A DNA stretch of 64,000 nucleotides. Origin: an uncultured Myxococcales bacterium. GTDB taxonomy: Bacteria > Myxococcota_A > UBA9042. Both the position numbers and the translations under genes were made by a program. Shown piece by piece: positions 1 through 64,000 of this stretch (positions are counted from its first letter, which is position 1; each line of letters starts with the position of its first letter). Location: assembly GCA_937910235.1 (NCBI GenBank), contig CALENB010000101.1, positions 2,098 to 66,097 on the forward strand, given 5' to 3'. The notes under the pieces were generated by a model. The model saw only the letters and a program-made list of their open reading frames with translations, made no database searches and was not told the origin of the DNA.

Positions 1-1367
1 CGAAATGGGCGACCTGGAAGCATTTTCGGGAGTTGGAGGCGAAGGGGCTGATCATGTTTGGCCAGATGACGGCAGGATCGTGGATCTACATCGGCACCCA
101 AGGCATCGTTCAGGGCACCTATGAGACGTTTGCCGCGGCTGGCCGCGTCCATTATGGCGACGCACCCGGCTTCGACCCCAAGCTGCCCCTGCGTGGCAAG
201 CTCGTCGTCACGGCGGGGCTCGGTGGGATGGGCGGCGCGCAGCCTCTGGCCGCCGTGTTGGCGGGCGCCGCGTTTCTGGCCGCAGAGGTTGATCCGGTGC
301 GCTTGCAGCGCCGCTTGGCCACGCAGTACCTCGATGAGGTCGCAGACAGCATCGACGGCGCGATCGATCTGGCCTTGGCGTACAAGGCCGCCGGCGCTGG
401 CAAGAGCGTCGGCGTGTGCTGCACCGCCATCGATCTGCTGCGGCGCATGGCTGAGCGTGGCCTCGACCCCGATCTGCTGACCGATCAGACCTCAGCGCAC
501 GACCCCATGGTCGGCTATCACCCGCAGGGCCTCAGCTTGGCGGAGGCTGAGGCGCTGCGCACGAGCAGCCCCACGGGCTTCGTCACCCGCGTCCGCAACG
601 ACATTGTGCGGCACGTGCGGCTCATGGCCGAGGCGGTCAAGCGCGGCGTGCACGTCGTCGACTACGGCAACAACCTGCGCGGGGAGGCGGTGCTCGGCGG
701 GCTGAGTGAAGACGTCGCGTTCTCCTTCCCTGGATTTGTGCCGGCGTACATCCGACCGCGATTTTGCCGCGGCGAGGGGCCCTTTCGCTGGGTGGCCCTG
801 AGCGGCGATCCAGAGGACATCTTCGCCACCGATCGCGCCATCGCCGCGCTGTTTCCCGACAACGCTGGCGTGCAGCAATGGCTGAGCGAAGGCGCGCCGC
901 GCATCGCGTTCCAGGGGCTGCCGGCGCGGATCTGCTGGTTGGGGCTCGGCGAGCGCGCAAAAGCGGGGCTAAAGTTCAACGAGATGGTGGCCTCCGGCGA
1001 GCTCAAGGCGCCGATCGCCATCGGTCGGGATCACCTCGACACAGGCAGCGTGGCGTCGCCCAACCGTGAGACCGAGGCGATGAAAGACGGCTCCGATGCC
1101 ATCAGTGATTGGGTGTTTCTCAACGCCTTGGCAAACGCCGCGAGCGGGGCGACGTGGGTGAGCGTGCACCACGGCGGCGGCGTCGGCATGGGCTATTCGC
1201 AGCATTCAGGCGTGGTGATCGTGGCAGACGGCACCGAAGCCGCGGCCAAGCGACTGCAGCGTGTGCTGACCAACGATCCGACCGTGGGGGTGATCCGGCA
1301 CGCCGACGCCGGCTATGAGCTGGCGCAGCAGACCGCGGCAGAGCGCGGTGTGGACTTGGCGCGATGA
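1..1367 (+). CDS. hutU: Urocanate hydratase, 5'-truncated at the window edge
   Basis: The reading frame runs from the window start: [43 protein letters not shown]... This is the conserved urocanase core and C-terminus. It ends with an ATGA overlap into hutI. Confidence 0.9.
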
Positions 1368-2656
1368 TCCAAGCGCAACCCGAACGCCTCCGGCTCACCG
1401 GCGTCGGCTGGCTGCTGACGGGCGACGGTCCTGAACGGGGACCTGTGCGCGACTGGCACGCGCTCGGGCTGCGTGGCCCCTGCGAGCTGCTGCTGGGACG
1501 CTCGCCGCGACCGCCTGCGGGCGTCCAAGCGCCGTGGATCCTCGCGGGTATCGCAGATCCGGGCGGTTTCTCGGCGACCCCAACCCAGCGCACCGTAGAT
1601 CTAGGCGGTCTGGGCCTCACGCCAGCGTGGGTCGACGCTCACACGCACGCTGTGTTCGCTGGCGACCGCGCCGCAGAGTTCAACCAGCGGCTCGCCGGTC
1701 GCAGCTACGCCGAGATCGCCGCGGAGGGCGGCGGCATCCTGCGCACAATGCAGGCGACACGCGCCGCGTCCGTGCACGAGCTCGTGGCAGCGGCCACCCC
1801 GCGGCTGCGCGAGATGATGGATTGGGGTTGTCGGGTCGTCGAGATCAAGACCGGCTATGGCCTCGACGGCGCCAGCGAGGTGCGGCTGCTGCGCGCCATC
1901 GGGCGGCTCGCGCAGCAGTTCGCCGGCGCGCTGCAGATCATCGCGACGGCGATGCCCGCCCACGCCGTGCCGCCTGAGTTCAAGGCCGATCCCGACCGGT
2001 ATGTGTCGGTGGTCTGCGAAGAGATCTTGCCGGCGATGGCCGCTGAGGGCGTGCCTTGCCCCTTCGTCGACGTGTTTGTGGAGGGCGGCTACTTCAACGT
2101 CGCGCAGGCCGATCGCATCGCCGACGCCGGCGCGGCGCTGGGCATGGCGCTCAAAGCCCACGTCGACGAGTTCGCCGACATCGGCGGCGTTCGCTGGGCC
2201 GTGGCGCGCGGTGCGACCAGCGTGGAGCACCTGCTGGTGAGCGGACCGGCCGCCATCGCCGCGCTCGCTGCCAGCGACACTGTGGCGGTGTGCCTGCCGC
2301 TAACGAGCGTGTTTCTGCGCGAAGGCTACGCACCTATGCGGGCCATGGTGGACGCAGGCTGTCGCGTCGCGGTGGCCACCGACTGCAACCCTGGCTCGGC
2401 GATGAGCACCAACCTGCACCTCGCCATGCAGCTGGCCGTGCTCGGCGGTCACCTCACCCCGCAGGAGGCCATGCGAGGCGTCACGCGCGGCGGCGCGGCG
2501 GCGCTGGGTGGCGACGCGGGGCCACTGGCCTGGGATGGGCGGCTGCGGATCGGCGGCGCCTTTCGCGCGACGGCGCTGGCCATCGATGGGCCAGACCGGC
2601 TGTTTTACGAGCTAGGCGCGCCGCCGCGGGCGCGGCCATTGCCCCATTTCGGCTAA
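1364..2656 (+). CDS. hutI: Imidazolonepropionase
   Basis: 430 aa with amidohydrolase metal ligands ([13 protein letters not shown]..., HVDEFAD). Start is translationally coupled to hutU (ATGA overlap). Confidence 0.88.
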
Positions 2657-2669
2657 CCCACGCGCGCGC

Positions 2670-4325
<1,656 letters not shown>

Positions 4326-4378
4326 GGCGGGGCTCCTCTGGTGGGGGGCGAGAGGTTAGTCGCTCGTCGGCGCCCCGG

Positions 4379-5725
4379 CTAGATCGGCGCCAGATCGGCG
4401 CTAAAGTGCCGAAGGGCAGCGGGTGCGCGGGTGATCTGGTAGCCCGGCAACGTGCTCGCCCGGGTCACGACGCGCTCGGCGACCTCGATGACATAGTCGA
4501 CGTGCGCTTGGGTATAGACCCGCCGCGGCATCGCCAAGCGCACGAGCTCGCGCGGGCTTCCGGGGAACATCAACGAGCCCAGCTCCACGGCGCGCACGCC
4601 CCCCTCGAGGTACAGGGCGTTGATCAGGCTGATGCCCGGAAAGGTGTCGGCGGCGAGGTGCGGCAGCAGCAGGTGGGCGTCGATGTAGACCGCGTGGCCA
4701 CCGGGCGGCATCACGACCGGTACACCGACGGCCTGCAGCCGCTCTGCGAAGTAGGCGATGGTGCGGGTGCGATAGTGCAAATAGTCCTCGTCGAGCGCCT
4801 CGAGCAGCCCGACCGCGAGCGCCTCCAGGTCGCGACCGGCGAGGCCGCCATAGGTGGGGAAGCCTTCCGTCAAGATCAGCTCGTTTTTCATCTGCTGGTG
4901 CCAGTCGGGATCTTTCACCGCGAGCAGGCCGCCGATGTTGACGATGCCGTCCTTCTTGGCGCTCATGGTGAAGCCGTCGGCGTAGCTGAACATCTCGCGC
5001 ACGATCGACTCAAGGTCGCGGTCGCCGTAGCCGGGATCGCGCTGCTTGATGAACCAAGCGTTCTCTGCGAAGCGGGCCGCGTCGAGAAAAAACGGCACGT
5101 TTGCGGCGTCGCAGCGCTCCCGGACCGCGCGCAGGTTGGTCATGCTGACGGGCTGACCACCGACGGCGTTGTTGGTCACCGTGACCATCACCATCGCCAC
5201 AAGCGGCACCGCCCGGGCGGCGTCTTCGGCCAAAGCGGCGTCGAGCGCGTCGAGGTCCATGTCCCCCGCGAAGTCACCGCCGCTGCCCACCGGCAAGTCG
5301 ATAGCGACGGCGCCGACGGCCTCAAAGTTCGCGCGCGTCGTGTCGAAGTGCGTGTTGTTGAGGATGATCTGACCCGGCTTGATCACCGTGCGCGACAGGA
5401 TGCGCTCTGCGGCGCGGCCCTGATGGCAGGGAAAGACGTTGGTGAAGCCCGTGAGGCGCTCGACCACGGTCTGCAGCGCGAAGTACGAGTTGGAGCCGGC
5501 GTAGCTCTCATCGCCCCGCATCAGCGCCGCCCACTGCGCGCTGCTCATGGCGCCGGTGCCGGAGTCGGTCAACAGATCGATGGTCACCGCGGCGGCGGGC
5601 AGCTTGAACAGGTTGTACGCCGCGGTCTTCAGCGCGACTTCCCGCTCGGGGCGGGTCAGGATCGGGATCGCCTCAACCGACTTGATGCGAAACGGCTCAA
5701 TGATCGTCTTGAAGTCCCAAGTCAT
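4379..5725 (-). CDS. tnaA: Tryptophanase / tyrosine phenol-lyase family (PLP beta-eliminating lyase)
   Basis: Near full-length match to the E. coli TnaA pattern (MTWDFKTIIEPFRIKSVE..., DLLTDSGTGAMS, SAKKDGIVNIGGLL). I chose the start at MTWDFK. The ORF extends in frame to 5881 and there is an alternative ATG at 5749. Confidence 0.85.
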   Translation of the reverse strand: MTWDFKTIIEPFRIKSVEAIPILTRPEREVALKTAAYNLFKLPAAAVTIDLLTDSGTGAMSSAQWAALMRGDESYAGSNSYFALQTVVERLTGFTNVFPCHQGRAAERILSRTVIKPGQIILNNTHFDTTRANFEAVGAVAIDLPVGSGGDFAGDMDLDALDAALAEDAARAVPLVAMVMVTVTNNAVGGQPVSMTNLRAVRERCDAANVPFFLDAARFAENAWFIKQRDPGYGDRDLESIVREMFSYADGFTMSAKKDGIVNIGGLLAVKDPDWHQQMKNELILTEGFPTYGGLAGRDLEALAVGLLEALDEDYLHYRTRTIAYFAERLQAVGVPVVMPPGGHAVYIDAHLLLPHLAADTFPGISLINALYLEGGVRAVELGSLMFPGSPRELVRLAMPRRVYTQAHVDYVIEVAERVVTRASTLPGYQITRAPAALRHFSADLAPI

Positions 5726-5844
5726 GCTCCTCCCGCGGCGGCCTGACATCGGCCGATCTTGGCGAGAAGATAGTTTTGCGGCGCACGATTTCTGAAAACT
5801 CTCGCCAAGACCGCAAAAAACCGCAAAACCGACGTCATTGGACG

Positions 5845-7671
5845 CTACCAGACCGGCGCTTTGGACCACGCCTCGGGCCACGGCTCGCCGCGATTTCCGG
5901 GGATATCCGCGCCGCTGGCGCCCGTGACGAAGTTGGCGGCGTCGGCGAACGCGCGCTCGGTGGAGGTGCGCTCACCGCGCTGCCTGAGCCCGGCGAGCTG
6001 ACCACCGACGCGGACCCGCACCACCTCATGCGGCGCGGCGCGCAGGTCGACCAGGGCGCCCTTGCGCTTGGCGTTCATCAGCTGCTCTTCGTTGCCGATG
6101 GGGTCGGCGACGGTCTTGGCCTTCAGCGTCCAGATCAACAGGCTCGTCGGCGCCTCGTTGGGGTACGTCGTGGCGAGCAGGTCGGCGTGATCATAGAACT
6201 GCTTGCCGATGTCGTTCTGATTGACTGGGCCCGCCATCAGGCAGATGCCGGCCAGCAGATCGCAAGCGTCGGGGACGTCCACGACGCCCATAAACTCGGC
6301 GTACAGCGCGCCGCGGGCCGCCGCAGCACCACAGGCTTGCAGCGCCAACTCCCAGTCCAGCCCAGCCCGCGACAAGGCGCGCCGGGACACGCCGGTGATG
6401 TAGACCCGCTGGCCCACCAACGCGAACGCCTTGCGGCTCTTCTCGGCGTTTCTCGTAAAGATCCGCCCCGCCGGCAGGTCGATCCACTTTGGCATGAACT
6501 TGATGACCTGATCCGTCACCGCGCTCAGCATGGCGCTCAGCTGCTGCAGTCGCTCGTTGCCACCCGCCGACAGGACGTCGATGCGATCGAGCAGCAGCAC
6601 CTCCTTGGCGACCTCACGGGAGAGCCCGGTCCAATGGGCGAAGGCGTTGTAGGCGGCGCGACCGGCCTGCACCGTCAGCTCGTCGGGTACATCCATGCCC
6701 TGCGATTGCTGGTAGGGCTCGGGCGCTTTCGGCTCGGCGTTGACCCCAGGCAGCACCCGCTCCGAGCGAAACGCGATCAGGTTGGCGGCGATCTTTCGCG
6801 CGCTGTCGGCCGGAAAATCCAGGCGCTGCGCGGCGGCGACCTGGCCCACCTGGGCGACGAGGCTGATGCGCCAACCGAGGGCTTTGTCCTCCAGCCGCAG
6901 GCCGCACAGCTCCTCCAAGCCCCGGATCATGGGCCGATTGCCCGCCCGCGGCGCACCACAGAAGGGCGCCATAAAGATCTGCGCGCGGCGCCGCCCGTTC
7001 GAGGCCAACACGGCGGCGCGCTCCATGGCGTCCGCCAAGATGCCGAGGTGCAGGTTGCGCAGGTAGCCGATGGTCGGGATGTCGTCGACGTGGCGCGTGC
7101 GTTTGTTCCACAGCCGCCACGGCACGGTGAGCAAGCTCGCCACGGGTTTGTGGCCAACCAGCGTGAGCAGCGCGGTGAAGGGGGTGCGGTAGGGGCGGGT
7201 CATCACCACGTGGGTCATCTGCGCGTCATCGAGGACCTCGGCTTCCCGCTGGTCGAGGCCGCGCAGCAGGTGCGCGATGCGGCGGCTGTCTTCCGGGCCG
7301 AAGGTGACCTGCTTCTGGCCACGAAAGTTGGTGGACTGCCGCGCCGACAGCACGCCGAGGCTCGCCTCTTCAAACAGCTCGCGCTCCAAGATCGGCGCGG
7401 CCGGCTCAAACGCGGTGGGTCGATCGAGCGCCAGCAGCTGCAGCGCGGCGGCGGCCTCGGGCTGGGTCAGCGGGACCCGGGTGCGATAGCCCACGGGCGA
7501 CCCGGACTGTAGTGAAGTGGGGAGGTGATAGCGGTTGCGCTTCTCGCCCTCGGGCGCGAAGTCAGCGTCGCGGCGCCGTTGCAGCGACGGCGCTGGCGGC
7601 TCGATCGTGACCACCTCCAGGTGCTTCGGCGCGGCCTCTGGTGCGTACGGACGAGGGGTTTTGATGACCAT
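5845..7671 (-). CDS. Conserved hypothetical protein (608 aa), no recognisable domain
   Basis: Long ORF with GC-biased codon usage. It lies upstream of tnaA on the same strand and is divergent from the PHP-domain gene. I see no catalytic motifs. Confidence 0.5.
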   Translation of the reverse strand: MVIKTPRPYAPEAAPKHLEVVTIEPPAPSLQRRRDADFAPEGEKRNRYHLPTSLQSGSPVGYRTRVPLTQPEAAAALQLLALDRPTAFEPAAPILERELFEEASLGVLSARQSTNFRGQKQVTFGPEDSRRIAHLLRGLDQREAEVLDDAQMTHVVMTRPYRTPFTALLTLVGHKPVASLLTVPWRLWNKRTRHVDDIPTIGYLRNLHLGILADAMERAAVLASNGRRRAQIFMAPFCGAPRAGNRPMIRGLEELCGLRLEDKALGWRISLVAQVGQVAAAQRLDFPADSARKIAANLIAFRSERVLPGVNAEPKAPEPYQQSQGMDVPDELTVQAGRAAYNAFAHWTGLSREVAKEVLLLDRIDVLSAGGNERLQQLSAMLSAVTDQVIKFMPKWIDLPAGRIFTRNAEKSRKAFALVGQRVYITGVSRRALSRAGLDWELALQACGAAAARGALYAEFMGVVDVPDACDLLAGICLMAGPVNQNDIGKQFYDHADLLATTYPNEAPTSLLIWTLKAKTVADPIGNEEQLMNAKRKGALVDLRAAPHEVVRVRVGGQLAGLRQRGERTSTERAFADAANFVTGASGADIPGNRGEPWPEAWSKAPVW

Positions 7672-7935
7672 GAAGCTGCTCCGGCGAACGACGGCTAGGG
7701 TGGCTACGTCATCGCGTGAAGCGACGGATAAGGCCCTAGATCGTGGGATGTGGCGGATCGCATAGCACAGGCGGTGGTGGTGCGGTCAAGCGGCTCCAAA
7801 TCCGATACTGTGGTGCGGACTTGGAGGTCGTTCATGGTCGCAACCCATCTAGCCCCGCACGAAAATCGCCCTGCCGCGGTTCAGTCGCGTAGACCGGCCG
7901 CCCGGGTCTGCGGCGTCAACCTCGCCGCGGTCGCG

Positions 7936-10617
7936 ATGTTATCGCTAAATCTACTGGTTTTATCGGCCTCGTCGGCCGGCTGCAGCGAGCCCGTGGACGA
8001 CGGTGTTGGCGCCTTCGACGTCTCAACGACTGGCGGCTGCGTCGGCGCCTTCTGCCTCGATGACGTTCAGGCCGGCGACGCCACCCGCTCGGGCGACACG
8101 GCGGGCGCGCTGCCGACCGCGCGCTGCCCAGGCACACCGGTCTGCGCGGTGCGTTTTGGCCTCACCGACGACGACAACCCCTGGTTTCGTGGGCCGCTAG
8201 CGGCGGTGGGAGGGTCGCCGGAAGACGTGATCTTGACCAATGGGCTGGCGCGCTACGTCATCCGCGGCGCGGCGAAAGGCGCGGCGATGTACGGCACCAC
8301 GGGTGGCAACCTCGTCGACGTCGGCCGCATCGCCTACCAGTCCTTCACCGGAGCGCCCATCGCGCCGGTCGATCCGCTGCGCGAGATCGTCCTGACGGTG
8401 GGTATGCACCTGGTGCGGGCCGACAAGATCGAGATCGTCGACGATGGCAGCAAGGGCGAGGCGCGGGTGCGGGTCAGCGGGCCGCTCGTCGCCTTTCCGA
8501 CGCTCGAGGAGGCGCTCAGCCTGCCCTTGCCGAAGCTGAAGGTGACTCACGAATACGTGCTCCGGGCCGGCACCACCGCGCTCGAGGTGCGCACGACGCT
8601 GGTGCCCGACGGCGTCGAGACCGAGACGGCCCTGATCGCGGACATCATGTTCTGGGGCGGCGAGGTCGGGCTGTATCTGCCGGGCTTCGGCGACCAAGCG
8701 CTGCCGACGACGAGCCAGAGCGACACCATCGGGTTCACGCCGCGACGGACGGCGCTTGTGCAGAACAATACGGTGTTTTCGTGTGCGATCAGCGCGAAGA
8801 AGAAGATGTCGACCATCGACGCGGGCGCGATCAAGGCGTTTTTGCACGGCAACGTCGTCGTAACGGCGGCGGGGCTGACGATCACGCGCTACCTGGCCTG
8901 TGGCGGCCGGGACGGCAGGGATCTAGCGGCGGCGATGGCGGAAGCCCGCGGGGCCGTCGCGCCCGGGGTAGCGACCAAACAGGTGAAGGGGTTCACGCTC
9001 ACCCCGTTGGGCGGTGTCGTCGTCGAGGTGCTGGACGCCAAGCACAAGCGCCTGACGCGCTGTGACGTGACCCAATCTGGCGATTTCAGCTGCCCGGTTC
9101 CAACCGGGGCCGTCGAGCTGGCGACCGGCTGGCTGGGCGACGGCGATCTGGGCCTCGACAGCGGCGGTCAGCCCGCGCTGGGCGAACCCGCGCCGACCGA
9201 TTCGCAGAGCCTGAAGCCGCCGAATCCGGCGCGCCTCAAGATCAAGGCGACCCGCGGCGGCGCGCTGATCCCGGTGCGCGTGACGCTGCGACCGACCGAG
9301 GCGAGCGCGGACAAGCTGCGGCGGCGGTTTTTTGCCGACACCGACGGCGAGGCGACCCACCTCATGCCACCCGGCACCTACGACCTCTACCTCAACGCTG
9401 GGCCCCTCGCGGCGATGCACCATGAGCAGGTGACGCTCAAGGCCGACAAACTCGTGACGGTGACGGCCGAGCTGCCGCTGGTGGTCCAGGCGCCGGGCTG
9501 GATCGCTGCAGACCTGCACGTGCACGCCGAGCCCTCCTCGGACAGCTCGGTGCCCGTGGACCGGCGGCTCGCTGGCGCGGTGGTCGAGCGGGTCGACTAC
9601 GTGGTGGCTACCGACCACGACACGCCGACGGACTATCGCGACTGGATCGGCATCAACGATCGCGTGAAGAAGGGCGCGGGCAGCTGCATCGGCGTCGGCG
9701 CGCTCGGCGCGCAGGTGTTGCCGGCGATCGGCGAGGAGGTCTCCACCCTCAAGACCGGCCACTTCAACGTCTGGCCCATGCAAGCCGGCCCAGACGGCGC
9801 CGTCGCATGGTTCGAGCTCGGCCCCGAGGCGCTGCTCAAGGCGGTGCATGGCGGCGACCCGAACCGTGTCGTGCAGTGCAATCACCCGCGCTTCGAGAGC
9901 TTCTCGTACTTCAAGGCGATCGGCTTTCAGGCCGAGACGACGGCGAAAAAGCTGCTGCAATGCGATCTGATCGAGGTGATCAACGGCATCGGTCACCAGG
10001 AGACGCCCCAGGTCATCGTCGACTGGCTCGGCCTGCTGGCGCGGGGTATTCGCATCACGGCGACGGGCACGAGCGACTGCCACGGCACGTCGGACTTCAT
10101 CGGCAACCCACGCACCTGGGTCTTTGTCGGCGAGGCGGCGGCCGAGGCCCTGTGCACCGGCGGCGCCACCGTCGTCGACAAGGCCTTGGTCGCTGGCCGC
10201 GCGGTGGCGAGCGCCGGGCCGATGTTGACGGTGAAGGTGACCCGCAACGCGGACGTGGCGACGATCGGCGGGCTGCTGCCAGCGTCGACTGGTGGCATGG
10301 ACAACGCGGCGACCATTGAGGTTCGTATCGCGGCACCCGACTGGCTGCCGCTCGGCACGGTGGAGGTCTACGTCGGCCAGAAGAAGGTGAAGAGCGAAGA
10401 CGTGAGCGCCGCCGTGGTGAAGGACGGCGCGCGGGAGGTGGCGCTCAGCCTGCCGATGGCGACGACGCTGACCGACACGACCGTGGTGGCGGTGCATGTG
10501 CCGAAGCCGGGGGCTGACGGTTGGCCGGGGATCCATCGGCCGGCGTGGGCGGTGACCAACCCGGTGCTGATCGACGGCGACGGCGACGGCAAGTGGTTCG
10601 GCCAGGCGCAGCCCTAG
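7936..10617 (+). CDS. Secreted lipoprotein with C-terminal PHP-type metal-dependent phosphoesterase domain (CehA/McbA-like)
   Basis: Signal peptide with lipobox (MLSLNLLVLSASSAGC). PHP motifs DLHVHAEPSSDS, VATDHD and CNHPRF are present. The ORF extends upstream to 7750 but the signal peptide begins at 7936. Confidence 0.6.
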   Translation: MLSLNLLVLSASSAGCSEPVDDGVGAFDVSTTGGCVGAFCLDDVQAGDATRSGDTAGALPTARCPGTPVCAVRFGLTDDDNPWFRGPLAAVGGSPEDVILTNGLARYVIRGAAKGAAMYGTTGGNLVDVGRIAYQSFTGAPIAPVDPLREIVLTVGMHLVRADKIEIVDDGSKGEARVRVSGPLVAFPTLEEALSLPLPKLKVTHEYVLRAGTTALEVRTTLVPDGVETETALIADIMFWGGEVGLYLPGFGDQALPTTSQSDTIGFTPRRTALVQNNTVFSCAISAKKKMSTIDAGAIKAFLHGNVVVTAAGLTITRYLACGGRDGRDLAAAMAEARGAVAPGVATKQVKGFTLTPLGGVVVEVLDAKHKRLTRCDVTQSGDFSCPVPTGAVELATGWLGDGDLGLDSGGQPALGEPAPTDSQSLKPPNPARLKIKATRGGALIPVRVTLRPTEASADKLRRRFFADTDGEATHLMPPGTYDLYLNAGPLAAMHHEQVTLKADKLVTVTAELPLVVQAPGWIAADLHVHAEPSSDSSVPVDRRLAGAVVERVDYVVATDHDTPTDYRDWIGINDRVKKGAGSCIGVGALGAQVLPAIGEEVSTLKTGHFNVWPMQAGPDGAVAWFELGPEALLKAVHGGDPNRVVQCNHPRFESFSYFKAIGFQAETTAKKLLQCDLIEVINGIGHQETPQVIVDWLGLLARGIRITATGTSDCHGTSDFIGNPRTWVFVGEAAAEALCTGGATVVDKALVAGRAVASAGPMLTVKVTRNADVATIGGLLPASTGGMDNAATIEVRIAAPDWLPLGTVEVYVGQKKVKSEDVSAAVVKDGAREVALSLPMATTLTDTTVVAVHVPKPGADGWPGIHRPAWAVTNPVLIDGDGDGKWFGQAQP

Positions 10618-10657
10618 GCGTTGCGCGCTAGGCGGCCGGGTTTCGGCGGTGCGCGGG

Positions 10658-11758
10658 CTACTTCGCGGCGGCGACCATGGCGGCCAAGTCCACCGCAAAG
10701 GGCCACCGCGCGACCCCCTGCTCGGTGATGATCGCGGTCACCAGCGCCGCCGGCGTCACGTCAAAAGCGGGGTTCTCGATGCCGATGCCGGCGGGCGCCA
10801 CCTGCAACGGCGGCAGCAGCTCCGCGGGCGCCCAACCACCGACGTGGCTGACCTCTCGGGGCGTGCGCTGCTCGATCGGGATCTCTTTGCCGGTCGGGCA
10901 CGCCAGATCGACCGTCGAGGTCGGCGCCGCGACGTAAAACGGGATGCCGTGGTGTTTGCAGAGCACCGCTACGGCGTAGGTGCCGATCTTGTTGGCGACG
11001 TCGCCGTTCGCCGCGATGCGGTCCGAGCCGACGATCGCCGCGGCGATCCGGCCTTGCTGCATCATCCAGCCCGCCATGTTGTCGGTGATCAGCGTCGCCG
11101 GCAGCTTGTCTTGCACGCACTCCCACGCCGTCAGCCGGGCGCCTTGGAGGAACGGGCGGGTCTCGTCGACCCAGATGTGCAGGTCCTTGCCCGCCGCCAA
11201 GGCCGTGCGCAGCACCCCGAGCGCCGTACCGATGCCACCTGTCGCCAGCGCGCCGGTGTTGCAGTGGTGCAGCACACCGCCCGAATCAGGCAACAACGCA
11301 GCGCCGAAGCGACCCATGGCGGCGCAGGCGGCGCGATCTTCGCTGTGGATCGCCTCAGCCTCGTCTAAAAGCCCGGCCGCACGGCCTGCATCGTCGGTCA
11401 GACCCGCGTCGCGCGCTTGGCGTGCGGCGAGGCGATCGATCGCCCAGAACAGGTTGACCGCGGTCGGTCGCGTCGCGGCAAACCGGGCGCTCCAGTGTCG
11501 CCAGGCTGCGTCCCACGCCTCGCCGGCGGCGACGGCGCGCTGCATCGCTTGGGCGAGCCCGTAGGCCGCCGTGACGCCGATCGCCGGCGCGCCGCGCACC
11601 ACCATGTCGGTGATCGCCTGGGCCACGCGCTCCGGATCGGTGAGGTCGCGCCAGAGCTCCTGCGTCGGCAGCAAGCGCTGGTCGATCAGACGCACCACGA
11701 TGTGACCGGTCGCGTCGGTGTGACAGCTGACCGCCTCGATCTGGGTCGTCGCTTCCAT
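10658..11758 (-). CDS. mtnA: S-methyl-5-thioribose-1-phosphate isomerase
   Basis: 366 aa in the eIF2B/MtnA family (VRGAPAIGVTAAYGLA, CNTGALAT..., GADRIAANGDVANKIGTY). Confidence 0.85.
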   Translation of the reverse strand: MEATTQIEAVSCHTDATGHIVVRLIDQRLLPTQELWRDLTDPERVAQAITDMVVRGAPAIGVTAAYGLAQAMQRAVAAGEAWDAAWRHWSARFAATRPTAVNLFWAIDRLAARQARDAGLTDDAGRAAGLLDEAEAIHSEDRAACAAMGRFGAALLPDSGGVLHHCNTGALATGGIGTALGVLRTALAAGKDLHIWVDETRPFLQGARLTAWECVQDKLPATLITDNMAGWMMQQGRIAAAIVGSDRIAANGDVANKIGTYAVAVLCKHHGIPFYVAAPTSTVDLACPTGKEIPIEQRTPREVSHVGGWAPAELLPPLQVAPAGIGIENPAFDVTPAALVTAIITEQGVARWPFAVDLAAMVAAAK

Positions 11759-11796
11759 GGCCGGCTCCTTTCGCGTGATTCAATGGTTGGCCACGT

Positions 11797-14700
11797 CTAG
11801 CGCACGACCAGCTTGCCGAGCGTGACCCGATTGTCGTTGTGACGGACGATGCCGGGGCCGCTCGCCGACTTGATGATGAGGCGCTTGTCGTTCAACGGGT
11901 TGAACAGGCCCATGATGATGTCGTGGCTCCCCGCGGCCGTGCCCAGCGGCACCTCCTGCTCGATCACGACGCTGACGATGTCGCCCTTCAGCCAATGATT
12001 GGTCTGGAAACAACCCGTACAGCGCTTGCCCTCGCGGTCACTCTGCGGATGGATCGCGCCCGGCCACAGATCGCGGTGCAGCGGATGGGGGTGCATGAAG
12101 ATCATGTAGCTCGACGCCAGCCCCTTGCGCACCTCGAAAAACACGGTCAGCTTGTACTTCTGCGCCCGCCGCACCGTCGGCTTGGCGAGGCGATAGCCGA
12201 CGATAAAGAGCTTGTCATCGAAGTTCACCTCAGTGCGCAGCACGCCTTTGAGGCTGTCAAACGTCGCCCGCGTCAGCACCTGCTTGCCGAGCCAGGAGTC
12301 GTCCGGCTGGCCTTGGGTGAGGTGCGTCGCCGTCAGCACGAGGCGGGAGGAGCGCGCGTCGATCACTTGGATGTGACGACCCGCGTTGGCGCGGCGGAAG
12401 TGGAAGTTCAGCTCCGAGAAGCTGTCTTTGGGCACCACAACGAAACGCTGCACTGGGCGCATGGCCGAGGCGTTGGCGTCGACCTTGCCGGCCGCGACCG
12501 CGCTGGGCTTCGCGGTCTCGAGCGCGAAGCTGCCGCGGTTGGGGTCGGCGGGGCTCAGCGGCACCTCGTCGACCAGATGCACGGCGTTGTCGTTGCTGCT
12601 CGCGACGACGCTCTTCTGGCCGCGGCCGTTGTAGAGCGTCGCGCCCTTCCACTGACCGGGCTCCCAACCCGGAGAATCGGACTGCACGCGCTTGGCACCG
12701 GTCCGTGTCGCGATGCCAAACCAAGCTTTGTGGTCGCGTTTACCGTCTTTGTCGGCGTCGTTACTGGGGTTCCAGCCCGGCACGGCGAGGTCGAGCGAGC
12801 GGCTCTCTGGGCCGAAATCGGAGACCCGCGCCGCGACGTTCTTGCCACCGAGCAAGGCGACCGCGGCGGCCTGATCCCCGAGCGTCGGCATCGTCTGGGT
12901 GTAGAAGTTGCTCGCGATCGTGTGGCGCCCACCAGGGGCGTATTTGAAGACCCGCGGCAGGCCATCGCTGTCGAGCGCGGCCCCCGCGTCACCCGCGGCG
13001 ACGCCGGTGCGCTCGAGCAGGTGCTTCTGCGAGAAGTGCAGGCTGAGTTCGGGTAGCAAGCCAAATGCGTAGCCACCCGTCATGACGATCGCCGCCAGCA
13101 TCGGCAGCGCCGTGGCGATCCGAGGCCGCTCGATGAGCGCGGCGATCTCGAGGCCGGTGTAGCGCAGCAGGTCCATGACAACCGAGGTCCGCGCCAGATG
13201 ATTGGCCAGCGCGAGCACCAGGAGGCCGACCCACAGCGCGCTGTCGGGCGACGCGATCAGGACACGCGCGAGGTAGCGCGCGCCGTCGGGCGCCAGCGGT
13301 TGCAGGCGCACGGCCAGCGCCGTCGCCAGGCTTCCCGCCACGACCAGCCCGACCGCGAACGCGCCCAAGGCCCAGCTGCCGCGATCCGAGCGCGCGCGAC
13401 CACCGATGACGAGCACAACGGCCAAGGCCAGCGCCCATGTGGCGGCGAGGAAACCGTACGACCAGGTGCCAGCGGCTTGGCTCGCGGCGATGCCGATGCC
13501 GCCCAGGGCGACCAAGCCAGCGACCCCGACGACGAGGGTCAGGCCGCCGCTCAAGCTGCTCGCGATCCCAGAAAACAGGCTGCCGGACGTCTCTGCGACG
13601 CCGAGTTCACCGGCCGCAGCGGCGGCGGCCTCCCGTGCGGCGCGGCGGGTCGCCCACCAGCAGTCGAGCCCCCCGACCAGCGCGACTAGGGCCGGCAAGG
13701 CAAACGGCGCCGACGTCAGCCCGACCGTGAGGCCGCCGCCAACGCCGCCAGGGTGTTGCTGCGTCCAGACCAACAGGCCGGCGATCAGCTGGGCGACGCT
13801 TGCTGCAGCCACCAAGCCCAGGGCGACAGCGCGGTGCTGCACGACCGAGCTCAGCGCCGCGAGCCACGCCCACGGACGCCGCTGCGCGCGCGCGGACGAA
13901 GCCAGCGCCGCGCCGACGACGAGCGCGACAAACGCAAAAGCGCCAGCGATCACCTCGGGGCGCGTCGTCTGGATCGCCGTCCACATGCGGTCGTAGGTGT
14001 ACCCGGTGCGAAGGGCCTCGGCGCGAAGCAACACGTCGGTGCGCGTGCCGAGGCTGATCAGCACGTCGAGCGCCCAGATGCTGGCGAGCCCGCCGAGCAG
14101 CCACGCGGTCGCCGAAACACGCTCGAAGCGCGCGACGCTGCGGCGCATCCAGGCCACGGGTCGCGACAAACCGAGGGCGAACGCGAAGACACTCAGAAAA
14201 GCGATGGCGCGCAGGCCACGGTTCATCTTCAGCTCTTGCGGCCACTGATAGACCGCTGAGTCGCCGCCAAAGGGTGGATCCCAGGCCAGCCAGCGCACGA
14301 GCGTCGACGCCTCTTTGCCGATCTCGCGATGCAGCAACAGGGTCGGGATGACGATCAGCAGGGTGAGCACCGGCCCACCCGCGCGGCCCAGACGAATGTC
14401 GCGCAGCAGCGTCGCCGTGACCGCCGCGACGACCGCGGCGACGGGCACGACGAGCTGGTGAAACTCCGGTAGCAGCGCCACCACGACAACCAGCGGCGCG
14501 CCAAATCCCATGACCAGCGCGAGACGCGCGCGTTCAAGTGCCGGACCGTCGTCCGTGGCGCCGCTCGCGCCAGCCATCGGCGCGGCGCCGCTGTTGGCGA
14601 CCAGGAGGCGCCCGATGGCGACGAGAAACAGCGCGCCCCACGGATAGAGCGAGAAACCCACCATGCCGATCACGACGGAGAAATCGCGGCGGGATTCGGG

Positions 14701-15972
14701 CAACCCGCCGCCGAAGGGGATCTGGGTGAACCGGAAGCTGCGCAGCAGGGCGCCAGCGTCATCGCTCAGCACGAGCGCGCTGGCGAGGCCCAAGGCGAGC
14801 AGGGCGCCGATCGCGGCGAGCACCGGGCCACGACGCAGGTCCGCCGAGACGAGCACGTAGCCGACGCAGATCGCCACGCCCATCGTCAGCCCGCCAAGAC
14901 CGCGGCCGAGAAACAGCACCACAAGCCCCGCGACCACCCAGAGCGCCCACGCCCGTGCCTTGCCGCCGATCGCCGCGCCTGAGCCCTCGCCGCCCGCCAC
15001 ACCAAGGGCGAGGCCGAACGTCGTGAGCGCCACCCCGAGCGGCGCGGTCTGCGCGAGCGTCACCATCCGCGCGTTGCCGATCATGAGCGGTAGGGTCAGG
15101 TAGACGATCAGCGCCATCCACGCCGCTTCCAGGCCGAGCAGCCGGGCCATCGCGATGAAGAGCAGCAACCCCGTGAGCGCGGCGAGCACGGCGCCTGGGA
15201 GTCGAGCGGCGGTCTCGCTCGAGCCCAACAGCTTCAAGCTCAGCGCGACCAGCCACGTGTCGAGCAGCGGCGCTTGCACGGACTGTTTGTTGACCTTGTG
15301 CTGCACGCGCGCCCAGGGCGACGGCACCTCGGCGAGCAGGGTAGAGGCGGCCGCGGTGCGGGCGACGATGCGCTCCGTACCAGCGAGCAGGGCGCTCAAC
15401 GCCTCGGGGTGTTTGTCGGGCACGCCATGGCGCCAAAAACCACCCTGCATAGCGCGGTGCAGCCCACGCGCGCGGCCCTCTGCGACTCGCTGCGCGATCA
15501 CGGCGGGTGTGCGTGCGTCACTCACGAGCAGCATCAACACACCCCGATTCTCCTGGCGCACCCGGTCGAGCTGGGTGGCGACACGATCCCACGTCGGATG
15601 GTCGTCGCGCTGACCAATCACCGCGTCCACGTCAACAACGAGGGCGTGGGTGAGACGATCGCCCATCTGGCCAGCCGCCACCCGCAGCCCCTGCGCGGCA
15701 GCGGAATCGACGCGATGCAGCGACAAATCAGGCGCTTTTACGGCCAGATCACGCAGTAACTTGCCGCCATCGTCCACCACCAGCACTTGGGCGTTGCTCG
15801 CGATCCGGCGGGCGGTGGCGGCGCGCTCCATCTCCCAAGGATCGAGCAGGCCGCTGCCACCAAGGCCGGGCAGCACCACGATCAGCACAAGGGCGACGGC
15901 GGCGATCAGATGCAACAAGCGGGTCATGTGCGCGCGTCTCCGAGAGGGCGACGCCGCAGCAAGCGACGTCAA
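11797..15972 (-). CDS. Large polytopic membrane protein, GT-C (ArnT/PMT-like) glycosyltransferase fold with long C-terminal extracytoplasmic domain
   Basis: 1391 aa with more than 12 predicted TM helices. It has an ArnT-like N-terminal membrane segment (WLVALSLKLLGSSETAARLPGAVLAALTGLLLF) and a soluble C-terminal domain of about 450 aa with no clear motif. Confidence 0.45.
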   Translation of the reverse strand: MTSLAAASPSRRRAHMTRLLHLIAAVALVLIVVLPGLGGSGLLDPWEMERAATARRIASNAQVLVVDDGGKLLRDLAVKAPDLSLHRVDSAAAQGLRVAAGQMGDRLTHALVVDVDAVIGQRDDHPTWDRVATQLDRVRQENRGVLMLLVSDARTPAVIAQRVAEGRARGLHRAMQGGFWRHGVPDKHPEALSALLAGTERIVARTAAASTLLAEVPSPWARVQHKVNKQSVQAPLLDTWLVALSLKLLGSSETAARLPGAVLAALTGLLLFIAMARLLGLEAAWMALIVYLTLPLMIGNARMVTLAQTAPLGVALTTFGLALGVAGGEGSGAAIGGKARAWALWVVAGLVVLFLGRGLGGLTMGVAICVGYVLVSADLRRGPVLAAIGALLALGLASALVLSDDAGALLRSFRFTQIPFGGGLPESRRDFSVVIGMVGFSLYPWGALFLVAIGRLLVANSGAAPMAGASGATDDGPALERARLALVMGFGAPLVVVVALLPEFHQLVVPVAAVVAAVTATLLRDIRLGRAGGPVLTLLIVIPTLLLHREIGKEASTLVRWLAWDPPFGGDSAVYQWPQELKMNRGLRAIAFLSVFAFALGLSRPVAWMRRSVARFERVSATAWLLGGLASIWALDVLISLGTRTDVLLRAEALRTGYTYDRMWTAIQTTRPEVIAGAFAFVALVVGAALASSARAQRRPWAWLAALSSVVQHRAVALGLVAAASVAQLIAGLLVWTQQHPGGVGGGLTVGLTSAPFALPALVALVGGLDCWWATRRAAREAAAAAAGELGVAETSGSLFSGIASSLSGGLTLVVGVAGLVALGGIGIAASQAAGTWSYGFLAATWALALAVVLVIGGRARSDRGSWALGAFAVGLVVAGSLATALAVRLQPLAPDGARYLARVLIASPDSALWVGLLVLALANHLARTSVVMDLLRYTGLEIAALIERPRIATALPMLAAIVMTGGYAFGLLPELSLHFSQKHLLERTGVAAGDAGAALDSDGLPRVFKYAPGGRHTIASNFYTQTMPTLGDQAAAVALLGGKNVAARVSDFGPESRSLDLAVPGWNPSNDADKDGKRDHKAWFGIATRTGAKRVQSDSPGWEPGQWKGATLYNGRGQKSVVASSNDNAVHLVDEVPLSPADPNRGSFALETAKPSAVAAGKVDANASAMRPVQRFVVVPKDSFSELNFHFRRANAGRHIQVIDARSSRLVLTATHLTQGQPDDSWLGKQVLTRATFDSLKGVLRTEVNFDDKLFIVGYRLAKPTVRRAQKYKLTVFFEVRKGLASSYMIFMHPHPLHRDLWPGAIHPQSDREGKRCTGCFQTNHWLKGDIVSVVIEQEVPLGTAAGSHDIIMGLFNPLNDKRLIIKSASGPGIVRHNDNRVTLGKLVVR

Positions 15973-16033
15973 GGGCGCGAGACCTTAGCAGAAGGGAATC
16001 AGGGGGCAAGACAAGGTCCTGGAAGACTTTACC

Positions 16034-16063
16034 TTGACACGGCCTCTGAGCCACCTATAAAAT
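16034..16063 (+). promoter_or_regulatory. Sigma70-like promoter TTGACA-N16-TATAAAAT upstream of dnaG-rpoD
   Basis: Near-consensus -35 and -10 hexamers in an AT-rich island, unusual in this high-GC DNA, about 190 bp upstream of the dnaG start. Confidence 0.5.
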
Positions 16064-16251
16064 ATTTGCCCTTCAGGCCCGTACTGGATGAAGGCTCCGC
16101 AAGTTCGTGATCGCTGCTGCATGTAACGACGGCGCCCCACACCCGCGGGCGGTCTTTGTGCACACGACGCAAGCCCGGCTCCCATCATGAATCGCAGGTC
16201 GTCGTCCACCTGACGCGCCCTCGTGACGTTCGTTTGTGACGTCCCTCTTGT

Positions 16252-18237
16252 GTGAGCAGCATGGTCAGCAGGATCTCGCAACAAGTCATCCGTGAGGTCA
16301 TCGCGCGCACCGACATGCGCGCGGTGGTGAGCGAAGCTGTGCGTCTCAGCAAGGCCGGCGGCGGCTCATTGAAGGGGCTGTGTCCGTTTCACAATGAGAA
16401 GACCCCATCGTTCACGATCAATCTGTCTCAGCGCGTCTACTACTGTCACGGCTGTGGCGCGGGCGGTGACGTGATCTCGTTTGTGCGCGAGACCCGCGGT
16501 CTGCACTTCGGTGAGGCGGTCGAGTGGCTGGCGGATCGGGCCGGTGTGCGGATCGAACACGAAGATCTCTCGCCCGCCGACCAGCGGCGCCGACGCCAAG
16601 AGCGCAGTGAGCGATCGCGCCTGCTCGATCTGAACGCAGCGGCGCTGGCCTGGTTTCAACGTCAGCTTGAGGGCCCGGCGGGCGGCTCGGCGCGGGCTTA
16701 TTTGCGGGAGCGTGGCCTCAGCGACGAGACCGTCGCGCGCTTCGGCGTCGGCTGCGCGCCAGACAGCTGGGACGGCCTGAGCAACGACCTGATGAGCCGC
16801 GGCTTTGGGGCCAATGAGCTGCTGCAGCTAGGTTTATCGGCGCCGCGACGCAGCGGTGACGGCATCTACGACAGGTTCCGCGATCGCCTGATGTTTCCGG
16901 TCTACTCGGCCATGGGCGACCTCATCGCCTTCGGTGGCCGCGACCTGGGTGGCACGAGCAACGCCAAGTACATGAACTCACCCGAGAGCGAGCTGCTCAG
17001 CCAGCGGGCGCCGGGCACGCAGGGCGGCAAGAAGTTCTACAAGAAGAGCCACGAGGTCTACGGCCTCAGCGTCGCGCGCAAAGGTATCCGCACGTCGGGG
17101 GTCGCCGTGTTGGTGGAGGGCAACCTCGACGTGATGATGCTGCATCAATACGGGGTCACCAACGCGGTCTGCCCCATGGGGACGGCGCTGACGGTCGAGC
17201 AGCTCGCGGCGATCAAGCGTTTCGGCGACCGCGTCGCGCTGGTGTTTGACGGCGACAAGGCCGGGCGCGCCGCGATGATGAAGGCCGTGCCACGCTGCCT
17301 CGAAGCTGGGCTGGACGGCGTGTATGTGGTGCTGCCCGACGGTGAAGACCCGGACAGTCTGCTGCGCACGCAAGGGCTGGAGGCTTGGGACCAGCTGCTG
17401 CACAAGGCCACGAATCTGATCACGGGCTGGGTCGACGCGATGGTGCAGCAGTGGGATGGCACGATCCGCGGTAAGGCCGAGATCCTCGAGCAGGTCGGAC
17501 CTATCCTGGCGACGATTCACGAACCGATCAGCCGGCAGATGGCGCAGGATTACCTGGGCACGCGGCTGCTCAGCAGCGACATCGAAGACAACCTCCGGCC
17601 GATGCGGGACTACCTGTCAAAGACACGGCCGCCGCGCAGCGCCGCGCTGATCGAACGCCCCGCCCCGGTCGCCGGGCCGCCTGTGCCGCCTGCGGAGCTT
17701 GAGCTGGCCCGCGCGATGATGTGGTATCCGCACCTGCTGGCCGATCTGGCAAGGGTCCAAGCGCTTGATCTCGTCACCCACGTCGGAATGCGCGAGGCGC
17801 TGCAGCACCTCTGTAGCCACGCGGCGGCGGTCGGTGAGGTGCACTCGACGGATCTTCCGGGCTGGCTCACGCAGCTGCCTGACGACGCAGCGCGCCGCGG
17901 TTTACGTGCCGCGCTGGCCCAGCCACCGCGGGTCAACATGGAAGACAGTGTCACGTATCTGGAACACGTCATCGATAGACTGGAGATCGCTGATCTTCAG
18001 GCGTACAAGCTGTCGCTCGATGCGCAGGTTCGTCGCGCCTCGGATGACACTGAGTTGATCGCGCTGTCCGAGAAGATGCAAGCCGTGGTCCGCCGTATTC
18101 GCGAATTGAACCGCGAGATGATCGCACCCAACGCCACCGACGCCGATGCCTCCGCGCCGGCGGAAGTCTCGTCTGTACCCGCCCCGTCCGCCTCTCCAGG
18201 CGGCGGTGCCACCCACGAAGGAAGTGTCCATGTTTGA
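16252..18237 (+). CDS. dnaG: DNA primase
   Basis: CHC2 zinc finger ([30 protein letters not shown]), a Toprim core ([22 protein letters not shown]), and rpoD immediately downstream. Confidence 0.92.
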
Positions 18238-20968
18238 GCAAATCGACAAAGCAGCGCTGCTAGCCCTGGTCGAGCGAGGCCACAAGCGGGGTTGTGTGTC
18301 CCTCGACGAGGTCGAGGCGGTCGTCGGACCCGATTGTGATCGACCGATGATCGATGACGTCGTGGAGATCATCTACGGCAACCACATCGCGTTGGTGGAG
18401 AACCGGGTTGGACAGCGCGAGGGCACGCTCAACGCGCTGCGCACGTTCAATCAGGCCGCGGCGCTGACGCAGTCGGACAAGGACGACGAGTACACGGACG
18501 AGCCGTACTTGCGCACCAACGATCCGGTGCGCATGTACCTGCGCAAAATGGGCTCCGTAGCGCTGTTGACGCGCGAGGGCGAGATCGAGATCGCCAAGCG
18601 CATCGAGACGGGAGAGCACGACGTGCTCGCCGCGATGTTGCTGATGGACCGCAATCTGGCCGCGTTCCTCGAGCTGCGTGAGCGGGCGCGAGAGATGATC
18701 GTGTTCGTCAAGAAGGACCGGGTGATCCGCAAGAAGATCACCGAAGCCGAGCAAGCGGGCAAAGAGACGAGCCTGCGCGACAGCAAGCGCGGCGGTGATC
18801 GTCCGCCCTTCTCGCTCAAGGACCTGGTCAAGAGCATCGACGACCGCATCGGCGGCACCGATGAGATCGTCATCTGTAAGAACGTCATCGACGACCTCGA
18901 CACGCTTGAGAAGTACAACAACGACTCTGTCGAGTTCATGGCGAAGCTGACCACCACGCGCACCGAGGGCGGCAAGCGCAAGCTGGTACAGGAGTTCTTG
19001 GAGGAGCAGGTCCAGCAGGCCTACTTCGCCGAGGTGTGCGCCGATACGCTGGAGAAGATGACCCTCGGTCGGGCTCATCTGCGCGAGGTGGTGGCGCTTT
19101 CGCCGGCGCGGGTGCGCCGCGTGCCGACGCCCGAAGAGACGATGGAGGGCATGGGCGCGCTGGTGCGCGTGGTGCGTTTGTACCGCAAGCGCGTGCGTAG
19201 CGACGATCCGGCTGAGGCCGCGCGCGACGATCTGGCTCGCAAGAAGCGCGTTCGGCAGGTGCCGGATCTGATGCAGGCGATCTTCGACGACCCGGCGGCC
19301 CTCAAGGCGTTGGTTGTCCAGCTCAAGGCCTTCCAGGAGATCGACGACGAGATGCCGCTTGAGGACCTGATCGACGGCCTGCCCAAGAAGGTGACCAAGG
19401 TGCAGCGCGCACAGTATCGGGCGTCCGCGAAAGCGACGTTCGACGCGATCATCCCGCCGCTGGTGAAGCTCGCGAAGGTGCGCCAGCAGGTGATCTTCGG
19501 TTCGGCTCGGGACGCGGAGTTCCATGCTGATCTCGCGGACCGAGATGAGCTTGAGTCGGACCTGCGCCACCAGATCGTGGACGCGCTGATGTGGGTGCCA
19601 CGCAAGCTGCCGAAAAAAGACAGCGACCTGCCTGAGCGTCCTGAGCGCGAGATGGACGAGGAGAACGCCCGCTTGATGGCGGCGGAAGACGGCGGTCACC
19701 ACAACTACGTGACCATCTCGCCAGATTGGCTGCAGAAGCCAATCTTCGTGGCGGCCGTCGAGGTCATGATGGACCTGCCCGTGTCCTACCGTTTGATCGC
19801 CACGATCAGCCGGCGCGCGGTGCTGGAGCGCCTGCTCGACGTCAACCTGCATCGCAAGCAGTACGACAAGGTGATCGAGGACGGCAAGCTGATCATCCGC
19901 GACATGTTGGACGCGGACTACCAGATTCAGCGGCAGGAGATGCGGTTGGCGGACCTAGCCCATGGCCGTCTCAAGGCGACGGGCAAGCGCAATCCTGAGC
20001 CGTGTTTCGACTACAAGACGGTCATCAGCTTAGCGCGGGACTACCGCAAAGCCGACGCGGCGACGCTGCGGCGGATGGAGCGCAAGCTCGGCGTCACGAA
20101 GCCGGAGATCCTGGAGGCCCACCGCATCATCCGAGACAACAAGAAGATCCTCGACGACGCCTGCAAGCTGGCCGGTCACAAGCCTGAGGATCTGCGCAAA
20201 CGCTACGAGATGATCGCGCGTGGCGAGCGTATTTCGACCAAGGCCAAGAGCGAGCTGGTGGAGGCCAACCTCCGCCTCGTGGTCTCGATCGCGAAGAAAT
20301 ACACCAACCGTGGCCTGCAGTTTCTCGACCTGATTCAGGAGGGCAACATCGGCCTGATGAAGGCGGTCGACAAGTTTGAGTACCGGCGCGGCTACAAGTT
20401 CTCGACGTACGCGACGTGGTGGATTCGCCAGGCGATCACACGCGCTATCGCCGACCAAGCCCGCACGATCCGCATCCCGGTCCACATGATCGAGACGATC
20501 AACAAGCTGATCCGCACCAGCCGCTACCTGCAGCAGGAGCTCGCCCGCGAGCCGACGCCCGAAGAGGTCGCGGCCAAGATGCAGATGCCGATCGACAAGG
20601 TGCGCAAAGTCCTCAAAATCGCCAAGGAGCCGATCAGCCTCGAGACGCCGATTGGTGAGGAAGAGGACAGCCATCTCGGCGACTTCATCAAGGACGACAA
20701 GGCCGTCAGCCCGGTCGACGCCGTGACGATGGCCGCGCTGGAAGAGAAGGTGCGCAAGAGCTTGGCGTGCCTGGCGCCGCGCGAAGAGAAGGTCATCCGC
20801 ATGCGCTTTGGCATCGGCGAGCGCAGTGATCACACGCTGGAAGAGGTCGGGCAGCAGTTCGGCGTCACCCGCGAGCGGATCCGGCAGATCGAGGCGAAGG
20901 CGTTGCGCAAGCTGCGACATGCGACCCGCGCCAAGATCCTCAAGCCCTTCAACGAGACCGGCAAATAG
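18230..20968 (+). CDS. rpoD: RNA polymerase sigma-70 (primary sigma factor), long form of about 912 aa
   Basis: Regions 1.2-4.2 are conserved ([67 protein letters not shown]..., [29 protein letters not shown]). There is a long acidic non-conserved insertion. Start chosen at MFEQIDK; the ORF is open from 18146. Confidence 0.92.
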
Positions 20969-21118
20969 CGGCGGTGAAGCGGACGGGTTTCTGCCACGAG
21001 GCGTGCAAGTGACGTTTCGACGGGTGCACGTCTTGACAAGCGCCGGCTGTGGTCCCAAAACGGCAACCGGATCGCACCGTTGGGCTCTGCCGCTCCCGGG
21101 CTGCGATCCAGGCACTAA

Positions 21119-21194
21119 GGGCCTATAGCTCAGCGGTTAGAGCTACCGGCTCATAACCGGTTGGTCCCAGGTTCAAATCCTGGTGGGCCCACCA
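21119..21194 (+). tRNA. tRNA with CAU anticodon (Met elongator, or Ile2 if lysidinylated), encoded CCA
   Basis: GGGCCTATAGCTCAGCGGTTAGAGCTACCGGCTCATAACCGGTTGGTCCCAGGTTCAAATCCTGGTGGGCCCACCA. It folds with a 7-bp acceptor stem, a CAT anticodon and a T-loop GGTTCAAATCC. Confidence 0.85.
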
Positions 21195-21282
21195 CGCCAC
21201 GCAAGGGCTAGCGCCGGGTCCACTCGATTGAGTCGGCCCGTGCGCAGCCCCGATCACGCTTTACAAGCGGCGGAGATGCACC

Positions 21283-22038
21283 ATGGCAGTTGTCACTGAT
21301 CCACGTCAGGTTTTAGACGTCCTGCGCAAACTGCAGGCCATCGATGACGAGATTCACGACGTGCGCGAGAGCCGGTCGTCGATGATCGGAAATCTAGCGC
21401 GCCTGAACACCGTGCTGACCCAGCGTGGCAATCAGCTCGTCGAGATGCGCGCGAAGCTGGGTGAAGCGGAGACTTGGTTCGCCAAGAAGTCGCTCGATCT
21501 GGAGCTTGAGCGCGAGAAGCTGACGAAGGCCAAGGCGAAGATGACCGTGGTGTCTCGCAGCCGAGAGTACGTGGCTGTGAACCGCGAGCTCGACAATATT
21601 CGCAAGAATATTGGCCATCGTGAGGACGAAGTTGAGCGTCTGAGCACGGCGATCGCCGAGTTCCGCACGACCATCGAGTCCGAGGACGAAAAAGTGCGGG
21701 ACATGCGGGCCTTGGCTGAGACCGAAGAGTCCAGCAGCCGTGAGTCGCTCGCCGAGATGGAGAGCAAGATCGCCGAGGTCAACACGCGCCGCAACAAGAT
21801 CGCCAGCCAGATCGACAGCAAGCTCGTGCGCCGCTACGAGAAGATCTTCAAGGCCCGCGAAGGCAGCGCCGTTGTGCCGATTATCGGTGACGCATGCGGC
21901 GGCTGCCAGATGAACGCGCCGCCGCGCTTGGTCGAGCAGATCATGCGCAGCTCCAGCTTGATTCAGTGCCCGTACTGCAACCGGTACATGTACCAGGACA
22001 CGGCGCACAACGAAGACGGCGACGTCGTCTCGGTCTAG
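21283..22038 (+). CDS. Coiled-coil / C4 zinc-ribbon protein (COG1579 family)
   Basis: 251 aa with a long coiled coil and a C-terminal CGGC...CPYC zinc ribbon. Confidence 0.7.
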   Translation: MAVVTDPRQVLDVLRKLQAIDDEIHDVRESRSSMIGNLARLNTVLTQRGNQLVEMRAKLGEAETWFAKKSLDLELEREKLTKAKAKMTVVSRSREYVAVNRELDNIRKNIGHREDEVERLSTAIAEFRTTIESEDEKVRDMRALAETEESSSRESLAEMESKIAEVNTRRNKIASQIDSKLVRRYEKIFKAREGSAVVPIIGDACGGCQMNAPPRLVEQIMRSSSLIQCPYCNRYMYQDTAHNEDGDVVSV

Positions 22039-22149
22039 GCCGCGTCGCCGGCTCGACCGCCCTCCCGTAGCCGAACAACGCGCAGCCGATCCTGTGGCCG
22101 GTGGTCTGGCGGATCGACACGCCGCTGACGGGCCGGCACTCTCGCCGGC

Positions 22150-23418
22150 ATGAACGTCGCTTTTCTCCTCATCGTCCTCGCCTCTGTCGTCTTCGCTGCC
22201 ATCACTGGCACCGCCGACGCCGTGGGTATGGCGGCCCTTGGCGGCGCCAAAGCTGCCGTGGAGCTGGTCCTCTCGCTGGCCGGATCGATCACGTTTTTTC
22301 TTGGGTTGACCGCGATTGTGGAAGAGGCCGGCGGGCTCAAGCTGATGGCCAAGGTCATTCGGCCGGTGATGCGCCGGCTGTTCCCCGAGATCCCAGCCGA
22401 TCACCCCGCGATGGGCGCCATGGTGATGAACCTCGCCGCCAACGCCCTCGGGTTAGGCAACGCGGCGACGCCCTTCGGTCTCAAGGCCATGAAGGAGCTG
22501 GCCAAGATCGCGCCGCGCAAGGGTGAGGCCAGCGACGCCATGTGCCTGTTCCTCGCGATCAACACCAGCGGTCTCGCCATCTTGCCGACCGGGATCATCG
22601 CGCTGCGGGCAGGGCTCGGCTCAACCGACCCGGCGGCGATCCTGCCGAGCACGCTCCTGGCCACCGGCGCGTCGACGTGTGTCGGCGTGACGGCGGCGCT
22701 GCTCCTGCGACGGCTGCCCCTCTTCGCCGCGTCACCGGCCGATCCGGACGCCACGCACGCCGCGCACGCGGCCGTGGCATGGCCTGAGCCGGCCGATGCG
22801 GGCGACGGCGCTCCCGAACCTCCCGCAGACTCATGGTGGCCGCTCATCGGCGTCCTGGCGACTCTGGGCGGCCTCGTCGCGGCGGTGCACGTCTGGGGCT
22901 CCGCGGCCAGCGCCTGGATCCTGCCAGCGCTGATCGCCGGCATGGTCGGCTTCGGTGCGGTGCGCGGGGTCAAGGTCTACGAAGCTTTTCTGGTCGGCGC
23001 AAAAGAGGGCTTTCAGTTGGCGCTGGGCATCATCCCGTACCTCGTCGCCGTGCTTGCGGTGGTGTCGATGCTGCGCGCGTCAGGAGGCATCGACGCGCTC
23101 GTAGGCGGAGTTGGCGGGGTTTTTGCGGCCATCGGCTTCCCAGCGGAGGTGCTGCCGCTCGCCTTGCTGCGCCCGCTCACAGGCTCAGGCGCGTTCGCGA
23201 TCACCGCCGACCTCGCTAAGACCCACGGCGTCGACAGCGCCATCGGCTTGATCGCGACCACCATGAACGGGTCCACCGAGACGACCTTCTACGTGCTGGC
23301 GGTGTACTTCGGCTCGGTCGGCGTGACCCGCGCACGCTATGCCGTGGCGGCCGGGTTGGCGGCCGACATCGCCGGCGCGGTGGTGAGCGTCATCGCCGTC
23401 AACTGGTTGCTGCTGTAG
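22150..23418 (+). CDS. Nucleoside-recognition (Gate) domain membrane protein, SpmA/SpmB-like fusion
   Basis: 422 aa polytopic protein with two Gate-domain halves (VELVLSLAGSITFFLGL..., FGLKAMKELA...). Confidence 0.65.
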   Translation: MNVAFLLIVLASVVFAAITGTADAVGMAALGGAKAAVELVLSLAGSITFFLGLTAIVEEAGGLKLMAKVIRPVMRRLFPEIPADHPAMGAMVMNLAANALGLGNAATPFGLKAMKELAKIAPRKGEASDAMCLFLAINTSGLAILPTGIIALRAGLGSTDPAAILPSTLLATGASTCVGVTAALLLRRLPLFAASPADPDATHAAHAAVAWPEPADAGDGAPEPPADSWWPLIGVLATLGGLVAAVHVWGSAASAWILPALIAGMVGFGAVRGVKVYEAFLVGAKEGFQLALGIIPYLVAVLAVVSMLRASGGIDALVGGVGGVFAAIGFPAEVLPLALLRPLTGSGAFAITADLAKTHGVDSAIGLIATTMNGSTETTFYVLAVYFGSVGVTRARYAVAAGLAADIAGAVVSVIAVNWLLL

Positions 23419-23421
23419 CGC

Positions 23422-26400
23422 TTAGATGCAGGTGTTCACCTTGCCGGGTGTACCCAGCTCGCGCAGCACACACTTCGGCTTGCCGGTTGCGCCGATGCGG
23501 AACAAGAAGCCGCCCTCGTACTCCAGCGAGAGCTTCAAGCACTTCGAGCCTGGCCAAGTCTTGCAGTTGGCGTCTGATCCACAGTCTGGCTGGCCCCAAT
23601 CGGTCTTGCTCTGGTCGAGGTTGCCTTGCCCAGCGAGCGCGCCATACGGGCACGTCGCCGCGACCCAGCAGTCGGCCTTGTCGTTGTCGAGGGTGGTCAG
23701 GCACGTCGGCTTGAGCATCATCGAGCCGCCAGCGGTCCACGGGCCATTGAGGGTCACCGAGTCGATCATTTTACCCACACCGTTGAGCAGCGAGATCGGC
23801 GTGCCGACCTTCGCCGCGATGTCGAAGAGTCCGCCCTGCGCGACGTCCTTCCAACCATAGCTCGCGCCGATGTCATTGCTCTGACTCGCCACACCGCGCG
23901 CCGCCACGACCGCATAGCCTTTCGCCGGAACCACGACGGCGCTGTACAGGCCTCCGCTCGTGATCTTGTGGCTCTTGGCGCCGCTCACCAACGTCCAGCC
24001 GTTGAGATCGACCGGCTGCGTCGTTGGGTTGTAGAGCTCAAACCACTGCCCGTCGCCGTCTTTCAGCGCCGTCGCGTCGGGCTGGATCTCGCTGAAGAGC
24101 ACGGTGCCAACCGGCGGAGCGATCGCCTCCTTCTTGCAAGCGTCGGTGCAGCCGTCGCCGGACTGCTTGTTGCCATCGTCGCACTCCTCACCGAGATTGG
24201 CCTCGACGAGACCGTTGCCGCACCCGGGCTTAGCCACACACACCTGACTCTTGCACCACATGCCGGTCGGCCCGCCGCCACAGACGGTATCGTCGGCCTT
24301 ACCCTTGCACGGATTGACACAGCTCGGGTTCGGTCCACCGGGCGAGCCAAAATCCCCCAAACCAAAGGTTTTCGCGCCGACGCACCACGCCGCCGGGTCG
24401 TCGTTGCCAATGCTGCTGTGGCTCTCTGAGGACAGGCTCATCGACTTGCCGGCCTGCACCGGATACGTCTTGGGGTCCCACTTGACCGCGTCGATCGTCG
24501 CGCCGGCCCAGAGCAGCGCGAGGTCGTCACCGAACGTAGGTGACAGCTGGATGTCCAGGCTCGCCACCTTGCCCTGGTACGCGTACGTCGCGGTCACACC
24601 GCCGTTCTGGGCTAGGTCGGTGCTGTACGCCATCACCAAGTACCCTTTCGACGGGACGATCAGCGCGCCAGCGGCGGTGATCTTGTGGACCTCGATGCCC
24701 GTGTTCTTGAGCGTCCAGCCGTTGATGTCGATGGCCTTGTCCGTGGTGTTGTAGACCTCAATCCACTGTCCCATCAGCCCAAACGCCTTCTGCGGCGACA
24801 ACATCAACTCGGTGAAGATGATCGACCCTGAGCCGTAGAACTCCTTCTTGCACTGGGCGTCGCAACCATCCCCCGGCAGCTTGTTGCCGTCGTCGCAGCC
24901 CTCGAAGGCGTCGAGCTTGTTGTTGCCACAGTCCTTGCTGTCGCACGCATCGCCGATGCCGTTGGTGTCCGCGTCCTTCTGGTCCGAATTCGGCACCTCT
25001 GGGCAGTTGTCGCAGGCGTCGCCAACCCCGTCGTAGTCGCTGTCCGCTTGACTCGGATCGGCCTTGAGCGGGCACACATCACAGGCGTCGCCGAGCTTGT
25101 CACCGTCCGTGTCGGTCTGCGCTTGATTGGCGAGGAAGGGGCAGTTGTCGACCGCGTTCATCACTTGGTCGTTGTCCTTGTCGCCGGTGGGCGGCACGCA
25201 GCTGGTGTTGGGCTGCCCGGGGGTGCCGTACAGCCCGGAGCTGCCAGCCATCGCTGACTGCGCATCGCACCAAAATGCGGCGTTGTTGTTGGCGAGCGTG
25301 TGCAATTTCGTCGGATCCAGCTGCCTGGAGAGGCCCTTCTGCGTGGTCGCGTTCCACGTCCACGTCACCCGATCGACCACGGCGTTGCTCAGCGGGTCGA
25401 TCAGCGTGACCGCGTCCGCTGTGAGGTCAAACGTCACCGACGGCTTGCCCGTGGCGGTGAAGGCATACTTCGGCGCGACCCCGCCATTGCTGGCGACGTT
25501 GCTGCTGTTGGCGAGCACCAAGTAGCCTTTCGCCGGCACCAAGAGCGCGCCGGCGACGCTGATCGTGTGCGAGAGTCCGGCGCCATTGGCCGCCTTGTCG
25601 ACCTTGATCTGCCAGCCGTTGATGCTCACATCGAACGAGCCCGGGTTGTAGAGCTCGATCCACTGCGGTGTCGCGGCGCTCGACCAGATCATCACCTCGC
25701 TGATCACGACGTTGCCCGCCTTCGGGAGCGCGGGTTGGCAGTTCTCGCAGCCATCGCCCGTGAGCTGATTGCCGTCATCGCACAGCTCGCCGAGGTCGAG
25801 CTCGCCATCGCTGCACACCGCCGGATCGCAGACGTCGCCCGAACCATCCCCGTCCTCGTCTTTCTGGTCGGGGTTGGCGAGGAGCTTACAGTTGTCGCAG
25901 ACGTCACCCAACGAGTCCTTGTCGCTGTCGGCTTGGTCTTTGTTCGCCACCTTCGGGCAGTTGTCGACGTCATCGAGCACCCCGTCGCCGTCGGCGTCCG
26001 GCGGCTTGGTGCAGGCCGTGTTGACCTTGCCTGGCGTGCCCTTATCGCCGCCAGGCAAGGGGGCGTCGGCGAGGCAGTAGTTCGCCCGATCGTCGTTGCC
26101 CGTCGTCGAGGTCTGCGTCGCGTCGAGGCTCAGCGCCCGACCAGCCGCGCCGTTGATGTCCCAGCTGGCGTCCCACAGCACCTGGTCGAGCACGATGGTC
26201 TGGCCGCTATACGTCACCTGCAGGATGACGGAGTCGCCAAAGTTGTTGAGCCCGAACTTCTTGTAGACGTAGTCGAGCTTCACGCCGCCGTTCACAGCCT
26301 GATCGCCGTTGTTGCCGAGCACCACGACGCCCTGGGGCGGCACTGTCAGCGGCGCGCAAGGGTGGATGACGTGCTTGTCGACGCCGGACACCTCGGCGAG

Positions 26401-26994
26401 CTCGAGACCGGCGAGGTTGATGACGGCGTCGCTCATGTTGCGCACCTCAAACCACTCCCCGACGTCATCTGCGACCGCGTTGGGGTTGATGAGCAGCTCG
26501 GTGATGACGAGATCGCCGACTTTGAGGCCGGGTTGCGGCGCTGGTGGCGCGCCCGTCGGCTCACAGCTCGGGACGCAGGCGCCGCTTGCGTTCGGTGCCG
26601 TCCCCGCGACGCAGCCGCAGGTGTGGCCGCCGTTGCCGTCCGCCGTACACACCGTCTTGTTCACAGCGGTGCAGGGATTGGGGCTGCACGGTCCGACCGC
26701 GTCCGCGACCGCCACGTCGGTGGTGGTCACGTCGAGCCCGCCGCTGTCGGAGAGACCCGCGTCGGCGCCACCGTCCAGCGCCGCGTCCGTGCCAGGGCCG
26801 GTGTCCGTAAAGAACGTCGGGACGTCTGCGTTCGCCCACGGGTTGAGGGGATCTTGGCCAGTCGTCGGCGCTGGCGTGCACGCGCCCAGCAGCAAGAGCA
26901 GCGCGAGGCCAAGCGCCAAAGTGCTGGCGCGGCAGGGACGCACGTCCTCACCGACCTGGGGATGCGAGGCAGCCATGTGTGGGCGGAAGTTCAC
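23422..26994 (-). CDS. Giant secreted lipoprotein with 3 lamin-tail domains, thrombospondin type-3 repeats and Myxococcus cysteine-rich repeats
   Basis: 1190 aa with a lipoprotein signal (LLLLLGAC). Three LTD modules are present (VVISEVMIWSSAATPQWIELYNPG; IIFTELMLSPQ...WIEVYNTT; VLFSEIQPDA...WFELYNPT). TSP3 D-x-D calcium motifs (DADGDGVLDDVDNCPKVANKDQADSD) and CDDGN..GDGC repeats are also present. Confidence 0.8.
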   Translation of the reverse strand: MNFRPHMAASHPQVGEDVRPCRASTLALGLALLLLLGACTPAPTTGQDPLNPWANADVPTFFTDTGPGTDAALDGGADAGLSDSGGLDVTTTDVAVADAVGPCSPNPCTAVNKTVCTADGNGGHTCGCVAGTAPNASGACVPSCEPTGAPPAPQPGLKVGDLVITELLINPNAVADDVGEWFEVRNMSDAVINLAGLELAEVSGVDKHVIHPCAPLTVPPQGVVVLGNNGDQAVNGGVKLDYVYKKFGLNNFGDSVILQVTYSGQTIVLDQVLWDASWDINGAAGRALSLDATQTSTTGNDDRANYCLADAPLPGGDKGTPGKVNTACTKPPDADGDGVLDDVDNCPKVANKDQADSDKDSLGDVCDNCKLLANPDQKDEDGDGSGDVCDPAVCSDGELDLGELCDDGNQLTGDGCENCQPALPKAGNVVISEVMIWSSAATPQWIELYNPGSFDVSINGWQIKVDKAANGAGLSHTISVAGALLVPAKGYLVLANSSNVASNGGVAPKYAFTATGKPSVTFDLTADAVTLIDPLSNAVVDRVTWTWNATTQKGLSRQLDPTKLHTLANNNAAFWCDAQSAMAGSSGLYGTPGQPNTSCVPPTGDKDNDQVMNAVDNCPFLANQAQTDTDGDKLGDACDVCPLKADPSQADSDYDGVGDACDNCPEVPNSDQKDADTNGIGDACDSKDCGNNKLDAFEGCDDGNKLPGDGCDAQCKKEFYGSGSIIFTELMLSPQKAFGLMGQWIEVYNTTDKAIDINGWTLKNTGIEVHKITAAGALIVPSKGYLVMAYSTDLAQNGGVTATYAYQGKVASLDIQLSPTFGDDLALLWAGATIDAVKWDPKTYPVQAGKSMSLSSESHSSIGNDDPAAWCVGAKTFGLGDFGSPGGPNPSCVNPCKGKADDTVCGGGPTGMWCKSQVCVAKPGCGNGLVEANLGEECDDGNKQSGDGCTDACKKEAIAPPVGTVLFSEIQPDATALKDGDGQWFELYNPTTQPVDLNGWTLVSGAKSHKITSGGLYSAVVVPAKGYAVVAARGVASQSNDIGASYGWKDVAQGGLFDIAAKVGTPISLLNGVGKMIDSVTLNGPWTAGGSMMLKPTCLTTLDNDKADCWVAATCPYGALAGQGNLDQSKTDWGQPDCGSDANCKTWPGSKCLKLSLEYEGGFLFRIGATGKPKCVLRELGTPGKVNTCI

Positions 26995-27027
26995 GCGCGC
27001 TCCGTTTTGAGCTGAAAGACTGGTTTT

Positions 27028-28815
27028 TCAGCGTTTTCGCCGCGCCTTTGGGCGGCGATGTGGCGTTGCTTTGCCGGTCTTGGCTTTCCTGGTCGACGCC
27101 TTGCCGCGTCCCGTCGCCCCCACCCGGGCGGGGTGCCGCTTCGGCGGCTTCTTGGGCTTCACGTTGCCTTTCGGCGGCGGCGGCGTCAGCTTGCCAGTCG
27201 GGTCGAGCAGATACGTCAGAAACTTGTCGTGCACCCGGCGGTACAGATAGGCAGGTCGTTTGACCTGATTGTAAAACAGCGCGAAGGCGTACCGGTGCCC
27301 CTCACCGCCGGCTCCCTTGCTGATGGCGTACCCAGCCAGCGCCGTGACATCATCCAAAGTGCCTGTCTTCGCGAAGATTTTTCCTCTCGTCGCCGGCGTC
27401 TTCAGGCGCCGTCGCAGTGTACCGTCCACGCCTCCGATCGCAAGCGTGCGCCGCCAGAGGTCGCCTTGTTTGCCGGCTTTGGCCATGGCTTGCAACAGCG
27501 CCACCACAGCGCTCGTCGTGACGCGGTTGACGTGGTAGAGCCCGGAACCATTACCAAGTCGCACCGTCTTCCAGTCGATGCCAGCGCCGCTGAGCGTCTG
27601 CTGCACCGCCGCTTCGCCCTTCGCACAGGTTCCCGGCGCGCCCTTGATGCGCTGACCGGCGAGCTTGAAGAAGGTCTCGGCGTAGCCATTGTGTGAGAAC
27701 TTGTTGCAGAAGCTCATCAGGTCAAAAACCGACTTCGAGGTGTGGCTCGCCACGACGCGCAGCGGCGCTTTTGGCGTGGCCGCCGGCAGCGAGCCAAAAC
27801 TCACCTTGCCGACGTCAACGCCGCGATCGCGCAGCATCCGCGCAAACGCGTGACCAGCGTGGAAGGCGGCGTTGTTGACGCGGCGACGACCGGCGACGAT
27901 CCGCTTACGCTGCAGGCCCATGACGCCGCGCACCACGACGATGGTCTTCTTGTTGGGGCCATCCTTGGTGGCGACCGTCAGCCCCCGCGCCTTGCCCTTC
28001 ACCATCTTGGCGGTGTTGTCGATCTCGATCGCGGCGCTCGGCGGCGTGATCACAACGGTGGGTCGTGCCCCCACCGCCGCGCCGCGCTCCACGCTGATGA
28101 CGATGGTGCCCTGGTCGACGTTCAGCGCGTCGATGGGCGCGCGATAGCTGGCGTCGGTGTGTTTCTCGGCGAAACCGCGCGGTAACAGGTTGTCGAAGAG
28201 CGAGCTGTCGACGATCAGATGAGATGCGCGCTTGACGCCGGCGTTCGCCACGCCATCCGCGAGCCGACCGAGGTCGGTCTTGTTGAGCGACGGATCACCC
28301 GCACCGACGATAATGAGGCGTTTGACCCGGCCAGACTTGACCGGCGTGGCGTGCACCCGGGTGACGAGGGTCTCAGCAAACGACAGCGCGTGCGCCGCGG
28401 CGGCGGTCGCAAAGAGCTTGCTGACCGACGCCGGCGTGAGGCCCTGAGCGCCGCTGAGGTCGAAGACCACGACGCCCGTATCCAGGTCGAGCACGGTGCC
28501 AAAGGCGACGTAGGTGCCGGGCGCGCTCGTGAGGATGGCCTTGAGCTTCGCCGCCGTTGGGGAGGCGACGACGACGTCATCCGTCCGTGGCTTGGGCGAG
28601 ACGGCGGGCGCCTGCGCGAGACCGACGTTGGGCGCCAGCAGGCCGACAACCAGGAGCCCGACCACCAGCAGCCCGGTCACCAGCGGTGCGACCACCCGCG
28701 GCGCGACGGGGCCGAGAAAGCGGCCTAGCAGCCGCGTCGTCGTAGAGACCGTCGATGGGTTTTTGCACTGCATCACACCTCGCAACCGACCCAACGCCGG
28801 CGTGTCGCTGCGCAT
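27028..28815 (-). CDS. dacB: D-alanyl-D-alanine carboxypeptidase/endopeptidase, PBP4 family (peptidase S13)
   Basis: SxxK active-site motif (PASVSKLF) and PBP4 architecture, with a basic KR-rich C-terminal tail. Confidence 0.8.
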   Translation of the reverse strand: MRSDTPALGRLRGVMQCKNPSTVSTTTRLLGRFLGPVAPRVVAPLVTGLLVVGLLVVGLLAPNVGLAQAPAVSPKPRTDDVVVASPTAAKLKAILTSAPGTYVAFGTVLDLDTGVVVFDLSGAQGLTPASVSKLFATAAAAHALSFAETLVTRVHATPVKSGRVKRLIIVGAGDPSLNKTDLGRLADGVANAGVKRASHLIVDSSLFDNLLPRGFAEKHTDASYRAPIDALNVDQGTIVISVERGAAVGARPTVVITPPSAAIEIDNTAKMVKGKARGLTVATKDGPNKKTIVVVRGVMGLQRKRIVAGRRRVNNAAFHAGHAFARMLRDRGVDVGKVSFGSLPAATPKAPLRVVASHTSKSVFDLMSFCNKFSHNGYAETFFKLAGQRIKGAPGTCAKGEAAVQQTLSGAGIDWKTVRLGNGSGLYHVNRVTTSAVVALLQAMAKAGKQGDLWRRTLAIGGVDGTLRRRLKTPATRGKIFAKTGTLDDVTALAGYAISKGAGGEGHRYAFALFYNQVKRPAYLYRRVHDKFLTYLLDPTGKLTPPPPKGNVKPKKPPKRHPARVGATGRGKASTRKAKTGKATPHRRPKARRKR

Positions 28816-28899
28816 GCTACCCGACGTCGGCGGGTGGAGGTAATTGTTGCGCGTTGTGCACCAGGGCGCACTGGGCGGCCACGGCGAACGCTGCGGCGA

Positions 28900-30801
28900 C
28901 TAGACCGCCCGTGTGCGCACCTCGACGGAGCCCGCGCGGGCCATCTCCACCAGGGTCGCCTGCAGACTGACGTTGCCCTGATAGTGGTTGGCCTCCAACC
29001 GACAGACGACATCGACGAGGTCGCCCGCCTGTGCGCCGCACGCCAGCAGACGCGCATCGCCAAATCCACCGACCCCGCGACGTCCCCACAGCGGCCGGTC
29101 ACTGTCACCCTCGACCAGCTTCGCCTTCAGCCATGCGCCACCCTCACCCACACGCCGCGCCTCCGCCAGAACGACACCGCGAAGCAAGAAGAGCGGCTTG
29201 CGGTTGCCCTTCCCGAAGGGCTCGAGCGCGTGCACCGCATCGACGAGATCGATGTGAAGCTCGGCGACGTTCAACTCAGCGTCGATCTGCAGCTCACGAA
29301 CACGCTCGGCCGGGGGCAAGACGTCGGCGACATGAGCCACCAACGCCGCTCGAAACGCGTCGATCCGGTCGGCGGGCAAGGTCAGGCCGGCGGCGAAGTA
29401 GTGGCCTCCGTAGCGGGTGAACAGACCGCCCGTGACTGCAGCGTCAACCGCGTCGAGCCCCGCCACGAGGTCGTATCCTGGGATCGATCGCCCCGAGCCG
29501 CGTGCGACGCCGGCGTCTATCCCCAGCACAAACGTCGGCACGTGGTAGCGATCCTTAAGGCGCGCGGCGACAATGCCGACCACGCCGCTGTGCCAGCCAT
29601 CGCCAACCACGACGACGGCGTGCTCCGTGCCGACCTGGCGCGCGGCTTCGGCCAAAGCGGCCTCCACGACTTCGCCCTGAATGCGACGACGTTTACCGTT
29701 CTCAAGCTCAACGCGCTCCGCCAATTCGGCCGCGTGTGTCGGGTCTTCAGTGGTCAACAGATCAAAAGCCGCGCGCGCGCTGGCGACCCGACCCGCGGCG
29801 TTGATGCGCGGTCCGAGCGCGAAGCCGACGTGGTCAGCGGCGACCTTGCCCTGCAGCCGGGCGCGCGTCGCTAAGGCCCGCACGCCGGGGCGTGTCGACT
29901 CACCCAGACGCCGCAGCCCATGCCACGCAAAGATCCGGTTCACGTGGCGCAGCGGCACCATGTCCGCGATGGTGCCCAACGCGGCGAGCTGCAGCAGATC
30001 GCCGAACCCAGGCACCGTCTCACGGGAGCTGTGACCAGCGGCCACCAGGGCGCGGCGCAGCGCTTGCACCAGCACCGTGGCCACACCCACGGCGCAGAGG
30101 CCGTCGTCGGGATAGTCACAGTCCTCGCGCCGCGGGTTCAGCAACGCCGTCACATCGGGCCGCTCGGCGCCGAGCAAGTGATGGTCGACGACGATGAAGT
30201 CGATGCCGCGCGCGCGCACCGCCGCGATGGCGGCGACGGCCTTGCTGCCACAGTCCACGCTGATGAAGAGCTGCACGCCCGCGTCGCAGAGCTCCTGCAG
30301 CCGCTCAGCGTGAAGACCATAGCCGTCGCGAAACCGGTCCGGCAGAAACACGGTCGGCGTTGCGCCAACACGGCGCAGATAGTCATGCATGAGCGCGGCC
30401 GCGCTGACCCCGTCCACGTCGTAATCACCGTAGACGCAGATCTGCTCACCGTCGATGACGGCGCGTGCGATGCGCTCGGCGGCGACACGCGCGTCGGCCA
30501 TCAACCAGGGATCTGGCAAGGAGGCGAGGCTCGGTTTGAGAAACCGGCGCGCCTCGTCGACGTCGCCGATGCCGCGATTTGCCAGCAATCGCGCGACCAA
30601 CGTCATGATCCCGCAGCCGGCAGCCAGCGTCTCGACCAACCCCGGCTCTGGCGCCAGCAGGATCCACTCGCTCAGGGCCAGTCCGGCAACGCCAGGCGCC
30701 GTGGTCACTGGCGCTGTGGCCACTGGCGCTATCGCACGTCGCACCACCGTCGCCGGCGGTGCACTACCAGGGCCGCCCAACCAGGGCTCATTTATCGTCA
30801 T
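28900..30801 (-). CDS. recJ: Single-stranded-DNA-specific exonuclease RecJ
   Basis: DHH motifs (ICVYGDYDVDGVSAAALM, FIVVDHH) and a DHHA1 region. Confidence 0.9.
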   Translation of the reverse strand: MTINEPWLGGPGSAPPATVVRRAIAPVATAPVTTAPGVAGLALSEWILLAPEPGLVETLAAGCGIMTLVARLLANRGIGDVDEARRFLKPSLASLPDPWLMADARVAAERIARAVIDGEQICVYGDYDVDGVSAAALMHDYLRRVGATPTVFLPDRFRDGYGLHAERLQELCDAGVQLFISVDCGSKAVAAIAAVRARGIDFIVVDHHLLGAERPDVTALLNPRREDCDYPDDGLCAVGVATVLVQALRRALVAAGHSSRETVPGFGDLLQLAALGTIADMVPLRHVNRIFAWHGLRRLGESTRPGVRALATRARLQGKVAADHVGFALGPRINAAGRVASARAAFDLLTTEDPTHAAELAERVELENGKRRRIQGEVVEAALAEAARQVGTEHAVVVVGDGWHSGVVGIVAARLKDRYHVPTFVLGIDAGVARGSGRSIPGYDLVAGLDAVDAAVTGGLFTRYGGHYFAAGLTLPADRIDAFRAALVAHVADVLPPAERVRELQIDAELNVAELHIDLVDAVHALEPFGKGNRKPLFLLRGVVLAEARRVGEGGAWLKAKLVEGDSDRPLWGRRGVGGFGDARLLACGAQAGDLVDVVCRLEANHYQGNVSLQATLVEMARAGSVEVRTRAV

Positions 30802-30981
30802 GTCGCCTCCTCACGCACGAATCCAGGTACAGGGCCCATAGGACGGGCTGTGACCATGCCAGCAACGGCGCGTGACGACAGCAGCCAAAAATGCGACCGG
30901 CCGACACCCAACGAGGGGCGCCGGCCGATGGCGCGAATCAACCTTGGCGGACAGGCGAGGCCTGCGGCCGAGGTGGCGATC

Positions 30982-32328
30982 CTAGGATCGAGCCAGCGTG
31001 GCCTCTGAGGCCTCCGTCTCAGCCTTTCGCTTCTCGAACGCGTTGTGCAACGTCAAGAAGAGCGGGCTAGCCACGAAGATCGAAGAGTACGTTCCGACGA
31101 CCACACCGATGCACATGGCGAAGGCGAAATCGCGAATCAGGCCGCCACCGAGCAGGAAGATGCTGATGACCGCGAGCAACGTCGTGACCGAGGTCAAGAT
31201 CGTGCGGCTCAGGGTGTTGCTGATGGCGTGGTTGATCACCGCCGTCATGGGCGCGTGGGGGTACTTGGCGATGGTCTCGCGAATGCGGTCGAAGACAACG
31301 ATGGTGTCATTGATCGAGTAACCCGCGATGGTCAGCACCGCCGCGATGATGGGCATCGTGAACTTGATCTGCGCAAGCGAGAAGCAGCCAATCACGACGA
31401 GCACGTCATGAGTCAAGGCGATGATGGCGCCAGGTGCGTAGCGCACGTCGAAACGCATCGTGATGTAGACGATGATGCCGAGCAGCGCGTAGAGGATGGC
31501 GACGAGGCCCTGGTTCATCATGTTGCCGGCGACGGATGGGCTGACCGAGGTCGACGACTGCACCGCGATGAACTTCTCGCCGTACTTCACCTTCATGACG
31601 GCCTCAAGCTTCGTCTTGAACTCCTCGATCGTCACCGTGTAGCGGGTGTCTGAGCGCTTCGCGAGCTCCTTGTCCATCTGGGCGGTGGCGTTGGCCTCGC
31701 GCTGCTTGATGACGTCGTCAGCGATGTCACCCTCTTCAGCTTCAAACATCTGCAGCGCGCGGAAGTTGTTGACCTCGATCTGGCGCTGGATGTCGGAGCT
31801 GCGCTTGAACTGGGGGTAACCAGCCGTCGTGAACAGCGTGTCGAGCTTCGTGTAGGTCTCGGTGATCTTGGCCGGCTCATTCAAGACGACGAAGAAGCGG
31901 TCCTCGCCCTCCTTGGCAACGTCCACCTGAGCGCCCGGAAAGGCGGTCTTCAGCTTGGTGATCAGCTCGTTCTTCTTGGCGTCGCTCACCAAGGACGTCA
32001 GCTCTGTGAGCAGCAAGAAGTCCTGTCGCTCGGCCGACGCGCCCGCGCCAGGATCGAAGTCCTGCACCTCGATCTGGCCTGCGTCGCTCAGCCCAGTCTC
32101 CTTCGTGACGAAGTCGTTGAGCAGCTCCCGCAGCTCCGCGCGCGCGATCTTGGCGTCCGGCTTGAACGCCACCACGATCTTCGTGCCGCCCTTAAAATCG
32201 ATGCCGCGGTTGAAACCGAGCACGGCGATCGAGATCAGGCTGATCAGGACGACCGTCGCGCTCAGACCGAAGAAGATCTGGCGGCGACCGATGAAATCAA
32301 TTGTGAGACCGGGCTTGATGAACTCCAT
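30982..32328 (-). CDS. secF: Protein translocase subunit SecF (extended form)
   Basis: N-terminal SecF signature (IDFIGRRQIFFGLSATVVLISLISIAV..GIDFKGGT) and the C-terminal SecD/F TM domain. It lies immediately downstream of secD. Confidence 0.88.
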   Translation of the reverse strand: MEFIKPGLTIDFIGRRQIFFGLSATVVLISLISIAVLGFNRGIDFKGGTKIVVAFKPDAKIARAELRELLNDFVTKETGLSDAGQIEVQDFDPGAGASAERQDFLLLTELTSLVSDAKKNELITKLKTAFPGAQVDVAKEGEDRFFVVLNEPAKITETYTKLDTLFTTAGYPQFKRSSDIQRQIEVNNFRALQMFEAEEGDIADDVIKQREANATAQMDKELAKRSDTRYTVTIEEFKTKLEAVMKVKYGEKFIAVQSSTSVSPSVAGNMMNQGLVAILYALLGIIVYITMRFDVRYAPGAIIALTHDVLVVIGCFSLAQIKFTMPIIAAVLTIAGYSINDTIVVFDRIRETIAKYPHAPMTAVINHAISNTLSRTILTSVTTLLAVISIFLLGGGLIRDFAFAMCIGVVVGTYSSIFVASPLFLTLHNAFEKRKAETEASEATLARS

Positions 32329-32475
32329 CTCGCGGCTCCTGTGTTGCTGGTGCGGGCCATGTGGCCGCTCACACCGCGGTGCGCCCCGAAGGGCTGGGTC
32401 TGAGGGTGTCGGCGCTTGTGTGCCGAAGCCTGTGACCGCTCACATCGGAGCGGCCGAGAAACGTACGAGCCGGGC

Positions 32476-34284
32476 CTAGATGGACAGTTCGTTGGTGATC
32501 TTGCCGCTGTCCAACAACCACGTGTAAATCATGCGCGTGACAACGATCGACGTGAACATCGAGCAGCCGATGCCGATGAGCAGGGTGACAGCGAAACCGT
32601 AGATGGGCCCGGTGGCGTACTGCATCAACACGAAACCAGCGATGGCGGTGGTGAGCTGGGCATCAAAGATGGTCCAGAACGCCTTGCCGTAGCCCAAGTC
32701 CAGCGCGTTGCGGACCGACTTGCCGCTGCGCAGCTCCTCTCGCACACGCTCGAAGATGAGCACGTTGGCGTCGAGCGCCATACCCACCGTCAACACGATG
32801 CCGGCCATGCCAGGCAGCGTCAGCGCGGCGTTGAAGCTCACCAAGCAGGCCAGGACCAAGGTCAAGTTGAAGAGCAACGCGACGTTGGCGATGATGCCTG
32901 CCTGACGGTAGTACACAATCATGAACAAGAACGCGAGGATGAAGCCAAGCGCGATGGAGAGGTAACCGGAGCGAACCGCGTCGCGGCCGAGGCTCGGGCC
33001 AACCGCGACGTCGTGCACCTTAATGACCGGGGCCTTGTATGCGCCGTTGTTCAGGACCGTCACAAGCGCGCGGGCCTCTTCCATCTGCTGCGCGACGCTC
33101 TGACCACCACCGAGGGTGATCTGCGCGCGACCGCCGCCGATTCGCTCATTGATGCGCGGCGCGCTGGAGACGTCACCGTCGAGCATGATCGCCATCAGGT
33201 TGCCGACGTTCTTCTCCGTCAGGTCGCCGAAGATGCTGGCGCCGCGGCTGTCGAACTCGAGGTTCACGACAGGCTCGCCTTTGTCGCCGTAGCCGAGGTT
33301 GGCGCGGGTGAGGTTGTCGCCCGTCAGCGGCGCGTTGGCCTGCAGGTTGTACGTGCGGTAGTAGCGATCCTTGATGGCGCCCGTTGACGGGTCCTTCTCC
33401 TCGACGAACTCGTAGCCGACCATGACGTCGTCAGGCAGCTTCACCGTCTTCACGAAGTTGATGATCTCGCTCTTACGCTGGCTACGCAGGAACGCACCAC
33501 GGCTGTCCGCGACCCACTCGAGGGTCTTCGCTTTGGCGACGTTGTCCTTCTTGTACTGCGCGACGGCGTCGCCCTGGGTGTCAAAGACCTTGGACTCCAG
33601 AACGACCATGCGGAACGTCAGCTGCGCGGCTTGGCCGATCTTCTCGCGGACCGTCTTCATCTGACGCTCGCTCAGGCCTGGCATCTGCACGTCAACGTCG
33701 GCATCACCGCTGCGGCGCACGTCAGGCTCAACGAGACCGAACGCGTCAACACGCTTGCGGATCACGTCGAGCGTCTGGTTGACGACCTCGGCCTTGATCT
33801 CCGCGACCGCCTTGTCCGAGAGGAACAAGGTCGCTTTCAGGCCGTCTTTCCGCAGCTGAAAGCGCGGATCGATGGTCTCGACCACAGTCGTGTCGAGCAG
33901 CGCTGCGTCAGCGGCGTCCTTGAACGTCACCTCCAAGGTCGTGAACAGCGTGCGCTTGACGTCGAACCGAGTCCGAGCGGCGAGGCGCTCCTCTTTGGTC
34001 AACGCAGCGGCGTCCTTGCCTTGCTTCTCGGCCCACTTGTCCACCAACCGCGAGCGCAACGTGTCGCGCAGCTTGTTGGTGTTGTCGTTGATCGCCTTCT
34101 TGTAATCGACCGTGTACTTCAGCTCCAAACCACCTTTAAGGTCGAGGCCGTAGTTAAGTTGATTGCTGAAGATTGAGGTGTAGGCGTCCGGCAGTCCGGG
34201 CACGAAGGTCGGGAGGACCTGTAGTACCGCGAGCACCGCGAGGCCAATCACCAGCCAGGTCTTCCAGTCACGCTTGTTGTTCAT
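32476..34284 (-). CDS. secD: Protein translocase subunit SecD
   Basis: 602 aa with the SecD periplasmic domain and C-terminal 6-TM region (NVALLFNLTLVLACL...). Confidence 0.9.
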   Translation of the reverse strand: MNNKRDWKTWLVIGLAVLAVLQVLPTFVPGLPDAYTSIFSNQLNYGLDLKGGLELKYTVDYKKAINDNTNKLRDTLRSRLVDKWAEKQGKDAAALTKEERLAARTRFDVKRTLFTTLEVTFKDAADAALLDTTVVETIDPRFQLRKDGLKATLFLSDKAVAEIKAEVVNQTLDVIRKRVDAFGLVEPDVRRSGDADVDVQMPGLSERQMKTVREKIGQAAQLTFRMVVLESKVFDTQGDAVAQYKKDNVAKAKTLEWVADSRGAFLRSQRKSEIINFVKTVKLPDDVMVGYEFVEEKDPSTGAIKDRYYRTYNLQANAPLTGDNLTRANLGYGDKGEPVVNLEFDSRGASIFGDLTEKNVGNLMAIMLDGDVSSAPRINERIGGGRAQITLGGGQSVAQQMEEARALVTVLNNGAYKAPVIKVHDVAVGPSLGRDAVRSGYLSIALGFILAFLFMIVYYRQAGIIANVALLFNLTLVLACLVSFNAALTLPGMAGIVLTVGMALDANVLIFERVREELRSGKSVRNALDLGYGKAFWTIFDAQLTTAIAGFVLMQYATGPIYGFAVTLLIGIGCSMFTSIVVTRMIYTWLLDSGKITNELSI

Positions 34285-34311
34285 CTCGGGAGTCTCCCAG
34301 GGATCTATTTG

Positions 34312-34386
34312 GCTGCGACCACTGTTGCTGCGACCACTGTTGCTGCGACCACTGCTGCGGCGATCACGGTTGCGGTGATCGACGTT
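34312..34386. repeat. 15-bp tandem repeat (GCTGCGACCACTGTT x3 plus 2 degenerate copies) in the yajC-secD intergenic region
   Basis: Direct reading. Three near-identical copies are followed by GCGGCGATCACGGTT and GCGGTGATCGACGTT. Confidence 0.8.
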
Positions 34387-34443
34387 CTACAGGTCGATCG
34401 TTCTTGAGCGGTCCGAGTGGGGCGCGCTCGATCGTTCATGTGC

Positions 34444-34862
34444 CTAGCGGGCACCAGCGCTGGCGACTGCGTCTACCGCGTCGCCTTCTACGCCAGCGAC
34501 CTGGCTCTTCAGCACCTTGATGACCACCTTAGGGGCGATCTCCAGTTTCACTGCCTTGTCTTCGAGCGCGGTGATCGTGCCGTAGATCCCGCTCGACGTG
34601 ACGACCTTGGTGCCGATCTTCAACGTCTCGAGGAACCCTGTGTGCTCCTTCGCCTTCTTCTGCTGAGGACGGAGGATGAGCAGCCAAAACACGAGGAAGA
34701 TCGCGCCAAAGATGAGCAGCTGCTCAACAAAGGCGCCGGTGCCCCCAGATTTCGCCTCGCCGCCCGCCGCCGCAGCCACGCCGCCCTTGCCGGACGCCGC
34801 CGGTGCGGTCTGTGCGATGCGCAGTAGCGTACCGCCGAGGTTGGTGATGCCCATGCTCATGC
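34444..34862 (-). CDS. yajC: Preprotein translocase subunit YajC
   Basis: Single TM plus conserved YajC core (LLIFGAIFLVFWLLILRPQQKKAKEHTGFLETLKIGTKVVTSSGIYGTI). The longer ORF extension to 34959 is probably non-coding. Confidence 0.8.
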
Positions 34863-35122
34863 GCTGCACTCTCCCTGCCGCCTGGCCCCGCGCGTCGCCC
34901 CCCTTAGGAAGCCCTTGCGAGGTGCCGCTCCCACGAGGATGGCCCGGGTTGGGACGCATTCAAGTCGTGGGAATCATTATAGTTCAGCCCTTGCGCCATG
35001 CGCCAGAGGGTCTTGGAGCATGGGCTTGTAGCAGACGACTGCTTTCGGGTCAATGAATCCCGAGGCTTAGATCCGAGCGTCGCGGGCCCGTTGCGTCTGG
35101 TCGAATATGCCGTTGCGGTCCT

Positions 35123-36298
35123 TCAGCGCGCCGTTTGCAGCCGGAGGACGAAGGTCGCGCCGCGGGCTGGGACGGCCGCGCCAACGCGCTCGTCGTGTGC
35201 ATCATCGGGCGCTAGGTGCAGCTGCCCGCCGGCGGCCTGGGCCAACCGGCGACTCACCGCGAGGCCGAGACCGGAGCCGACCCCGTCGGGTTTGGTCGTG
35301 AAGAAGGGGTCGAAGATCTGGGCCCGCACCGACTCGGGTACGCCCGGGCCGTCGTCGCTGACGCTCACGAACACGGCGGTATCGGCCAGCGAGAGCCGCA
35401 CCGTGACCGCGCCCTGATTCGCCGTCGCGTCCGCGGCGTTGATGAGGAGGTTCAGCACGATCTGCTCCAGATGCCGCGGCGCGATGGCCGCGGTCGCCTC
35501 GCCGACCGCGTCGCCACCGACGAGTGTAAGGGCGACGCGGCGGCACTTCTGGTGCAACCGGGCGAGCGCGATCGTGGCTTGCACGGTCTGCCGGACTCGG
35601 GTGACTTCGAGCCGAGCGATTCCGACGCCACCGGCGGCGGCGCGCTGCGCCGGCAGGCCAAAGGCGTTGAGCTCGCGCACGATGGCATCGACCCGAGACA
35701 GGGCCTCGTCGATCTGGTCGACGTAGCGCGCTGCGGCGGCCCCGGTCTCGGCCGCACCGACCCCGTCGGCCGCTAGCGCTGCGACGACGCCATAGCGAAG
35801 GCTATCGACACAGGCCACCGCGATCGCGAGGGGGGAGCCCAGCTCGTGTGCCGCGCCGAGGGCGAGCTGGCCGGTCAACGAGAGCCGGTCGGCGGCGGCG
35901 AGGCCATCGGCGGCGTGGTCGAGCAGCGCTTGGATGGCATCGAGACGACCGCCACGATCGAGGTCGGCTTCACGCGCGCGTTGCCGCAACGTCTGCAGGC
36001 TGTGGCGCAAGATGCTGATCTCTTCGGCGCCCGCGTCGCCGGTGTCCCGCGCGAGCTGCTCCAGCGGGGCGACGAGCCACACCCGCGAAGCCACCCCGCC
36101 GACGCCGACGCCCAACGCCGCGATCGCGGCCGCGGTCAGCCAGAGCAGACGCTGCGCCGCGACGACCGTGATGGCCATGTCAGCGGGCGCCGCGGCGGCG
36201 ACTTCGCGCAGCAGCCCGGCAGCGACGACACCGATCGCGACCACCACGCCGAGCAGCAGCGCACCGAGCAGCAACAGCACGCGGTGCCGCAAACGCAT
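35123..36298 (-). CDS. Sensor histidine kinase (2 TM, HisKA + HATPase_c)
   Basis: H-box [11 protein letters not shown] and N/G boxes ([33 protein letters not shown]). Confidence 0.8.
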
Positions 36299-36301
36299 GG
36301 G

Positions 36302-37171
36302 CTAATAGCCCCCGAAATAAGGCGCCAAGACGGGTGCGAGCTGGCGATGCAAGAGCAGGTACTCCAGCCCGCCAAGCACCAAAAACGGGCCGAACGGCAG
36401 GGCGACATGCCGCATCGACGCCAAACCGCGGCGCGCGGCGAGACCATCGGCGGCCTTGGGCGTGAGGAGGGCAGCGCCCGCGGCGAAGAGCAGCCCTTGC
36501 AGGCTGGCCGCGAGCAGAACGGCGGGCAAGGAGCGCAAGCCGAGCCACGCGCCGAGACCAGCGAGCAGCTTGATGTCACCGGTCCCCAGCCCCTCGCGTC
36601 CGGTGATCGCCGCGTAGCCCCACTGCACGGCCAGCAGGCCACCGCCGGCCACAAACGCCGCCGCGGCCGCGTCCTGCCACTGCACGCCGCGCTCTTCGCC
36701 CAGCACGACGGCCACGGCGATGCCAAGCAGCGGCAGCGGTAGACTCATGACGTCGGGGATGATGAAGGTGTCGGCGTCGATCAAGGCGATGCTGATGCAC
36801 GTGAAGAGGAAGACATGCTCTGCGCCCATCCCCAACGCCGCGCGCCAGGGCTCCAGATCGCCGCTCGCCCAGCCTTGCAGCCAGGGCATGGAGACGGCCA
36901 ACGCCAGCGCCGCCGTGACCGCTTCCACGGCCGGGTAGCGGGCCGAGATCGCGACTTTGCAGTAATAACACCGACCACCGAGCCAGGCCCAGCCGAGCAC
37001 CGGCACGTTCTGCCACCACGCCAACCCGTGTCCACACTTAGGGCAGTGGCTCGGCGGGCTGACGACGCTCATGCCGGCCGGCACCCGCCAGATCACGACG
37101 TTGAGAAACGAGCCCCAGATGGCGCCCCAAGCGAGCACGAACATCGTCGCGATGATGATCAACGGATCCAT
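36302..37171 (-). CDS. pilD: Type IV prepilin leader peptidase (A24 family)
   Basis: N-terminal CPKCGH...CYYC zinc motif and A24 membrane core, 289 aa. Confidence 0.8.
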   Translation of the reverse strand: MDPLIIIATMFVLAWGAIWGSFLNVVIWRVPAGMSVVSPPSHCPKCGHGLAWWQNVPVLGWAWLGGRCYYCKVAISARYPAVEAVTAALALAVSMPWLQGWASGDLEPWRAALGMGAEHVFLFTCISIALIDADTFIIPDVMSLPLPLLGIAVAVVLGEERGVQWQDAAAAAFVAGGGLLAVQWGYAAITGREGLGTGDIKLLAGLGAWLGLRSLPAVLLAASLQGLLFAAGAALLTPKAADGLAARRGLASMRHVALPFGPFLVLGGLEYLLLHRQLAPVLAPYFGGY

Positions 37172-37176
37172 GACGC

Positions 37177-38559
37177 CTACACCTTGAGACCGGCGGCCCG
37201 ATAGATCACGTCGACCTCGGCCGGCCAGTCGGCCTCAGCGCCAAGCTGCGCCAAAATGGAGTTCAGACCGAAGTTGATCCGATGGAGAAACACCGACCCT
37301 GGGCGTTTGGTGTCGAAGATGCCGACCTTGAAGATCTTCTTCGCCACCAGCAGCTTCATCTCAGCGGTGCGCGTCGCCAAACGACCCGTATAATCGCGGC
37401 TGTAGCGGTAGGGCTGCGGCGCGAGCAGCGGCTCGAAACTCAGGTACAGGTAGTCCTCGAACGCCTGCCACAGCTCGTCGTCTGCCTCGCGCGGCAGGCC
37501 GTACGCGTCGATAGCCGCCTCGCGAAACGCAGCGCCGCGCGTTCCGGCGTGGGCGAGGTTCCGCACGTGGGCGAAACGCTCGAGTGAGGCGCGATCGTAG
37601 GTCTGCACGCAGCCAAAATCGAGGAACGCCACCTTGCCGTCCGGCAAGAAGAGGTAGTTGCCGGGGTGTGGGTCACCATTGAACCGGCCGTGCACGTACA
37701 TGCTGTGAAAGACAAACCGAAAGATCGCCAGCCCATAGGCGGAGCGCTGCGCGGCGTCGGTGCTCAGCAGCATCTCATCCCATCGCTGACCGTCGATGAA
37801 CTCGCTCGTCAGCACCCTAGGTCCACACAGCGACGGGATCACCCGCGGCACCGCCATCTGCGGGTCATCGCGCCACGCCTCGGCGAACGCCTGCTGATGG
37901 CCCATCTCGGCGACGTAGTCACACTCTTCGAGCACCCGCGACGACACGTCTTGCAGACTCTGCTCGATGTCCATCTTCGGTAGGGCGAGCTTGAACGCGC
38001 GGACGAGGCTGTCCATGTTCTTGAGATCGCTCTTCACCGCGTCGGCGATGCCGGGGTACTGCACTTTCACCGCGACCGGCAGGCCTCTGAGCGCGACGTC
38101 CGGAAAATCAGCCGGCAGCTGGGCGCGATACACTTGCCCGATCGACGCCGCGGCGATGGGCTCGCGGTCAAATGCGTCGAACAGCGCGTCGGGAGGCGCG
38201 CCGAGGTCTTCATGCATCATCGCTTCGATGCTCTCCCACAGCATCGGACGGCTCCGCACCTGCAGCTCTCGCAGCGTCTCGCGGTAGGTGTCGCGATGCT
38301 CCGGTGGGATGAAGTCGTCGATGTAGCTGAGCAGCTGGCCGAGCTTCATCGGTAGCCCTTTCATCTCACCGAGATGCCGCGCCAGCGTCTTGCTCACCCC
38401 CCTGTGCAGCGTGACCGAGGCGGCGTCCGCGCTCGCGCTCGTGGCCAACCGGCCAGCGGCGGTCGCTGCGTTACCCGCCAAGCGGGCGGCCATCCCACCG
38501 AGCATAGCGACACGACCGAGTCGGCTGGAGCGGACCTTCTTGGCTGGATCGTCGTTCAT
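37177..38559 (-). CDS. ubiB: ABC1/UbiB-family atypical protein kinase
   Basis: ABC1 motifs (VAVKVQYPGIADAVKSDLKNM, HGDPHPGNYLFLPDGKVAFLDFG). Confidence 0.8.
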   Translation of the reverse strand: MNDDPAKKVRSSRLGRVAMLGGMAARLAGNAATAAGRLATSASADAASVTLHRGVSKTLARHLGEMKGLPMKLGQLLSYIDDFIPPEHRDTYRETLRELQVRSRPMLWESIEAMMHEDLGAPPDALFDAFDREPIAAASIGQVYRAQLPADFPDVALRGLPVAVKVQYPGIADAVKSDLKNMDSLVRAFKLALPKMDIEQSLQDVSSRVLEECDYVAEMGHQQAFAEAWRDDPQMAVPRVIPSLCGPRVLTSEFIDGQRWDEMLLSTDAAQRSAYGLAIFRFVFHSMYVHGRFNGDPHPGNYLFLPDGKVAFLDFGCVQTYDRASLERFAHVRNLAHAGTRGAAFREAAIDAYGLPREADDELWQAFEDYLYLSFEPLLAPQPYRYSRDYTGRLATRTAEMKLLVAKKIFKVGIFDTKRPGSVFLHRINFGLNSILAQLGAEADWPAEVDVIYRAAGLKV

Positions 38560-38605
38560 GCACCCCCGCTGCGGCTGGCGGCGAGCCTAGCACGGCGCCG
38601 CGCCG

Positions 38606-39547
38606 CTACCGAGCCTGCAGGGCTTGATGAGTTGCCGCAGCGAGACGGCGTCCCAGCTCGCCATGCGCGCGCAGCAAATCCGACCACTGCGGCGCGACCT
38701 GCATCGACGCCGCGAGCCGCTGCCGCAGTCGGGTCCCATCCACAAGCTCGTCGGCGCCGCTGTGTGGACCACGCCAGTCAGCATCCGGATGCGGGCGTCG
38801 CTGCGTCGGCAGCCCGGCCCCCGTGAGCAGCGCCGCCACCAGCGTGTCGAGCCGCGGCTGAACCGGCGGGGCGACTTGGAAGCGCTCGATCGGCGCGGCC
38901 ACGCTGGTGGCCGTGGCTGCGTCGCCTGCCAGCGCCACCATCACCGTCGCGGCGTCGTCGGCCGTGATGACGCAGGGTCGCTGCTGTCCATCGCCCGCCA
39001 GCTGAGCGTGCCCCAACCGCTGCGCGTCATCGAGATAGCGCCGTTCGCGCGCGTCGCGGTCGTCCGTCGCCAAGACTTGGGGGAGCAGCAGCGTGATCAC
39101 GTGGGCGCCCAGCGCTGAGAGCCCGGTCTCCGCGCTGGTCCGGGCGGCGCGTTTGCCCAGACCATAGGCGTCTGAGGGGGGCGGCTCGTGTGCGAGCCCA
39201 ATCTGTGGGTCGATCGGCGTCGCCCACCGCGCCGGGCTTCGTTCGGCCAGTGACGACGCCAAGATCAGCAACCGAGGCCGCCGCGCGCAGGCCGCCCAGG
39301 CCCGCACCAAGGCGTCGCTGTCGGGCGCCTCAAAGGCACAGAGATCGATGATCACGTCCGCGCCATCGAGCAGCCGCAACAACGCAGCGTGGTCGCGACG
39401 GTCGGCCTGCACAAAATCAGCCCAGGTGGCGCTGTCCACGGGCGCATGACGCGCCAAGCCGCGCAGCGCGGCGCACCCGACCCGCCGCTGTAGCGCGCGA
39501 CCGATCCGGCCGGTGGCGCCGATCACGACGAGGCGCAGCTCAGGCAC
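38606..39547 (-). CDS. NAD(P)-binding epimerase/dehydratase (NmrA/SDR-extended family)
   Basis: N-terminal Rossmann VVIGATGRIGRAL. It overlaps the asd end by 8 nt. Confidence 0.6.
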   Translation of the reverse strand: MPELRLVVIGATGRIGRALQRRVGCAALRGLARHAPVDSATWADFVQADRRDHAALLRLLDGADVIIDLCAFEAPDSDALVRAWAACARRPRLLILASSLAERSPARWATPIDPQIGLAHEPPPSDAYGLGKRAARTSAETGLSALGAHVITLLLPQVLATDDRDARERRYLDDAQRLGHAQLAGDGQQRPCVITADDAATVMVALAGDAATATSVAAPIERFQVAPPVQPRLDTLVAALLTGAGLPTQRRPHPDADWRGPHSGADELVDGTRLRQRLAASMQVAPQWSDLLRAHGELGRRLAAATHQALQAR

Positions 39548-40670
39548 CCAGCTGTTCCCGCAAGATCCGAAGGGTGCGGCGCATCGGCTCGGCCGCGCCC
39601 CAGAGCAGCTGATCGCCGACGGTGAACGCCGTCAGGAACTGGGGGCCCATACGCAGCTTGCGGACGCGGCCGACCGGCACCGTGAGGGTGCCGCTGACCG
39701 CGGCGGGCGTCAGCTGCGCCAAGCTCACCGCCTTGTCGTTTGGCACCAGCTGCGTCCACGGCGTCGTCGCCGCGATCACCGCCTCAATATCGGCGAGCGG
39801 CACGTCGCGCGTCAGCTTGATCGTCAGGGCTTGCGCGTGACTCCGCATGGCACCAACACGCACACAGATGCCATCGATCGGCACCTCGGGGTTGAGACCG
39901 AGGATCTTGTTGGCCTCCACGTGCCCCTTCCACTCCTCACGCGTCGCGCCATCGGGCTGCAGGGTGTCGATCCACGGCAACACCGAGGCGGCGAGCGGCG
40001 CGCCGAAGTTCGTGGTCGGAAAGGCGGAGCCGCGCACCGTGTCGGTCACCTGCTGGTCCAGCGCCAGCGCCGCAGACGCCGGCGAGTCGAGCAACCTGGC
40101 GGCATCGTCACCGATCGCGCGCATCTGAGCGACCAGCTCTCGCATAGTCTTCGCCCCGCCGCCCGACGCGGCTTGGTAGGTCATCGACGTCATCCACTCG
40201 ACCCAGCCCTGCTGAAACAGGCCGCCCAAGCCCATGAGCATCAGGCTGACCGTGCAGTTGCCGCCCACCCAGGTCGTGCAACCAGCGCTGAAGGCGGCGT
40301 CCATCACGGCGCGATTGAGCGGATCCAGCACGATCACGGCGTCATCGGCCATCCGCAGCGCGCTCGCGGCGTCGAGCCAGTGGCCCCGCCAGCCAGCCGC
40401 GCGCAGCTTCGGGTACATCTCGTTGGTCCAAGCGCCGCCCTGGCAGGTCACGACGATGTCGAGCCCCTTGAGCGCGGCCACATCGCCTGCGTCCTGCAAG
40501 ATCGAGGGACCCTGCCCCACATCTGGCGCCGGCTGTCCGGCCTGAGATGTCGAGAAAAAGACGGGTTCAACCCCGACCCAATCACCTTCGGCGGCCATGC
40601 GTTGCAGCAGGACGGAGCCGACCATGCCCCGCCACCCAACCAACCCAACTCGCAGTGTGTGTGTACTCAT
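39540..40670 (-). CDS. asd: Aspartate-semialdehyde dehydrogenase
   Basis: Collinear with E. coli Asd (VGLVGWRGMVGSVLLQRM, VFFSTSQAG, GGNCTVSLMLMGLGGLF, CVRVGAMRSHAQALTIKL). Confidence 0.92.
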   Translation of the reverse strand: MSTHTLRVGLVGWRGMVGSVLLQRMAAEGDWVGVEPVFFSTSQAGQPAPDVGQGPSILQDAGDVAALKGLDIVVTCQGGAWTNEMYPKLRAAGWRGHWLDAASALRMADDAVIVLDPLNRAVMDAAFSAGCTTWVGGNCTVSLMLMGLGGLFQQGWVEWMTSMTYQAASGGGAKTMRELVAQMRAIGDDAARLLDSPASAALALDQQVTDTVRGSAFPTTNFGAPLAASVLPWIDTLQPDGATREEWKGHVEANKILGLNPEVPIDGICVRVGAMRSHAQALTIKLTRDVPLADIEAVIAATTPWTQLVPNDKAVSLAQLTPAAVSGTLTVPVGRVRKLRMGPQFLTAFTVGDQLLWGAAEPMRRTLRILREQLGA

Positions 40671-40694
40671 GCGCCGTTTGTACGGGCTACCGAA

Positions 40695-41510
40695 TCACTC
40701 GGCAAGTCGCGCTTCGATCGCTTTACGCAACGCCGGCAAGTCGAGCCCCTCAATGCGCGCGGCCTGCTTCTTGTCGCGACCAAACACCAACACATAGGGC
40801 AGCGTGTTGACGTCGGCGAGGTGCTTCTTGGCGAACGGCGAGCTCCAGTCACCGATGTCGATGCGGCGCAGGGCGAGGTTCTTGTGCTTGAGCAGCTGCG
40901 CGTACATCTCGCGGTCGACCTGGCGGCACGGCCCACACCAGGTCGCGCCATAGTCGACCACGGTGACCTTGCCGGCGACGGCGAGGCTGGCGATGGCGAG
41001 ATCGGGCGACGGCGAGACGACCTGCTGCACGTCCATCCCAGCGTCGAAGACGACATGCTTCTTGTAAGAGCCCGCGCCGCCACCCACCACCGCCCGGTAG
41101 CCCGCGGCTTGAATGCGTCGGACGACCTCACCTGGCGACACCCGCGTCCGGTCGTAGCGCACGCGCAGCTCAGCCTTGGGTCGATCGACCGTGGCGGAGA
41201 TCACCCCCGGCGTCGCCTTCGCAGCGGTGGCGGAGGTGTTGGCGCAGCTGCTGCACGTGATGTCCTGCAACGAGATCGTCGTCGTAGCTTGATTTTCCGG
41301 CGCAATCGCGGCGCCACCGCAGGATGCGCTGATCAGCACGAGCGCTCCGAGAAGGCCGAGGTTGGCGAGACCCGGCCAGACGAGGCTCGGGCTGGCGAGA
41401 CCCTTCGTTCGGGTGCGTGACGGCTGACGACTGCGCAGCCTTAGGCGACCGTGTCCCCGCGCTCGAGTCTGCTGACAGGGCGGTGGCGACGCGCGCTCGA
41501 TCTTGCTCAT
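40695..41510 (-). CDS. Secreted lipoprotein fusing an HMA (CxxC heavy-metal-binding) domain to a thioredoxin-like domain
   Basis: Lipobox (LVLISASCGG), an HMA-like ITCSSC...VVRRIQAAGYRA segment, and a thioredoxin WCGPC motif at the C-terminus. Confidence 0.6.
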   Translation of the reverse strand: MSKIERASPPPCQQTRARGHGRLRLRSRQPSRTRTKGLASPSLVWPGLANLGLLGALVLISASCGGAAIAPENQATTTISLQDITCSSCANTSATAAKATPGVISATVDRPKAELRVRYDRTRVSPGEVVRRIQAAGYRAVVGGGAGSYKKHVVFDAGMDVQQVVSPSPDLAIASLAVAGKVTVVDYGATWCGPCRQVDREMYAQLLKHKNLALRRIDIGDWSSPFAKKHLADVNTLPYVLVFGRDKKQAARIEGLDLPALRKAIEARLAE

Positions 41511-42031
41511 CGTGACGCTCCTGAGGCGGGCTTAGCGCCGCGCTGCTTCGGCACCCACGCCCAGACCATCTCACACACGATCGGCTCCCGCCCGCTCTCG
41601 TCTGTGACCGTCACCGCGACGACCGTCTCGCCCTTCTCCAGCGTCCGAATCTGCTCCTGCTGCGCCACCGTCAGCGTCGCCACCGCGCGCATCGCGCCTT
41701 GGCTGCGCCGCACAAAATCGGTGTGAATCGTCTTGACGACTGGCACGCTGGTGTCCGGCGTGTTCATCCCGACCAAGATCCCGGTCGCGGTCTCGGCCAG
41801 CAACACCATCGCGCCTGCGTGCACCTGGCCGATGTGGTTACGCGCCGGGCGTCGATTCGCGAGCGATGTCTCGACGCGGCTGACGGTGCACACCTCAAAT
41901 CGAACGCCGGTGGTGCCGATGTAGGGCACAACCGTGCGAAACAGCGTGGTCAGCGCGCGACTGCGCAATCGGGCCGGCAACGGGTCGAGTCTGCCGACCA
42001 TAGCGGCGAGACGGTTGGCGTGCTGAGGCAT
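41507..42031 (-). CDS. Hotdog-fold thioesterase-like protein (DUF4442/YiiD_C-like)
   Basis: The RNHIGQVHAGAMVLLAETATGILVG core is typical of this family. Start chosen at MPQHANRLA; the ORF is open up to 42280 but that extension contains DNA tandem repeats. Confidence 0.5.
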   Translation of the reverse strand: MPQHANRLAAMVGRLDPLPARLRSRALTTLFRTVVPYIGTTGVRFEVCTVSRVETSLANRRPARNHIGQVHAGAMVLLAETATGILVGMNTPDTSVPVVKTIHTDFVRRSQGAMRAVATLTVAQQEQIRTLEKGETVVAVTVTDESGREPIVCEMVWAWVPKQRGAKPASGASR

Positions 42032-42175
42032 GAAAACGCTCCGATAGCGCGTGGCGACGACGCGGCCAGTTTCCAACAAGACAGCCCCAAACGCGCCCCC
42101 ACATCGCGCCGCGGACGAAACACAGGGCGACGCAGGGTCGTTCGTCGAAGGGTCGTTCGTCGCAGGCTGAGGCAA

Positions 42176-42192
42176 TTGACGCATTGCGTCAA
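42176..42192. promoter_or_regulatory. Perfect 17-bp palindrome TTGACGCATTGCGTCAA in the divergent promoter region
   Basis: Direct reading. It sits between the divergently transcribed thioesterase-like gene and the acyl-CoA ligase gene, next to two 13-bp direct repeats GGGTCGTTCGTCG (42135-42147 and 42150-42162). Confidence 0.5.
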
Positions 42193-42297
42193 CCACGCGA
42201 ACCAAGGCTTCGGCAATGGTGGGGCTTTTGCAGATTTTTCGCTCGCGTAACGTTCGTCGTCGCTGTACGCTGCGCGCCACCTAACCAGGAGGGACCC

Positions 42298-43962
42298 GTG
42301 AGCGCTCAGAAGCTGTTGCTGGACTATGTGTACGAAAACGAGATCAAGAACGCCGACCGCGTCTACCTGACGCAGCCCCTCGAGGGCGGCCGCGTCGTGG
42401 ATTACACGTGGAAAGAGACGCTCGATCGGGCCCGACGCATGGCGACCTATCTGCAAGCCCAGGGCCTGGAGCGCGGCGATCGTGTCGGCATCATCTCCAA
42501 GAACTGCGCGCACTTCATCATGGCGGAGCTAGCGATCTGGATGGCGGGGTACGTCACGGTCGCGCTGTACCCGACCATCAACGGCGACTCGGTCAAGTAC
42601 ATCCTCGACCACAGCGGCGCGAAGCTGCTGTTCATCGGCAAGCTCGATACGTGGGACGAGATCAAGACGGGGATTGCGGACGACCTGCCCTGCGTCGCGA
42701 TGCCGCTCGCGCCAAAGACGGACTACGTGACGTTCGACAGCGTCGTCGCGAGCACGGAGCCGCTGGCCGGCAAGCCCGCGCGCACGGCGGATGAGCTCGG
42801 TATTCTCATCTACACGTCGGGCTCCACGGGTACGCCGAAGGGCGTGATGCATGGTTTTGGCCAGATGTCGGCGGCGGCCGAGGGCATCGTCAAGGCGTTG
42901 GAGATCAACGCTGAGGATCGCTGCCTGAGCTACCTGCCTCTCGCCCACGTGTTCGAGCGGGCCTACATCGAGACGGCCTCGTTCATCGCGGCGACGCACA
43001 TCTTCTTCGCCGAGTCCCTGACGACGTTTGTGCAAGATCTGAACCGCGCCCGACCGACCGTGTTCATCTCGGTGCCGCGCCTCTGGCTGAAGTTCCAGCT
43101 CGGCGTGTTCAAGAAGCAGCCGCCCAAGAAGCTGGCGATGCTCATGAAGATCCCGATCCTCGGCGGCATCATCAAGAAGAAGGTGCTCACGGGCTTGGGT
43201 CTCGACCAGGTCCGACTCGCCGGCAGTGGCTCCGCGCCGATCCCGGCCGAGCTCATCGCTTGGTACCGCGACTTGGGGCTCAACCTGATCGAGGGTTACG
43301 CCATGAGCGAGGACTTCGCCTACTCGCACTTGTCGCGCGCTGGCTTCGCGGAGCCCGGATACGTGGGTATTCCGTACGACGGTGTCGAAGTGAAGATCAG
43401 CGACGAGGGCGAGATCTTGATCAAGTCCCCTGGCTGCATGCAGGGCTACTTCAACGCGCCCGAGCAGACGGCGGAGAGCTTCACGGAAGACGGCTTCTTC
43501 AAGACCGGCGACCGCGGTGAGCGCAAGCCCAACGGCATGCTCAAGATCACCGGCCGCACCAAGGAGCTGTTCAAGACCTCCAAGGGCAAGTACGTCGCGC
43601 CGGCGCCGATCGAGAACCTGATCAACGTCGACAACAGCATCGAGGCGTCCATGGTCACCGGTTCAGGCCAGCCACAGGCGTGTGCGCTCGTCGTGCTGAA
43701 TGAAGATCTGCGCGCCAAGGCCGGTGACGCCGCCACCCGCGAGCGACTGACGGCAGAGTTCGCCGCGCTGCTGAGCGACGTGAACAGCAAAGTCGAGCAT
43801 CACGAGCACCTGCAGTTTATCGCGGTCATCTCCGACGAGTGGACGATCGAGAGCGGCATGCTGACGCCGACCATGAAGATCCGCCGATCCGCCGTCGAAG
43901 ACGCCTATCACGCGCAGATCGAGGGCTGGTACGAGAGCAAGAGCAAGGTCGTCTGGGCCTGA
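42298..43962 (+). CDS. Long-chain acyl-CoA synthetase (AMP-dependent synthetase/ligase)
   Basis: AMP-binding motif IYTSGSTGTPKGV and the FACS layout. A GTG start is preceded by AGGAGG; the ORF is open from 42184. Confidence 0.8.
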   Translation: MSAQKLLLDYVYENEIKNADRVYLTQPLEGGRVVDYTWKETLDRARRMATYLQAQGLERGDRVGIISKNCAHFIMAELAIWMAGYVTVALYPTINGDSVKYILDHSGAKLLFIGKLDTWDEIKTGIADDLPCVAMPLAPKTDYVTFDSVVASTEPLAGKPARTADELGILIYTSGSTGTPKGVMHGFGQMSAAAEGIVKALEINAEDRCLSYLPLAHVFERAYIETASFIAATHIFFAESLTTFVQDLNRARPTVFISVPRLWLKFQLGVFKKQPPKKLAMLMKIPILGGIIKKKVLTGLGLDQVRLAGSGSAPIPAELIAWYRDLGLNLIEGYAMSEDFAYSHLSRAGFAEPGYVGIPYDGVEVKISDEGEILIKSPGCMQGYFNAPEQTAESFTEDGFFKTGDRGERKPNGMLKITGRTKELFKTSKGKYVAPAPIENLINVDNSIEASMVTGSGQPQACALVVLNEDLRAKAGDAATRERLTAEFAALLSDVNSKVEHHEHLQFIAVISDEWTIESGMLTPTMKIRRSAVEDAYHAQIEGWYESKSKVVWA

Positions 43963-44786
43963 TGCGACCCGTGCGCGCCGGACGCCGCCAAGCGGGCCGG
44001 AGACACGCCCGAACCCGCGTCGCCGGCCTCCTAGGCGCGGCGCTGGTCGGACCGTGGCTGATGGGCGCGATGGCGGCGTCGCCAACCGACCAAGTCGAGC
44101 TGTCGGGTCAGACCGGCCAATACGTCTTCACGCCGGTGTGTAGCTCCCGCGCCATGCAGGTGCGCCACAGCGAAGCGCAGGTCCGCTGGACCCACCGCAC
44201 CCAACCGGACACGGCGTTGGGCGCCACCGTCGTGACGCACCTCGATCTCTATGCCAGCCGCGCCATCAAGCAAGAGCAGGACAACGCCAACGGCCGCGAA
44301 GAGCTGGAGCTCTGGCTGATGCTGCGCGGTCAGGTCGGGCTCGATTGGTCGTGGTTCGGTTTTCGGCTTGGGCTCGGTGGCGGCGGCCTCTGGGACGACG
44401 CTGAGAACGCCGAGCGAGCGAGCGACGACACCTCGACGACGACGGGGACAACGAAGATGGACTGGCAGTGGGTGATCCCCGCGGTGTCCCTGCGCGTCGG
44501 GCCGCAACGCCTCCACGTTCGGCTCGCGATCGCGGATGGGACGTGGCAGCTGCGACCGACCGACCTGACCCTTGGCGTAGGGATCGGCGACGGTGGCGAC
44601 GATCCGGAGGCGCCACGGGATCTCCGAGGGTATCTGGGTGTGGGCGGTGATCTGCGCGACAGCTCGAGCGATCCGTTCTTCTACGCCGGCGCGCGCATGA
44701 ACCTCGTGACGATCAACGTCGGTCTGCAGGGCCGCGTGGGACCAGACGGCTGGTCAGGCGGGCTGTGGCTAGGCCTGCCGCTCTAG
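43963..44786 (+). CDS. Secreted hypothetical protein (possible small beta-barrel)
   Basis: Its start is coupled to the ligase stop (TGATG). It has a signal peptide and G/D-rich alternating segments, with no known motif. Confidence 0.45.
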
Positions 44787-44873
44787 TCGATCTCGCACAC
44801 CGACGGGGTGGTCGAAGACGCCCCAGCAGCCTATCTTGCCGGCAGGTTTTAGCCGCCAGCACACGGAGTCGCC

Positions 44874-45140
44874 ATGCCCCAGGATGCCCTACACGCCAGC
44901 GCCAAAGCCCTCAGCGAGGCGCTAGACGAGAACGACGCGGCGCTCAGCGTGGAGGAGCGCGCGCAGCTCGTCGCGCTGCGAGACGCCCTGACTCAGAAGC
45001 TGGACCGCAAGGATATGGCGCCGGCGCCGGAGCTCACCGGCATCATCGAGCGCGCGATCGCGACGCTCGAGGGATCGCACCCGGACCTCACCGCCGCCCT
45101 CGGAGTCCTGGCGGAGACGCTGAGCGAGCTGGGGATCTGA
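44874..45140 (+). CDS. Small helical protein (88 aa), hypothetical
   Basis: Compact ORF between two co-oriented genes, predicted all-helical. Confidence 0.4.
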   Translation: MPQDALHASAKALSEALDENDAALSVEERAQLVALRDALTQKLDRKDMAPAPELTGIIERAIATLEGSHPDLTAALGVLAETLSELGI

Positions 45141-45145
45141 GCGCC

Positions 45146-46231
45146 ATGACCGCACCCAGCCGATCCACGCACGCCCAGTCCAAATACACGCCGTCCACGC
45201 ACCACCATCGGCCTCTCCTGTGGGCGCTGCTCAGCCTAACGGTCGCCTGCAGCAGCGGCGCAACCGACGCGAACAGCGGCGCTCTTGCCAGGCGAAGCGG
45301 CGACACGGCGCAGGTCTGGGAGGTTGGTGACGGGAGCGGCGACACCACGGCTGGCCTAGTGGATACGGGGCTGACGGACGCGGCTCTGGCCGACTCAGCG
45401 CCCTCCAAGGCGGACGCCGACCCAGATGCGGCCGGGCGCGCGAGTGGCGGCGACGGTTCAGCGGCGACGGCGCTGTGCAGTCACGGCACCGTGATCGTGC
45501 AATGCAGCTACAAGACGGAGGTCCTCAGCATCGGTTTTCCGCTCGATTCGCAGCGCAGCGTGCATTGGCAGCTGCCCCTCGGCGAGGCCCCGACCGGCGG
45601 TTGGCCGTGGGTGCTGATCTTTCAGGGCTCGTTCTTCTCCGCCGACCAAGCCTGGACCGCGACCCCGCTGTCGGCGTTCGGAGCGTTGTATCTGGTCGAG
45701 ACGATCGAGGCGCTACTGGGGGCCGGATACGCCGTGCTGACGCCCGAGGCCGCCGCGAGCGGCACCACATTCTGGAACACCAACGTCATGCCGTGGCGCG
45801 CCGCTTGGTCCAGCTCACCCGACGCCGCCTTGATGAAGGTGCTGTTCGCAGCCGTACAGGCCGGCAAATTCGGGCCGTTGGACCCCAAGCGGCGATTTGC
45901 CGCAGGCGCCTCAAGTGGCGGGTACATGACGAGCCGCATGGCGATCGCCTACCCCGGCACGTTCCGCGCGCTGGCCATCATCGCGGCGGCCTACGCGACT
46001 TGCGCTGGTTCGCTCTGCCTAGTGCCGTCGTTACCGGCCGACCATCCGCCTACGCTGTTCATGCACGGTCAGCTCGACTTGGTGGTGCCACAATGGACCG
46101 CGGAGCTCTACAAGGGCGCTCTGGACAAGCAAGGCACGCCGACGTCCCTGATCAGTGATCCGCTTGGGGGGCACAGCTGGCCGGCGACCGGCGCCAAGGC
46201 GATCCTCGAATTCTTCGGCGAGCATCCGTAG
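45146..46231 (+). CDS. Secreted alpha/beta-hydrolase esterase, LpqC/PHB-depolymerase-like
   Basis: Lipobox (LSLTVACSSG) and a nucleophile elbow GASSGGYM in a secreted esterase layout. The ORF is open from 44765 but the signal peptide starts at 45146. Confidence 0.55.
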   Translation: MTAPSRSTHAQSKYTPSTHHHRPLLWALLSLTVACSSGATDANSGALARRSGDTAQVWEVGDGSGDTTAGLVDTGLTDAALADSAPSKADADPDAAGRASGGDGSAATALCSHGTVIVQCSYKTEVLSIGFPLDSQRSVHWQLPLGEAPTGGWPWVLIFQGSFFSADQAWTATPLSAFGALYLVETIEALLGAGYAVLTPEAAASGTTFWNTNVMPWRAAWSSSPDAALMKVLFAAVQAGKFGPLDPKRRFAAGASSGGYMTSRMAIAYPGTFRALAIIAAAYATCAGSLCLVPSLPADHPPTLFMHGQLDLVVPQWTAELYKGALDKQGTPTSLISDPLGGHSWPATGAKAILEFFGEHP

Positions 46232-46265
46232 CCAAGTCTGCAGACGCGCGAGCGCAGCCGCAATT

Positions 46266-46281
46266 TTGTGCAGCGCAACAA
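46266..46281. promoter_or_regulatory. Predicted PhaR operator copy A: TTGTGCAGCGCAACAA, directly upstream of a TTGACA -35 element
   Basis: Palindromic TTGTGC-N3-GCAACAA. The same motif recurs at 46376, 56621 and 57783. Confidence 0.5.
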
Positions 46282-46375
46282 TTCACAATTGACAGCAGTT
46301 GTTCGGAGAACTACCGTGTCGTCGGCGTTTGAGGACTTGTCTTCTCGCGTCGACAACCACGGTGTCGCGTCCATT

Positions 46376-46390
46376 TTGTGCAGCGCACCA
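46376..46390. promoter_or_regulatory. Predicted PhaR operator copy B: TTGTGCAGCGCACCA, between the putative promoter and the SDR start
   Basis: Half-site TTGTGC-N3-GCAC, 30-50 bp upstream of the SDR start codon. Confidence 0.45.
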
Positions 46391-46438
46391 TAGCCCTCTC
46401 AAGCTGGTTAGCGCCGCTTGGGCGGTCGGAGCAACGAC

Positions 46439-47185
46439 ATGGATTTGAAAGACCTGAAGGTCATCGTCACGGGCGCCGCTAATGGCATGGGCACACATTT
46501 TGCCAATCAGCTCGCGGCCGCAGGTGCCTCCGTCGCGGCGGGGGACATCGACGTTGCCGGACTCGAGCGGCTCGCGCCCGGGATCCACACCCGCCGCCTC
46601 GACGTGACCGACGATGCAGACCTAACGGCCTTTGTTGACTGGGCGGCGGCGCAGATGGGGGGCCTCAATGGCCTCATCAACAACGCGGGCATCATCCGCG
46701 ACGGGTTGTTGGTGCGGAGAGACCGCAAATCTGGCGAGATCACCAAACTGTCGCGGCAGTTTTGGGACGACGTGCTCGCGGTCAACCTCACCGGCGCGAC
46801 CATGATGGTGCGCGAGACGATCGCCAAGATGATCGAGATCGAGCAATTTCCCGGCGTGATCGTCACCCTGTCGTCGATCTCAAGGCACGGCAACGCGGGG
46901 CAGAGCAACTACGTCGCGGCCAAGGCGGCGCTCGCGGCCAACACGCTGACGTGGGCACGGGAGTTCTCGCGATATGGCATCCGCTTTGGCGCGATCGCGC
47001 CAGGGATGGTGGCGACGCCGATGACGGCCGGCATGAATGAGAAGGCGCTCGCGGCGCTGACGGCCCGCATCCCGGTTGGTCGCATCGGGTTGCCTGAGGA
47101 CATCTGGCAAGCGATCCGGTTCGTGCTGGAGTGCGACTATTTCAACGGTCGCACCATCGATGTAGACGGCGGCCTGTCGATGTAG
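46439..47185 (+). CDS. Short-chain dehydrogenase/reductase (FabG/PhaB-like 3-ketoacyl reductase)
   Basis: TGAANGMG Rossmann motif and a YxxxK catalytic segment (NYVAAKAA). Possible acetoacetyl-CoA reductase role given the PHA gene context. An alternative start lies at 46418. Confidence 0.7.
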   Translation: MDLKDLKVIVTGAANGMGTHFANQLAAAGASVAAGDIDVAGLERLAPGIHTRRLDVTDDADLTAFVDWAAAQMGGLNGLINNAGIIRDGLLVRRDRKSGEITKLSRQFWDDVLAVNLTGATMMVRETIAKMIEIEQFPGVIVTLSSISRHGNAGQSNYVAAKAALAANTLTWAREFSRYGIRFGAIAPGMVATPMTAGMNEKALAALTARIPVGRIGLPEDIWQAIRFVLECDYFNGRTIDVDGGLSM

Positions 47186-47201
47186 GGGTCGCCGGGGGTG
47201 A

Positions 47202-48233
47202 TCAGCGGGCGTCGCGCGCAGCCCACCAGCCCGACAGCGCCGGCCACAAGCCCTGAGAAGCTGGCCGCGACACGACCCCGCCGACGTGACTGCCGGGGAG
47301 CTTCCAGACCGCCTTGTCCGTCGACGCCACGACGCCTTCAATGCAGGCGCAATCCTGCCACGGCGCGATGGCGTCCTGCTCAAACACCACGGCGAGGAGG
47401 GGGCAGGCGATCCGACCGAGGTGCACTGGGTTGCCGGTGATGGCCAGCGTGCCCGCCATCAAGGCGTTCTGCCGATAGAGCTCGTCGAGGTACCGCTTGA
47501 AGAAGTGGCCGGGCAGCGAGACGTTGTCGCTCGACCAGGTCTCCAGGGCGAGATACCCGGCCAAGAACCGGTCATTCCAAGCCCTGTCGATCAGGTTGAC
47601 GGCCTTGGCTAGCTTGAGCGTGGGTCGCAGCATCTGAAAGCTCCCCTCGAGCAGTTGCCACGGCATCAGACCAAAAGCGGCGGTGATGGCTCCCACGTCA
47701 AAATCCGGCGAGCGCGTCCATGCGCCCAACAACCCGTCGCCGTGAAATTGCATCGGCGCGGCGAGGTTGCAGACCGAGGCGACATGGGTCGCGTCGAGCG
47801 CGGCCTGGATGACGGTGAAGATGCCACCCATGCAGTACCCCAGCAGGTGGGTTTGGCGCCGGGCGCTGCTGCGGGCGACGATGCGCACGCATCGGGGCAG
47901 ATAGACGCCGCAGAGCTCGTCAAAATCAACAAACCGATCCTCGGCCTGCGGGGTGCCCCAGTCGATGATCCAGACGTCATGGCCCGCCGCAACAAGGAAC
48001 TCGACGAAGCTCTTGCCTGGCATCAAATCCAGGATGTAGTGGCGGTTGATGAGCGAGGGCACCAGCAAAATCGGCGTGGCGAAGGCGAGTCCTTCGGGCC
48101 GCGGGCGGTAACGCAGCAGGCGCAGCTTGTTCTCGCGGTGGATCACGTCCGACGGGGTGCCGCCCACGTGGGGCTTGGGTCGCCGCTTCAAAGTGACTAG
48201 GTTTTTCAGCCGCGCAAAGCCCTTGTCGCCCAC
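47202..48233 (-). CDS. phaC: PHA synthase catalytic subunit, class III/IV-like paralog (PhaC2)
   Basis: Shares ILLVPSLINRHYILDL, AGHDVWIIDWG and the GYCMGG lipase-box (Cys nucleophile) motifs with the PhaC at 58367. Confidence 0.7.
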   Translation of the reverse strand: MGDKGFARLKNLVTLKRRPKPHVGGTPSDVIHRENKLRLLRYRPRPEGLAFATPILLVPSLINRHYILDLMPGKSFVEFLVAAGHDVWIIDWGTPQAEDRFVDFDELCGVYLPRCVRIVARSSARRQTHLLGYCMGGIFTVIQAALDATHVASVCNLAAPMQFHGDGLLGAWTRSPDFDVGAITAAFGLMPWQLLEGSFQMLRPTLKLAKAVNLIDRAWNDRFLAGYLALETWSSDNVSLPGHFFKRYLDELYRQNALMAGTLAITGNPVHLGRIACPLLAVVFEQDAIAPWQDCACIEGVVASTDKAVWKLPGSHVGGVVSRPASQGLWPALSGWWAARDAR

Positions 48234-48256
48234 AACCTGCCTCCGAGTAGCCAGCG

Positions 48257-49951
48257 TTACGCGTACATCGCCGCAAACGTCTCGGCAAACATCTGATGAA
48301 CCTGCCGGCGCCTCACCTTGAGCGTCGCCGTCAGCAGCCCAGACTCGATCGTCAGCGGGCTGTGGATCACCTCAAAGCGCTTAATGGTCTCGTGACGCGC
48401 CAGCCCGGCGTTCACGGCCGCGATGCGCCGCTCGACCTCTTCTCGCAGCAGCGCTCGGACCTGGGCTTCGGACAGGTCGACCGGCTTTGCGCCCCGAAAT
48501 GCGGCCTCTGCGAGCGGATCGAGCCAGACGCCAGCCGTCAGAAAACGCCGACCGTCGCCGAAGAGCACGAGGTGTCCGACCAGATCGTCGTCCGCAAAAC
48601 GCAGCTCCACATTCGCCGGCGGCACGTTCTTGCCGCTCGCGAGCACAAAGATGTCCTTCTTTCGGTCGATGATCTGAAGAAAACCGTCCTCGGTGAACCG
48701 CCCCACGTCGCCCGTGCACAGCCAGCCATCGTCGGTGAACGCTGCGGCCGTCGCCTCCGGGTCCTTGTGGTAACCCGCGAAGATGTTGGGTCCGCGCGCC
48801 AAGATCTCGCCATCGTCGGCGAGGCGGAGCGCCACCGACGGCAGCGGCCGCCCCACCGAATCGAAACGGAACGCGTCTGGCCGGTTGAGCGTCAGCGTCG
48901 GCGACGCCTCGGTGAGACCGTACCCTTCGATGATCAGCAGACCGTTGCGATGAAAGAACTGCTTCACCGCGACGCTCAGCCCTGCGCCACCCGAGAGCAG
49001 AAAGTGGAAGCGACCACCGGTCAGCTCGCCGAGCCGCTGCGCTTGGGCCGCCTCGTCGCCCGCCTTCATCGCAAACGACGCGAGCTTCTCGAAGACCGCC
49101 GGCACGCTCATGAAGACGGTGGGCCGCACTTCGGGCAGGTGCTTGAAGAGGTCAATCGGCTCACACAGCCAGGTCTCGAAGCCCAACGTGTTGCCCAGGC
49201 ACGCCTCGCCAAAGCCGAAGATATGGCTCATCGGCAGCCACAGCAGATCGACATCGGGGGCCTCGCCATCGGGATCAGCGAGCATCGTGGCGTTGCACTG
49301 CAACCAGTCTCGGCCGTTGCTCGCGACGTTGAGGTGGGTCAGGGGCACGCCCTTGGGTAGCCCCGAGGTGCCCGACGTGTAGAGCATCACGGCGCCGTCC
49401 TCGAGGGAGATGGCGTCGAGGAGCCGGCCGATAGCGCCTGTGTCCTCGCCGTGCAGCGCCGCGCCGATCTCAAGCGCTTCGGAGAGGTTGTGCGCCGCCA
49501 GGGCGGGGCCGGTGGCGGCGCCGTCGAAACGCACCACCTGTGGCGGCGTGGGCAGCGGCGCCAGCGCCTCGTGCAGCTTGTCGGCGAGCGGGTCCGTCGC
49601 CACAAACACAAAACTGGCGTCGCTATGACCCACCACGTGCCGCACCTGCTCAGCGGTGCAGCTCGCATACACCGGCACCATCACGCCACCCGCTGCCTGG
49701 ATAGCCAGCGCGGCCGTCATCCATTGCACGCTGTTTGGCGCCAAAATCGCCGCCCGATCACCCCGCTGCAGGCCCGCTGCGCGCAGCCAGAGGGCGAGAT
49801 GCTGAATGTCTGCGGCGAAGGCCCCCCAGGTCACGTCGCGCCAGCCATCGCCGTCGGGGACGTGAAAACGCACCCGTTCGCTGCGGGAGGGCAGCGCGTC
49901 AAAGACGATGCAAGGCGCCGGCTTGGGGGCGAGGTAGGGCGTAGGATCCAT
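48257..49951 (-). CDS. AMP-dependent acyl-CoA synthetase/ligase embedded in the PhaC2 operon
   Basis: LYTSGTSGLPKGV AMP-binding motif. Gaps of 3 nt and 23 nt to its flanking genes imply one transcript. Confidence 0.75.
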   Translation of the reverse strand: MDPTPYLAPKPAPCIVFDALPSRSERVRFHVPDGDGWRDVTWGAFAADIQHLALWLRAAGLQRGDRAAILAPNSVQWMTAALAIQAAGGVMVPVYASCTAEQVRHVVGHSDASFVFVATDPLADKLHEALAPLPTPPQVVRFDGAATGPALAAHNLSEALEIGAALHGEDTGAIGRLLDAISLEDGAVMLYTSGTSGLPKGVPLTHLNVASNGRDWLQCNATMLADPDGEAPDVDLLWLPMSHIFGFGEACLGNTLGFETWLCEPIDLFKHLPEVRPTVFMSVPAVFEKLASFAMKAGDEAAQAQRLGELTGGRFHFLLSGGAGLSVAVKQFFHRNGLLIIEGYGLTEASPTLTLNRPDAFRFDSVGRPLPSVALRLADDGEILARGPNIFAGYHKDPEATAAAFTDDGWLCTGDVGRFTEDGFLQIIDRKKDIFVLASGKNVPPANVELRFADDDLVGHLVLFGDGRRFLTAGVWLDPLAEAAFRGAKPVDLSEAQVRALLREEVERRIAAVNAGLARHETIKRFEVIHSPLTIESGLLTATLKVRRRQVHQMFAETFAAMYA

Positions 49952-49954
49952 CGC

Positions 49955-50422
49955 TCAAAGCTCCTTGCTGCGCTTCTTGGAGGCCGGTTTTGCGGCCGGT
50001 TTTGCCGTCGGTTGGGCGTCAGGCTGTGCGGTCGGCTGTGCGGTCGGCTGTGCCGCCGCTGTGACGGCTCGCACCGTCTGCAGGGCCTCGATCAGCACCG
50101 CGTCGCGCTCGGCTAAGGCGCTGACCAAGGTTCGGATCTCGTCTCGCTGCACCGCGAGCTGCTCCTCCAAGTCCATCATCCGGCTGCCGAGCTGATGCAC
50201 CTCGTGCAGCATCCGCTCCTGGTCCCGCTTCACGGCCACGCCCGCCTGCCCCCACAGGGTCGCCGATTGGTGGTCGGCCTTGGCCTTGGCCTTCGCAGCC
50301 GCGGTGAGCATGGCGCCAGCGGGGCCGAGCAACATGGGGCTCTTCATCACCTGTTCCATCCACGTCGCCGTAGCGTTCTCCCATGCGTCGAAGCCGCCTT
50401 TCCAGGTTTTCCAGGTGTCCAT
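49955..50422 (-). CDS. Small Trp-rich/coiled-coil protein, putative PHA synthase partner subunit (PhaE/PhaR-subunit-like) or phasin
   Basis: 155 aa. The N-terminal W-x2-W-x6-W segment and C-terminal coiled coil resemble the 147-aa protein upstream of phaC at 57924. It is the first gene of the PhaC2 operon. Confidence 0.4.
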   Translation of the reverse strand: MDTWKTWKGGFDAWENATATWMEQVMKSPMLLGPAGAMLTAAAKAKAKADHQSATLWGQAGVAVKRDQERMLHEVHQLGSRMMDLEEQLAVQRDEIRTLVSALAERDAVLIEALQTVRAVTAAAQPTAQPTAQPDAQPTAKPAAKPASKKRSKEL

Positions 50423-50522
50423 GTTCGCTCCTTGTGGCTAGTAGTCGTCGGTGAACGGGTGTCGTCGGTGCTGTCTTGTTGTCGGTGATGGCTTGTCGTC
50501 GCGGTGTAAAACCAAGTGCCTG

Positions 50523-50568
50523 GCGCCGCCCTCAGCCGCCAGCTCGCGCTCACAAGCTGAGGCGGCGC
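50523..50568 (-). terminator. GC-rich hairpin (13-bp stem, 19-nt loop) overlapping the 3' end of the lipoprotein gene
   Basis: GCGCCGCCCTCAGC ... GCTGAGGCGGCGC. It separates the 5-gene operon from the PhaE-like operon. Confidence 0.35.
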
Positions 50569-51473
50569 AGCTCCGAGGCGGTCTCAAAGTCAGCTTTCGT
50601 CTCATTTCTCAGGCTCGTGGCCCGCGCCACCTCCCCGAGGCACTCGAATAGAAACGACACCTGCTGCTCGGTGATCGTCGGCCCGATCGCGGGCGTGATG
50701 GTCAGCTTGGTCCGCACGCGGAGGGTCTGGGTCAATGTCAGGTCCGGTAGCTCGAGCCGGCCGGTGGCGTCGACCGAGACCTCGTACGTGTCCTCGCCGA
50801 TCCACGGCAGACCGTAGAGCTTGCCGTTCGACACCTTGCCCTTCGAGGTCCAGGAGCGCCCTTTCTCGAGCGGAAAGCGCAGCACAGCCACGGGCTGCTG
50901 GTACACGAGCAGCGACTGGCCATCAGCCGGCGACTCCTCGCGGGAGGCCGTGCCCAGCAACCACAAGCCCTGAACATCGCGGCGGTAGACGGCGTCGAAG
51001 CGGCCGCCCGCATCCAGCCCTACGGTGAAGGCGTCCGCGGCGAAGTGCGCTGCGTACCAGCGCCCAGAGACCGGCGTCGCGGTGAAGCTCGCGAGTCGAT
51101 CGGTGCTGCTGCGTTCAGACCAATCCCACACCTGCTGGCCTTTGTCGTTGACGAAGCCCTTGAGGTCGACGGGCACGTGCAGCTCCGCCGGGCTGACCCG
51201 AAACCTCGCCGGGATCCCCATGGCGGCGACGAGCTCGGAGGCGTCGATGTGCCCGTCGAGGTTCGGAATGCAGGCGGGCCCGTTCCCCACCGCGGGCACA
51301 TACGGCAACAGCGGCCCGGCTTGCCCATTCTCGGCGGCACAGGCACAGGCGATGAGGCACCCCAGGGCGACCGCGACGCGGGAGCGCGCCGCCACGCCGC
51401 GATCGAGCCGGATTTGCGGGCTGTTGGCGGGTCGCGACCGCTGCGGGTTTATCATCAGGGGCTCGTGGCGCAT
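50550..51473 (-). CDS. Lipoprotein, paralog of 53991-55043, conserved C-terminal DFETASELRRL tail
   Basis: Lipobox (ALGCLIACAC). Aligns along its length with the other lipoprotein. An alternative longer start at 51521 would overlap the upstream gene. Confidence 0.55.
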   Translation of the reverse strand: MRHEPLMINPQRSRPANSPQIRLDRGVAARSRVAVALGCLIACACAAENGQAGPLLPYVPAVGNGPACIPNLDGHIDASELVAAMGIPARFRVSPAELHVPVDLKGFVNDKGQQVWDWSERSSTDRLASFTATPVSGRWYAAHFAADAFTVGLDAGGRFDAVYRRDVQGLWLLGTASREESPADGQSLLVYQQPVAVLRFPLEKGRSWTSKGKVSNGKLYGLPWIGEDTYEVSVDATGRLELPDLTLTQTLRVRTKLTITPAIGPTITEQQVSFLFECLGEVARATSLRNETKADFETASELRRLSL

Positions 51474-51484
51474 CGATCGTTCCC

Positions 51485-53086
51485 TCAGAAAGTGTACTGC
51501 AGCGTCAGCCGCGCCAACCACGCAGACTTGGCTTGTAGCCCAGCGGCTGGATTATCCAGGCCCGACAGTGGCAGCAGCCACGCGCCCTGGAGTGCGGCGA
51601 TGAAGCCGTCACGGCTCTCGTAACGGATGGTGGGATCGATCTCGACACCCAAGGGTCGTGTGCCGCCCGGCGTCGATTGGGCCTCGACCGCCCAGGCCGC
51701 GACGGCAGCGAGGTCGAGCTGCAACGTGCCCGCGCCGAAGTCTGCGACGCGGTGATGCACGTGCGGCCGCAGGTAGATCGCGTCGGTCACGCGCCCGAGC
51801 AGCTCGCGGAACAGGATGCGATCGACGCGGTAGTCCGAGTGAAAGCGAAAGTTGTCGATCCGCGTGTCCGCCGGCGGGCTCGCCTGGGGACCGTCGAGCT
51901 CGCCCGGCTGCGGGTAGCCTGCGCCCACGGGCTGGGCCGCGCCGAACCCCGGGGCCGGGTCGCCGCTGGCGTAGCCTGCGTCCAGCCCGCCACCGAAACC
52001 CTGCTTCGGGTCGCCGAAGTCGGTCTGGAGCGCCGCGCCGATCTGCAGCGACTCGACGGGATCCCGATAGAGGGCGCCCGGCAGGAGCGTGCCCTGCTCA
52101 ACGGTGCCGGAGAGCACCGCGGCTTCGACCTCGACGCGAAACCGCGCGCCGCGCCATCGCAACCAGAGGTCACCGGCGAGCGCCGAGAAGTTGCGCGGCA
52201 CCACCGAGGCCGAGGTCAGCGCGCCCGACGCGGACTGGCTCGGGTCGACGTTCGGCAGCCAGCTCGCCGGTACATCCAGCTCCTGGGTGCGGCGCGACAG
52301 CCACAACCCAGCGTCGAGGGTGGTGCGGCCAGCCCGAGCTCGACGCGCGAACGTGGTCTCATCGGCGAAACGCAGCACGGCGAACGTGATGGTTCGCACG
52401 TCATCCCGAGGATCGAGGTCGATGGTGCGGCCGGGCGCGGTCCGCGCGACCTGCGGTCCCGTCGCCGAGAAGTCGTAGGCGAGCGCCCAGATGAGCCCGG
52501 CGATGGGGGTCACAAACGCGATGCGGTCGGCGGCGTCTCCCGTGTCGCTCTCCATGCCATCGCCGCCGTGGGTCAAGATCCCCAGCCCCCAATGGCTGCC
52601 CATGCGCCCCGCAGCCAGCACGCCGAACGGGGTGACGGTCTCGGCCCACACGCGACGAAGCCGGATCTGCGCGCTCTCAGGCGCCTGCCCCGTTGCGCCG
52701 AGCGGCGCGCCGTCAGGGCTGGCGCCGAGGCCCGTGCCGTCCATGACGTCCAGCCGCATGTGAATGGCCAGACCGCCGCGCGGCGCGAAGATCGACAAGT
52801 CCGTGCGCAGCCGCATGTCGGCGTGGGTCAGCATCGCGGCTGTGGGGTCGGACAGCGGCACGGGGAAGAACATGCGCCCAGAGGGGGTCGGTCCGCGGTC
52901 CAGATCCAGGTTGTTGAGCGCTTCGCCCCGCAGCCGCAGCGCGCCATGCACCTCGACAGCGGTCGTCGCGCGATCGTGCAGGCCTTGTCCTAGCTGCGTG
53001 AAGGTCTCTGCGGCGGTCGCAGGCGCCACGATGCCGCTCGCCAGCAAGGTTGTAGACGCCCAGAGCGCCAGCGTTGTCGCCCTCAT
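51485..53086 (-). CDS. Outer-membrane beta-barrel protein (FadL/porin-like), hypothetical
   Basis: Signal peptide (TLLASGIVAPATAAE), alternating beta-strand pattern and a C-terminal aromatic residue (LTLQYTF). Start overlaps the hydrolase stop by 4 nt. Confidence 0.5.
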   Translation of the reverse strand: MRATTLALWASTTLLASGIVAPATAAETFTQLGQGLHDRATTAVEVHGALRLRGEALNNLDLDRGPTPSGRMFFPVPLSDPTAAMLTHADMRLRTDLSIFAPRGGLAIHMRLDVMDGTGLGASPDGAPLGATGQAPESAQIRLRRVWAETVTPFGVLAAGRMGSHWGLGILTHGGDGMESDTGDAADRIAFVTPIAGLIWALAYDFSATGPQVARTAPGRTIDLDPRDDVRTITFAVLRFADETTFARRARAGRTTLDAGLWLSRRTQELDVPASWLPNVDPSQSASGALTSASVVPRNFSALAGDLWLRWRGARFRVEVEAAVLSGTVEQGTLLPGALYRDPVESLQIGAALQTDFGDPKQGFGGGLDAGYASGDPAPGFGAAQPVGAGYPQPGELDGPQASPPADTRIDNFRFHSDYRVDRILFRELLGRVTDAIYLRPHVHHRVADFGAGTLQLDLAAVAAWAVEAQSTPGGTRPLGVEIDPTIRYESRDGFIAALQGAWLLPLSGLDNPAAGLQAKSAWLARLTLQYTF

Positions 53087-53994
53087 CTCGCGCCTTCCTG
53101 CAGAAAGGACCGCAAGTCCGCCGTGGAGGCCGCCGCCGCTTCGATCATGGGGAAGTGTCCGCAGCGCGGGTAGAACTTCAGCCGCGCTTGGGGCAGGTCG
53201 GACGCGAGACGCCGGGCAAATCGCGGCATCGAGATGCGGTCATCCCGCCCCCAGAGCAGCAGCACGGGCTTCTGGATGCGGCGATAGGCGGGCTGCATCT
53301 CGGCGAAATGCTGACCCCGCACCGCCGCCAGCGCCGCCGCCCGGGTGCCTGGTCGCTTGAGGGCGAGCTGCAGCTCATCGACAAACGCCTCGGTGAGAAT
53401 GGATGGATCAAAGAAGCCCGTCGCCAGCCGCTCCTCCGCGCGTTCGGTGTAAAAGAGCCGAAAAATCGCCTCGCCGAGGCCACCCACGGCGGCCCAACGG
53501 AAGAACGCTGGGATCTGGTCGTCGTAGACCCAAGCGTCATACAGCGCCACGCGCTCGACCCGATCCGGGGCAGCGATCGCCAACGCCAGCGCCACCGAGG
53601 ACCCCCAGGAGTGGGCGACGACGGCGAAGCGCTTCACGCCCCTGGCATCGAGCAGCTTGAGCACCAAGCGCGCCTGCGCCTGGGGGCTGTAATCACCCGC
53701 TGGCCGGTCGCTCCAACCAAACCCCTTGAGATCCAATGACAGCACGCGGTGGGTGCCGCGCAAGGCCTCGTCGACCCCAACCCAGGTCTCGAGCGCCGAG
53801 GCGAAGCCGTGAAGCAGCACCACCGCCGGTCCCTGCCCGCGGTCGGTGTACCGCACACGCACGCCGTCGATGCGCTGCCAAGCCGCGTTCTTCGGCTCGC
53901 CGCGCATGGCGCCCTGATGAAAGGACAAGCAACCGCTCGCCGACAGCGTCAGCAGGCCCAGCAGCGCGACTATGGGGTACGCGTGACGCTTCAC
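53083..53994 (-). CDS. Secreted alpha/beta-fold hydrolase lipoprotein
   Basis: A GTG start gives a lipoprotein signal (VKRHAYPIVALLGLLTLSASGC). HGF oxyanion motif (VVLLHGFAS) and nucleophile elbow AHSWGS. The GTGA overlap with the upstream gene stop suggests translational coupling. Confidence 0.65.
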   Translation of the reverse strand: MKRHAYPIVALLGLLTLSASGCLSFHQGAMRGEPKNAAWQRIDGVRVRYTDRGQGPAVVLLHGFASALETWVGVDEALRGTHRVLSLDLKGFGWSDRPAGDYSPQAQARLVLKLLDARGVKRFAVVAHSWGSSVALALAIAAPDRVERVALYDAWVYDDQIPAFFRWAAVGGLGEAIFRLFYTERAEERLATGFFDPSILTEAFVDELQLALKRPGTRAAALAAVRGQHFAEMQPAYRRIQKPVLLLWGRDDRISMPRFARRLASDLPQARLKFYPRCGHFPMIEAAAASTADLRSFLQEGAR

Positions 53995-55043
53995 GGCGTG
54001 AGCCTGCGCAGCTCGGAGGCGGTCTCGAACTCGTCGCTCGTCTCGCCGTCTTTGGACCGCGCGGCGGCGACCGTGCCGAAACACTCGGTGGCGAAGAGGA
54101 ACGAACGCACGGTGGTGGTCAGCAGGCCAATCTGGCGGGTCAGCAGGGTCCGCACACGCAGCGCCGGGAAGTCGCCGAAGGGGGTCTTCACGGTGCCCGA
54201 GGCGTCCACCTCGCTGCCGTAGCTCTCGCTGTAGATCACGATCACGCCCTTGGCGAGGCCACTCACCGACGCCTTAACCTGCCATTTGGCCCCGATCTTC
54301 AGGGGAAAAGCCAGCAGCGGCACGGGTGGGTCGTACACCAAGCGCGTCGCGAACAAGCTGTTGTCCTTCGACACCACGCCGCGCAGGAGCAGGGCCTTAC
54401 CGTTGGCCTCGAACACCCCGAGCAGATCGCCTGAGGGAGCCATCGGCGCGGCATAACTGGCGCCGGGATAGTAGCTAGAAAACCAGAGGTCTTTGACAGG
54501 CAGGGTCTTGACCAGCACGTCTTGGTCGCCAGTCATCTTGCCCGAGAAGTCCCACACCCGCTGGCCCCCGGCGACGATCTCGCCCTTCAAGTCGACGGCG
54601 GTGTTCTCGGCCACCCGGAAGGTCGCGGCCAGGTTGGGGCCATAGGGCGCCTCGGAGGCTGTGATGGTGCCGTCGTGGTTCGGTTTGCACGCGCCAGCCT
54701 GGCCGCCAGTGTCACTCACACCGACATCGGCGGTTGGGAGGCTCGTGTCAGCAGCCGAGCCGGAGCCGTCGGACCCGGAGGCGACGGCGCCATCCTGCCC
54801 CGACGCGGCCCCGTCGCCGGTCTCCCAGCGGGTCGGGAAGCTGCCGTCCGCGGCGTCCGCGACCGACGCCGGCGCGCACGTGCCGTTGGATTGGCAGATG
54901 CTCGACGCACAGTCAGCGTTGACGTTACAGGACGCGATCGCCGTCTCGGCGCCGCAGGCCACGCCGACGACCACGCTCAGCGCGCACGCCGCGGTCACGC
55001 GAAGCCGCCGGAGGGCGGTCGCGCGCGGTGCGCTCATCTTCAT
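53991..55043 (-). CDS. Lipoprotein, paralog of 50550-51473, C-terminal DEFETASELRRL tail
   Basis: Signal MKMSAPRATALRRLRVTAACALSVVVGVACG with a Cys-rich N-terminal segment, then a domain that aligns with the other paralog. Confidence 0.55.
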   Translation of the reverse strand: MKMSAPRATALRRLRVTAACALSVVVGVACGAETAIASCNVNADCASSICQSNGTCAPASVADAADGSFPTRWETGDGAASGQDGAVASGSDGSGSAADTSLPTADVGVSDTGGQAGACKPNHDGTITASEAPYGPNLAATFRVAENTAVDLKGEIVAGGQRVWDFSGKMTGDQDVLVKTLPVKDLWFSSYYPGASYAAPMAPSGDLLGVFEANGKALLLRGVVSKDNSLFATRLVYDPPVPLLAFPLKIGAKWQVKASVSGLAKGVIVIYSESYGSEVDASGTVKTPFGDFPALRVRTLLTRQIGLLTTTVRSFLFATECFGTVAAARSKDGETSDEFETASELRRLTP

Positions 55044-55138
55044 CTTGTTCCAGGCCAACCTCATGTCGCCTCCCTCTCTGCCTGAGTGCGGCTCGCGAGC
55101 CGTGACGCGCCGCTCTTGCCTGGGCGCGGTGCCGATCG

Positions 55139-56437
55139 CTAGCTTGCGGAGGCAGCGTCGCTCGTCACCGGGCCGGTCACGGCGGCGCTGGCTGGATCCA
55201 TCGCTGCGGCCCCGACACGCGCGCGGCTGCCGGTCTCCATCAGCCCCATCGCCGGCACGACGATGAGCAGGTGCGCAAACGCCAACAGCCCGAGCGCCGC
55301 GCTGAAGCCGCCCGCGCCTGCGACCGCGCCCGTGGCCACTGGCAGCAGGAAGCCGCCGAGCTGGCCGACAAGCAGCAGCAGACCGAGCGCCGCGCCGGCT
55401 CGACTGACGCCAACGCCGGGGAGCTCGAGCGGCAAGGTGAGGACCAAGGGCGCAAAACAACCGCCGCCGATCGCGGCTACCGCCAACCACAGCCCCGGAG
55501 ATCCGGGCACGATCGCCATGATACCGAGGGCCGCCGCCGCGAGCATCGCGCCGCCAATGATGAAGGGACGCCGCAGGCCGACCTTGTCCGAGAGCCACGC
55601 GCCGCCCAGGTTCGCGACCCCCGCCACGCCAAGCCACGACGCCACCGCGACGCCTACTTCGGACGCGCTCATGCCCGCGTCGGTGAGCAAGCGCGGCAGC
55701 GAGCCGAGCAGCGCGAGGTAGCCACCAAAGAGCAGCAGCTGAATGCCCGCGACCCGCATCAGTTGGGCGTTCTTGGCCAACTTCAACACATCGGCGAGCC
55801 CTGCATGTCGCGAGAGCGCCGCCCGGTCGCGCACGAGCCACAGCCACAGCAGCCCGGTCAGCACCATCGCCACACCGGCGGCCACCATCGCCATCCGCCA
55901 GCCTCCCAGCATCGGCGCGAGCCAGGTCCGCGCCACCAACACCGTGATGGCGGTGCCAAAGGTGTAGCAGATGAGCGCGATGCCGTTGGCGCGACCCAAG
56001 TTCTGCAGCGGGACGTGGGAAGCCAAGATCTTCGGGATGGCGGGGGCCACAAATCCGACGTGCAAACCAAATCCCAACATGGCGATCGCCATCGTCCACG
56101 GCCCGGTAGCGAGGGCGCGGGAGGCGCAGGCCAACGCCCCTACCATGATCGCGAGCCCGGCGACCCAGCGCGCACCCCAGCGGTCCACGGCCGCGCCGCC
56201 CATGGGCGCCGCCACGGCGATCCCAAACGGCGCCGCGCCCCAAACCACCCCACCCATCGCATGCGAGATCGACAGATCGGCGGCGATGTCGGGCATCAGT
56301 GGCGGCAACAGCGACCACCCCAAACCACCGCCAACACCCTGCATGGCGCCAGCGAGCGCAGTGACCAGCACCGGCCGCGCAGGAGCGCCCTGGAGCACGT
56401 CCTGTATCCCGCTCTCGATCTTCGCTTGCACCGTCAT
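55139..56437 (-). CDS. MFS transporter
   Basis: 12-TM layout with Gly-rich helices. Start chosen at MTVQAKIES; the ORF is open to 56536. It is the first gene of the 5-gene operon and is divergent from phaR. Confidence 0.65.
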   Translation of the reverse strand: MTVQAKIESGIQDVLQGAPARPVLVTALAGAMQGVGGGLGWSLLPPLMPDIAADLSISHAMGGVVWGAAPFGIAVAAPMGGAAVDRWGARWVAGLAIMVGALACASRALATGPWTMAIAMLGFGLHVGFVAPAIPKILASHVPLQNLGRANGIALICYTFGTAITVLVARTWLAPMLGGWRMAMVAAGVAMVLTGLLWLWLVRDRAALSRHAGLADVLKLAKNAQLMRVAGIQLLLFGGYLALLGSLPRLLTDAGMSASEVGVAVASWLGVAGVANLGGAWLSDKVGLRRPFIIGGAMLAAAALGIMAIVPGSPGLWLAVAAIGGGCFAPLVLTLPLELPGVGVSRAGAALGLLLLVGQLGGFLLPVATGAVAGAGGFSAALGLLAFAHLLIVVPAMGLMETGSRARVGAAAMDPASAAVTGPVTSDAASAS

Positions 56438-56620
56438 CGTCGCTCTCCTCGCTGGCCTCGCCGCGCCCTGAACTGCCTCGCCGCGCCCCGAGCGGCCGCG
56501 AGAGGCTACGGTCACCCGGCTGTGTGGGCGCGCCACCGCGTCGCGGATGCGCCACAGCGGCCGGGCGAGTGGGAAGCGAGCAAAAGCTAGGGGCTCGCGG
56601 GGCTCGCGTCAAGCGCTATT

Positions 56621-56635
56621 TTGTGCGCTGCACAA
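56621..56635. promoter_or_regulatory. Predicted PhaR operator copy C: perfect palindrome TTGTGCGCTGCACAA upstream of phaR, divergent from the MFS operon
   Basis: Perfect inverted repeat. A second palindrome GTGCTGCATTCAGCAC lies at 56646-56661. Confidence 0.5.
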
Positions 56636-56939
56636 TACCGCTTTGCGTGCTGCATTCAGCACCAAGTCATCAGGCTGGTCGCGAGCTAAAGGTTCGTGTA
56701 GGCTGGCTTTCGCGGCGTAAATGGTGCGTAGTTTGCGGTGTTCTCCAGACAGAATTCACGCCCAGTCAGACACGACCCGAGACGGAAAACGGCATTGGAT
56801 GCTGCAGACGCGGTGCTGCGACGCTGCGGCGCAACAGTCCGGCGCTCCACCGGCAGAGACCCCCGCTTCAAGATCCACAACGACGACGACACGACGAGAC
56901 ACACCGCACCAACCCGCTGCAGCCAACCAGGGAACCGAC

Positions 56940-57764
56940 ATGATCACCATCAAGAAGTACAGCAATCGTCGTCTCTACGACACCGACCGCAGCAGCTACA
57001 TCACCTTGGAGGACCTCGCCGAGCGCATCTGCAAAGGCGATGACGTGCGGGTGGTCGACGCGTCCACCGGCCGCGACCTGACTCAGGCGACGCTGGTGCA
57101 GATCGTGCTTGAGAGCCGGGGCGCTGCGCGCTTTCTCCCCGCGCCGCTGCTGGTCGCCATGATCCGCATGGGGGATGACGCCCTGGCCGAGTTCCTCGGT
57201 CGCTACATGAGCTGGGCGCTGCAGGTGTACTCGGGTGTGCGGAGTCAGGCGCGCACCATGATAGGCGCTTTTGGGCCGGGTTCATTCATGAACGGCGGCC
57301 CCTTCACGGGCTTCATGGGGGGCACACCATGGCAGGGAGGCGCCGGCGGCCACGGTGGGGCGGGATGGGGTCAAGGTCCGCAGGGCTGGAGCCCACACGG
57401 CGCGGGTGCACAGGGCGGGCAGGGTTGGGCCGCGCAAGGTCAGCCGATGCCTTGGGGGGCGCCCGGTTGGCCCCTTCCGCCACAGCCCGAGCCGCCGCGG
57501 TCTGAGGCCTCGTGGTCGCCGCCGTCGGCGTCCGATGTCCCGCCGCCGGAACCCGTGTCGGCGGCCCAGGCAGCCTCATCCACGCCAGGGTCATCCACGG
57601 CAGGGTCATCCACGGCAGGGTCATCCACGCCAGGGTCATCCACGCCGGCGTCATCCCCTGAAGCCACCGCTCCCGACCCGGCCCGCTCCGAGCTTGCTGC
57701 GCTGCGGCGAGAGTTGGATGAGCTTCGGGATTCATTGAAGGCAGGTGCTCGTTCAAAGAAGTAA
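56940..57764 (+). CDS. phaR: PHA synthesis repressor PhaR (PHB_acc_N DNA-binding domain) with Ser/Thr/Gly-rich C-terminal repeat tail
   Basis: N-terminal MITIKKYSNRRLYDTDRSSYITLEDL signature. The ORF is open from 56721 but the conserved domain starts at 56940. Confidence 0.85.
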   Translation: MITIKKYSNRRLYDTDRSSYITLEDLAERICKGDDVRVVDASTGRDLTQATLVQIVLESRGAARFLPAPLLVAMIRMGDDALAEFLGRYMSWALQVYSGVRSQARTMIGAFGPGSFMNGGPFTGFMGGTPWQGGAGGHGGAGWGQGPQGWSPHGAGAQGGQGWAAQGQPMPWGAPGWPLPPQPEPPRSEASWSPPSASDVPPPEPVSAAQAASSTPGSSTAGSSTAGSSTPGSSTPASSPEATAPDPARSELAALRRELDELRDSLKAGARSKK

Positions 57765-57782
57765 AATTCGTGCCGGCCAAAT

Positions 57783-57798
57783 TTGTGCGGTGCAACAA
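57783..57798. promoter_or_regulatory. Predicted PhaR operator copy D: TTGTGCGGTGCAACAA, immediately upstream of a TTGACG-N17-TAGGTT promoter
   Basis: Same motif and the same operator-then-(-35) arrangement as copy A. It is upstream of the phaE-like/phaC operon. Confidence 0.5.
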
Positions 57799-57923
57799 AA
57801 AACCGCTTGACGCGTGCTGCTCCCGCTCTTAGGTTGCGTGAGCCGACGCCGCAATGGAGCGGCGACCGCAGCCAGCCCAGCATACCAACGACAAGCGCTA
57901 GGGCGGAGAGAGGGACACGACAC

Positions 57924-58367
57924 ATGGCCAACAAGACCGAGACCGGCGCGACGGACACCGCAAACAACACCACGTCGACGAGCGACGCTCCGCAACCGCA
58001 GCAGACCGCCCCCACCTGGCCGGATTGGCGCGCCTTCACTTGGCCGCAGCAGGGCGAGGCGCCGCAGATGTTTCAGATGCCGCAGATGTTCCAGATGCCG
58101 CAGATGCCCGAGATGCCGGGCCACGAGCTGTGGAGCAAGGCGGTTGCTGACAACGTCGCACGCATGGAAGGCCTCGTCGGCGCGCTGCAAGCGCAGTCGC
58201 AGCGCCAGTCGGAGCAGGCTGAGAAGGCCATCGACGAGCTGGCGCGGCTCACCAAGGCCAGTCTCGGTTACGGCCTGGAGCTGCAGGCCCGTGCGCACGG
58301 CATGTTCATGGACAACGCGCGCAAGGCGTCGGCGGCGGCCGCCACCAGCAAGGGCGTGGTGGCCTGA
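57924..58367 (+). CDS. Small PHA synthase partner subunit (PhaE/PhaR-subunit-like) with MFQMPQ repeat and coiled coil
   Basis: 147 aa with a W-rich N-terminus (TWPDWRAFTWP). It is translationally coupled to phaC (TGATG overlap). Confidence 0.45.
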   Translation: MANKTETGATDTANNTTSTSDAPQPQQTAPTWPDWRAFTWPQQGEAPQMFQMPQMFQMPQMPEMPGHELWSKAVADNVARMEGLVGALQAQSQRQSEQAEKAIDELARLTKASLGYGLELQARAHGMFMDNARKASAAAATSKGVVA

Positions 58368-59446
58368 TGTTCGGGCTGAATCTGCGTGAGGGGGCTGCGC
58401 CCTACGACGTCACCATGCGCGACGGCAACAGTCGCCTGCTCCGTTTTCGGACCACGGCCACTGGCGCGGGGCGACCGATTCTGCTTGTGCCGTCGATGAT
58501 CAATCGTTGGTACGTGCTCGATCTCGGCCCCGGCGCCAGCCTCGTCGCCGCGCTGGTGGAGGCGGGCCATGACGTCTGGTGTCTCGACTGGGGTGTGCCT
58601 GGAGACGAAGATCGACATCTGGACTGGGAGGCGGTGACCGCGCGGCTGCAGCGGACGGTGCGCTTTGTGCGGCGGCGTACCGGCGGCGACCCGGTGGGTC
58701 TACTGGGCTACTGCATGGGTGGGACGCTAGCCGCGATTCACACAGCGCTGCATCCGGAGGACGTGGCAGGGCTCGTCAATCTCGCCGGCCCGATCGATTT
58801 TGCCAAGGCCGGCGTGCTGGCGCACTTCGTCGATCCGCAGTGGTTTGATGCCGAAGCCATCGTGCAGGCCGGCAACCTAAGCCCAAAGCAAATGCAGGAC
58901 GGGTTCACCGCGATCTCACCGAGCAAGCAGATCGCCAAGTGGATCATGCTGGCCGACCGCGTGATCAGCGCGACGGATGCCGACGCACGCACAAAGGGCA
59001 TCGGGAGCTTCGCCCGCCTTAACGGGTGGGCGTCGGACAACATCCCGTTCCCGGCCGCCGCGTACACGACGTGGATTCGCGACCTCTACCAGCGCAACGA
59101 CCTAGCGCAGCGGCGCCACCACGTGGGCGGACGGCGGGTGGAGCTTGGCCAGATTGGCTGCCCAGTGCTCGTCATCAGCGCCGCCAACGACGCCATCTGT
59201 CCACCCGAGTCGGCCACGGCGTTGCTTGATCAGGTCGCGTCCACCGACAAGCGTCACGTCCAAGTGCCCGGTGGCCATGTCGGGGCTGTGGTTGGTCGAC
59301 GGGCGGCCAAGCTGCTGTACCCCGCCATCTCGGCGTTCTTCGAAGAGGCGGCACCGTCACGTGCCCCTAGCGCTTATTCGGGGTCACACGACGCACCCGA
59401 CCCTGTCGGCGTGCCATGGTCTGCCGCACACCGCCCGAGCTGTTGA
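58367..59446 (+). CDS. phaC: PHA synthase catalytic subunit, class III/IV type
   Basis: Collinear with class III PhaC (ILLVPSMINRWYVLDL, GHDVWCLDWG, GYCMGG lipase box, ASDNIPFP...IRDLYQRN, active-site His region GGHVG). Confidence 0.8.
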   Translation: MFGLNLREGAAPYDVTMRDGNSRLLRFRTTATGAGRPILLVPSMINRWYVLDLGPGASLVAALVEAGHDVWCLDWGVPGDEDRHLDWEAVTARLQRTVRFVRRRTGGDPVGLLGYCMGGTLAAIHTALHPEDVAGLVNLAGPIDFAKAGVLAHFVDPQWFDAEAIVQAGNLSPKQMQDGFTAISPSKQIAKWIMLADRVISATDADARTKGIGSFARLNGWASDNIPFPAAAYTTWIRDLYQRNDLAQRRHHVGGRRVELGQIGCPVLVISAANDAICPPESATALLDQVASTDKRHVQVPGGHVGAVVGRRAAKLLYPAISAFFEEAAPSRAPSAYSGSHDAPDPVGVPWSAAHRPSC

Positions 59447-62400
59447 CCCTGGGATCGACCACTTCAGCGACCACATCCAAGATCGCCCCGATCTCCCCGC
59501 GCGCGACCTTGAGCAAGTGCTGCAGAATCTCGCGGGTACTCACCAACGGATCGTCGCGCTCGTCGGAGCGCAGGCTGCGCACCAGCACCATCTCGGGCGT
59601 CAGGCGGTACAGCGAGCCACGCTGATTGACCATCGGCAGCAGCTGCTCCCCCTGCAACAAACCCTGAGGATGCAGGGTAAAAGCGACGGCGGCGGGGCCC
59701 TGCTCCACCTTCGACACACCGAGCTCGATGGCCAGCACCCGCAGCTCCAGCGTCGCGATCAGGGCGAGCGCCACCGGTGGCATGCGACCAAAACGATCCA
59801 CCAGACTGTCCGCCTGGTGCTGCAGCTCGTCGGGCGTTCGCACCGCGGCGAGCCGCTTGTAGGCCATCAACCGCTGGCTCGGATCGGGCACCCACGTGTC
59901 GGGCAGGTACGCCGTCACGCTGACCTTGATCTCAGGATCAACCGGCGCGCCCAGCTCGTCGCTGCGCAGCTCACGCACGGCCTCCTCGAGCATCTTGACG
60001 TAGAGATCGTAACCCACCTCCGCGATGTGCCCCGATTGCTTCTCGCCGAGGATGTTGCCCGCGCCACGAATCTCCAGGTCATGCGTGGCGATGTGCACAC
60101 CCGATCCCAGCTCGCTGAAGCGCTCCAGCACCGCCACTCGTTTTGCGCCATCCGCCGTCAGAATCGACCGCTCCGGCACCATCAGGTAGCAGTACGCGCG
60201 CTGCGAGGACCGCCCCACCCGGCCGCGAAGTTGGTAGAGCTGGGCGAGACCGAAAGTGTCGGCGCGCTCGATGAACATGGTGTTTGCGTTCGGAATATCG
60301 AGGCCACTCTCCACGATCGTCGTCGCGACCAGGACGTTGTAGTCGCCGCGCATGAACCCGAGCATCGCCTCTTCGAGCTCCACCTCATTCATCTGACCAT
60401 GCGCCGTGACCGGCCGAACGCCAGGCACCAACTCCTTGAGGTGCTCCGCGATCGCCGCGAGCTCTTTGACCCGATTGCGGATGAAGAAGATCTGCCCACC
60501 CCGCGCCAACTCACGCTCCACGGCGTCTTTGATCAGGTCATCGCTGCCGCGACACACGATCGTGCGCACGGCTTTGCGGTTCTCTGGCGGCGTGGCGATC
60601 AGGCTCAGGTCACGCAGGCCCAGCGTCGCCATCTGCAGGGTCCGCGGGATCGGCGTGGCGGTCAGCACGATGCAATCCACCGTCGCCCGCCAGCGCTGCA
60701 TCTGCTCTTTGTGTTTGACCCCGAAACGATGCTCCTCGTCGATGATCAGCAGCCCCAGGTCCCGAAATTCAACGTCTTTGCTCAACAGCCGATGGGTACC
60801 GATGACGATGTCGAGCTGCCCCTTCGCCAGCCGATCGATGACGTCGTCTTGCTCGATCTTGGTCCGAAACCGCGACAAGCTGTCGATGTTGATCGGGAGG
60901 CCCTGGCAGCGCTTCTCAAAGGTCAGGCGATGTTGCTCCGCCAGCACGGTCGTCGGCACCAGCAGCACGACCTGCTTGCCGTCGAGCGCGACCTTGACCG
61001 CGGCGCGGATCGCGACCTCGGTCTTGCCATAGCCGACGTCGCCACACACCAAGCGCCAGGCCGGCCGCGCGGTGCAGAGATCATCGAGACAATCGTCGAT
61101 GGCGCGCTGCTGGTCGGGCGTCTCCGAGAACGGGAACGTGGCCTCCCACTCCCGATAGAACTCATCCGGCGGGCTGAAGGCGTACCCTGGCAAGGCGTGA
61201 CGCTCGGCATACAGCCGCACCAGCTCCGCGGCGATCTCCGCGGCTGCCTTGCGCGCCTTGCCCTTGATCCGCAGCCAGCGCTCAGTACCCAGGCGGTCGA
61301 GCCCCGGCGATTTTGCGTCGCCACCGGCGTACTTCTGCACCCGATCGAGGCTCGTGACGGGCACGTAGACCTTCTCGTTGCCCTTGTACAGCAGCAGCAG
61401 ATAGTCCTGCTCGATACCCGCGGCCTCCATACGGACCATACGCACATAGCGACCGACGCCGTGGTCGACGTGGACGACAAAATCGCCCTCGCCGAGCTCA
61501 CTGACCTCCCGGATGATCCGGCCCGCCGACGCCTGCTTGTCCTTGTGCTTGCGACGACGACGCGCGACGCGACCCTTGCTGCCAAAGATCTCCTCTTCGT
61601 CGATCACCATCAGATGCAGGGCGTCGATGTGGAAACCCTGACCGCTGCCGCCGAGCACCAGCAGCGCGCCAAGCTCCGAGTTGCCGCGCAGCTCCGCCAT
61701 TTTTGCCGGCACGAGGGGTTCGTCGAAGATCCAGGTGGCGACGCCATAGTGCTGCAAGATCTGCTCAAGGCGCTGCCGACCGCCCTCGCTGTGGGCGGTG
61801 ATCACGACGAGCGTGCCGACCTTGCGGGCTTCGCGAATCCGGCGCGCGAGGGGACGCAGGCCTTGTTCGTCGCGCCGCGCTTGCTCGATCTCCCGGGTCA
61901 CCTCGGCGTTGCTGCCGACGTCCAGCGTGAAGCTCTGCGCCGCGTTGGGACCCTGGCTGTCTTCGGCAAAGACGACCGGCCGCACCAGCAGCTTCACCAT
62001 CTTGGCGAGGCGCTCACGCACGACCTTCGGCGACACATAGAGCTTTGAGGGCTGAAACGCGGGCCGTTCGGCGGCGCGGGCCTCTCGGTAGTGGCCCTGC
62101 GCGGTCTTCCACGCCGCGTCCATGGCGGCCATGCAAGCGTCGGGCCCCTCGAGCACGACGACGGGGCCCTCACGACCGCTCGGGACCAGATCAAGCAGCG
62201 GCGCGAGGCCCGGCGCCACGGCGGGCAACAGCGCCTCCAGGCCAGGCAGCAGATGCCCCGCCTCCAGCTCTTCGGTGAGGGCACGAAGCTCGATGTTGCC
62301 GATGCCTTGGGCGTTGGCGAGATCTGTGACGCGATCGAGGATCGTCGCCATCCGGTCGGGGCTCAAGATCAGCTCGCGCGCTGGCGGCATGATCAGGTCG

Positions 62401-63068
62401 AGGATCTGGCCACCGGAGCTCTGATCTTCCGGATCGAAGAAGCGGATCTCCTCGATGTCATCGCCAAAGAAGTCGATGCGCGCTGGCTGATCGTAGAGCG
62501 GACTCCACACATCGACGACGCCGCCACGAATGCAGAAGGTGCCGGGATCTTCAACGACCGGCACCCGCTCGTAGCCGCCGGCGACGAGCTGCTCGGCCAA
62601 CTCCAGGCGGTCGAGCTCGTCGCCGCGACTCGCGATCGCGGTCACTTGATCGAGCGTGGCAGCGTCAAAGGTCCGCACCAGCAACGCCTCAGCCGGCAAC
62701 ACGATCGCGCTGACCCCAAACCCCTGGCTGATGCGATACGCCGCCGCGACGCGGCCCTGCGCGAGGGCCCGAACCGGCGAGATCTCGTGATAGGCCGAGA
62801 CGTCGTTCGGCTCAAATGACAGCACCGGGTCCATCGCCGGAACCTGCTCTTCCTCAAACGTCGCGAGGCCCTCGACTAGCTGCTGCATACGCTCGATGGT
62901 GGGCACGACGACGATCAGCGGGCGCTCAATGCGGTGCCGGATGGACGCCAAGACAAAGGGCACCACGCCAGCCTCTGCGGTCGCGAGCACCGTCTCCGGT
63001 CGGCCGTGCTCCAGGCAGAGCAGCAAACCCTCAAAGTCGAAGGGGCGGGTTGTGGCCGGGTGCTTCAT
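59367..63068 (-). CDS. mfd: Transcription-repair coupling factor
   Basis: 1233 aa. Contains an RNAP-interaction domain and superfamily 2 helicase motifs (GDVGYGKTEVA, DEEHRFG). Its 3' end overlaps the phaC 3' end by about 80 bp. Confidence 0.9.
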   Translation of the reverse strand: MKHPATTRPFDFEGLLLCLEHGRPETVLATAEAGVVPFVLASIRHRIERPLIVVVPTIERMQQLVEGLATFEEEQVPAMDPVLSFEPNDVSAYHEISPVRALAQGRVAAAYRISQGFGVSAIVLPAEALLVRTFDAATLDQVTAIASRGDELDRLELAEQLVAGGYERVPVVEDPGTFCIRGGVVDVWSPLYDQPARIDFFGDDIEEIRFFDPEDQSSGGQILDLIMPPARELILSPDRMATILDRVTDLANAQGIGNIELRALTEELEAGHLLPGLEALLPAVAPGLAPLLDLVPSGREGPVVVLEGPDACMAAMDAAWKTAQGHYREARAAERPAFQPSKLYVSPKVVRERLAKMVKLLVRPVVFAEDSQGPNAAQSFTLDVGSNAEVTREIEQARRDEQGLRPLARRIREARKVGTLVVITAHSEGGRQRLEQILQHYGVATWIFDEPLVPAKMAELRGNSELGALLVLGGSGQGFHIDALHLMVIDEEEIFGSKGRVARRRRKHKDKQASAGRIIREVSELGEGDFVVHVDHGVGRYVRMVRMEAAGIEQDYLLLLYKGNEKVYVPVTSLDRVQKYAGGDAKSPGLDRLGTERWLRIKGKARKAAAEIAAELVRLYAERHALPGYAFSPPDEFYREWEATFPFSETPDQQRAIDDCLDDLCTARPAWRLVCGDVGYGKTEVAIRAAVKVALDGKQVVLLVPTTVLAEQHRLTFEKRCQGLPINIDSLSRFRTKIEQDDVIDRLAKGQLDIVIGTHRLLSKDVEFRDLGLLIIDEEHRFGVKHKEQMQRWRATVDCIVLTATPIPRTLQMATLGLRDLSLIATPPENRKAVRTIVCRGSDDLIKDAVERELARGGQIFFIRNRVKELAAIAEHLKELVPGVRPVTAHGQMNEVELEEAMLGFMRGDYNVLVATTIVESGLDIPNANTMFIERADTFGLAQLYQLRGRVGRSSQRAYCYLMVPERSILTADGAKRVAVLERFSELGSGVHIATHDLEIRGAGNILGEKQSGHIAEVGYDLYVKMLEEAVRELRSDELGAPVDPEIKVSVTAYLPDTWVPDPSQRLMAYKRLAAVRTPDELQHQADSLVDRFGRMPPVALALIATLELRVLAIELGVSKVEQGPAAVAFTLHPQGLLQGEQLLPMVNQRGSLYRLTPEMVLVRSLRSDERDDPLVSTREILQHLLKVARGEIGAILDVVAEVVDPRVNSSGGVRQTMARRQGRVRRVTPNKR

Positions 63069-63228
63069 GGTCGCGCCAAGGGCTGAGACAGGGTCGCCTG
63101 ACCGGAGGGAAAGGGGCGCCTACCGAGTGAGAAAGAGGGGGGGCCAGCAGCCGCGTAGCACCGACGCGATGCGAGTGGGAACCTGCGGACGAGGAGAGGG
63201 TAGCGGGTGCGGCAGCGAATGTGCGGCC

Positions 63229-63314
63229 AAAAAAGACGTGCGGTCAAAAAGAACGTGTGGCCCAAAAGAACGTGTGGCCCAAAAGAACGTGTGGCCCAAA
63301 AGACGTGCGGCCCC
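63229..63314. repeat. 17-bp tandem repeat array (AAAAGAACGTGTGGCCC x3 flanked by 2 variant copies AAAAGACGTGCGG...)
   Basis: Direct reading. It lies upstream of the mfd start and downstream of tRNA-Pro on the minus strand. Confidence 0.85.
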
Positions 63315-63357
63315 AGACAGGCACAGCTCCGGCACCAGCACGCACAGCAAAACCAAC

Positions 63358-63406
63358 GAAGCCGGCTGAAGAGGGGTGACCATCGGTCAACTCTTCAGCC
63401 GGCTTC
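63358..63406 (-). terminator. Perfect 16-bp stem hairpin immediately 3' of tRNA-Pro
   Basis: GAAGCCGGCTGAAGAG - 17 nt loop - CTCTTCAGCCGGCTTC. A U-rich tract follows on the minus-strand transcript. Confidence 0.55.
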
Positions 63407-63407
63407 T

Positions 63408-63484
63408 GGGTCGGGGAGACAGGATTCGAACCTGCGACATCCTGCTCCCAAAGCAGGCGCGCTACCAGGCTGCGCTACTCCCCG
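63408..63484 (-). tRNA. tRNA-Pro (TGG)
   Basis: Reverse complement reads CGGGGAGTAGCGCAGCCTGGTAGCGCGCCTGCTTTGGGAGCAGGATGTCGCAGGTTCGAATCCTGTCTCCCCGA with anticodon loop TTTGGGA. CCA is not genomically encoded. Confidence 0.85.
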
Positions 63485-63537
63485 AGGACGCGAAGGGTGC
63501 CGATAGTGTTGCCACTCCGTCAACCCTCGTTTTGCGG

Positions 63538-63999
63538 TTATGGCGTCGGGCAGACGGCGTCGTCGCAGGTATTGTCCAGATCACACATCGCACAGTAAAA
63601 CTGGCACGGCAGATACTCATCGTTGCCCGGCATGCAGGGCGGCGTGAACGCACCGATGGACTTGCTTGAGCACGCCAAATACTGCAGCGCTGGGTCGACA
63701 CCGACGCCCGGAATCGAGACCGGCAGGCTGACGAGGCAACCCCAGCAGAGGTCGACCGGATAGGCGATGGTGTTGCTCTCGACCGTCGTCCCGTCCGCCA
63801 TGCGCCCGATGAGCCGCACCTTGACGACCGCCTGCTGCCGCGCCGTGCGACGATCGGCGAAGTCACCAAACTGCTTCTTCATCAGCTGGCCCACGTCCGA
63901 TGGAATCAGCGTGAAAGCGCTGCCGACGAACTGCCCGGCCTCGATCTGCGCGACAAACGGCGTGTACCAGGACGTGCGCCACTTCAGCGCCCCCGTCAC
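63538..63999 (-). CDS. Cysteine-rich hypothetical protein, possibly N-terminally truncated by the window edge
   Basis: C-terminal CWGC and a CMPGNDEYLPCQFYCAMCDLDNTCDDAVC cluster. No known family. Confidence 0.35.
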   Translation of the reverse strand: MTGALKWRTSWYTPFVAQIEAGQFVGSAFTLIPSDVGQLMKKQFGDFADRRTARQQAVVKVRLIGRMADGTTVESNTIAYPVDLCWGCLVSLPVSIPGVGVDPALQYLACSSKSIGAFTPPCMPGNDEYLPCQFYCAMCDLDNTCDDAVCPTP

Positions 64000-64000
64000 C

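Follow-up and report, generated by a model that had tools for sequence, protein, structure and literature searches.

Probable junction of a chromosomal backbone unit and a predicted PhaR-regulated PHA locus with an exported depolymerase-family lipoprotein in a myxobacterium

The PhaR-binding consensus of B. diazoefficiens, TGCRNYGCASMA, was derived from DNase footprints (PMC6201568), and a PhaR palindrome is known from S. meliloti (PMC12542648). On the degradative side, the predator Bdellovibrio uses an extracellular-like medium-chain-length (mcl) PHA depolymerase on prey PHA, mainly releasing dimers and trimers (PMC4834554). The DNA analyzed here (“the window”) is a 64,000-nucleotide stretch from an uncultured Myxococcales bacterium, whose predicted PhaR boxes match the B. 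diazoefficiens consensus exactly and also fit the S. meliloti palindrome. Five of its genes had originally been predicted to form one lipid/PHA module. The five genes are real, but they do not form one module, as two unrelated units meet here in the myxobacterial (Myxococcota) chromosome. Unit A (42298-44786) comprises a fatty-acyl-CoA/AMP ligase (ligase 1) and a small predicted outer-membrane barrel, and is conserved backbone together with a divergent DUF4442 gene. Unit B (44874-47185) forms one end of a PHA locus that spans some 14.5 kb (44.87-59.45 kb) and has predicted PhaR regulation. Taken jointly, the gene identities, the boundary, and the PhaR regulon can be regarded with high confidence, and a junction of a backbone unit with the edge of a PhaR-regulated PHA locus, carrying an exported mcl-PHA depolymerase, is probably the best overall explanation.

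Gene layout and the boundary of the PHA locus

The five genes, the TGATG overlap, the lipobox, the GASSGG motif, and two boxes were all found in place (Table 1), and the gene lengths of 554, 274, 88, 361, and 248 aa are identical in public gene calls from the same metagenomic contigs. The co-oriented genes are joined by a 1-nt overlap followed by gaps of 87, 5 (DUF4404 to depolymerase), and 207 nt, and a terminator search found no convincing terminator between them. Since the window carries dnaG, rpoD, secDF, recJ, asd, and mfd, it is ordinary chromosome rather than the “island” that it had been called.

Table 1. Features of the window around the junction and in the PHA locus.
Feature	Position	Strand	Length (aa)	Assignment
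DUF4442 hotdog-fold protein	41507..42031	-	174 (gene call)	Pfam DUF4442, E = 5e-26
Acyl-CoA/AMP ligase 1	42298..43962	+	554	Pfam AMP-binding, E = 5e-67; AMP-binding_C_3
Exported protein	43962..44786	+	274	Predicted 12-stranded outer-membrane beta-barrel
DUF4404 protein	44874..45140	+	88	Helical; PF14357, 43.8 bits (cutoff 27)
mcl-PHA depolymerase-family lipoprotein (esterase)	45146..46231	+	361	NF050057 e_dPHAmcl
PhaR box 1 (predicted)	46264..46282			TTTTGTGCAGCGCAACAAT; exact TGCRNYGCASMA match on minus strand, 46266-46277
PhaR box 2 (predicted)	46374..46392			TTTTGTGCAGCGCACCATA; exact consensus on both strands, 46376-46387 and 46379-46390
FabG-like SDR	46439..47185	+	248	adh_short_C2, E = 7e-47; behind PhaR boxes
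PhaC paralogue 1	47202..48233	-	343	Class III-like PHA synthase, PhaC_N; last minus-strand operon gene
Acyl-CoA ligase 2	48257..49951	-	564	AMP-binding, E = 1e-69
Conserved cytoplasmic protein	49955..50422	-	155	Ala/Lys/Pro-rich tail; PT repeat, 26.8 bits
Lipoprotein	50550..51473	-	307	Lipobox LIAC
TIGR04551-family outer-membrane protein	51485..53086	-	533	Predicted large porin-type barrel, ~18 strands
Lipoprotein alpha/beta hydrolase	53083..53994	-	303	Abhydrolase_1, E = 1e-30; lipobox SASGC
Lipoprotein	53991..55064	-	357	Lipobox GVAC
MFS transporter	55139..56437	-	432	MFS_1, E = 6e-39; first minus-strand operon gene in this lineage
PhaR box 3 (predicted)	56619..56637			Perfect palindrome TTGTGCAGCGCACAA; consensus on both strands
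phaR, PHA-granule-binding repressor	56940..57764	+	274	PF07879, 87.7 bits (cutoff 25)
PhaR box 4 (predicted)	57781..57799			Exact consensus match, 57783-57794
Phasin-like protein	57924..58367	+	147	Weak tblastn match to L009 phasin-position protein, E = 1e-4
PhaC paralogue 2 (PhaC2)	58367..59446	+	359	Start overlaps phasin-like stop codon (TGATG)

Read at face value, this layout could be a single lipid/PHA operon in which ligase 1, the secreted protein, the small helical protein, and the esterase lead into the SDR, an LpqC-type depolymerase mobilizes polymer made by the cell itself, and ligase 1 activates the products again. The co-orientation, the short gaps, the lack of a convincing terminator, and the nearby PHA synthase homologues and PhaR boxes are consistent with such an operon, and the start-stop coupling claimed for the first junction does exist, as the ATG of the 274-aa gene and the ligase 1 stop codon have one base in common (TGATG, 43960-43964). 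It is nevertheless very improbable in view of the close relative L006, in which backbone genes are 52-88% identical at the amino-acid level (most 77-88%). There the order is asd, HMA-thioredoxin, DUF4442 (77% identical, in the same position), ligase 1 (86%), the 274-aa homologue (54%), and directly mfd (88%). In L006, the stretch corresponding to window ~44.8-59.3 kb (DUF4404 through PhaC2) is missing: DUF4404, the depolymerase, the SDR, and the PhaCs all lack homologues there, and the only match to ligase 2 is the ligase 1 orthologue (29% identity). Because ligase 1 and the 274-aa gene persist without the PHA block, the four co-oriented genes are not a conserved unit. The coupling itself is not kept in L006, where the gap is 185 nt.

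The individual genes of Unit A likewise show no tie to PHA. Ligase 1 starts with GTG, 6 nt after AGGAGG (the L006 orthologue begins with ATG at the same aligned position), and the NCBIfam models that it matches best, FadD11 and others for long-chain-fatty-acid CoA ligases, all score below their cutoffs. It is only 27-30% identical to the ligase of PHA clusters, and its sole matches near depolymerase homologues are equally weak (27-30%) and fall on ligase-2 orthologues. Ligase 1 is a housekeeping-type fatty-acid ligase and a backbone gene, and the DUF4442 gene divergent from it also belongs to the conserved backbone, outside the PHA block. The 274-aa protein represents a tiny family whose members elsewhere stand beside unrelated quinone-biosynthesis or translation-factor genes, which also counts against a single operon. 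No evidence links Unit A to PHA.

PhaR boxes and the conserved PHA cluster

The PHA locus takes in the DUF4404 gene, the exported depolymerase-family lipoprotein, and the FabG-like reductase with its two upstream PhaR boxes. Convergent with these is an operon of eight genes (MFS transporter, lipoprotein, lipoprotein hydrolase, porin-like barrel, lipoprotein, phasin-like protein, acyl-CoA ligase 2, and PhaC), and the locus also contains phaR, a phasin-like gene, and another PhaC. Of the five originally predicted genes, only the depolymerase and the reductase belong to it. The conserved unit pairs phaR-phasin-PhaC2(-SDR) with a divergent run of genes for lipoprotein, hydrolase, porin-like barrel, lipoprotein, phasin-like protein, acyl-CoA ligase, and PhaC, and this core was found in ~30 metagenome loci (those of sufficient length) and in genomes L088-L091.

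Between the esterase and SDR genes, TTTTGTGCAGCGCA occurs in two identical copies (46264-46277 and 46374-46387), within boxes 1 and 2, the latter 47 nt upstream of the SDR start codon. A TTGACA hexamer 6 nt downstream of box 1 (46289-46294) was read by eye as a -35 element and was not called by the promoter scan. Box 3 lies between the divergent phaR and MFS genes, with TTGACG after it on the operon strand. It has equivalents in L009, L035, L058, L088, and 16 of 23 metagenome loci, and outside such positions these loci carry almost no boxes. Box 4 comes after the phaR stop codon and ahead of the phasin-like gene, and in L009 and L088 the box occupies the matching position with respect to these two genes. 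In total, the window contains nine exact consensus matches compared to 1.54 ± 1.23 expected, and none of 100 shuffles reached nine. The consensus match, the phaR gene in the window (54% identical to that of L009), and the conservation in orthologous loci support the prediction that these are PhaR boxes, as had been proposed for the SDR. By analogy with characterized PhaR proteins, PhaR would bind the TGC-N3-GCA boxes at the promoters of the SDR, phaR/operon, and phasin gene, repressing them until nascent PHA sequesters PhaR and releases the boxes.

None of the two PhaCs, PhaR (TIGR01848, 87.5 bits, cutoff 109), and the SDR reaches the curated cutoff of its nearest NCBIfam model. The SDR scores 265.7 bits against PRK08217 (cutoff 298) and far below cutoff against PhaB models, and its best solved relatives are 3-oxoacyl reductases. 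Its orthologues (63-65% identity) lie within the phaR-phasin(-PhaC2) operon in L009, L035, and L058, matches of at least 200 bits occur in this operon in several metagenome loci, and the SDR adjoins the PhaC2 or phasin gene in at least seven metagenome loci as well as in these three genomes. PhaC paralogue 1 (TIGR01836, 245.8 bits, cutoff 365) aligns to solved PhaCs (E = 4e-30) with the GYCMGG Cys, Asp, and His in place, while paralogue 2 (222 bits) is 40% identical to it and also has GYCMGG. Orthologues of ligase 2 (53-56%) stand directly upstream of PhaC in cluster loci of sufficient length. The neighborhood thus holds homologues for the predicted synthesis, reductive supply, and CoA activation, but synteny points to ligase 2, not ligase 1, as the ligase tied to the PHA genes. 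The 147-aa phasin-like gene, for which a start and ribosome-binding site were located, has no Pfam match above cutoff. The 155-aa protein, kept between the lipoprotein and ligase 2 across cluster loci, may be phasin- or PhaM-like.

Signal peptides and lipoboxes are visible in the envelope components of the operon. The 307-aa and 357-aa lipoproteins are paralogues with a common C-terminal FETASELRRL motif and reciprocal tblastn cross-hits; profile searches gave no family match for the former, and the latter is the first operon gene in most relatives. The MFS transporter is present in the closest relatives, L088 and L090, and absent from more distant clusters, and the 303-aa hydrolase is conserved in cluster loci. 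Fold matches of the 533-aa barrel are Occ-like, with the exporter AlgE scoring similarly among the top matches. An Occ-like fold carries no specific information on 3-hydroxyalkanoates.

Four exported proteins and a porin-like barrel in an operon with PhaC and a ligase, the AlgE match to a polymer exporter, PhaCs below the class III cutoff, and a literature search that found nothing on PHA synthases in myxobacteria would also suit a cluster for another envelope-crossing hydroxy-fatty-acid polyester or lipid, which the depolymerase-like lipoprotein remodels. However, PhaR, its boxes, and phasin-position genes are hallmarks of granule-coupled regulation, the PhaCs still have the Cys-Asp-His triad of synthases and can be aligned with solved PHA synthases, and the cluster shows neither an exporter ATPase nor polymer-secretion machinery. 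We consider this alternative highly improbable and continue with a PHA locus.

The depolymerase-family lipoprotein and its possible role

The esterase carries both predicted motifs, a lipoprotein signal (...LLWALLSLTVA-C35) and a GASSGG elbow (G254-A-S256-S-G-G), with a low-complexity linker of ~80 aa between the signal and the catalytic domain (residues 117-361). It had been described as an LpqC-type PHB depolymerase, of which the exported PHA depolymerase homologue stands and the LpqC type does not. It reaches only 31.7 bits against TIGR01840 (cutoff 107.85) and has no Pfam Esterase_PHB match, so the LpqC/COG3509 type was rejected, and it passes NF050057, the NCBI curated equivalog for extracellular mcl-PHA depolymerases (291 bits, cutoff 270, profile positions 13-252 of 252). 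S256, D311, H343, and four Cys are invariant among 25 aligned sequences, most of which have a Cys closing a hydrophobic N-terminal stretch. The protein is accordingly assigned, by profile and conserved Ser-Asp-His triad, to the extracellular mcl-PHA depolymerase family. Because it is an exported lipoprotein, it has no access to the cell's own cytoplasmic granules, and the proposed depolymerization step in the cell's own synthesis and mobilization cycle is topologically wrong. The family assignment and this topology weigh further against a single operon, as does DUF4404: no homologue, even at E < 1, lies within 10 kb of any of 79 depolymerase homologues, none stands beside the 68%-identical depolymerase homologue, none occurs in 80 cluster loci, and no DUF4404 or 274-aa homologue adjoins a depolymerase homologue in the 79 genomes.

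The esterase could instead be a general secreted polyester or lipid esterase of myxobacteria, placed beside the PHA locus by rearrangement with no functional tie. Its homologues are stand-alone in 74 of 79 genomic cases, none with an upstream box by a strict half-site pattern, and none lies within 10 kb of the 80 metagenomic cluster loci, in 40 of which the sequence continues for at least 1.5 kb past the end of PhaC. The depolymerase is missing from the two closest cluster relatives, the local gene order is unlike that of every relative, and the NF050057 cutoff is exceeded by only 21 bits. Co-regulation in this window is unsupported because no PhaR box precedes DUF4404 and the depolymerase. 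On the other hand, the curated model names mcl-PHA as substrate, and in five species-representative genomes (labeled Polyangiaceae, Sandaracinus, Sandaracinaceae, or Myxococcota) the gene again adjoins the same operon, directly downstream of PhaC on the same strand in L009, L033, L035, and L058 and convergent in L077, as in this window. Since such adjacency in five of 79 loci is hard to obtain by chance, a general esterase appears rather unlikely. The link is facultative, and the depolymerase is an occasional add-on to the cluster.

Family membership and gene context suggest a role resembling that in Bdellovibrio. Outside the cytoplasm, the depolymerase may attack mcl-PHA of foreign origin, such as that of lysed prey, and release 3-hydroxyalkanoate oligomers and monomers, which could enter via the porin-like barrel and MFS transporter. 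Ligase 2 would then activate the free (3-hydroxy)alkanoates with CoA, the reductase would interconvert 3-ketoacyl-CoA and (R)-3-hydroxyacyl-CoA, and the two PhaC paralogues would polymerize the activated units. As a tentative and rather doubtful proposal, surface depolymerization of foreign mcl-PHA may feed PhaR-gated import, CoA activation, and polymerization in this myxobacterium.

Genes of the interval and the class of the esterase

The features that the original prediction described between ligase 1 and the SDR were all confirmed, namely five genes, a TGATG overlap that joins the stop codon of ligase 1 to the ATG of the 274-aa gene, and repeated boxes before the SDR. Every enzyme of the interval is a member of a known family, and the 274-aa protein, a predicted barrel, belongs to a tiny uncharacterised family. 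The window has a G+C content of ~67%, and third-position-GC gene calling with Pfam and NCBIfam scans identified chromosomal genes of an ordinary kind (urocanase, fumarase, dnaG, rpoD, recJ, secDF-yajC, prepilin peptidase, asd, and mfd). Exact-sequence look-ups found the locus on metagenomic contigs as long as 166 kb, in which the public gene calls are the same as ours. Farther upstream, a giant protein of 1,201 aa combines four lamin-tail domains with thrombospondin type 3 repeats and DUF4215; it is typical of myxobacterial surface proteins and has no relation to the genes discussed here.

Features of the window (positions in nucleotides)
Feature	Position	Strand	Description
Giant surface-type protein	23422-27027	-	1,201 aa
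Tandem repeat, DUF4442/ligase 1 intergenic region	42128-42157		15 nt; CGACGCAGGGTCGTT / CGTCGAAGGGTCGTT
Perfect palindrome, same region	42176-42192		8-1-8; TTGACGCATTGCGTCAA
Ligase 1	42298-43962	+	554 aa; AMP-binding
Exported protein	43962-44786	+	274 aa; no family match
Small helical protein	44874-45140	+	88 aa; DUF4404
Esterase	45146-46231	+	361 aa; NF050057
PhaR boxes 1 and 2	46264-46282, 46374-46392		upstream of SDR
SDR	46439-47185	+	248 aa; adh_short_C2
PhaC paralogue 1	47202-48233		
Conserved protein	49955-50422	-	155 aa
Lipoprotein	50550-51473	-	307 aa
Lipoprotein	53991-55064	-	357 aa
PhaR boxes 3 and 4	56619-56637, 57781-57799		
phaR	56940-57764		
PhaC2	58367-59446		
Exact consensus matches	46266, 46376/46379 (upstream of SDR); 56621/56624; 57783		TGCRNYGCASMA

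A compositional island was considered on account of the lower GC3 of the 274-aa gene and the esterase gene (0.72-0.74), which proved to be an artefact of stop-to-stop ORFs. There is no such island, because GC3 counted from the true starts (0.825 and 0.826) is similar to that of the neighbouring genes.

The esterase passes the curated NCBI equivalog model NF050057 (e_dPHAmcl) at 291 bits against a cutoff of 270, with residues 117-361 covering profile positions 13-252 of 252. This model represents the superfamily e-dPHAmcl of the PHA Depolymerase Engineering Database, which comprises poly(3-hydroxyoctanoate) depolymerases. The catalytic triad (S256 in G-A-S-S-G, D311, and H343) and four cysteines are invariant in an alignment of 25 homologues, and the invariant cysteines fit an oxidising, extracytoplasmic location. 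A lipoprotein signal was read by eye at the N-terminus (lipobox ...LSLTVA-C35) ahead of a low-complexity linker of ~80 aa, and most aligned homologues have a cysteine matching the position of C35. The protein has this export signal and ends with the catalytic domain, with no separate substrate-binding domain. Judged from these features, the esterase is an exported lipoprotein and a new member of the extracellular mcl-PHA depolymerase family.

The assignment to LpqC/COG3509-type PHB esterases made in the original prediction did not hold, as an HMM search gave 31.7 bits against a cutoff of 107.85 for TIGR01840 and Pfam PF10503 (Esterase_PHB) had no match at E ≤ 0.01. What the enzyme has in common with that family is an alpha/beta hydrolase with a GxSxG motif; mycobacterial LpqC, the namesake of the family, is a lipoprotein too. 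A role in depolymerising the cell's own polymer is likewise excluded, since an exported depolymerase would be unable to mobilise the cytoplasmic granules of the cell that makes it.

The type enzyme of the extracellular mcl-PHA depolymerase family is PhaZ of Pseudomonas fluorescens GK13. The window enzyme resembles the family in its curated HMM, its Ser-Asp-His triad, its export signal, and its organisation as a single catalytic domain without the C-terminal substrate-binding domain, which mcl depolymerases also lack (PMC2666664). It differs in being a predicted lipoprotein with a long linker, whereas the family enzyme is freely secreted, and in its lipase box, which is GASSG rather than the GISSG of most homologues; moreover, it is only ~40-58% identical to the other aligned family members. 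A scan of one genome per species yielded 244 relatives, of which 79 loci were kept, nearly all labelled Myxococcota or Deltaproteobacteria. NCBI already lists the Chondromyces apiculatus homologue as an extracellular mcl-PHA depolymerase, and Nannocystis and Polyangium were among the other genera with homologues. A search of solved structures returned a weak match to LC-Est1C alone. A Burkholderia mcl-PHA paper deals with a lipase outside this depolymerase family.

Synteny and the boundary of the module

The original prediction had treated ligase 1, the 274-aa gene, the DUF4404 gene, and the esterase gene as one module, but this gene order is not kept in the relatives compared. In the Myxococcales assembly L006, synteny with the window extends from secD to ligase 1 (86% identity) and resumes at mfd (88%), and of the proposed operon only ligase 1 and the 274-aa gene (54% identical) are retained. 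L006 lacks all genes from DUF4404 to PhaC2, with an unrelated hydrolase in their place. The region between the 274-aa gene and mfd is thus a variable spot, occupied by a PHA block of ~14.5 kb in the window (44787-59366) and, at 10781-11885 in L006, by one 338-aa alpha/beta hydrolase on the opposite strand that is at most distantly related. No integrase, transposase, or mobile-element domain was detected among the ORFs scanned at this spot.

Homologues of the DUF4404 and 274-aa proteins and orthologues of ligase 1 were absent from all 79 depolymerase loci and from all 80 cluster loci, and no DUF4404 gene lies beside the 68%-identical homologue. The 274-aa protein is a near-orphan, for which a word search of 5.8 billion proteins gave three matches and a full HMMER search of 1.84 billion representatives gave 11; other family members have genes for polyprenyl synthase, DAHP synthase, and UbiE as neighbours, or RF3 and LepA. 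Ligase 1, the barrel, and DUF4404 are therefore without a comparative link to PHA, given the L006 synteny, the neighbours of the 274-aa family, and the absences of DUF4404. Three functional proposals for these proteins were rejected. For DUF4404 as a chaperone or other conserved partner of the depolymerase, no co-occurrence was found in these loci, and ligase 1 with the 274-aa barrel as a FadD/outer-membrane-channel uptake pair finds no support from synteny outside the immediate clade. A FadL-type channel was considered for both the 274-aa protein and the TIGR04551 barrel of the PHA cluster, and neither a 14-strand barrel with a hatch nor FadL as top fold match was obtained. No usable literature was found on DUF4404 or TIGR04551.

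The divergent DUF4442/ligase 1 intergenic region contains a perfect palindrome and a tandem repeat (see table). This stretch is not kept in the aligned intergenic region of L006 and may be a lineage-specific operator.

PhaR boxes and the conserved PHA cluster

Between the esterase gene and the SDR there are two copies of TTTTGTGCAGCGCA, a motif that forms the left arm of the palindrome TTTTGTGC-N3-GCACAAAA, whose core matches TGCRNYGCASMA. The latter is the consensus for Bradyrhizobium diazoefficiens PhaR from DNase I footprinting (PMC6201568), and the boxes also fit the Sinorhizobium PhaR/AniA palindrome YGC-RNY-GCR (PMC12542648). With this alphaproteobacterial consensus applied to Myxococcota DNA, the window holds nine exact matches against 1.54 ± 1.23 expected, a count reached in none of 100 shuffles. 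Box 3 contains a perfect palindrome (56621-56635) in the divergent phaR/MFS intergenic region, and box 4 follows the phaR stop codon, ahead of a phasin-like gene. Matches at 436, 40598, and 41704 are all within coding regions and were set aside as probable chance occurrences. The last of these (41704-41715, TGCGCCGCACAA) lies inside the DUF4442 gene ~330 nt from its start and is the sole such site near ligase 1. Next to the boxes, TTGAC(A/G) hexamers were noticed by eye alone; promoter and terminator scans gave no signal above chance.

In L009, a genome locus with a depolymerase homologue at its PHA cluster, a PhaR gene lies between the SDR/phasin genes and the operon, which led to the location of phaR in the window by tblastn. 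The product scores 87.7 bits with PF07879 (PHB_acc_N; cutoff 25) and 87.5 bits with TIGR01848, under the cutoff of 109.45. Boxes recur at equivalent positions in L009, in two further depolymerase-bearing loci (L035 and L058), in L088, one of the closest cluster relatives, and in 16 of 23 metagenome loci, most of these without any other match. The PhaR-box label given to the SDR promoter thus appears well supported by the consensus matches, the recurrence of boxes at equivalent promoter positions, and the presence of phaR.

As in the alpha- and betaproteobacterial PhaR (AniA/PhaF) regulon, the window combines a PHB_acc_N-domain protein with boxes of the same consensus at the phasin promoter and at the phaR promoter, the latter implying autoregulation. 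The SDR promoter has two boxes, as do S. meliloti phaP1 and phaP2, although there the boxes flank the -35 element. The window system differs in its phylum, in its extended palindrome, in a long low-complexity C-terminus of its lower-scoring PhaR, and in a regulon that takes in an envelope-protein operon, an acyl-CoA ligase, and two PhaC paralogues.

The operon of the depolymerase-bearing loci runs 357-aa lipoprotein, lipoprotein alpha/beta hydrolase, TIGR04551 protein, 307-aa lipoprotein, 155-aa protein, ligase 2, and PhaC, and is divergent from phaR-phasin(-PhaC2)(-SDR) wherever the upstream flank is present. The depolymerase homologue directly follows PhaC on the same strand in L009, L033, L035, and L058 and is convergent in L077, as in the window. 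The core cluster, which spans 47202-59446 in the window, was also recovered in ~30 long loci from a metagenome scan with a PhaC alignment and in several genomes, and none of the metagenome loci has the depolymerase. It is absent as well from the two closest cluster relatives, in which an MFS gene heads the operon, as in the window. Judged by these neighbourhoods, the depolymerase is a recurrent but facultative accessory of the cluster. Under a strict half-site pattern, no PhaR boxes were detected upstream of stand-alone depolymerase homologues.

The SDR recurs beside PhaC2 in at least seven of the ~30 long metagenome loci, and on this comparison it is a regular cluster member that was relocated in the window with PhaR boxes kept. 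It scores below the cutoffs of both PhaB models (137 bits against 302 for TIGR01829 and 133.5 against 436 for NF042966), and its closest model is the FabG-like PRK08217 (265.7 bits, cutoff 298).

Both PhaC proteins contain GYCMGG, with 40% identity between them, and when aligned to solved synthases PhaC paralogue 1 retains the Cys-Asp-His triad. Their TIGR01836 (class III PhaC) scores of 245.8 and 222.3 bits fall under the cutoff of 365, with the triad present and both clearly homologous to solved PhaCs. They resemble the catalytic subunits of class III/IV two-component synthases in being short (~340-360 aa) and class III-like with a catalytic cysteine, but two co-conserved paralogues stand in place of the PhaE/PhaR subunit, and neither PhaE nor a Bacillus-type PhaR subunit was detected. 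The co-conservation of the pair points to a heteromeric synthase that lacks PhaE. In pseudomonads, the ligase-fed route to mcl-PHA consists of a 3-hydroxyacyl-CoA ligase and PhaC, and similarly an acyl-CoA ligase lies directly upstream of PhaC in the cluster. No usable literature was found on PHA synthases in myxobacteria, and in the literature that could be searched we found no description of a PhaR-controlled cluster with two PhaCs, a ligase, and an envelope module.

Several other traits of the cluster were observed. A second TGATG stop/start overlap in the window (58365-58369) couples the phasin-like gene to PhaC2. The 307-aa and 357-aa lipoproteins are paralogous, with a common C-terminal ...FETASELRRL and no family match, and are conserved in the cluster, where they flank the hydrolase and the barrel. 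The conserved 155-aa protein, whose gene immediately precedes that of ligase 2, has an N-terminus rich in Trp; its Ala/Lys/Pro repeat tail recalls the nucleoid-binding tails of PhaF/PhaM-type granule proteins. In L090, the other of the closest cluster relatives, a single 725-aa gene (6931-9108) is annotated in place of the MFS transporter and the 357-aa lipoprotein, which may reflect a genuine fusion, a frameshift, or an error of assembly.

A possible route for foreign polyester and its significance

Sequence and its comparison show the identities of the genes, the boundary near 44.8 kb, the architecture of the PhaR regulon, and the export signals. By analogy with characterised PhaR systems, PhaR would repress the boxed promoters until accumulating PHA sequesters it. 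From the chemistry of their families, the FabG-like SDR would interconvert 3-ketoacyl-CoA and (R)-3-hydroxyacyl-CoA, ligase 2 would activate free hydroxy or fatty acids, and the PhaC paralogues would polymerise the CoA-activated acids.

It is possible, if doubtful, that foreign mcl-PHA is cleaved to 3-hydroxyalkanoates by the surface depolymerase and that these pass through the Occ-like barrel and the MFS transporter into the ligase/PhaC route. The precedent for such scavenging is PhaZBd (Bd3709) of Bdellovibrio bacteriovorus, an extracellular-like mcl-PHA depolymerase of a predator that acts on prey PHA and releases oligomers and monomers of benefit to Bdellovibrio, which made no PHA under the tested conditions (PMC4834554). 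The two are likened by description as enzymes of predatory-type bacteria that act outside their own cytoplasm; as a difference, the window gene adjoins a full PhaR/PhaC locus, and in some relatives shares an operon with PhaC. Against scavenging stand the facultative linkage of depolymerase and cluster, the lack of a PhaR box upstream of the DUF4404 and depolymerase genes in the window, and a porin fold that is non-specific in meaning.

We regard it as unlikely that many Myxococcota possess an as yet undescribed PhaR-gated 'outside-in' PHA pathway of foreign-polymer breakdown, import, CoA activation, and re-polymerisation. In such a pathway, surface or periplasmic lipoprotein hydrolases, including the mcl-PHA depolymerase in some lineages and here too, would degrade foreign polyester or lipid, and the Occ-like TIGR04551 barrel, joined by the MFS transporter in the window lineage, would import the hydroxy-acids. 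The dedicated ligase would then make CoA esters, to be re-polymerised into granules of the predator itself by a synthase that pairs two PhaC paralogues instead of PhaC with PhaE or PhaR.

The original prediction was partly right; the chief corrections concern the enzyme class and the module boundary, and the comparative analysis pointed to a conserved myxobacterial cluster. Moving the depolymerase from an 'LpqC-like PHB' enzyme to an exported mcl-PHA type alters both the substrate and the compartment in question. PhaR-box regulation, studied until now chiefly in Alpha- and Betaproteobacteria, is recognisable with the same consensus in Myxococcota, where it accompanies a myxobacterial PHA cluster that is widely conserved and, it appears, undescribed. 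In this cluster, two PhaC paralogues are combined with an acyl-CoA ligase and an envelope module of four proteins. If the cluster joins the breakdown of polyester or lipid outside the cell to PHA storage within it, this would be a new carbon-scavenging route in predatory soil and marine bacteria; under the same condition, bioplastic recycling could draw on it for lipid-anchored mcl-PHA depolymerases and unusual synthases.

Follow-up and report, generated by a model that had tools for sequence, protein, structure and literature searches.

A predicted PhaR-controlled promoter with two operators upstream of a FabG-like reductase gene in an uncultured myxobacterium

In an uncultured aquatic myxobacterium, the gap between a depolymerase gene and an SDR gene holds two copies of a short sequence together with a pair of promoter-like hexamers, which raises the question of whether this region is a regulated promoter and, if so, to which regulator it answers. 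We examined this in the window, by which we mean the whole 64,000-nucleotide stretch of DNA analysed here, and in homologous loci of relatives. The SDR gene lies in a polyester (PHA) cluster that also holds two acyl-CoA ligases besides the genes listed in Table 1. The nearest species representatives are Polyangiaceae, Nannocystineae and Labilithrix MAGs, with PhaC identities of 51-59%, and contigs of the same strain are present in aquatic metagenomes. On sequence grounds, the 208-bp region upstream of the SDR gene is probably a sigma-70-type promoter under PhaR control, with a transcription start predicted near position 46324.

Table 1 Features of the SDR promoter, of the PHA cluster and of the related promoter on contig L024 (positions are those of the window unless L024 is named).
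Feature	Position	Strand	Description
Depolymerase gene	stop at 46231		directly 5' of the gap; NF050057 (extracellular medium-chain-length PHA depolymerase), 291 bits, cut-off 270
Gap	46232-46438		208 bp, between depolymerase stop (46231) and SDR ATG (46439)
PhaR box A (predicted)	46265-46281	.	17-mer TTTGTGCAGCGCAACAA; 7 nt from box end to -35
-35 hexamer TTGACA	46289-46294	+	sequence reading and composite regex
-10 hexamer TACCGT (TAnnnT type)	46312-46317	+	17 bp after -35; sequence reading and composite regex
PhaR box B (predicted)	46375-46391	.	17-mer TTTGTGCAGCGCACCAT; in predicted 5'UTR, 47 nt from box end to ATG
Ribosome-binding site GGAG	46428-46431	+	7 nt 5' of ATG; sequence reading
SDR gene	46439-47185	+	FabG-like 3-ketoacyl reductase, 248 aa; Pfam adh_short_C2, 160 bits; predicted regulated gene
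phaC1	47202-48233	-	class-III-like synthase; convergent with SDR gene
Minus-strand promoter at box C	TTGACG 56612-56607, N17, TAGCTT 56589-56584	-	abuts box C
PhaR box C (predicted)	56620-56636	.	5' of phaR; holds perfect palindrome TTGTGCgctGCACAA at 56621-56635
phaR	56940-57764	+	predicted trans-acting regulator, 274 aa; PF07879 PHB_acc_N, 87.7 bits, cut-off 25
PhaR box D (predicted) and promoter	57782-57835	+	box 57782-98, TTGACG 57807-12, N17, TAGGTT 57830-35
Phasin-like gene	57924-58367	+	small conserved protein; promoter at box D
phaC2	58367-59446	+	class-III-like synthase; in operon with phasin-like gene, box D promoter
L024 upstream box	L024 2980-96		position equivalent to box A
L024 -35 TTGACG	L024 3005-10		followed by N17
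L024 extra (third) box	L024 3012-28		fills -35/-10 spacer
L024 -10 TATCGT	L024 3028-33		same distance from -35 as in the window
L024 downstream box	L024 3089-3105		position equivalent to box B

A sequence-only reading of the window had described an operator A at 46266-46281, a TTGACA hexamer 8 bp behind it at 46290-46295, a 17-bp spacer with a weak -10 TACCGT, and an operator B at 46376-46390 between this promoter and the start codon. Both operators are present at these positions (the box A 16-mer TTGTGCAGCGCAACAA and the box B 15-mer TTGTGCAGCGCACCA), and ATTTTGTGCAGCGCA forms an exact 15-bp direct repeat, at 46263-77 and 46373-87, with an offset of 110 bp. The spacer and -10 also read as described, as does the hexamer itself, its position being 46289-46294 and its distance from the operator 7 nt. 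TTGACA agrees with the sigma-70 -35 consensus at 6/6 positions and, with its 17-bp spacer, would suit a promoter that needs no activator. Because TACCGT shares just 3/6 positions with TATAAT, the promoter is absent from the output of a generic sigma-70 scan, and its identification therefore leans on the consensus -35, the spacing and conservation; a -10 of the TAnnnT type stands at the same distance in 11 homologous promoters. If transcription is assumed to start about 7 nt past the -10, box A would span approximately -59 to -43, centred near -51 and abutting the -35, and the centre of box B would therefore fall near +60, while within the window the -35/-10 spacer and start site of the SDR promoter are free of boxes.

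Other candidate elements in the gap were considered and set aside. An RNA element was ruled out, as an Rfam search of 46100-46600 returned zero matches at E<=1 and the predicted 5'UTR folds no better than shuffled sequences (z = -1.0). A terminator-like hairpin at 46351-67 is weak, with 5 pairs only, and is not kept in L024. For a second promoter 3' of box B there is no -35/-10 at the expected distance, and the composite scan described below gives box A only. A promoter-like match on the minus strand (TTGAGA at 46402, CAAAAT at 46373), which reuses the AT arm of box B and aims into the 3' end of the depolymerase gene, was taken as chance. Six metagenome contigs with an identical SDR (99.7-99.99% identity to the window) carry the promoter region without any change and are uninformative.

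By their match to three independently published PhaR consensus sequences, the repeats are canonical predicted PhaR boxes, agreeing with the TGC-RNY-GCA core and the conserved arms of the experimentally derived consensus. Boxes A and D fit the pattern of C. necator, YTKNTGCRNYGCANMAR, at 17/17 positions, and boxes B and C at 16/17. The 12-mer TGCGCTGCACAA, found on the minus strand of boxes A and B and on the plus strand of box C, is identical to the footprinted phaP4 site of B. diazoefficiens, and box B agrees with the consensus of that species at 12/12 positions. The S. meliloti site ACATTGTGCGGCGCACAAAGT has nearly the same sequence as the boxes of the window, the common core being TTGTGC-N3-GCACAA.

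The boxes also occur far more often in the window than expected, and they lie in the promoters of phaR and the phasin-like gene. TTGTGC-N3-GCA has 6 matches at 5 places against 0.77 expected, and the C. necator pattern with <=1 mismatch has 6 matches against 0.74 expected; in neither case did any of 100 shuffles reach 6. The exact 12-mer is present in three copies in the 64 kb, each in a promoter of the pha cluster, and the 15-mer is not dispersed. A composite of box, N8-12, TTGAnn, N16-18 and TAnnnT was found three times against 0.005 expected (0/200 shuffles reached 3), at box A, at box D and, through the minus-strand reading of the palindrome, at box C. The arrangement that the sequence-only reading had seen at 57783, with the motif followed by TTGACG, N17 and TAGGTT, is thus confirmed; the box D core TTGTGCGGTGCA occupies 57783-94. 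Two further box-like matches, one at 28760 at the 5' end of an S13 carboxypeptidase gene and one at 41700 within a DUF4442 thioesterase gene, may be due to chance.

A PhaR with a PHB_acc_N DNA-binding domain is encoded in the same genome, its gene lying 10.5 kb from the SDR promoter with boxes C and D on either side. Its N-terminus is MITIKKYSNRRLYDT, and its C-terminal half is unusual and of low complexity; the product scores 88.1 bits against the equivalog model TIGR01848, under the cut-off of 109.45, and a profile search detected no PF05233 domain in it. The minus-strand promoter at box C aims into a seven-gene cluster whose last gene is phaC1. The product of 57924-58367 matched no family and is therefore called phasin-like by position only.

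To place this promoter in a comparative context, we considered its homologues in relatives. The composite of box, -35, N16-17 and -10 precedes phasin-like/phaC2 homologues in 9/9 loci that include the promoter of this operon (L001, L002, L010, L011, L018, L025, L026, L028 and L029), with gaps of 9-12 nt between box and -35 and with TAGGTT as a recurrent -10. Most of the phasin-like promoters of relatives have one box, and all relatives with a phaR gene have boxes next to it or next to the phasin-like gene. In eight of the loci (L001, L002, L011, L018, L025, L026, L028 and L029) an orthologue of the SDR, with 51-73% identity, lies directly 3' of phaC2 and is therefore taken to be part of the PhaR-controlled operon there. 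Boxes within coding sequences of relatives (L003 at 6675, L005 at 3452 and a phaC1-internal ATGCTGCrGTGCACCAA) were attributed to conserved protein motifs, and weak sites at +122 to +132 in L001, L002 and L018 were not counted as operators, since the phasin-like protein has a conserved TSQxQQ peptide encoded at that place.

The closest relative of the SDR, P0002 on contig L024 (82% identity), stands alone, as does the SDR of the window organism; there are no pha genes within 14 kb of it. Box A, -35, -10, box B and the ribosome-binding site are all kept between the two promoters, with spacings that agree within 1-4 bp: 20 bp in the window and 21 bp in L024 from box A core to -35, 23 bp in both from -35 to -10, 110 and 109 bp from box A core to box B core, and 60 and 56 bp from box B core to ATG. 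Box B is identical at 15/17 positions, the -35 and the -10 at 5/6 each, and GGAGC is kept in the alignment, whereas the segments between these elements show 38-67% identity even with gapped alignment. The identity of box B between diverged flanks, together with the same geometry, amounts to a phylogenetic footprint for both boxes. Two boxes also precede another stand-alone SDR (L030, 71% identity); 12 nt separate one of them from a TTGACA that follows it, and the 5'UTR of this gene has a possible third palindrome. The regions upstream of other SDR homologues with 65-72% identity (L019-L022 and L032) are without boxes, and membership of the regulon is therefore lineage-specific.

The SDR had been called PhaB-like in the sequence-only reading, a description that we do not uphold. 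The product scores 137.2 bits against the PhaB model TIGR01829 (cut-off 302.1) and 133.8 bits against the PhaB model NF042966 (cut-off 436), its best NCBIfam model being PRK08217, which describes a 3-ketoacyl-ACP reductase subfamily and to which it scores 265.6 bits (cut-off 298). By profile matches it is FabG-like, its homologues are likewise of 248 aa, and its link to PHA rests on synteny and on the boxes. This linkage to PHA synthase genes is seen in the window, where the gene is convergent with phaC1, and in relatives, where its orthologues lie directly 3' of the phaC2 homologue. Despite a sequence unlike PhaB, the SDR is probably a monomer-supplying reductase.

A promoter design of the PhaR/phasin type, which the sequence-only reading had also proposed, is supported by five lines of evidence: the phaR gene in the window, the three consensus fits, the conserved phasin-like/phaC architecture, the boxes of L024, and the position of the SDR within the phasin-phaC operon in eight relatives. 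We consider it likely that the SDR gene is kept repressed by PhaR for as long as the regulator is not titrated away by polyester granules. The sequence itself shows the identity of the motif, its enrichment, its conserved geometry and the regulon context; that PhaR binds, where transcription starts, in which direction PhaR regulates and what box B does are inferences. A PhaR dimer on the palindromic box A, adjoining the -35, would hinder the contacts of RNA polymerase sigma region 4 and alpha-CTD. Granule formation would then titrate PhaR and derepress the SDR gene, and along with it, through box D, the phasin-like/phaC2 operon and, through box C, the minus-strand cluster whose last gene is phaC1. 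The earlier suggestion that a repressor bound at both sites would block the polymerase can thus be retained for box A, as a prediction whose repressive sign is itself inferred, but not for box B: centred near +60, the latter cannot block polymerase access and can therefore have only an auxiliary, looping or roadblock role. A second PhaR dimer bound there may raise occupancy through cooperativity or looping, or may act as a roadblock.

Some observations sit less easily with this model. The -10 is weak (3/6), the core promoter is unboxed, and a box near -51 could serve an activator. The strongest repressing PhaR sites of other species lie over the -35/-10 spacer or the start site, which is where the extra box of L024 sits. 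Further points are the score of PhaR under the TIGR01848 cut-off, its low-complexity C-terminal half, and the several boxless SDR homologues (65-72%).

In a bolder reading, the FabG-like reductase gene of this lineage would have left the phasin-phaC operon and kept PhaR control through a promoter of its own, which PhaR dimers bound at -51 and +60, on two operators fixed 109-110 bp apart, would close into a lac-like repression loop. The locus would then be a positive-feedback circuit, with monomer supply turned on by the earliest polyester, and the first PhaR circuit described in Myxococcota, built on a non-canonical PhaR with a low-complexity C-terminal half. We regard this reading as doubtful. 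A fixed helical phasing of boxes A and B was rejected: 110 bp corresponds to 10.5 turns at 10.5 bp/turn, and the spacing between the boxes is 110 bp in the window, 109 bp in L024, ~90 bp in L030 and 72 bp in L011, with no consistent phase.

These varying distances, and the lack of a consistent helical phasing, also favour the opposite reading of box B, namely that box A alone is functional, box B being a degenerating duplicate that takes no part in regulation. Such a reading would fit with the distance of box B (~+60) from the promoter, too great for occlusion, and with the single box in most phasin-like promoters of relatives. We nevertheless hold it to be unlikely, given that box B is the best-conserved non-coding segment in the comparison with L024 (15/17), at similar distances to box A and to the ATG, that L011 and possibly L030 also have a downstream box, and that a downstream, intragenic auxiliary PhaR site has been proposed for C. 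necator phaP1 (PMC12849132).

The geometry of box and -35 bears on a further alternative, in which PhaR would act from box A (centre near -51) as an activator that recruits RNA polymerase via its alpha subunit, such that the reductase would be made while PhaR is free and DNA-bound, ahead of granule build-up. The SDR promoter shares this geometry with the phasin-like promoter D and its homologues, and wherever phasin promoters have been studied, they are repressed. Judging from gene order, the SDR is moreover co-transcribed with the phasin-like gene in relatives, and the extra box of L024 fills the -35/-10 spacer, a purely repressive position. The phasin-like geometry, the operon shared with the phasin-like gene and the spacer box of L024 make activation less likely, and a consensus -35 would be unusual for an activator-dependent promoter. 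There are nonetheless precedents: in B. diazoefficiens the phbB2 promoter is bound by PhaR, and a phaR mutation lowers phbB2 expression two-fold (PMC6201568), PhaB is lost in an R. etli aniA mutant (PMC6201568), and C. necator PhaR activates phaP3 from upstream sites (PMC12849132); the core promoter in the window is also not overlapped by any box. Weighing these together, we judge activation to be quite unlikely.

That the boxes are operators of another transcription factor, or a chance or mobile repeat, unrelated to PhaR, is very improbable: two box-like matches within coding regions (28760 and 41700) and ~0.7 chance matches expected would be compatible with it, but it is opposed by the exact or near match to three published PhaR consensus sequences, the adjoining of boxes to phaR or the phasin-like gene in every phaR-carrying relative, the confinement of the three exact 12-mers in the 64 kb to pha promoters with a 15-mer that is not dispersed, and the null Rfam result with an ordinary 5'UTR fold (z = -1.0).

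Repression by PhaR, relieved by granules, thus remains our preferred reading of this promoter. The PhaR recognition sequence of alpha- and betaproteobacteria recurs in Myxococcota with hardly a base changed. For an uncultured aquatic myxobacterium, the analysis outlines a testable regulon made up of a FabG-like reductase, the operon of the phasin-like gene and phaC2, and a cluster of seven genes with phaC1 as the last; at the reductase gene, which has been relocated, the two-operator design is conserved. A literature search on PhaR and storage-polyester regulation in myxobacteria found nothing relevant. The element is well supported but conventional, a regulatory site of a well-known kind, and the current view of PhaR action is unchanged. 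The added value is modest and consists in the extension of the canonical PhaR box to Myxococcota, the two-operator design, and a FabG-like candidate for monomer supply.

Several known PhaR systems can be set beside this locus. The PhaR site of Rhodobacter sphaeroides FJ1, as cited in PMC12542648, is CTGC-N3-GCAG; as given there, it has the TGC-N3-GCA core in common with the window, with C/G flanks in place of the G/A flanks (GTGC...GCAA or GCAC) found here. In S. meliloti, PhaR (AniA) recognizes the palindromic core YGC-RNY-GCR with AT-rich arms, phaP1 and phaP2 each have two palindromes that flank the -35, and PhaR seemingly has no direct control of PHB biosynthetic enzymes (PMC12542648). The SDR promoter has the palindromic core, the AT-rich arms and the presence of two copies in common with this system, but in S. 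meliloti the copies flank the -35.

In B. diazoefficiens, the PhaR sites of phaP1 and phaP4 have been mapped by DNase I footprinting, giving the consensus TGCRNYGCASMA, and phaP1, which is repressed, has two sites, located 6 bp upstream and 6 bp downstream of the -35 (PMC6201568). The recognition sequence is the same, with TGCGCTGCACAA identical in boxes A, B (minus strand) and C of the window, and the distance from this 12-mer to the -35 is 8 nt in the window compared to 6 bp at phaP1; the PhaR-repressed, granule-responsive regulon of B. diazoefficiens also resembles the model proposed here. The second site differs, lying 6 bp downstream of the -35 at phaP1 and near +60 in the window, as does the target, a phasin in this alphaproteobacterium and a reductase in the myxobacterium. 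Unlike the repression proposed for the window, the B. diazoefficiens reductase gene phbB2 appears to be activated by PhaR.

In C. necator (Ralstonia eutropha), phaP1 is repressed and has a site BS1 that immediately precedes the -35, a site BS2 at the transcription start and a predicted BS3 in the ORF; a lac-like model proposed for this promoter invokes auxiliary operators and looping (PMC12849132). The window promoter has another target gene, and neither its start site nor its -10 is covered by a PhaR site. The two promoters nevertheless have in common the palindromic YTKNTGCRNYGCANMAR, one site that immediately precedes the -35, and another at a distance downstream.

Downstream of box C, the candidate PhaR operator at 56620-56636, about 300 nt (56637-56939) separate the box from the phaR ATG, and no convincing plus-strand promoter was found in this interval, which holds a further, more degenerate box (see the table). 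On the other side of box C, the minus strand holds two long overlapping ORFs, 53991..56612 and 55139..56536, that are read in different frames; the earliest ATG preceded by a ribosome-binding site, at 56437, belongs to the frame of the latter, and for the 873-aa ORF on this strand homologues were recovered for the C-terminal half only. The genes behind box C form a conserved seven-gene cluster that the window has in common with Polyangia and 'Bradymonadales' MAGs (L001, L003 and L009-L011), and no recognisable PhaE is present.

PhaR itself (56940-57764) has the N-terminal DNA-binding domain as its sole recognisable domain. It scores below the cut-off of the PhaR equivalog model TIGR01848, and PF05233 was not found in it. 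The residues G, Q, P and S abound in its C-terminal ~170 aa, where 5.4 copies of a 15-bp unit, in the 3' part of the gene (57576-57656), encode SSTAG/SSTPG. The gene at 57924-58367, which lies between phaR and phaC2, encodes a small protein and has a stop codon overlapped by the start of phaC2, likewise carries a repeat (9/18 bp, 58061-58118), which encodes PQMFQM. Since its product matched no Pfam or NCBIfam family, the label 'phasin' reflects position only; the protein is kept in both L001 and L011, and could alternatively be a partner subunit of the synthase.

Two other lineages, L024 and L030, also have PhaR-type boxes at an SDR gene that stands alone, with three boxes per gene. Within the window, box-like 17-mers with one mismatch fall at two coding regions, and the chance expectation for such matches is ~0.7.

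Box-like sites and associated features in the window and in relatives
Feature	Position	Context
Box with two mismatches	56821-56837	between box C and phaR ATG
Seven-gene cluster	47202-56600	large hypothetical, alpha/beta hydrolase, two hypotheticals, 155-aa protein, acyl-CoA ligase, class-III-like phaC
L024 box	3012-3028	occupies whole -35/-10 spacer
L030 boxes	3738 and 3824 (region 3738-3930)	stand-alone SDR gene
L030 perfect palindrome ATGTTGCttgGCAACAT	within 3738-3930	5'UTR of stand-alone SDR gene
Box-like 17-mer, one mismatch	41700-41716	within DUF4442 coding region
Box-like 17-mer, one mismatch	28760-28776	5' end of S13 D-Ala-D-Ala carboxypeptidase gene
Perfect 8-1-8 palindrome TTGACGCAtTGCGTCAA	42176-42192	upstream of acyl-CoA ligase gene

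The acyl-CoA ligase gene (GTG 42298) begins 106 nt downstream of the palindrome TTGACGCAtTGCGTCAA, and the DUF4442 thioesterase gene is divergent. This palindrome fits just 15 of the 17 positions of the C. necator PhaR pattern, but its core, CGC-N3-GCG, agrees with the YGCRNYGCR core of S. meliloti PhaR. It could be either a PhaR box of variant sequence or an operator for another regulator.

Follow-up and report, generated by a model that had tools for sequence, protein, structure and literature searches.

Four canonical PhaR boxes, all of them predicted operators, occur in the window, by which we mean the whole 64-kb stretch of DNA analyzed here; the sequence-only reading that had proposed them was essentially right. 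We hypothesize, with a probability of about 0.7, that the four boxes serve as operators of the PhaR encoded at 56940-57764 and that the resulting repression would be relieved by granule titration. The finding extends the PhaR box, essentially unchanged, beyond the Proteobacteria into Myxococcota-like organisms, and provides a testable regulon core of three promoters with one common architecture. The arrangement is one of ordinary regulation, in a myxobacterium-like lineage where it had no prior description, and it leaves the understanding of PhaR regulation unchanged. The conserved two-synthase island concerned is largely uncharacterised, common in metagenomes and also found in Minicystis rosea, a cultivable organism in which the prediction can be tested.

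Methods

Two matrices were used for scoring. The S. meliloti matrix was built solely from 20 gel-shift-validated Sinorhizobium meliloti PhaR sites (PMC12542648), while the related-loci matrix was trained on 14 boxes from related loci; the window was in neither training set. The related loci total 927 kb, and a threshold of 17 bits or more was applied to boxes in them. Promoter inference was based on cross-locus conservation. Coordinates of all features are collected in Table 1.

Table 1. PhaR boxes, candidate matches, inferred promoters and genes of the island, in window coordinates
Feature	Coordinates	Strand	S. meliloti matrix (bits)	Related-loci matrix (bits)	Remarks
Fifth TTGTGCNNNGCA locus	41704	minus			inside DUF4442 coding sequence; 16 bits with full-length matrices
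PhaR box 1	46263..46283 (21-nt matrix window); dyad 46266-46280, centre 46273		25.6	25.3	directly upstream of SDR promoter
SDR promoter (inferred, sigma-70-type)	TTGACA 46289-46294, 17 nt, TACCGT 46312-46317	+			read from sequence
PhaR box 2	46373..46393 (21-nt matrix window); dyad 46376-46390, centre 46383		23.8	22.6
SDR gene	46439..47185	+			FabG-like 3-ketoacyl reductase; predicted target of boxes 1 and 2
Nine-gene leftward operon	47202..56437	minus			gene order kept in dozens of loci
Leftward operon, first part	MFS 55139-56437	minus			MFS, unknown 357 aa, alpha/beta hydrolase, TIGR04551-family protein, unknown 307 aa
Leftward operon, later part	PhaE-like 49955-50422; acyl-CoA synthetase 48257-49951; PhaC-like synthase 2 47202-48233	minus			PhaE-like protein of 155 aa
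MFS operon promoter (inferred)	56584..56612: TTGACG 56612-56607, 17 nt, TAGCTT 56589-56584	minus			from sequence
PhaR box 3	56618..56638 (21-nt window); dyad 56621-56635, centre 56628		22.8	23.7	in 502-nt MFS gene/phaR spacer
Weak candidate box CGACGCTGCGGCGCAACAGTC	56819..56839			10.8	~110 nt upstream of phaR ATG
phaR	56940..57764	+			N-terminal PHB_acc_N, long low-complexity linker, C-terminal helix
PhaR box 4	57780..57800 (21-nt window); dyad 57783-57797, centre 57790		26.5	26.3	16 nt past phaR stop codon
147-aa gene/phaC1 promoter (inferred)	TTGACG 57807-57812, 17 nt, TAGGTT 57830-57835	+			from conservation
Rightward operon	57924..59446	+			147-aa helical protein 57924-58367; PhaC-like synthase 1 58367-59446

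Results

Four intergenic copies of one dyad

Each of the four copies claimed beforehand was found exactly where it had been placed, i.e. TTGTGCAGCGCAACAA at 46266-46281, TTGTGCAGCGCACCA at 46376-46390, TTGTGCGCTGCACAA at 56621-56635 and TTGTGCGGTGCAACAA at 57783-57798, by direct check of the window sequence. Their intergenic placement also holds on the gene map for all four, with an intergenic share of only 4.6% in the window. A single 15-bp dyad without gaps, T(-7) N N T G C R N Y G C A N N A(+7), accommodates the four sites, so that the optional '(A)' in the motif as first written is needless. Site 3 had been described as a perfect palindrome, which is correct for its 6-nt arms and incorrect for the central GCT, which is not self-complementary. 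The clade consensus is invariant at positions 1-4 and 7, counted from the centre. A 15-bp dyad of this kind would suit a symmetric dimer or a dimer of dimers.

The 12-mer TTGTGCNNNGCA was counted six times over both strands (site 3 counted twice) versus 0.77 expected, and none of 100 shuffles reached six. The minus-strand match in the DUF4442 gene was considered as a fifth site and set aside as probable chance because of its coding location and its score of only 16 bits.

Scoring against validated PhaR sites

With the S. meliloti matrix, the four sites occupied ranks 1-4 in the window at 22.8-26.5 bits, followed by a fifth match at 16.0 bits, and none of 300 dinucleotide shuffles reached 22.8 bits. 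The 20 training sites themselves score from 3.3 to 29.8 bits (median near 23.6), and the window sites fall inside the range of the gel-shift-efficient S. meliloti sites. The related-loci matrix also placed the four sites at ranks 1-4, with a clear gap before rank 5, and yielded a mean of 0.01 matches of at least 20 bits per dinucleotide shuffle. Weaker candidates include a match at 5771-5791, which precedes a beta-eliminating lyase gene by about 50 nt, and another at 28758-28778, at the beginning of an S13 peptidase gene, both with scores reachable by shuffles. The sole candidate near phaR, CGACGCTGCGGCGCAACAGTC, likewise scored within the shuffle range.

The likeness to PhaR sites, which had been pointed out for alphaproteobacteria, holds for four published motifs, all of which match the window sites: the experimentally supported S. 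meliloti motif WNWD2NYGCRNYGCRNH2WNW, with ACATTGTGCGGCGCACAAAGT as a listed site (PMC12542648), the R. eutropha consensus YTKNTGCRNYGCANMAR (PMC12849132), the H. seropedicae PhbF motif TG[N]TGC[N]3GCAA, footprinted over 24 bp (PMC3206438), and the Rhodobacter sphaeroides FJ1 motif CTGC[N]3GCAG (PMC3206438). The proposal that the motif is an element of the PhaR regulon is supported by the ranks obtained with the S. meliloti matrix and by association with phaR in dozens of related loci.

Conservation in related loci

Of 27 related loci, 26 have a box in the phaR-phaC1 region, and the spacer between phaR and the divergent operon holds one in 26 of 41. Of 97 matches of at least 17 bits in the 927 kb, 59 lie in the 4% of sequence flanking phaR (binomial p ~1e-56), with densities of 2.1 and 1.3 per kb in the flanks versus 0.043 per kb elsewhere (30-50 times). 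There are 58 distinct boxes among the related loci, and assembly redundancy is therefore no explanation of the enrichment. In M. rosea, a cultured myxobacterium, the two best matches in 20.5 kb flank phaR. The position of box 4 is kept in a five-locus alignment, and phylogenetic footprinting upstream of the 147-aa gene showed the box, an A-tract, TTGAC and the TA of the -10 to be conserved and the rest of the spacer not to be. Box-like copies number 8-12 in each of two related loci, L016 and L030, and some of these lie within coding sequence.

A common promoter module

The centres of boxes 1, 3 and 4 precede a TTGAC -35 element by 16-17 nt, at a predicted position of about -51, with an A-rich tract in between. 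TTGAC begins 16 nt past the centre of box 1, a register shared with relatives, 16 nt from that of box 3 on the minus strand, and 17 nt from that of box 4. In the 147-aa gene/phaC1 promoter, TTGAC and the TA of the -10 are invariant in the five-locus alignment, and a 41-nt inverted repeat joins the MFS operon promoter to the site-4 promoter module. For 43 of 60 boxes among related loci, TTGAC is found on the side of the regulated operon, 14-17 nt away from the box centre; for one box it is found on the opposite side. The -10 hexamers (TAGGTT, TAGCTT and TACCGT) are weak, and a strict consensus promoter/terminator scan of the three regions called none of the inferred promoters because the -10 rule of the scanner is strict. 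No second box over the -35/-10 of the three promoters was found by eye or by matrix.

Site 3 had been assigned to the promoter of phaR itself. Its -35/-10 module is on the minus strand, however, which makes the site part of the promoter for the divergent MFS operon; in relatives, the TTGAC adjoining the box of this spacer is directed toward phaR in 0 of 29 cases, and box 3 is thus no demonstration of phaR autoregulation. Boxes 1 and 2 form an 18-nt direct repeat that is 94% identical. Box 2 has no adjoining TTGAC; it follows box 1 by 110 bp and is placed some 60 nt past the inferred start site, with 56 nt left to the SDR ATG. Looping between these two boxes was considered and dropped because their centres, 110 bp or about 10.5 helical turns apart, are out of phase.

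The PhaR protein and the island genes

A PhaR homolog had been placed at 56940, and the gene there indeed encodes a PHB_acc_N DNA-binding domain (Pfam PF07879; 88.1 bits, cut-off 25, E-value 4e-25). The protein scored 88.1 bits against NCBIfam TIGR01848, below the equivalog cut-off of 109.45, and homologs bear the JGI name PhaR. The C-terminal PHB_acc domain (PF05233), which is linked with granule binding, had no match in the window PhaR at E <= 1e-3, but some close homologs do carry it (weak matches). Residues ~115-245 are of low complexity and predicted to be disordered, and are followed by one helix in an AlphaFold model. Given the score below the TIGR01848 cut-off and the lack of a detectable PHB_acc, granule sensing may therefore differ. 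An Rfam scan of the whole window returned two tRNAs only, and nothing in the long phaR leader.

The SDR gene had been called PhaB-like; its product reached 133 bits with the PhaB model versus a cut-off of 436, and is FabG-like instead (Pfam adh_short_C2, 7.8e-47; NCBIfam PRK08217, 265.7 bits, cut-off 298). An SDR gene comes immediately after phaC1 in 11 of the 29 related loci carrying phaC1. Site 4 does precede a phaC operon, as had been proposed for a phaE-like/phaC operon, but the first gene (147 aa) lacks a PhaE signature, and its product was assigned to no family by Pfam, NCBIfam or relaxed per-ortholog Pfam scans. As judged from profile matches, the probable PhaE-like protein of the island is encoded at 49955-50422 (155 aa) and is not the 147-aa protein. 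Nine of 14 orthologs of the 155-aa protein match PF09712 (PHA_synth_III_E; best 1.2e-5), and the window copy has no match. Against TIGR01836 (class III PhaC, cut-off 365), PhaC1 and PhaC2 scored 222 and 246 bits, respectively, and both contain GYCMGG, a G-X-C-X-G catalytic box (residues 112-117 in PhaC1). The two unknowns of the leftward operon are paralogous.

Discussion

Boxes 1, 3 and 4 each form part of a conserved promoter module, and we hypothesize that its three copies drive the SDR gene, the leftward MFS-to-PhaC2 operon and the rightward 147-aa protein/PhaC1 operon. Box 2 falls within the 5' leader of the SDR. By homology to PhaR of R. eutropha, S. meliloti, P. denitrificans and H. seropedicae, PhaR next to the -35 would hinder RNA polymerase when polymer is absent. 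Upon formation of polyester granules, PhaR would be titrated onto them and the island derepressed. The motif, its significance, its identity with validated PhaR boxes, its conserved link to phaR and its constant distance from the -35 are observations; that the window PhaR binds the boxes, in which direction it regulates and that granules titrate it we infer by analogy to these systems.

PhaR could instead bind and activate, recruiting RNA polymerase from about -51 to promoters with weak -10 elements, and the island would therefore be switched on via DNA-bound PhaR and not via its removal. Activation is unlikely, although several observations agree with it: the boxes are confined to the upstream side of the -35 and keep a fixed register, the -10 hexamers are poor, and there is no second core-promoter box of the kind usually seen in validated repressed promoters (PMC12542648, PMC12849132). 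Furthermore, phaP3 of R. eutropha is activated by PhaR through upstream sites (PMC12849132), and some targets of S. meliloti PhaR are activated (PMC12542648). However, phasin and PHA-gene promoters with strong boxes are repressed in every studied species (PMC12542648, PMC12849132, PMC3206438), and the R. eutropha site directly upstream of the -35 is part of a repressing arrangement (PMC12849132, PMC3206438). The position of box 2 in the SDR leader is also a typical roadblock position. A centre near -51, moreover, falls outside the usual activator positions of -41.5 or -61.5.

We consider it improbable that a PhaR variant with a disordered linker and without a canonical PHB_acc runs a widespread, Myxococcota-type two-synthase island from the box at about -51. 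The targets of such a variant would be the two PhaC-like synthases, the acyl-CoA synthetase and envelope/transport proteins (MFS, the TIGR04551-family protein and the two paralogous unknowns). If this were true, the upstream-only register could mean activation or sensing unlike classical granule titration, and the island could tie exogenous acid uptake to polyester synthesis.

The short TGC-N3-GCA core, together with the fact that PhaR binding here is predicted, leaves some room for another regulator that recognizes a similar dyad and is linked to the island genes by happenstance. Such a regulator is very unlikely, since a matrix of validated PhaR sites selects exactly the four sites, the boxes track phaR over ~40 loci with PhaR identities of 38-70%, and PhaR is the only DNA-binding protein of the conserved cluster. 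Chance matches or a dispersed palindromic repeat without regulatory role, as the multiple copies in L016 and L030 might suggest, are scarcely credible given that shuffles never reached the observed scores, that none of the four sites falls in coding sequence, which makes up 95% of the window, that the position of the box beside TTGAC is kept in many genomes, and that the flanks of the copies are not repeated, save for the promoter module itself.

The known systems closest to the window are those of S. meliloti, R. eutropha H16, H. seropedicae (PhbF) and R. sphaeroides FJ1. The boxes of S. meliloti PhaR (AniA) have the same dyad with AT-rich arms, e.g. TTATTGTGCACTGCACAAATT at phaP1 and ATTTGGTGCACTGCAACAAAA at ppdK, and, like those of the window, lie near the -35 of PHA-related promoters (PMC12542648). 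At the phasin promoters of S. meliloti a pair of boxes surrounds the -35, whereas the window promoters carry one box at a fixed distance upstream (PMC12542648). S. meliloti is an alphaproteobacterium whose PhaR has a PHB_acc domain, unlike the window PhaR, in which none is detectable, and its targets are known-family phasin and depolymerase genes, compared with a two-synthase island in the window. In R. eutropha H16, positions 1-4 and 7 from the centre are conserved, as in the window clade (PMC12849132). The phaP1 promoter of R. eutropha has a second site over the transcription start, for which no counterpart was found in the window, and one site directly upstream of the -35, as in the window (PMC12849132; Potter et al., cited therein). 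In H. seropedicae and R. sphaeroides, autoregulation of the regulator has been shown or proposed, whereas the spacer box of the window belongs to the promoter of the divergent operon (PMC3206438). The PhbF and R. sphaeroides FJ1 motifs share with the window boxes the essential TGC and GCA triplets (PMC3206438).

Methods

The gene map of the window was built from GC3-based ORF calling together with Pfam and NCBIfam scans. Identity with the PhaR box was tested using two matrices, both made without the window's own sites: a related-loci matrix from 14 TGC-N3-GCA boxes adjoining phaR in five related loci (L002-L006), and an S. meliloti matrix from only the 20 PhaR sites rated 'efficient' in gel shifts (Table 3, PMC12542648). 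A metagenome scan with the PhaC-like 2 (PhaC2) protein alignment as query returned 80 loci. Related loci totaling 927 kb were scanned for boxes using the S. meliloti matrix with a threshold of 17 bits, and sequences 5' of the small-protein gene were aligned for five loci.

Results

The four dyads of the sequence-only reading were found exactly where it had placed them, and all four are indeed intergenic, though intergenic DNA makes up only ~4.6% of the window according to the gene map. The 12-mer TTGTGCNNNGCA has 6 matches on both strands of the window against 0.77 expected (the palindromic site 3 supplies two of the six), a count reached in 0 of 100 shuffles; its fifth locus is at 41704 on the minus strand, within the DUF4442 coding sequence. 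Sites 1-4 all match a single ungapped 15-bp dyad, T-N2-TGC-R-N-Y-GCA-N2-A, and the optional '(A)' of the motif as first written is therefore superfluous. Apart from two tRNA genes, Rfam had no match in the whole window.

Features of the window
Feature	Position (nt)	Strand
tRNA gene (Rfam)	21119-21191	+
S9-like hydrolase	44765-46231	+
Site 1	46266-46281	
Site 2	46376-46390	
FabG-like SDR	46439-47185	+
PhaC-like 2	47202-48233	-
Acyl-CoA synthetase	48257-49951	-
155-aa protein	49955-50422	-
307-aa unknown, TIGR04551-family protein, alpha/beta hydrolase, 357-aa unknown	about 50550-55064	-
MFS transporter	55139-56437	-
Site 3	56621-56635	
phaR	56940-57764	+
Site 4	57783-57798	
147-aa protein	57924-58367	+
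PhaC-like 1	58367-59446	+
mfd	59367-63068	-
tRNA gene (Rfam)	63411-63484	-

The proposed resemblance to PhaR sites was borne out by both matrices as well as by published motifs. With the related-loci matrix, sites 1-4 occupy ranks 1-4 in the window at 22.6-26.3 bits (rank 5, 18.9 bits); in 300 dinucleotide shuffles the mean best score was 14.1, and matches of at least 20 bits averaged 0.01 per shuffle. The S. meliloti matrix likewise places them at ranks 1-4, with 22.8-26.5 bits (rank 5, 16.0 bits). These scores are within the range of the 20 training sites, and 22.8 bits was reached in 0 of 300 shuffles.

A 17-bp perfect palindrome, TTGACGCATTGCGTCAA, occurs at 42174-42194 in the intergenic gap separating the DUF4442 gene (-) from an acyl-CoA synthetase gene (+). 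It agrees with the degenerate S. meliloti PhaR consensus (CGC..GCG core), scores only 11 bits with the S. meliloti matrix, and may be an operator of PhaR or of another regulator. Weak box-like sites (12-19 bits) are located ~50 nt 5' of a beta-eliminating lyase gene (5771-5791) and across the 5' end of an S13 D-Ala-D-Ala carboxypeptidase gene (28758-28778).

The PhaR homolog was confirmed by a clear PHB_acc_N domain (E-value 4e-25), with a score of 88 bits that is below the TIGR01848 equivalog cut-off of 109 bits; a PHB_acc domain was not detectable by domain scan. At 274 aa, the protein is ~80-100 aa longer than most homologs. Residues ~115-245 are G/P/W/S-rich and predicted to be disordered, with a C-terminal helix thereafter, and six tandem 15-nt repeats within phaR (57554-57673) correspond to SSTPG/SSTAG units of this linker. 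The PHB_acc_N domain (residues 1-60, 56940-57120) was modelled as strand-strand-strand-helix-strand-helix with pLDDT above 90. This confident model had no significant neighbour among solved structures, and structural characterisation of the DNA-binding fold appears to be lacking for the PhaR family.

Relatives of this PhaR are found in metagenome-assembled genomes of Myxococcota and Bradymonadales. The gene order (SDR)<-PhaC1<-small protein<-PhaR is widely conserved on one side across the 80 loci, with 357-aa->hydrolase->TIGR04551->307-aa->PhaE-like->acyl-CoA synthetase->PhaC2 on the divergent side. The island (47202-59446 in the window; L002-L088 among related loci) is common in metagenomes and occurs in Minicystis rosea; it comprises two PhaC-like synthases, a ~95-aa PhaE-like protein, an acyl-CoA synthetase, a TIGR04551-family protein, two paralogous unknowns, a hydrolase and PhaR. 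An ENA metagenome contig, L001, is 99.97% identical to the window across a shared 17 kb, with 5 differences in 17,061 nt. The 159-nt spacer between phaR and the 147-aa-protein gene (57765-57923) holds three of the five, one of which (57789, G to A) adjoins the centre of box 4 and retains the consensus purine.

The scan of related loci gave 97 matches of at least 17 bits: 29 in the phaR/divergent-operon spacer (26 of 41 loci; 2.1 per kb), 30 in the phaR to phaC1 interval (26 of 27 loci; 1.3 per kb) and 38 elsewhere (0.043 per kb), a concentration beside phaR with a binomial p of ~1e-56. Since the matches represent 58 distinct 21-mers, they are not explained by assembly redundancy. The cultured myxobacterium Minicystis rosea (CP016211.1) likewise has its best two matches in 20.5 kb on either side of phaR. 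A low-GC SAR11 (Pelagibacteraceae) locus, L007, has TTGTGCAATGCA 5' of phaC and beside phaR (8040-8100), amid more TGC/GCA-rich sequence, so the box has been kept across very different base compositions.

Two related loci, L016 and L030, have 12 and 8 strong box-like sequences, respectively, partly within coding sequence and partly between operon genes; these may be additional internal operators or a dispersed palindrome. In L021, L025, L046, L055, L061 and L076, a box-like 21-mer, CCATGCTGCGGTGCACCAAGA or closely similar, is found at a single shared position of the PhaC2 coding sequence, probably as a false positive caused by conserved protein sequence; PhaC2 of the window does not score.

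In the five-locus alignment, conservation upstream of the small-protein gene is confined to four elements: the box, a tract rich in A, TTGAC and, 17-18 nt beyond, a TA. The remaining spacer is not conserved. Among all loci, TTGAC is directed toward the small-protein/phaC1 operon 15-17 nt from the box centre in 26 of 31 boxes, and toward the divergent operon at 14-17 nt in 17 of 29; none of the 29 boxes of the phaR/divergent-operon spacer has TTGAC pointing to phaR. Across loci, box and TTGAC keep a fixed register. In the window, the modules consist of TTGACA at +16, 17 nt and TACCGT (site 1); TTGACG at +17, 17 nt and TAGGTT (site 4); and, on the minus strand, TTGACG at 16 nt, 17 nt and TAGCTT (site 3). 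Those of sites 3 and 4 make up a 41-nt inverted repeat around phaR. Site 3 does lie in the spacer upstream of phaR, as had been proposed, but its module is on the minus strand, and it is therefore the predicted operator of the MFS-to-PhaC2 operon rather than of phaR. The only candidate for autoregulation of phaR would be a weak box close to it (56819-56839, ~11 bits).

Because a strict consensus promoter scanner did not call the promoters of sites 1, 3 and 4, we infer them from conservation. Assuming standard promoter geometry, the box centre would be near -51, with the 21-bp site stopping a few bases short of the -35 element. Site 2, with no adjoining -35 element, falls within the inferred leader of the SDR gene, 110 bp downstream of site 1; this spacing is ~10.5 helical turns, so looping between the two is not claimed.

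Two gene assignments were revised. The PhaE-like gene, previously placed before phaC1, is probably that of the 155-aa protein instead, since 9 of 14 orthologs match PHA_synth_III_E; for the 147-aa protein before phaC1 and its ~90-aa orthologs, which are helical, no known family was found. Both PhaC-like proteins contain the GYCMGG box and score under the class III cut-off. The SDR, taken to be PhaB-like, resembles FabG instead. Among the 29 related loci carrying phaC1, 11 have the SDR gene directly 3' of phaC1 and so under a box-4-type promoter. In the window the gene lies at the far side of the island and has its own pair of boxes. Together this argues for its membership in the same predicted regulon.

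Discussion

Classical PhaR control of the island is the best-supported reading, by analogy with R. eutropha (PMC12849132), S. meliloti (PMC12542648), P. denitrificans and H. seropedicae (PMC3206438), where such control is established. PhaR would occupy the dyads adjoining the -35 element, as well as that in the SDR leader, and hinder RNA polymerase until titrated off the DNA by polymer granules. The main rival is activation by PhaR from ~-51, which is favored by the upstream-only boxes, the weak -10 elements and the activation of phaP3 by R. eutropha PhaR (PMC12849132). Another regulator, or chance, is very unlikely because the matrix tests, the related loci and the promoter architecture all speak against it.

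PHA genes have been reported in Myxococcota genomes, and no description of PhaR operators in this phylum came up in full-text searches. Further interest lies in the fixed layout of the promoter module and in the conservation of an island with two synthases. PhaR boxes are well known from Alpha- and Betaproteobacteria, and the window sites agree with the published motifs of S. meliloti (WNWD2NYGCRNYGCRNH2WNW; PMC12542648), R. eutropha (YTKNTGCRNYGCANMAR, conserved at positions 1-4 and 7 from the centre; PMC12849132), H. seropedicae (TG[N]TGC[N]3GCAA, footprinted; PMC3206438) and R. sphaeroides (CTGC[N]3GCAG; PMC3206438).

Follow-up and report, generated by a model that had tools for sequence, protein, structure and literature searches.

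The closest described counterparts of the locus reported here are the two-subunit PHA synthases of classes III and IV. Class III enzymes (PhaEC, as in Allochromatium vinosum and Synechocystis) combine a PhaC of about 40 kDa, which lacks an N-terminal domain and carries a G-x-C-x-G-G motif and a Cys-Asp-His triad, with a helical partner, PhaE, of 20-40 kDa, whose gene lies upstream in the operon. A haloarchaeal subtype of class III has a PhaE of 20 kDa. Class IV enzymes (PhaRC, as in Priestia megaterium and Bacillus cereus) have as partner a 22-kDa subunit called PhaR, and the P. megaterium operon, phaR-phbB-phaC, runs from partner through monomer supply to synthase. Every characterised 40-kDa PhaC needs PhaE or PhaR for activity, and the PhaCs known to need a partner all lack the N-terminal domain (PMC6403647). 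One partner may, of course, activate more than one synthase; the precedent is Haloferax mediterranei, which has several class III-like phaC paralogues and a single PhaE-type gene (PMC7137286).

A third described system is regulatory. In the PhaR/AniA-phasin circuit of Cupriavidus necator, Paracoccus and Sinorhizobium meliloti, the gene for a PHB_acc_N protein, also called PhaR, adjoins the gene for a small amphipathic protein, and the promoter of the latter has a YGCRNYGCR-type palindrome beside its -35 element. In S. meliloti, YGCRNYGCR is the experimentally verified PhaR motif, lying there next to the -35 element of phasin genes (PMC12542648). Below, the class IV partner is always called the PhaR subunit, to keep it apart from the regulator.

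The window, the whole stretch of DNA analysed here, is 64,000 nucleotides long and comes from an uncultured Myxococcales bacterium. Its PHA genes form two divergent arms. One is phaR-small1-phaC1; the other runs from an MFS gene through the genes of three lipoproteins and an outer-membrane protein to small2, an acyl-CoA synthetase gene and phaC2. The features, with the palindromes as found by PWM scan, are as follows.

46265-46284 TTTGTGCAGCGCAACAATTC, plus strand: PhaR-box-like palindrome upstream of the SDR gene
46375-46394, plus strand: second PhaR-box-like palindrome upstream of the SDR gene
46418..47185, plus strand: SDR, FabG/PhaB-like 3-ketoacyl reductase, convergent with phaC2 (Pfam adh_short_C2, 7.8e-47)
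47202..48233, minus strand: phaC2, class III/IV-like PHA synthase catalytic subunit, 343 aa, 37.9 kDa, with C134, D287 and H316
48257..49951, minus strand: ACS, acyl-CoA synthetase (AMP-forming) resembling long-chain fatty-acid CoA ligases
49955..50422, minus strand: small2, 155 aa, whose conserved core (residues 1-95) is followed by a coiled-coil extension and a tail of AQPT repeats
50550..51473, minus strand: Y323, putative lipoprotein (ATG at 51473; N-terminal LIAC lipobox, read by eye)
51485..53086, minus strand: T4551, TIGR04551-family protein, probably an outer-membrane beta-barrel
53083..53994, minus strand: ABH, alpha/beta-fold hydrolase with a lipoprotein-type signal peptide (Abhydrolase_1, 1.4e-30)
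53991..55064, minus strand: X357, putative lipoprotein, conserved in relatives
55139..56536, minus strand: MFS transporter, opening the long string of minus-strand genes (MFS_1, 4.6e-39)
56620..56639, no strand assigned: TTGTGC-GCT-GCACAA, a perfect palindrome between the divergent genes MFS and phaR
56940..57764, plus strand: phaR, PhaR-type PHA-responsive regulator whose C-terminal half is rich in G, W and Q and contains tandem repeats
57782-57801 TTTGTGCGGTGCAACAAAAA, plus strand: PhaR-box-like palindrome upstream of small1
57807-57812 and 57830-57835, plus strand: promoter-like TTGACG and TAGGTT with a 17-nt spacer, downstream of the box at 57782-57801
57924..58367, plus strand: small1, 147 aa, with PQMFQM repeats in a disordered N-terminus and a single long amphipathic helix at residues 67-145 (AF2)
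58367..59446, plus strand: phaC1, class III/IV-like PHA synthase catalytic subunit, 359 aa, 38.5 kDa, with C116, D275 and H304

The ORFs of phaC1, phaC2, small1 and small2 are all present at these coordinates, with coding-type GC3 (0.83-0.85). The initial annotation had read them as two synthase-partner pairs, suggesting two polyester products or two regulatory regimes. What is found instead is one conserved supercluster with a PhaR-type operator on both sides; both PhaC-like loci are parts of it in many myxobacteria, across the Myxococcota. A total of 301 genomic loci were found, and the order SDR<-phaC1<-small1<-phaR <> (MFS)-X-ABH-T4551-Y-small2-ACS-phaC2 recurs in nearly all of the long ones. 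The SDR gene lies 3' of phaC1 in most relatives and beside phaC2 in the window, and the MFS gene is found in a subset of relatives only. In nearly all relatives ACS stands between small2 and phaC2, as it does here. Thus, small2 is not adjacent to phaC2. It is the sixth gene of a tightly packed, conserved string of eight that starts at MFS/X357, and probably not the first gene of its operon, as had been supposed. This departs from class III, where nothing of the kind separates partner gene and phaC; the order partner, monomer supply, synthase follows the logic of the class IV operon.

The locus is most likely a known PHA system in variant form, a PhaR-controlled storage supercluster. More specifically, the reading towards which we lean, if with modest confidence, is that of a single such supercluster in which small2 is the partner of both PhaCs, small1 is phasin-like, and monomer supply is dual.

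The two catalytic subunits are, as initially annotated, real paralogues of about 350 aa. A pairwise comparison gives 40% identity over 321 residues (E 5e-68), and LLGYCMGG, with the expected class III hallmark G-Y-C-M-G-G, is present in both. Each has the features of PHA synthases in general, that is, G-x-C-x-G-G with a Cys nucleophile together with a catalytic Asp and His. This triad is at least 95% conserved among 48 orthologues of PhaC1 and 64 of PhaC2; in both enzymes it aligns with the triad of the solved PhaC 9knj, and PhaC1 matches solved PhaCs as well. The decay of the second paralogue, which had been contemplated as a case against two synthases, is not what is observed, as the catalytic residues of PhaC2 are intact.

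Size, near 40 kDa, and the lack of the class I/II N-terminal domain place both enzymes with classes III and IV; of Pfam PhaC_N, only the last 50-60 positions are matched. The class III model TIGR01836 is the top-scoring family for both (PhaC2 245.8 bits, PhaC1 222.3 bits), and neither reaches its curated cut-off of 365.3 bits. PhaC2 is 32-37% identical to annotated class III/IV PhaCs. The class III motif R-M-E-x-W-I-x-D-x-x-D (PMC7137286) reads R-L-N-G-W-A-S-D-N-I-P in PhaC1 and A-L-E-T-W-S-S-D-N-V-S in PhaC2, so that W and the first D are kept in both, plus either R or E. In score and in this partly kept motif the two differ from the class III enzymes that they otherwise resemble. These comparisons show PhaC1 and PhaC2 to be ancient duplicates of 38 kDa, without the class I N-terminal domain and with the triad intact. 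Unlike the paralogues of H. mediterranei, they lie in one conserved, co-regulated cluster and are under purifying selection.

The two small proteins were described at first as Trp-rich and about 150 aa long. In the window they are (147 aa and 2.7% Trp for small1, 155 aa and 3.2% for small2), and both are predicted to form long helices. As a typical size, however, 150 aa does not hold, as both families normally have about 90 aa and the window copies are extended by repeats. Nor do the partners share in the paralogy of the two loci; small1 and small2 are unrelated to each other by sequence, as BLASTP finds no match and hhalign gives a probability of 0.9%.

The small2 family comprises at least 263 proteins in Myxococcota, mostly of about 93 aa. 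The length in the window is atypical, in-frame tandem repeats (49985-50055 in the gene) adding a disordered tail; the AF2 model (pLDDT 83.7) has helices at 3-27 and 29-124. Relatives are mostly 50-65% identical to the window copy. Twenty-four of 33 family members match the PhaE model PF09712, the best at 7.9e-8 and some at 27-28 bits, above the cut-off of 25.7 bits, with the alignment confined to profile positions ~230-311 of 311. The window's own small2 has no match to PF09712 even at E <= 10. TIGR01834 is matched by 25 of the 33, all far below its cut-off of 154.95 bits. The class IV PhaR-subunit model TIGR02132 is matched weakly by seven of the 33 (best 2.5e-6), and the family falls short of its cut-off of 148.4 bits and of the ~189 positions to be covered. 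In hhalign, the best single-sequence profile match is the annotated P. megaterium PhaR subunit (82% probability, E 1.1e-5), colinear from the N-terminus with residues 4-102 aligned to small2 1-96; the PhaEs of S. meliloti and H. mediterranei give 54% and 21%. These probabilities are moderate.

Taken as sequence evidence, this means that the small2 family shares ancestry with class III PhaE in the C-terminal core of the latter, and with the class IV PhaR subunit in its N-terminal half. It shows small2 to be a core-only homologue of the two partner types, and probably a reduced synthase subunit. At about 10 kDa, the family normally lacks the whole N-terminal region of PhaE, as well as the extra C-terminal half of the PhaR subunit. 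The best 150 matches of the small2 profile in the representative library were all small proteins, with no full-length PhaE among them. A 401-aa protein (P0270) considered as a small2-PhaC fusion was rejected as a frameshifted mistranslation, and three longer small2-type candidates (P0237, P0257, P0229) owe their length to low-complexity extensions only. PDB sequence searches with the small1 and small2 family profiles gave chance coiled-coil matches only, and no solved PhaE or PhaR-subunit structure was found there.

For small1, the comparison with PhaE and the PhaR subunit comes out differently. A single-sequence database search returns one homologue only, and the family was assembled anew from the ORFs that precede phaC1 in related loci; its 74 database homologues have uninformative names, nearly all "hypothetical protein". 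The family norm is about 90 aa, to which the window copy adds in-frame tandem repeats and a disordered tail. The helix is amphipathic (hydrophobic moment z = 2.3), and mean column identity is 24%, a poor conservation. Neither family HMMs nor hhalign find homology to PhaE or the PhaR subunit at profile level. The proposal of reduced PhaE/PhaR subunits, for which searches against models of both had been suggested, therefore survives for small2, through its relatives rather than through the window copy, and finds no support for small1.

Phasin models fare little better. Against PF09361 and PF05597, three of 38 family members give a weak Phasin_2 match and one of 38 a weak Phasin match, none at cut-off, and hhalign against the H. 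mediterranei PhaP gives 3.4%. The Phasin_2 matches, and those to DUF3106, were set aside as matches of helix composition, because the Phasin_2 match is also obtained with a relative of small2. In the most likely reading small1 is phasin-like, and it may be the phasin that the initial annotation itself named as the case against its partner assignment.

Two independent heteromeric synthases, with small2 serving PhaC2 and with small1, though no homologue of PhaE, serving PhaC1 as a partner of a new kind, are rather unlikely. This is in essence the pairing of the initial annotation. In 49 of 52 loci small1 (by family HMM) lies directly upstream of phaC1, with overlap or near-zero spacing in ~40% of these; in the window the two genes share one base (TGATG). 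Such tight spacing also fits a dedicated subunit, and PhaC1, without an N-terminal domain, resembles the synthases known to need a partner (PMC6403647). Moreover, in three hhalign runs the D-x-W-x-K at the start of the small1 helix aligned to the FDAWE-like motif of PhaE and the PhaR subunit, without significance. Against this stand the absence of profile-level homology, the fast evolution of small1, and a promoter position like that of phasin genes (PMC12542648).

The distribution of the genes also speaks against fixed pairs. In Minicystis rosea and one further locus (L002), phaC2 is missing from the cluster and small2 is kept beside phaC1; in another (L064), phaC2 is a truncated remnant and small2 is still present next to phaC1. 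The M. rosea cluster (strain DSM 24000) is located at 6.16-6.18 Mb of CP016211.1. The absence concerns the cluster only, and a copy could lie elsewhere in the genome. Conversely, three loci (L038, L051, L025) keep small1 without phaC1. Thus, small2 is independent of phaC2, and small1 of phaC1. Under the single-supercluster reading, small2 would activate PhaC2 as its partner, and very probably PhaC1 as well, and small1 would be a lineage-specific amphipathic helical protein, expressed from a PhaR-box promoter, that would act as a phasin-like granule protein and not as an analogue of PhaE.

The regulator is of the PhaR/AniA type, and not the PhaQ of class IV systems, whose hosts also differ from the Myxococcota found here. 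The phaR product scores 88.1 bits with PF07879 (PHB_acc_N), above the cut-off of 25, and 88.1 bits with TIGR01848, below the cut-off of 109.45; its C-terminal half is of low complexity, with a 15-nt repeat at 57576-57656. In the whole 64 kb the PWM finds no more than four sites, each at a promoter of the cluster, and none in shuffles. Across 81 loci the sites are grouped upstream of small1 and of X357/MFS/PhaR, with equivalents of the 56620 palindrome in ~60 places upstream of the latter. Most of 53 loci have a box with TTGACA in front of small1, and in the window TTGACA also occurs just downstream of the palindrome at 46265-46284. The palindrome core agrees with the YGCRNYGCR of S. meliloti. 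A generic sigma-70 and terminator scan was uninformative.

We infer that the PhaR protein binds these boxes. It would act on TTGTGC-N3-GCAACAA boxes that precede small1-phaC1, the SDR gene and the long string from MFS to phaC2, and its binding would couple expression to PHA status. The box before small1 is centred near -52 and could therefore mediate either activation or repression. The layout, a PHB_acc_N gene adjoining a gene for a small amphipathic protein with a palindrome beside its -35, is that of the PhaR/AniA-phasin circuit, with two differences. The gene behind the box shares its transcript with a synthase and encodes a member of an orphan family rather than a Pfam phasin; and boxes also precede an operon of envelope proteins, ACS and the second synthase.

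The neighbouring genes suggest where the monomers might come from. Against NCBIfam, the SDR scores 265.6 bits with PRK08217 and ~134-137 bits with acetoacetyl-CoA reductase models, all below cut-off. ACS matches Pfam AMP-binding (1.3e-69) and AMP-binding_C_3, and its top NCBIfam model is FadD11 (249 bits, below cut-off). T4551 reaches 342.9 bits with TIGR04551 (cut-off 300) and, read by eye, has a signal peptide and a C-terminal ...YTF; it has no relative in the PDB. Y323, which has no Pfam match, is conserved in relatives and a paralogue of X357 (37% identity), for which neither Pfam nor the PDB gives a match. The GTG start of ABH overlaps the X357 stop codon (GTGA), and its position is conserved in relatives. 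The true MFS start may be a Met 33 codons downstream of the annotated ORF start. Genes for thiolase, PhaJ or PhaZ were not found elsewhere within the 64-kb window. A differing monomer supply for the two PhaCs is plausible here: PhaC1 would receive substrate through the PhaB-like SDR, and PhaC2 through ACS, perhaps acting on acids that the co-transcribed envelope proteins bring in.

A bolder reading, which we entertain as doubtful, is that of a distinct, unclassified synthase type of Myxococcota, made of a ~38 kDa PhaC and a ~93-aa (10 kDa) PhaE/PhaR core, with small1 as the non-homologous partner of PhaC1 and with a link to fatty-acid scavenging. If true, one regulon would hold two partner solutions, tied to the uptake and CoA-activation of scavenged fatty acids.

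That small1 and small2 are both dispensable granule or regulatory proteins, the PhaCs being partner-free homo-oligomers, is improbable. Both are long amphipathic helices, and both families give the weak Phasin_2 matches. But small2 has the domain common to PhaE and the PhaR subunit, which the characterised 40-kDa PhaCs require (PMC6403647), and it exceeds the PhaCs in conservation and is linked to phaC2 in almost every case. Most improbable is a role of ACS-PhaC2 in lipid metabolism, like that of the mycobacterial fused acyl-CoA synthetase/alpha-beta-hydrolase proteins (PRK07868), to whose model NF005898 both PhaCs match in its N-terminal part (PhaC2 4.6e-22, PhaC1 5e-19) and which a long-chain ACS beside envelope genes would suit. 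Against it, the nucleophile is a Cys in G-x-C-x-G-G and not a Ser, no other model comes near that of class III PhaC, and the pair is found together with a PhaE homologue, a PhaR gene and PhaR boxes.

We know of no defined minimal functional region of PhaE or the PhaR subunit. A natural, highly conserved version of 93 residues would mark the part of these proteins that counts, and would lend itself well to studies of structure and mechanism. Because enzymes of the PhaC1/PhaC2 type fall outside the curated class III/IV models, genome surveys based on names undercount them. To our knowledge, PHA storage in Myxococcota has hardly been studied, and the cluster offers a concrete genetic basis for it in predatory and saprophytic members, together with a candidate PhaR operator for the phylum. 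Three of the MAGs that carry it (L035, L040, L060) come from the order of Bradymonas sediminis, which stores PHA granules, and does so more during predation (PMC7460792). The linkage of a synthase to an acyl-CoA synthetase and to uncharacterised envelope proteins suggests that what is stored here may be scavenged fatty acid.

The two PHA synthase genes of this window had been described as two separate loci; they are parts of one conserved supercluster. Here, the small2 alignment was used to retrieve 80 of 301 matching genomic loci, which come from Polyangiaceae, Kofleriaceae, Haliangiales, Nannocystineae, and MAGs of Bradymonadales. In nearly all of the long loci, tblastn finds the same layout, with SDR <- phaC1 <- small1 <- phaR on one side and, on the opposite, divergent side, (MFS) -> X357 -> alpha/beta hydrolase -> TIGR04551 protein -> Y323 -> small2 -> acyl-CoA synthetase (ACS) -> phaC2. 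SDR is a PhaB-like reductase, small1 and small2 are small Trp-rich proteins, X357 and Y323 are putative lipoproteins, and phaR encodes a regulator distinct from the class IV PhaR subunit. The high-GC Myxococcota cluster is also present, fully syntenic, in two MAGs (L006, L017) whose title, 'uncultured Enterobacteriaceae bacterium', probably misassigns these bins. The window is chromosomal DNA of ~67% G+C, with housekeeping genes elsewhere (dnaG, rpoD, secDF, recJ, mfd), and the four open reading frames named by the initial annotation are present at the positions given there, with coding-type GC3 (0.83-0.85).

Features of the cluster in the window
46265-46284, palindrome before the SDR gene
46375-46394, palindrome before the SDR gene
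47202-48233, PhaC2, 343 aa
49955-50422, small2
49985-50055, in-frame tandem repeat in small2, 12 nt x5, AQPT
50550-56536, minus strand, five conserved genes between the synthase modules, upstream of small2 (MFS, X357, hydrolase, TIGR04551, Y323)
56620-56639, palindrome in the MFS/phaR divergent region
56940-57764, PhaR homologue
57576-57656, in-frame tandem repeat in PhaR, 15 nt x5.4, disordered tail
57782-57801, palindrome before small1
57924-58367, small1, 5' of phaC1
58061-58118, in-frame tandem repeat in small1, 9/18 nt, PQMFQM
58367-59446, PhaC1, 359 aa

The minus-strand genes are tightly packed, with GTGA + 4-nt overlaps and then gaps of 11, 3, and 23 nt. The sole larger gap, of 127 nt, lies 5' of small2 and holds no operator. 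Thus, small2, which had been supposed to open an operon ending in phaC2, is probably not its first gene. The same gap contains a 17-nt direct repeat (x3.4, 50444-50501, containing CACCGACGAC) that is possibly a regulatory element inside the operon. On inspection by eye, signal peptides of the lipoprotein type are seen in X357, the hydrolase, and Y323, and the TIGR04551 protein combines a signal peptide with the C-terminal Phe typical of outer-membrane barrels; X357 and Y323 are paralogous. Together with the MFS protein, these resemble a system for uptake or processing at the envelope, putatively co-transcribed with a PHA synthase. Two further genes are found just beyond the cluster, at 42184-43962 and 45182-46231: one for a second, paralogous acyl-CoA synthetase (28% identity with the cluster ACS, AMP-binding_C_3 domain in both) and one for an alpha/beta hydrolase, apparently secreted, with a Peptidase_S9-like C-terminus.

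Both synthases carry LLGYCMGG and, as had been proposed, have class III PhaC (TIGR01836) as their top family, at 222 bits for PhaC1 and 246 for PhaC2, both short of the curated 365-bit threshold. PhaC2 shares 32-37% identity with class III and IV PhaCs annotated in Haloferax, Priestia, and rhizobia. The two paralogues are 40% identical across 321 residues (E 5e-68). Their orthologues are 50-60% identical to their own window copy and ~40% to the other, a pattern that marks the duplication as old. Loss of PhaC2 activity through divergence at catalytic residues had been contemplated; its triad, C134/D287/H316, is kept. This triad and that of PhaC1 (C116/D275/H304) align with the catalytic residues of a class I synthase of solved structure and are conserved in at least 95% of 48 PhaC1 and 64 PhaC2 orthologues, and for this reason both look like functional enzymes. 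The lipase box of Minicystis rosea PhaC1 reads GYCMGA.

The two small proteins had been taken for one kind of partner. They are different proteins, as BLASTP finds no similarity between them and profile-profile comparison gives a probability of 0.9%. The suggestion of a reduced PhaE/PhaR-type subunit is supported for small2 and not for small1. Pfam PF09712 (PhaE) is matched by 24 of 33 small2 family members, always at profile positions ~230-311 of 311, TIGR01834 (PhaE) by 25, and TIGR02132 (class IV PhaR subunit) by 7; window small2 alone falls short of PF09712. Compared with fetched annotated proteins, the family profile runs colinearly along the PhaR subunit of Priestia megaterium at residues 4-102 (probability 82%, E 1.1e-5), and aligns with the C-terminal half of PhaE from Sinorhizobium (54%) and Haloferax mediterranei (21%). 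On these matches, small2 is, by sequence, the bare core common to PhaE and PhaR subunits. Its 263 database relatives are nearly all ~93 aa and from Myxococcota, and are called "hypothetical protein" wherever named; an exhaustive profile search gives 308 clusters at the 50% level, small in almost all cases. Conservation is high in the core (W-x2-WK-x-FDAWE ... GLPTKRDQERxLH ... DLEE). The family norm is ~10 kDa; published sizes are 20-40 kDa for PhaE and 22 kDa for PhaR (PMC6403647; PMC7137286). The AlphaFold model of window small2 has helices at 3-27 and 29-124 (pLDDT 84).

A word-indexed search with small1 finds a single homologue. The family was therefore rebuilt by HMM from the ORFs that precede phaC1 in related loci, and the profile collects 74 proteins, one from cultured Minicystis rosea, all called "hypothetical protein" where named except one JGI mislabel (chemotaxis protein). 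They are usually 89-91 aa and poorly conserved (mean column identity 24%). No Pfam domain is found in the family; weak Phasin_2 matches occur in just 3 of 38 members, and likewise in one small2 relative. Comparison with PhaR, PhaE, and haloarchaeal PhaP reveals no relation for small1 (probabilities of 0.3-3.4%). Its model has a disordered N-terminus, bearing the PQMFQM repeats in the window copy, then one long, moderately amphipathic helix. Many relatives open with M-(S/A)-(E/D)-K-x-T-S-Q-x-Q-Q, a conserved stretch ahead of the helix and possibly a short docking motif, from which the window copy has diverged. The three PHA-related proteins that are not enzymes (PhaR, small1, small2) each carry short in-frame tandem repeats in a disordered tail, and because of them window small1 and small2 are ~150 aa instead of ~90; small2 owes its 155 aa solely to a coiled-coil extension and the AQPT tail.

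Which small protein serves which synthase? The gene phaC1 comes after small1 in 49 of 52 loci, as it would were small1 a novel, dedicated partner of PhaC1. In two loci (L038, L051) the SDR gene directly follows small1 without phaC1, and in L025 no phaC1 was found downstream of small1; several loci have phaC2-small2 with neither phaC1 nor small1 nearby. In Minicystis rosea (L089, CP016211.1, 6162807-6183076) and L002, the cluster has small2-ACS-SDR without phaC2, and its sole synthase is a PhaC1 orthologue. In L064 (11966-12171), phaC2 is cut down to a 65-residue remnant, with small2 intact beside small1-phaC1. A dedicated small1 partner is thus, in our judgment, rather improbable. These patterns of presence and absence are most simply read as small2 being a PhaE/PhaR-type partner of general use, available to either PhaC, and small1 an accessory, phasin-like protein. 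In H. mediterranei, similarly, one PhaE serves several PhaC paralogues (PMC7137286).

In most loci, a palindrome, TTGTGC-N3-GCAACAA, stands directly 5' of a TTGACA-type -35 before small1. A weight matrix made from these sites finds only four across the 64-kb window, all TTGTGC-N3-GCA(A/C)CAA and confined to PHA cluster promoters, and zero on shuffled sequence. The palindrome is conserved among Myxococcota loci, and non-training sites concentrate upstream of X357, MFS, and phaR (81 loci, 1.24 Mb). Its core is consistent with the PhaR motif YGCRNYGCR, verified by experiment in Sinorhizobium, where it lies next to the -35 in phasin promoters (PMC12542648), and with PhaR boxes described as "TGC-rich" in Paracoccus and Rhodobacter (PMC10888616). 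The palindrome is thus a candidate for the operator of PhaR across the phylum. A single PhaR regulon would then span both synthases, which argues against the "two regulatory regimes" first suggested. The window PhaR has a normal PHB_acc_N domain and a long low-complexity Gly/Trp/Gln-rich C-terminal half; it lacks the customary middle domain, PHB_acc, which is weakly present in M. rosea PhaR.

The system is predicted to work like class III and IV synthases. It differs in that its proteins fall below curated family cut-offs, its PhaCs lack part of the class III motif, and its putative partner is roughly half as large as the smallest one described. A literature search found no paper describing it; it is recognisable, not unknown, since some small2 family members already carry the PF09712 tag in databases.

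PhaC1 and PhaC2, complexed with small2, would polymerise (R)-3-hydroxyacyl-CoA via the Cys-Asp-His triad. Reduced monomers would come from the SDR, whose gene follows phaC1 in most relatives, and in the window is convergent with phaC2 and has its own putative PhaR boxes. The order small2-ACS-phaC2 mirrors phaR-phbB-phaC of Priestia; the ACS, of long-chain type, would serve to activate (hydroxy)fatty acids that are free and possibly imported. The mechanism agrees with published work on Bradymonas, the tie being that members of its taxonomic order (L035, L040, L060) carry the cluster. Bradymonas accumulates PHA granules, especially during predation, and synthesis of its PHA from scavenged fatty acids has been proposed (PMC7460792).
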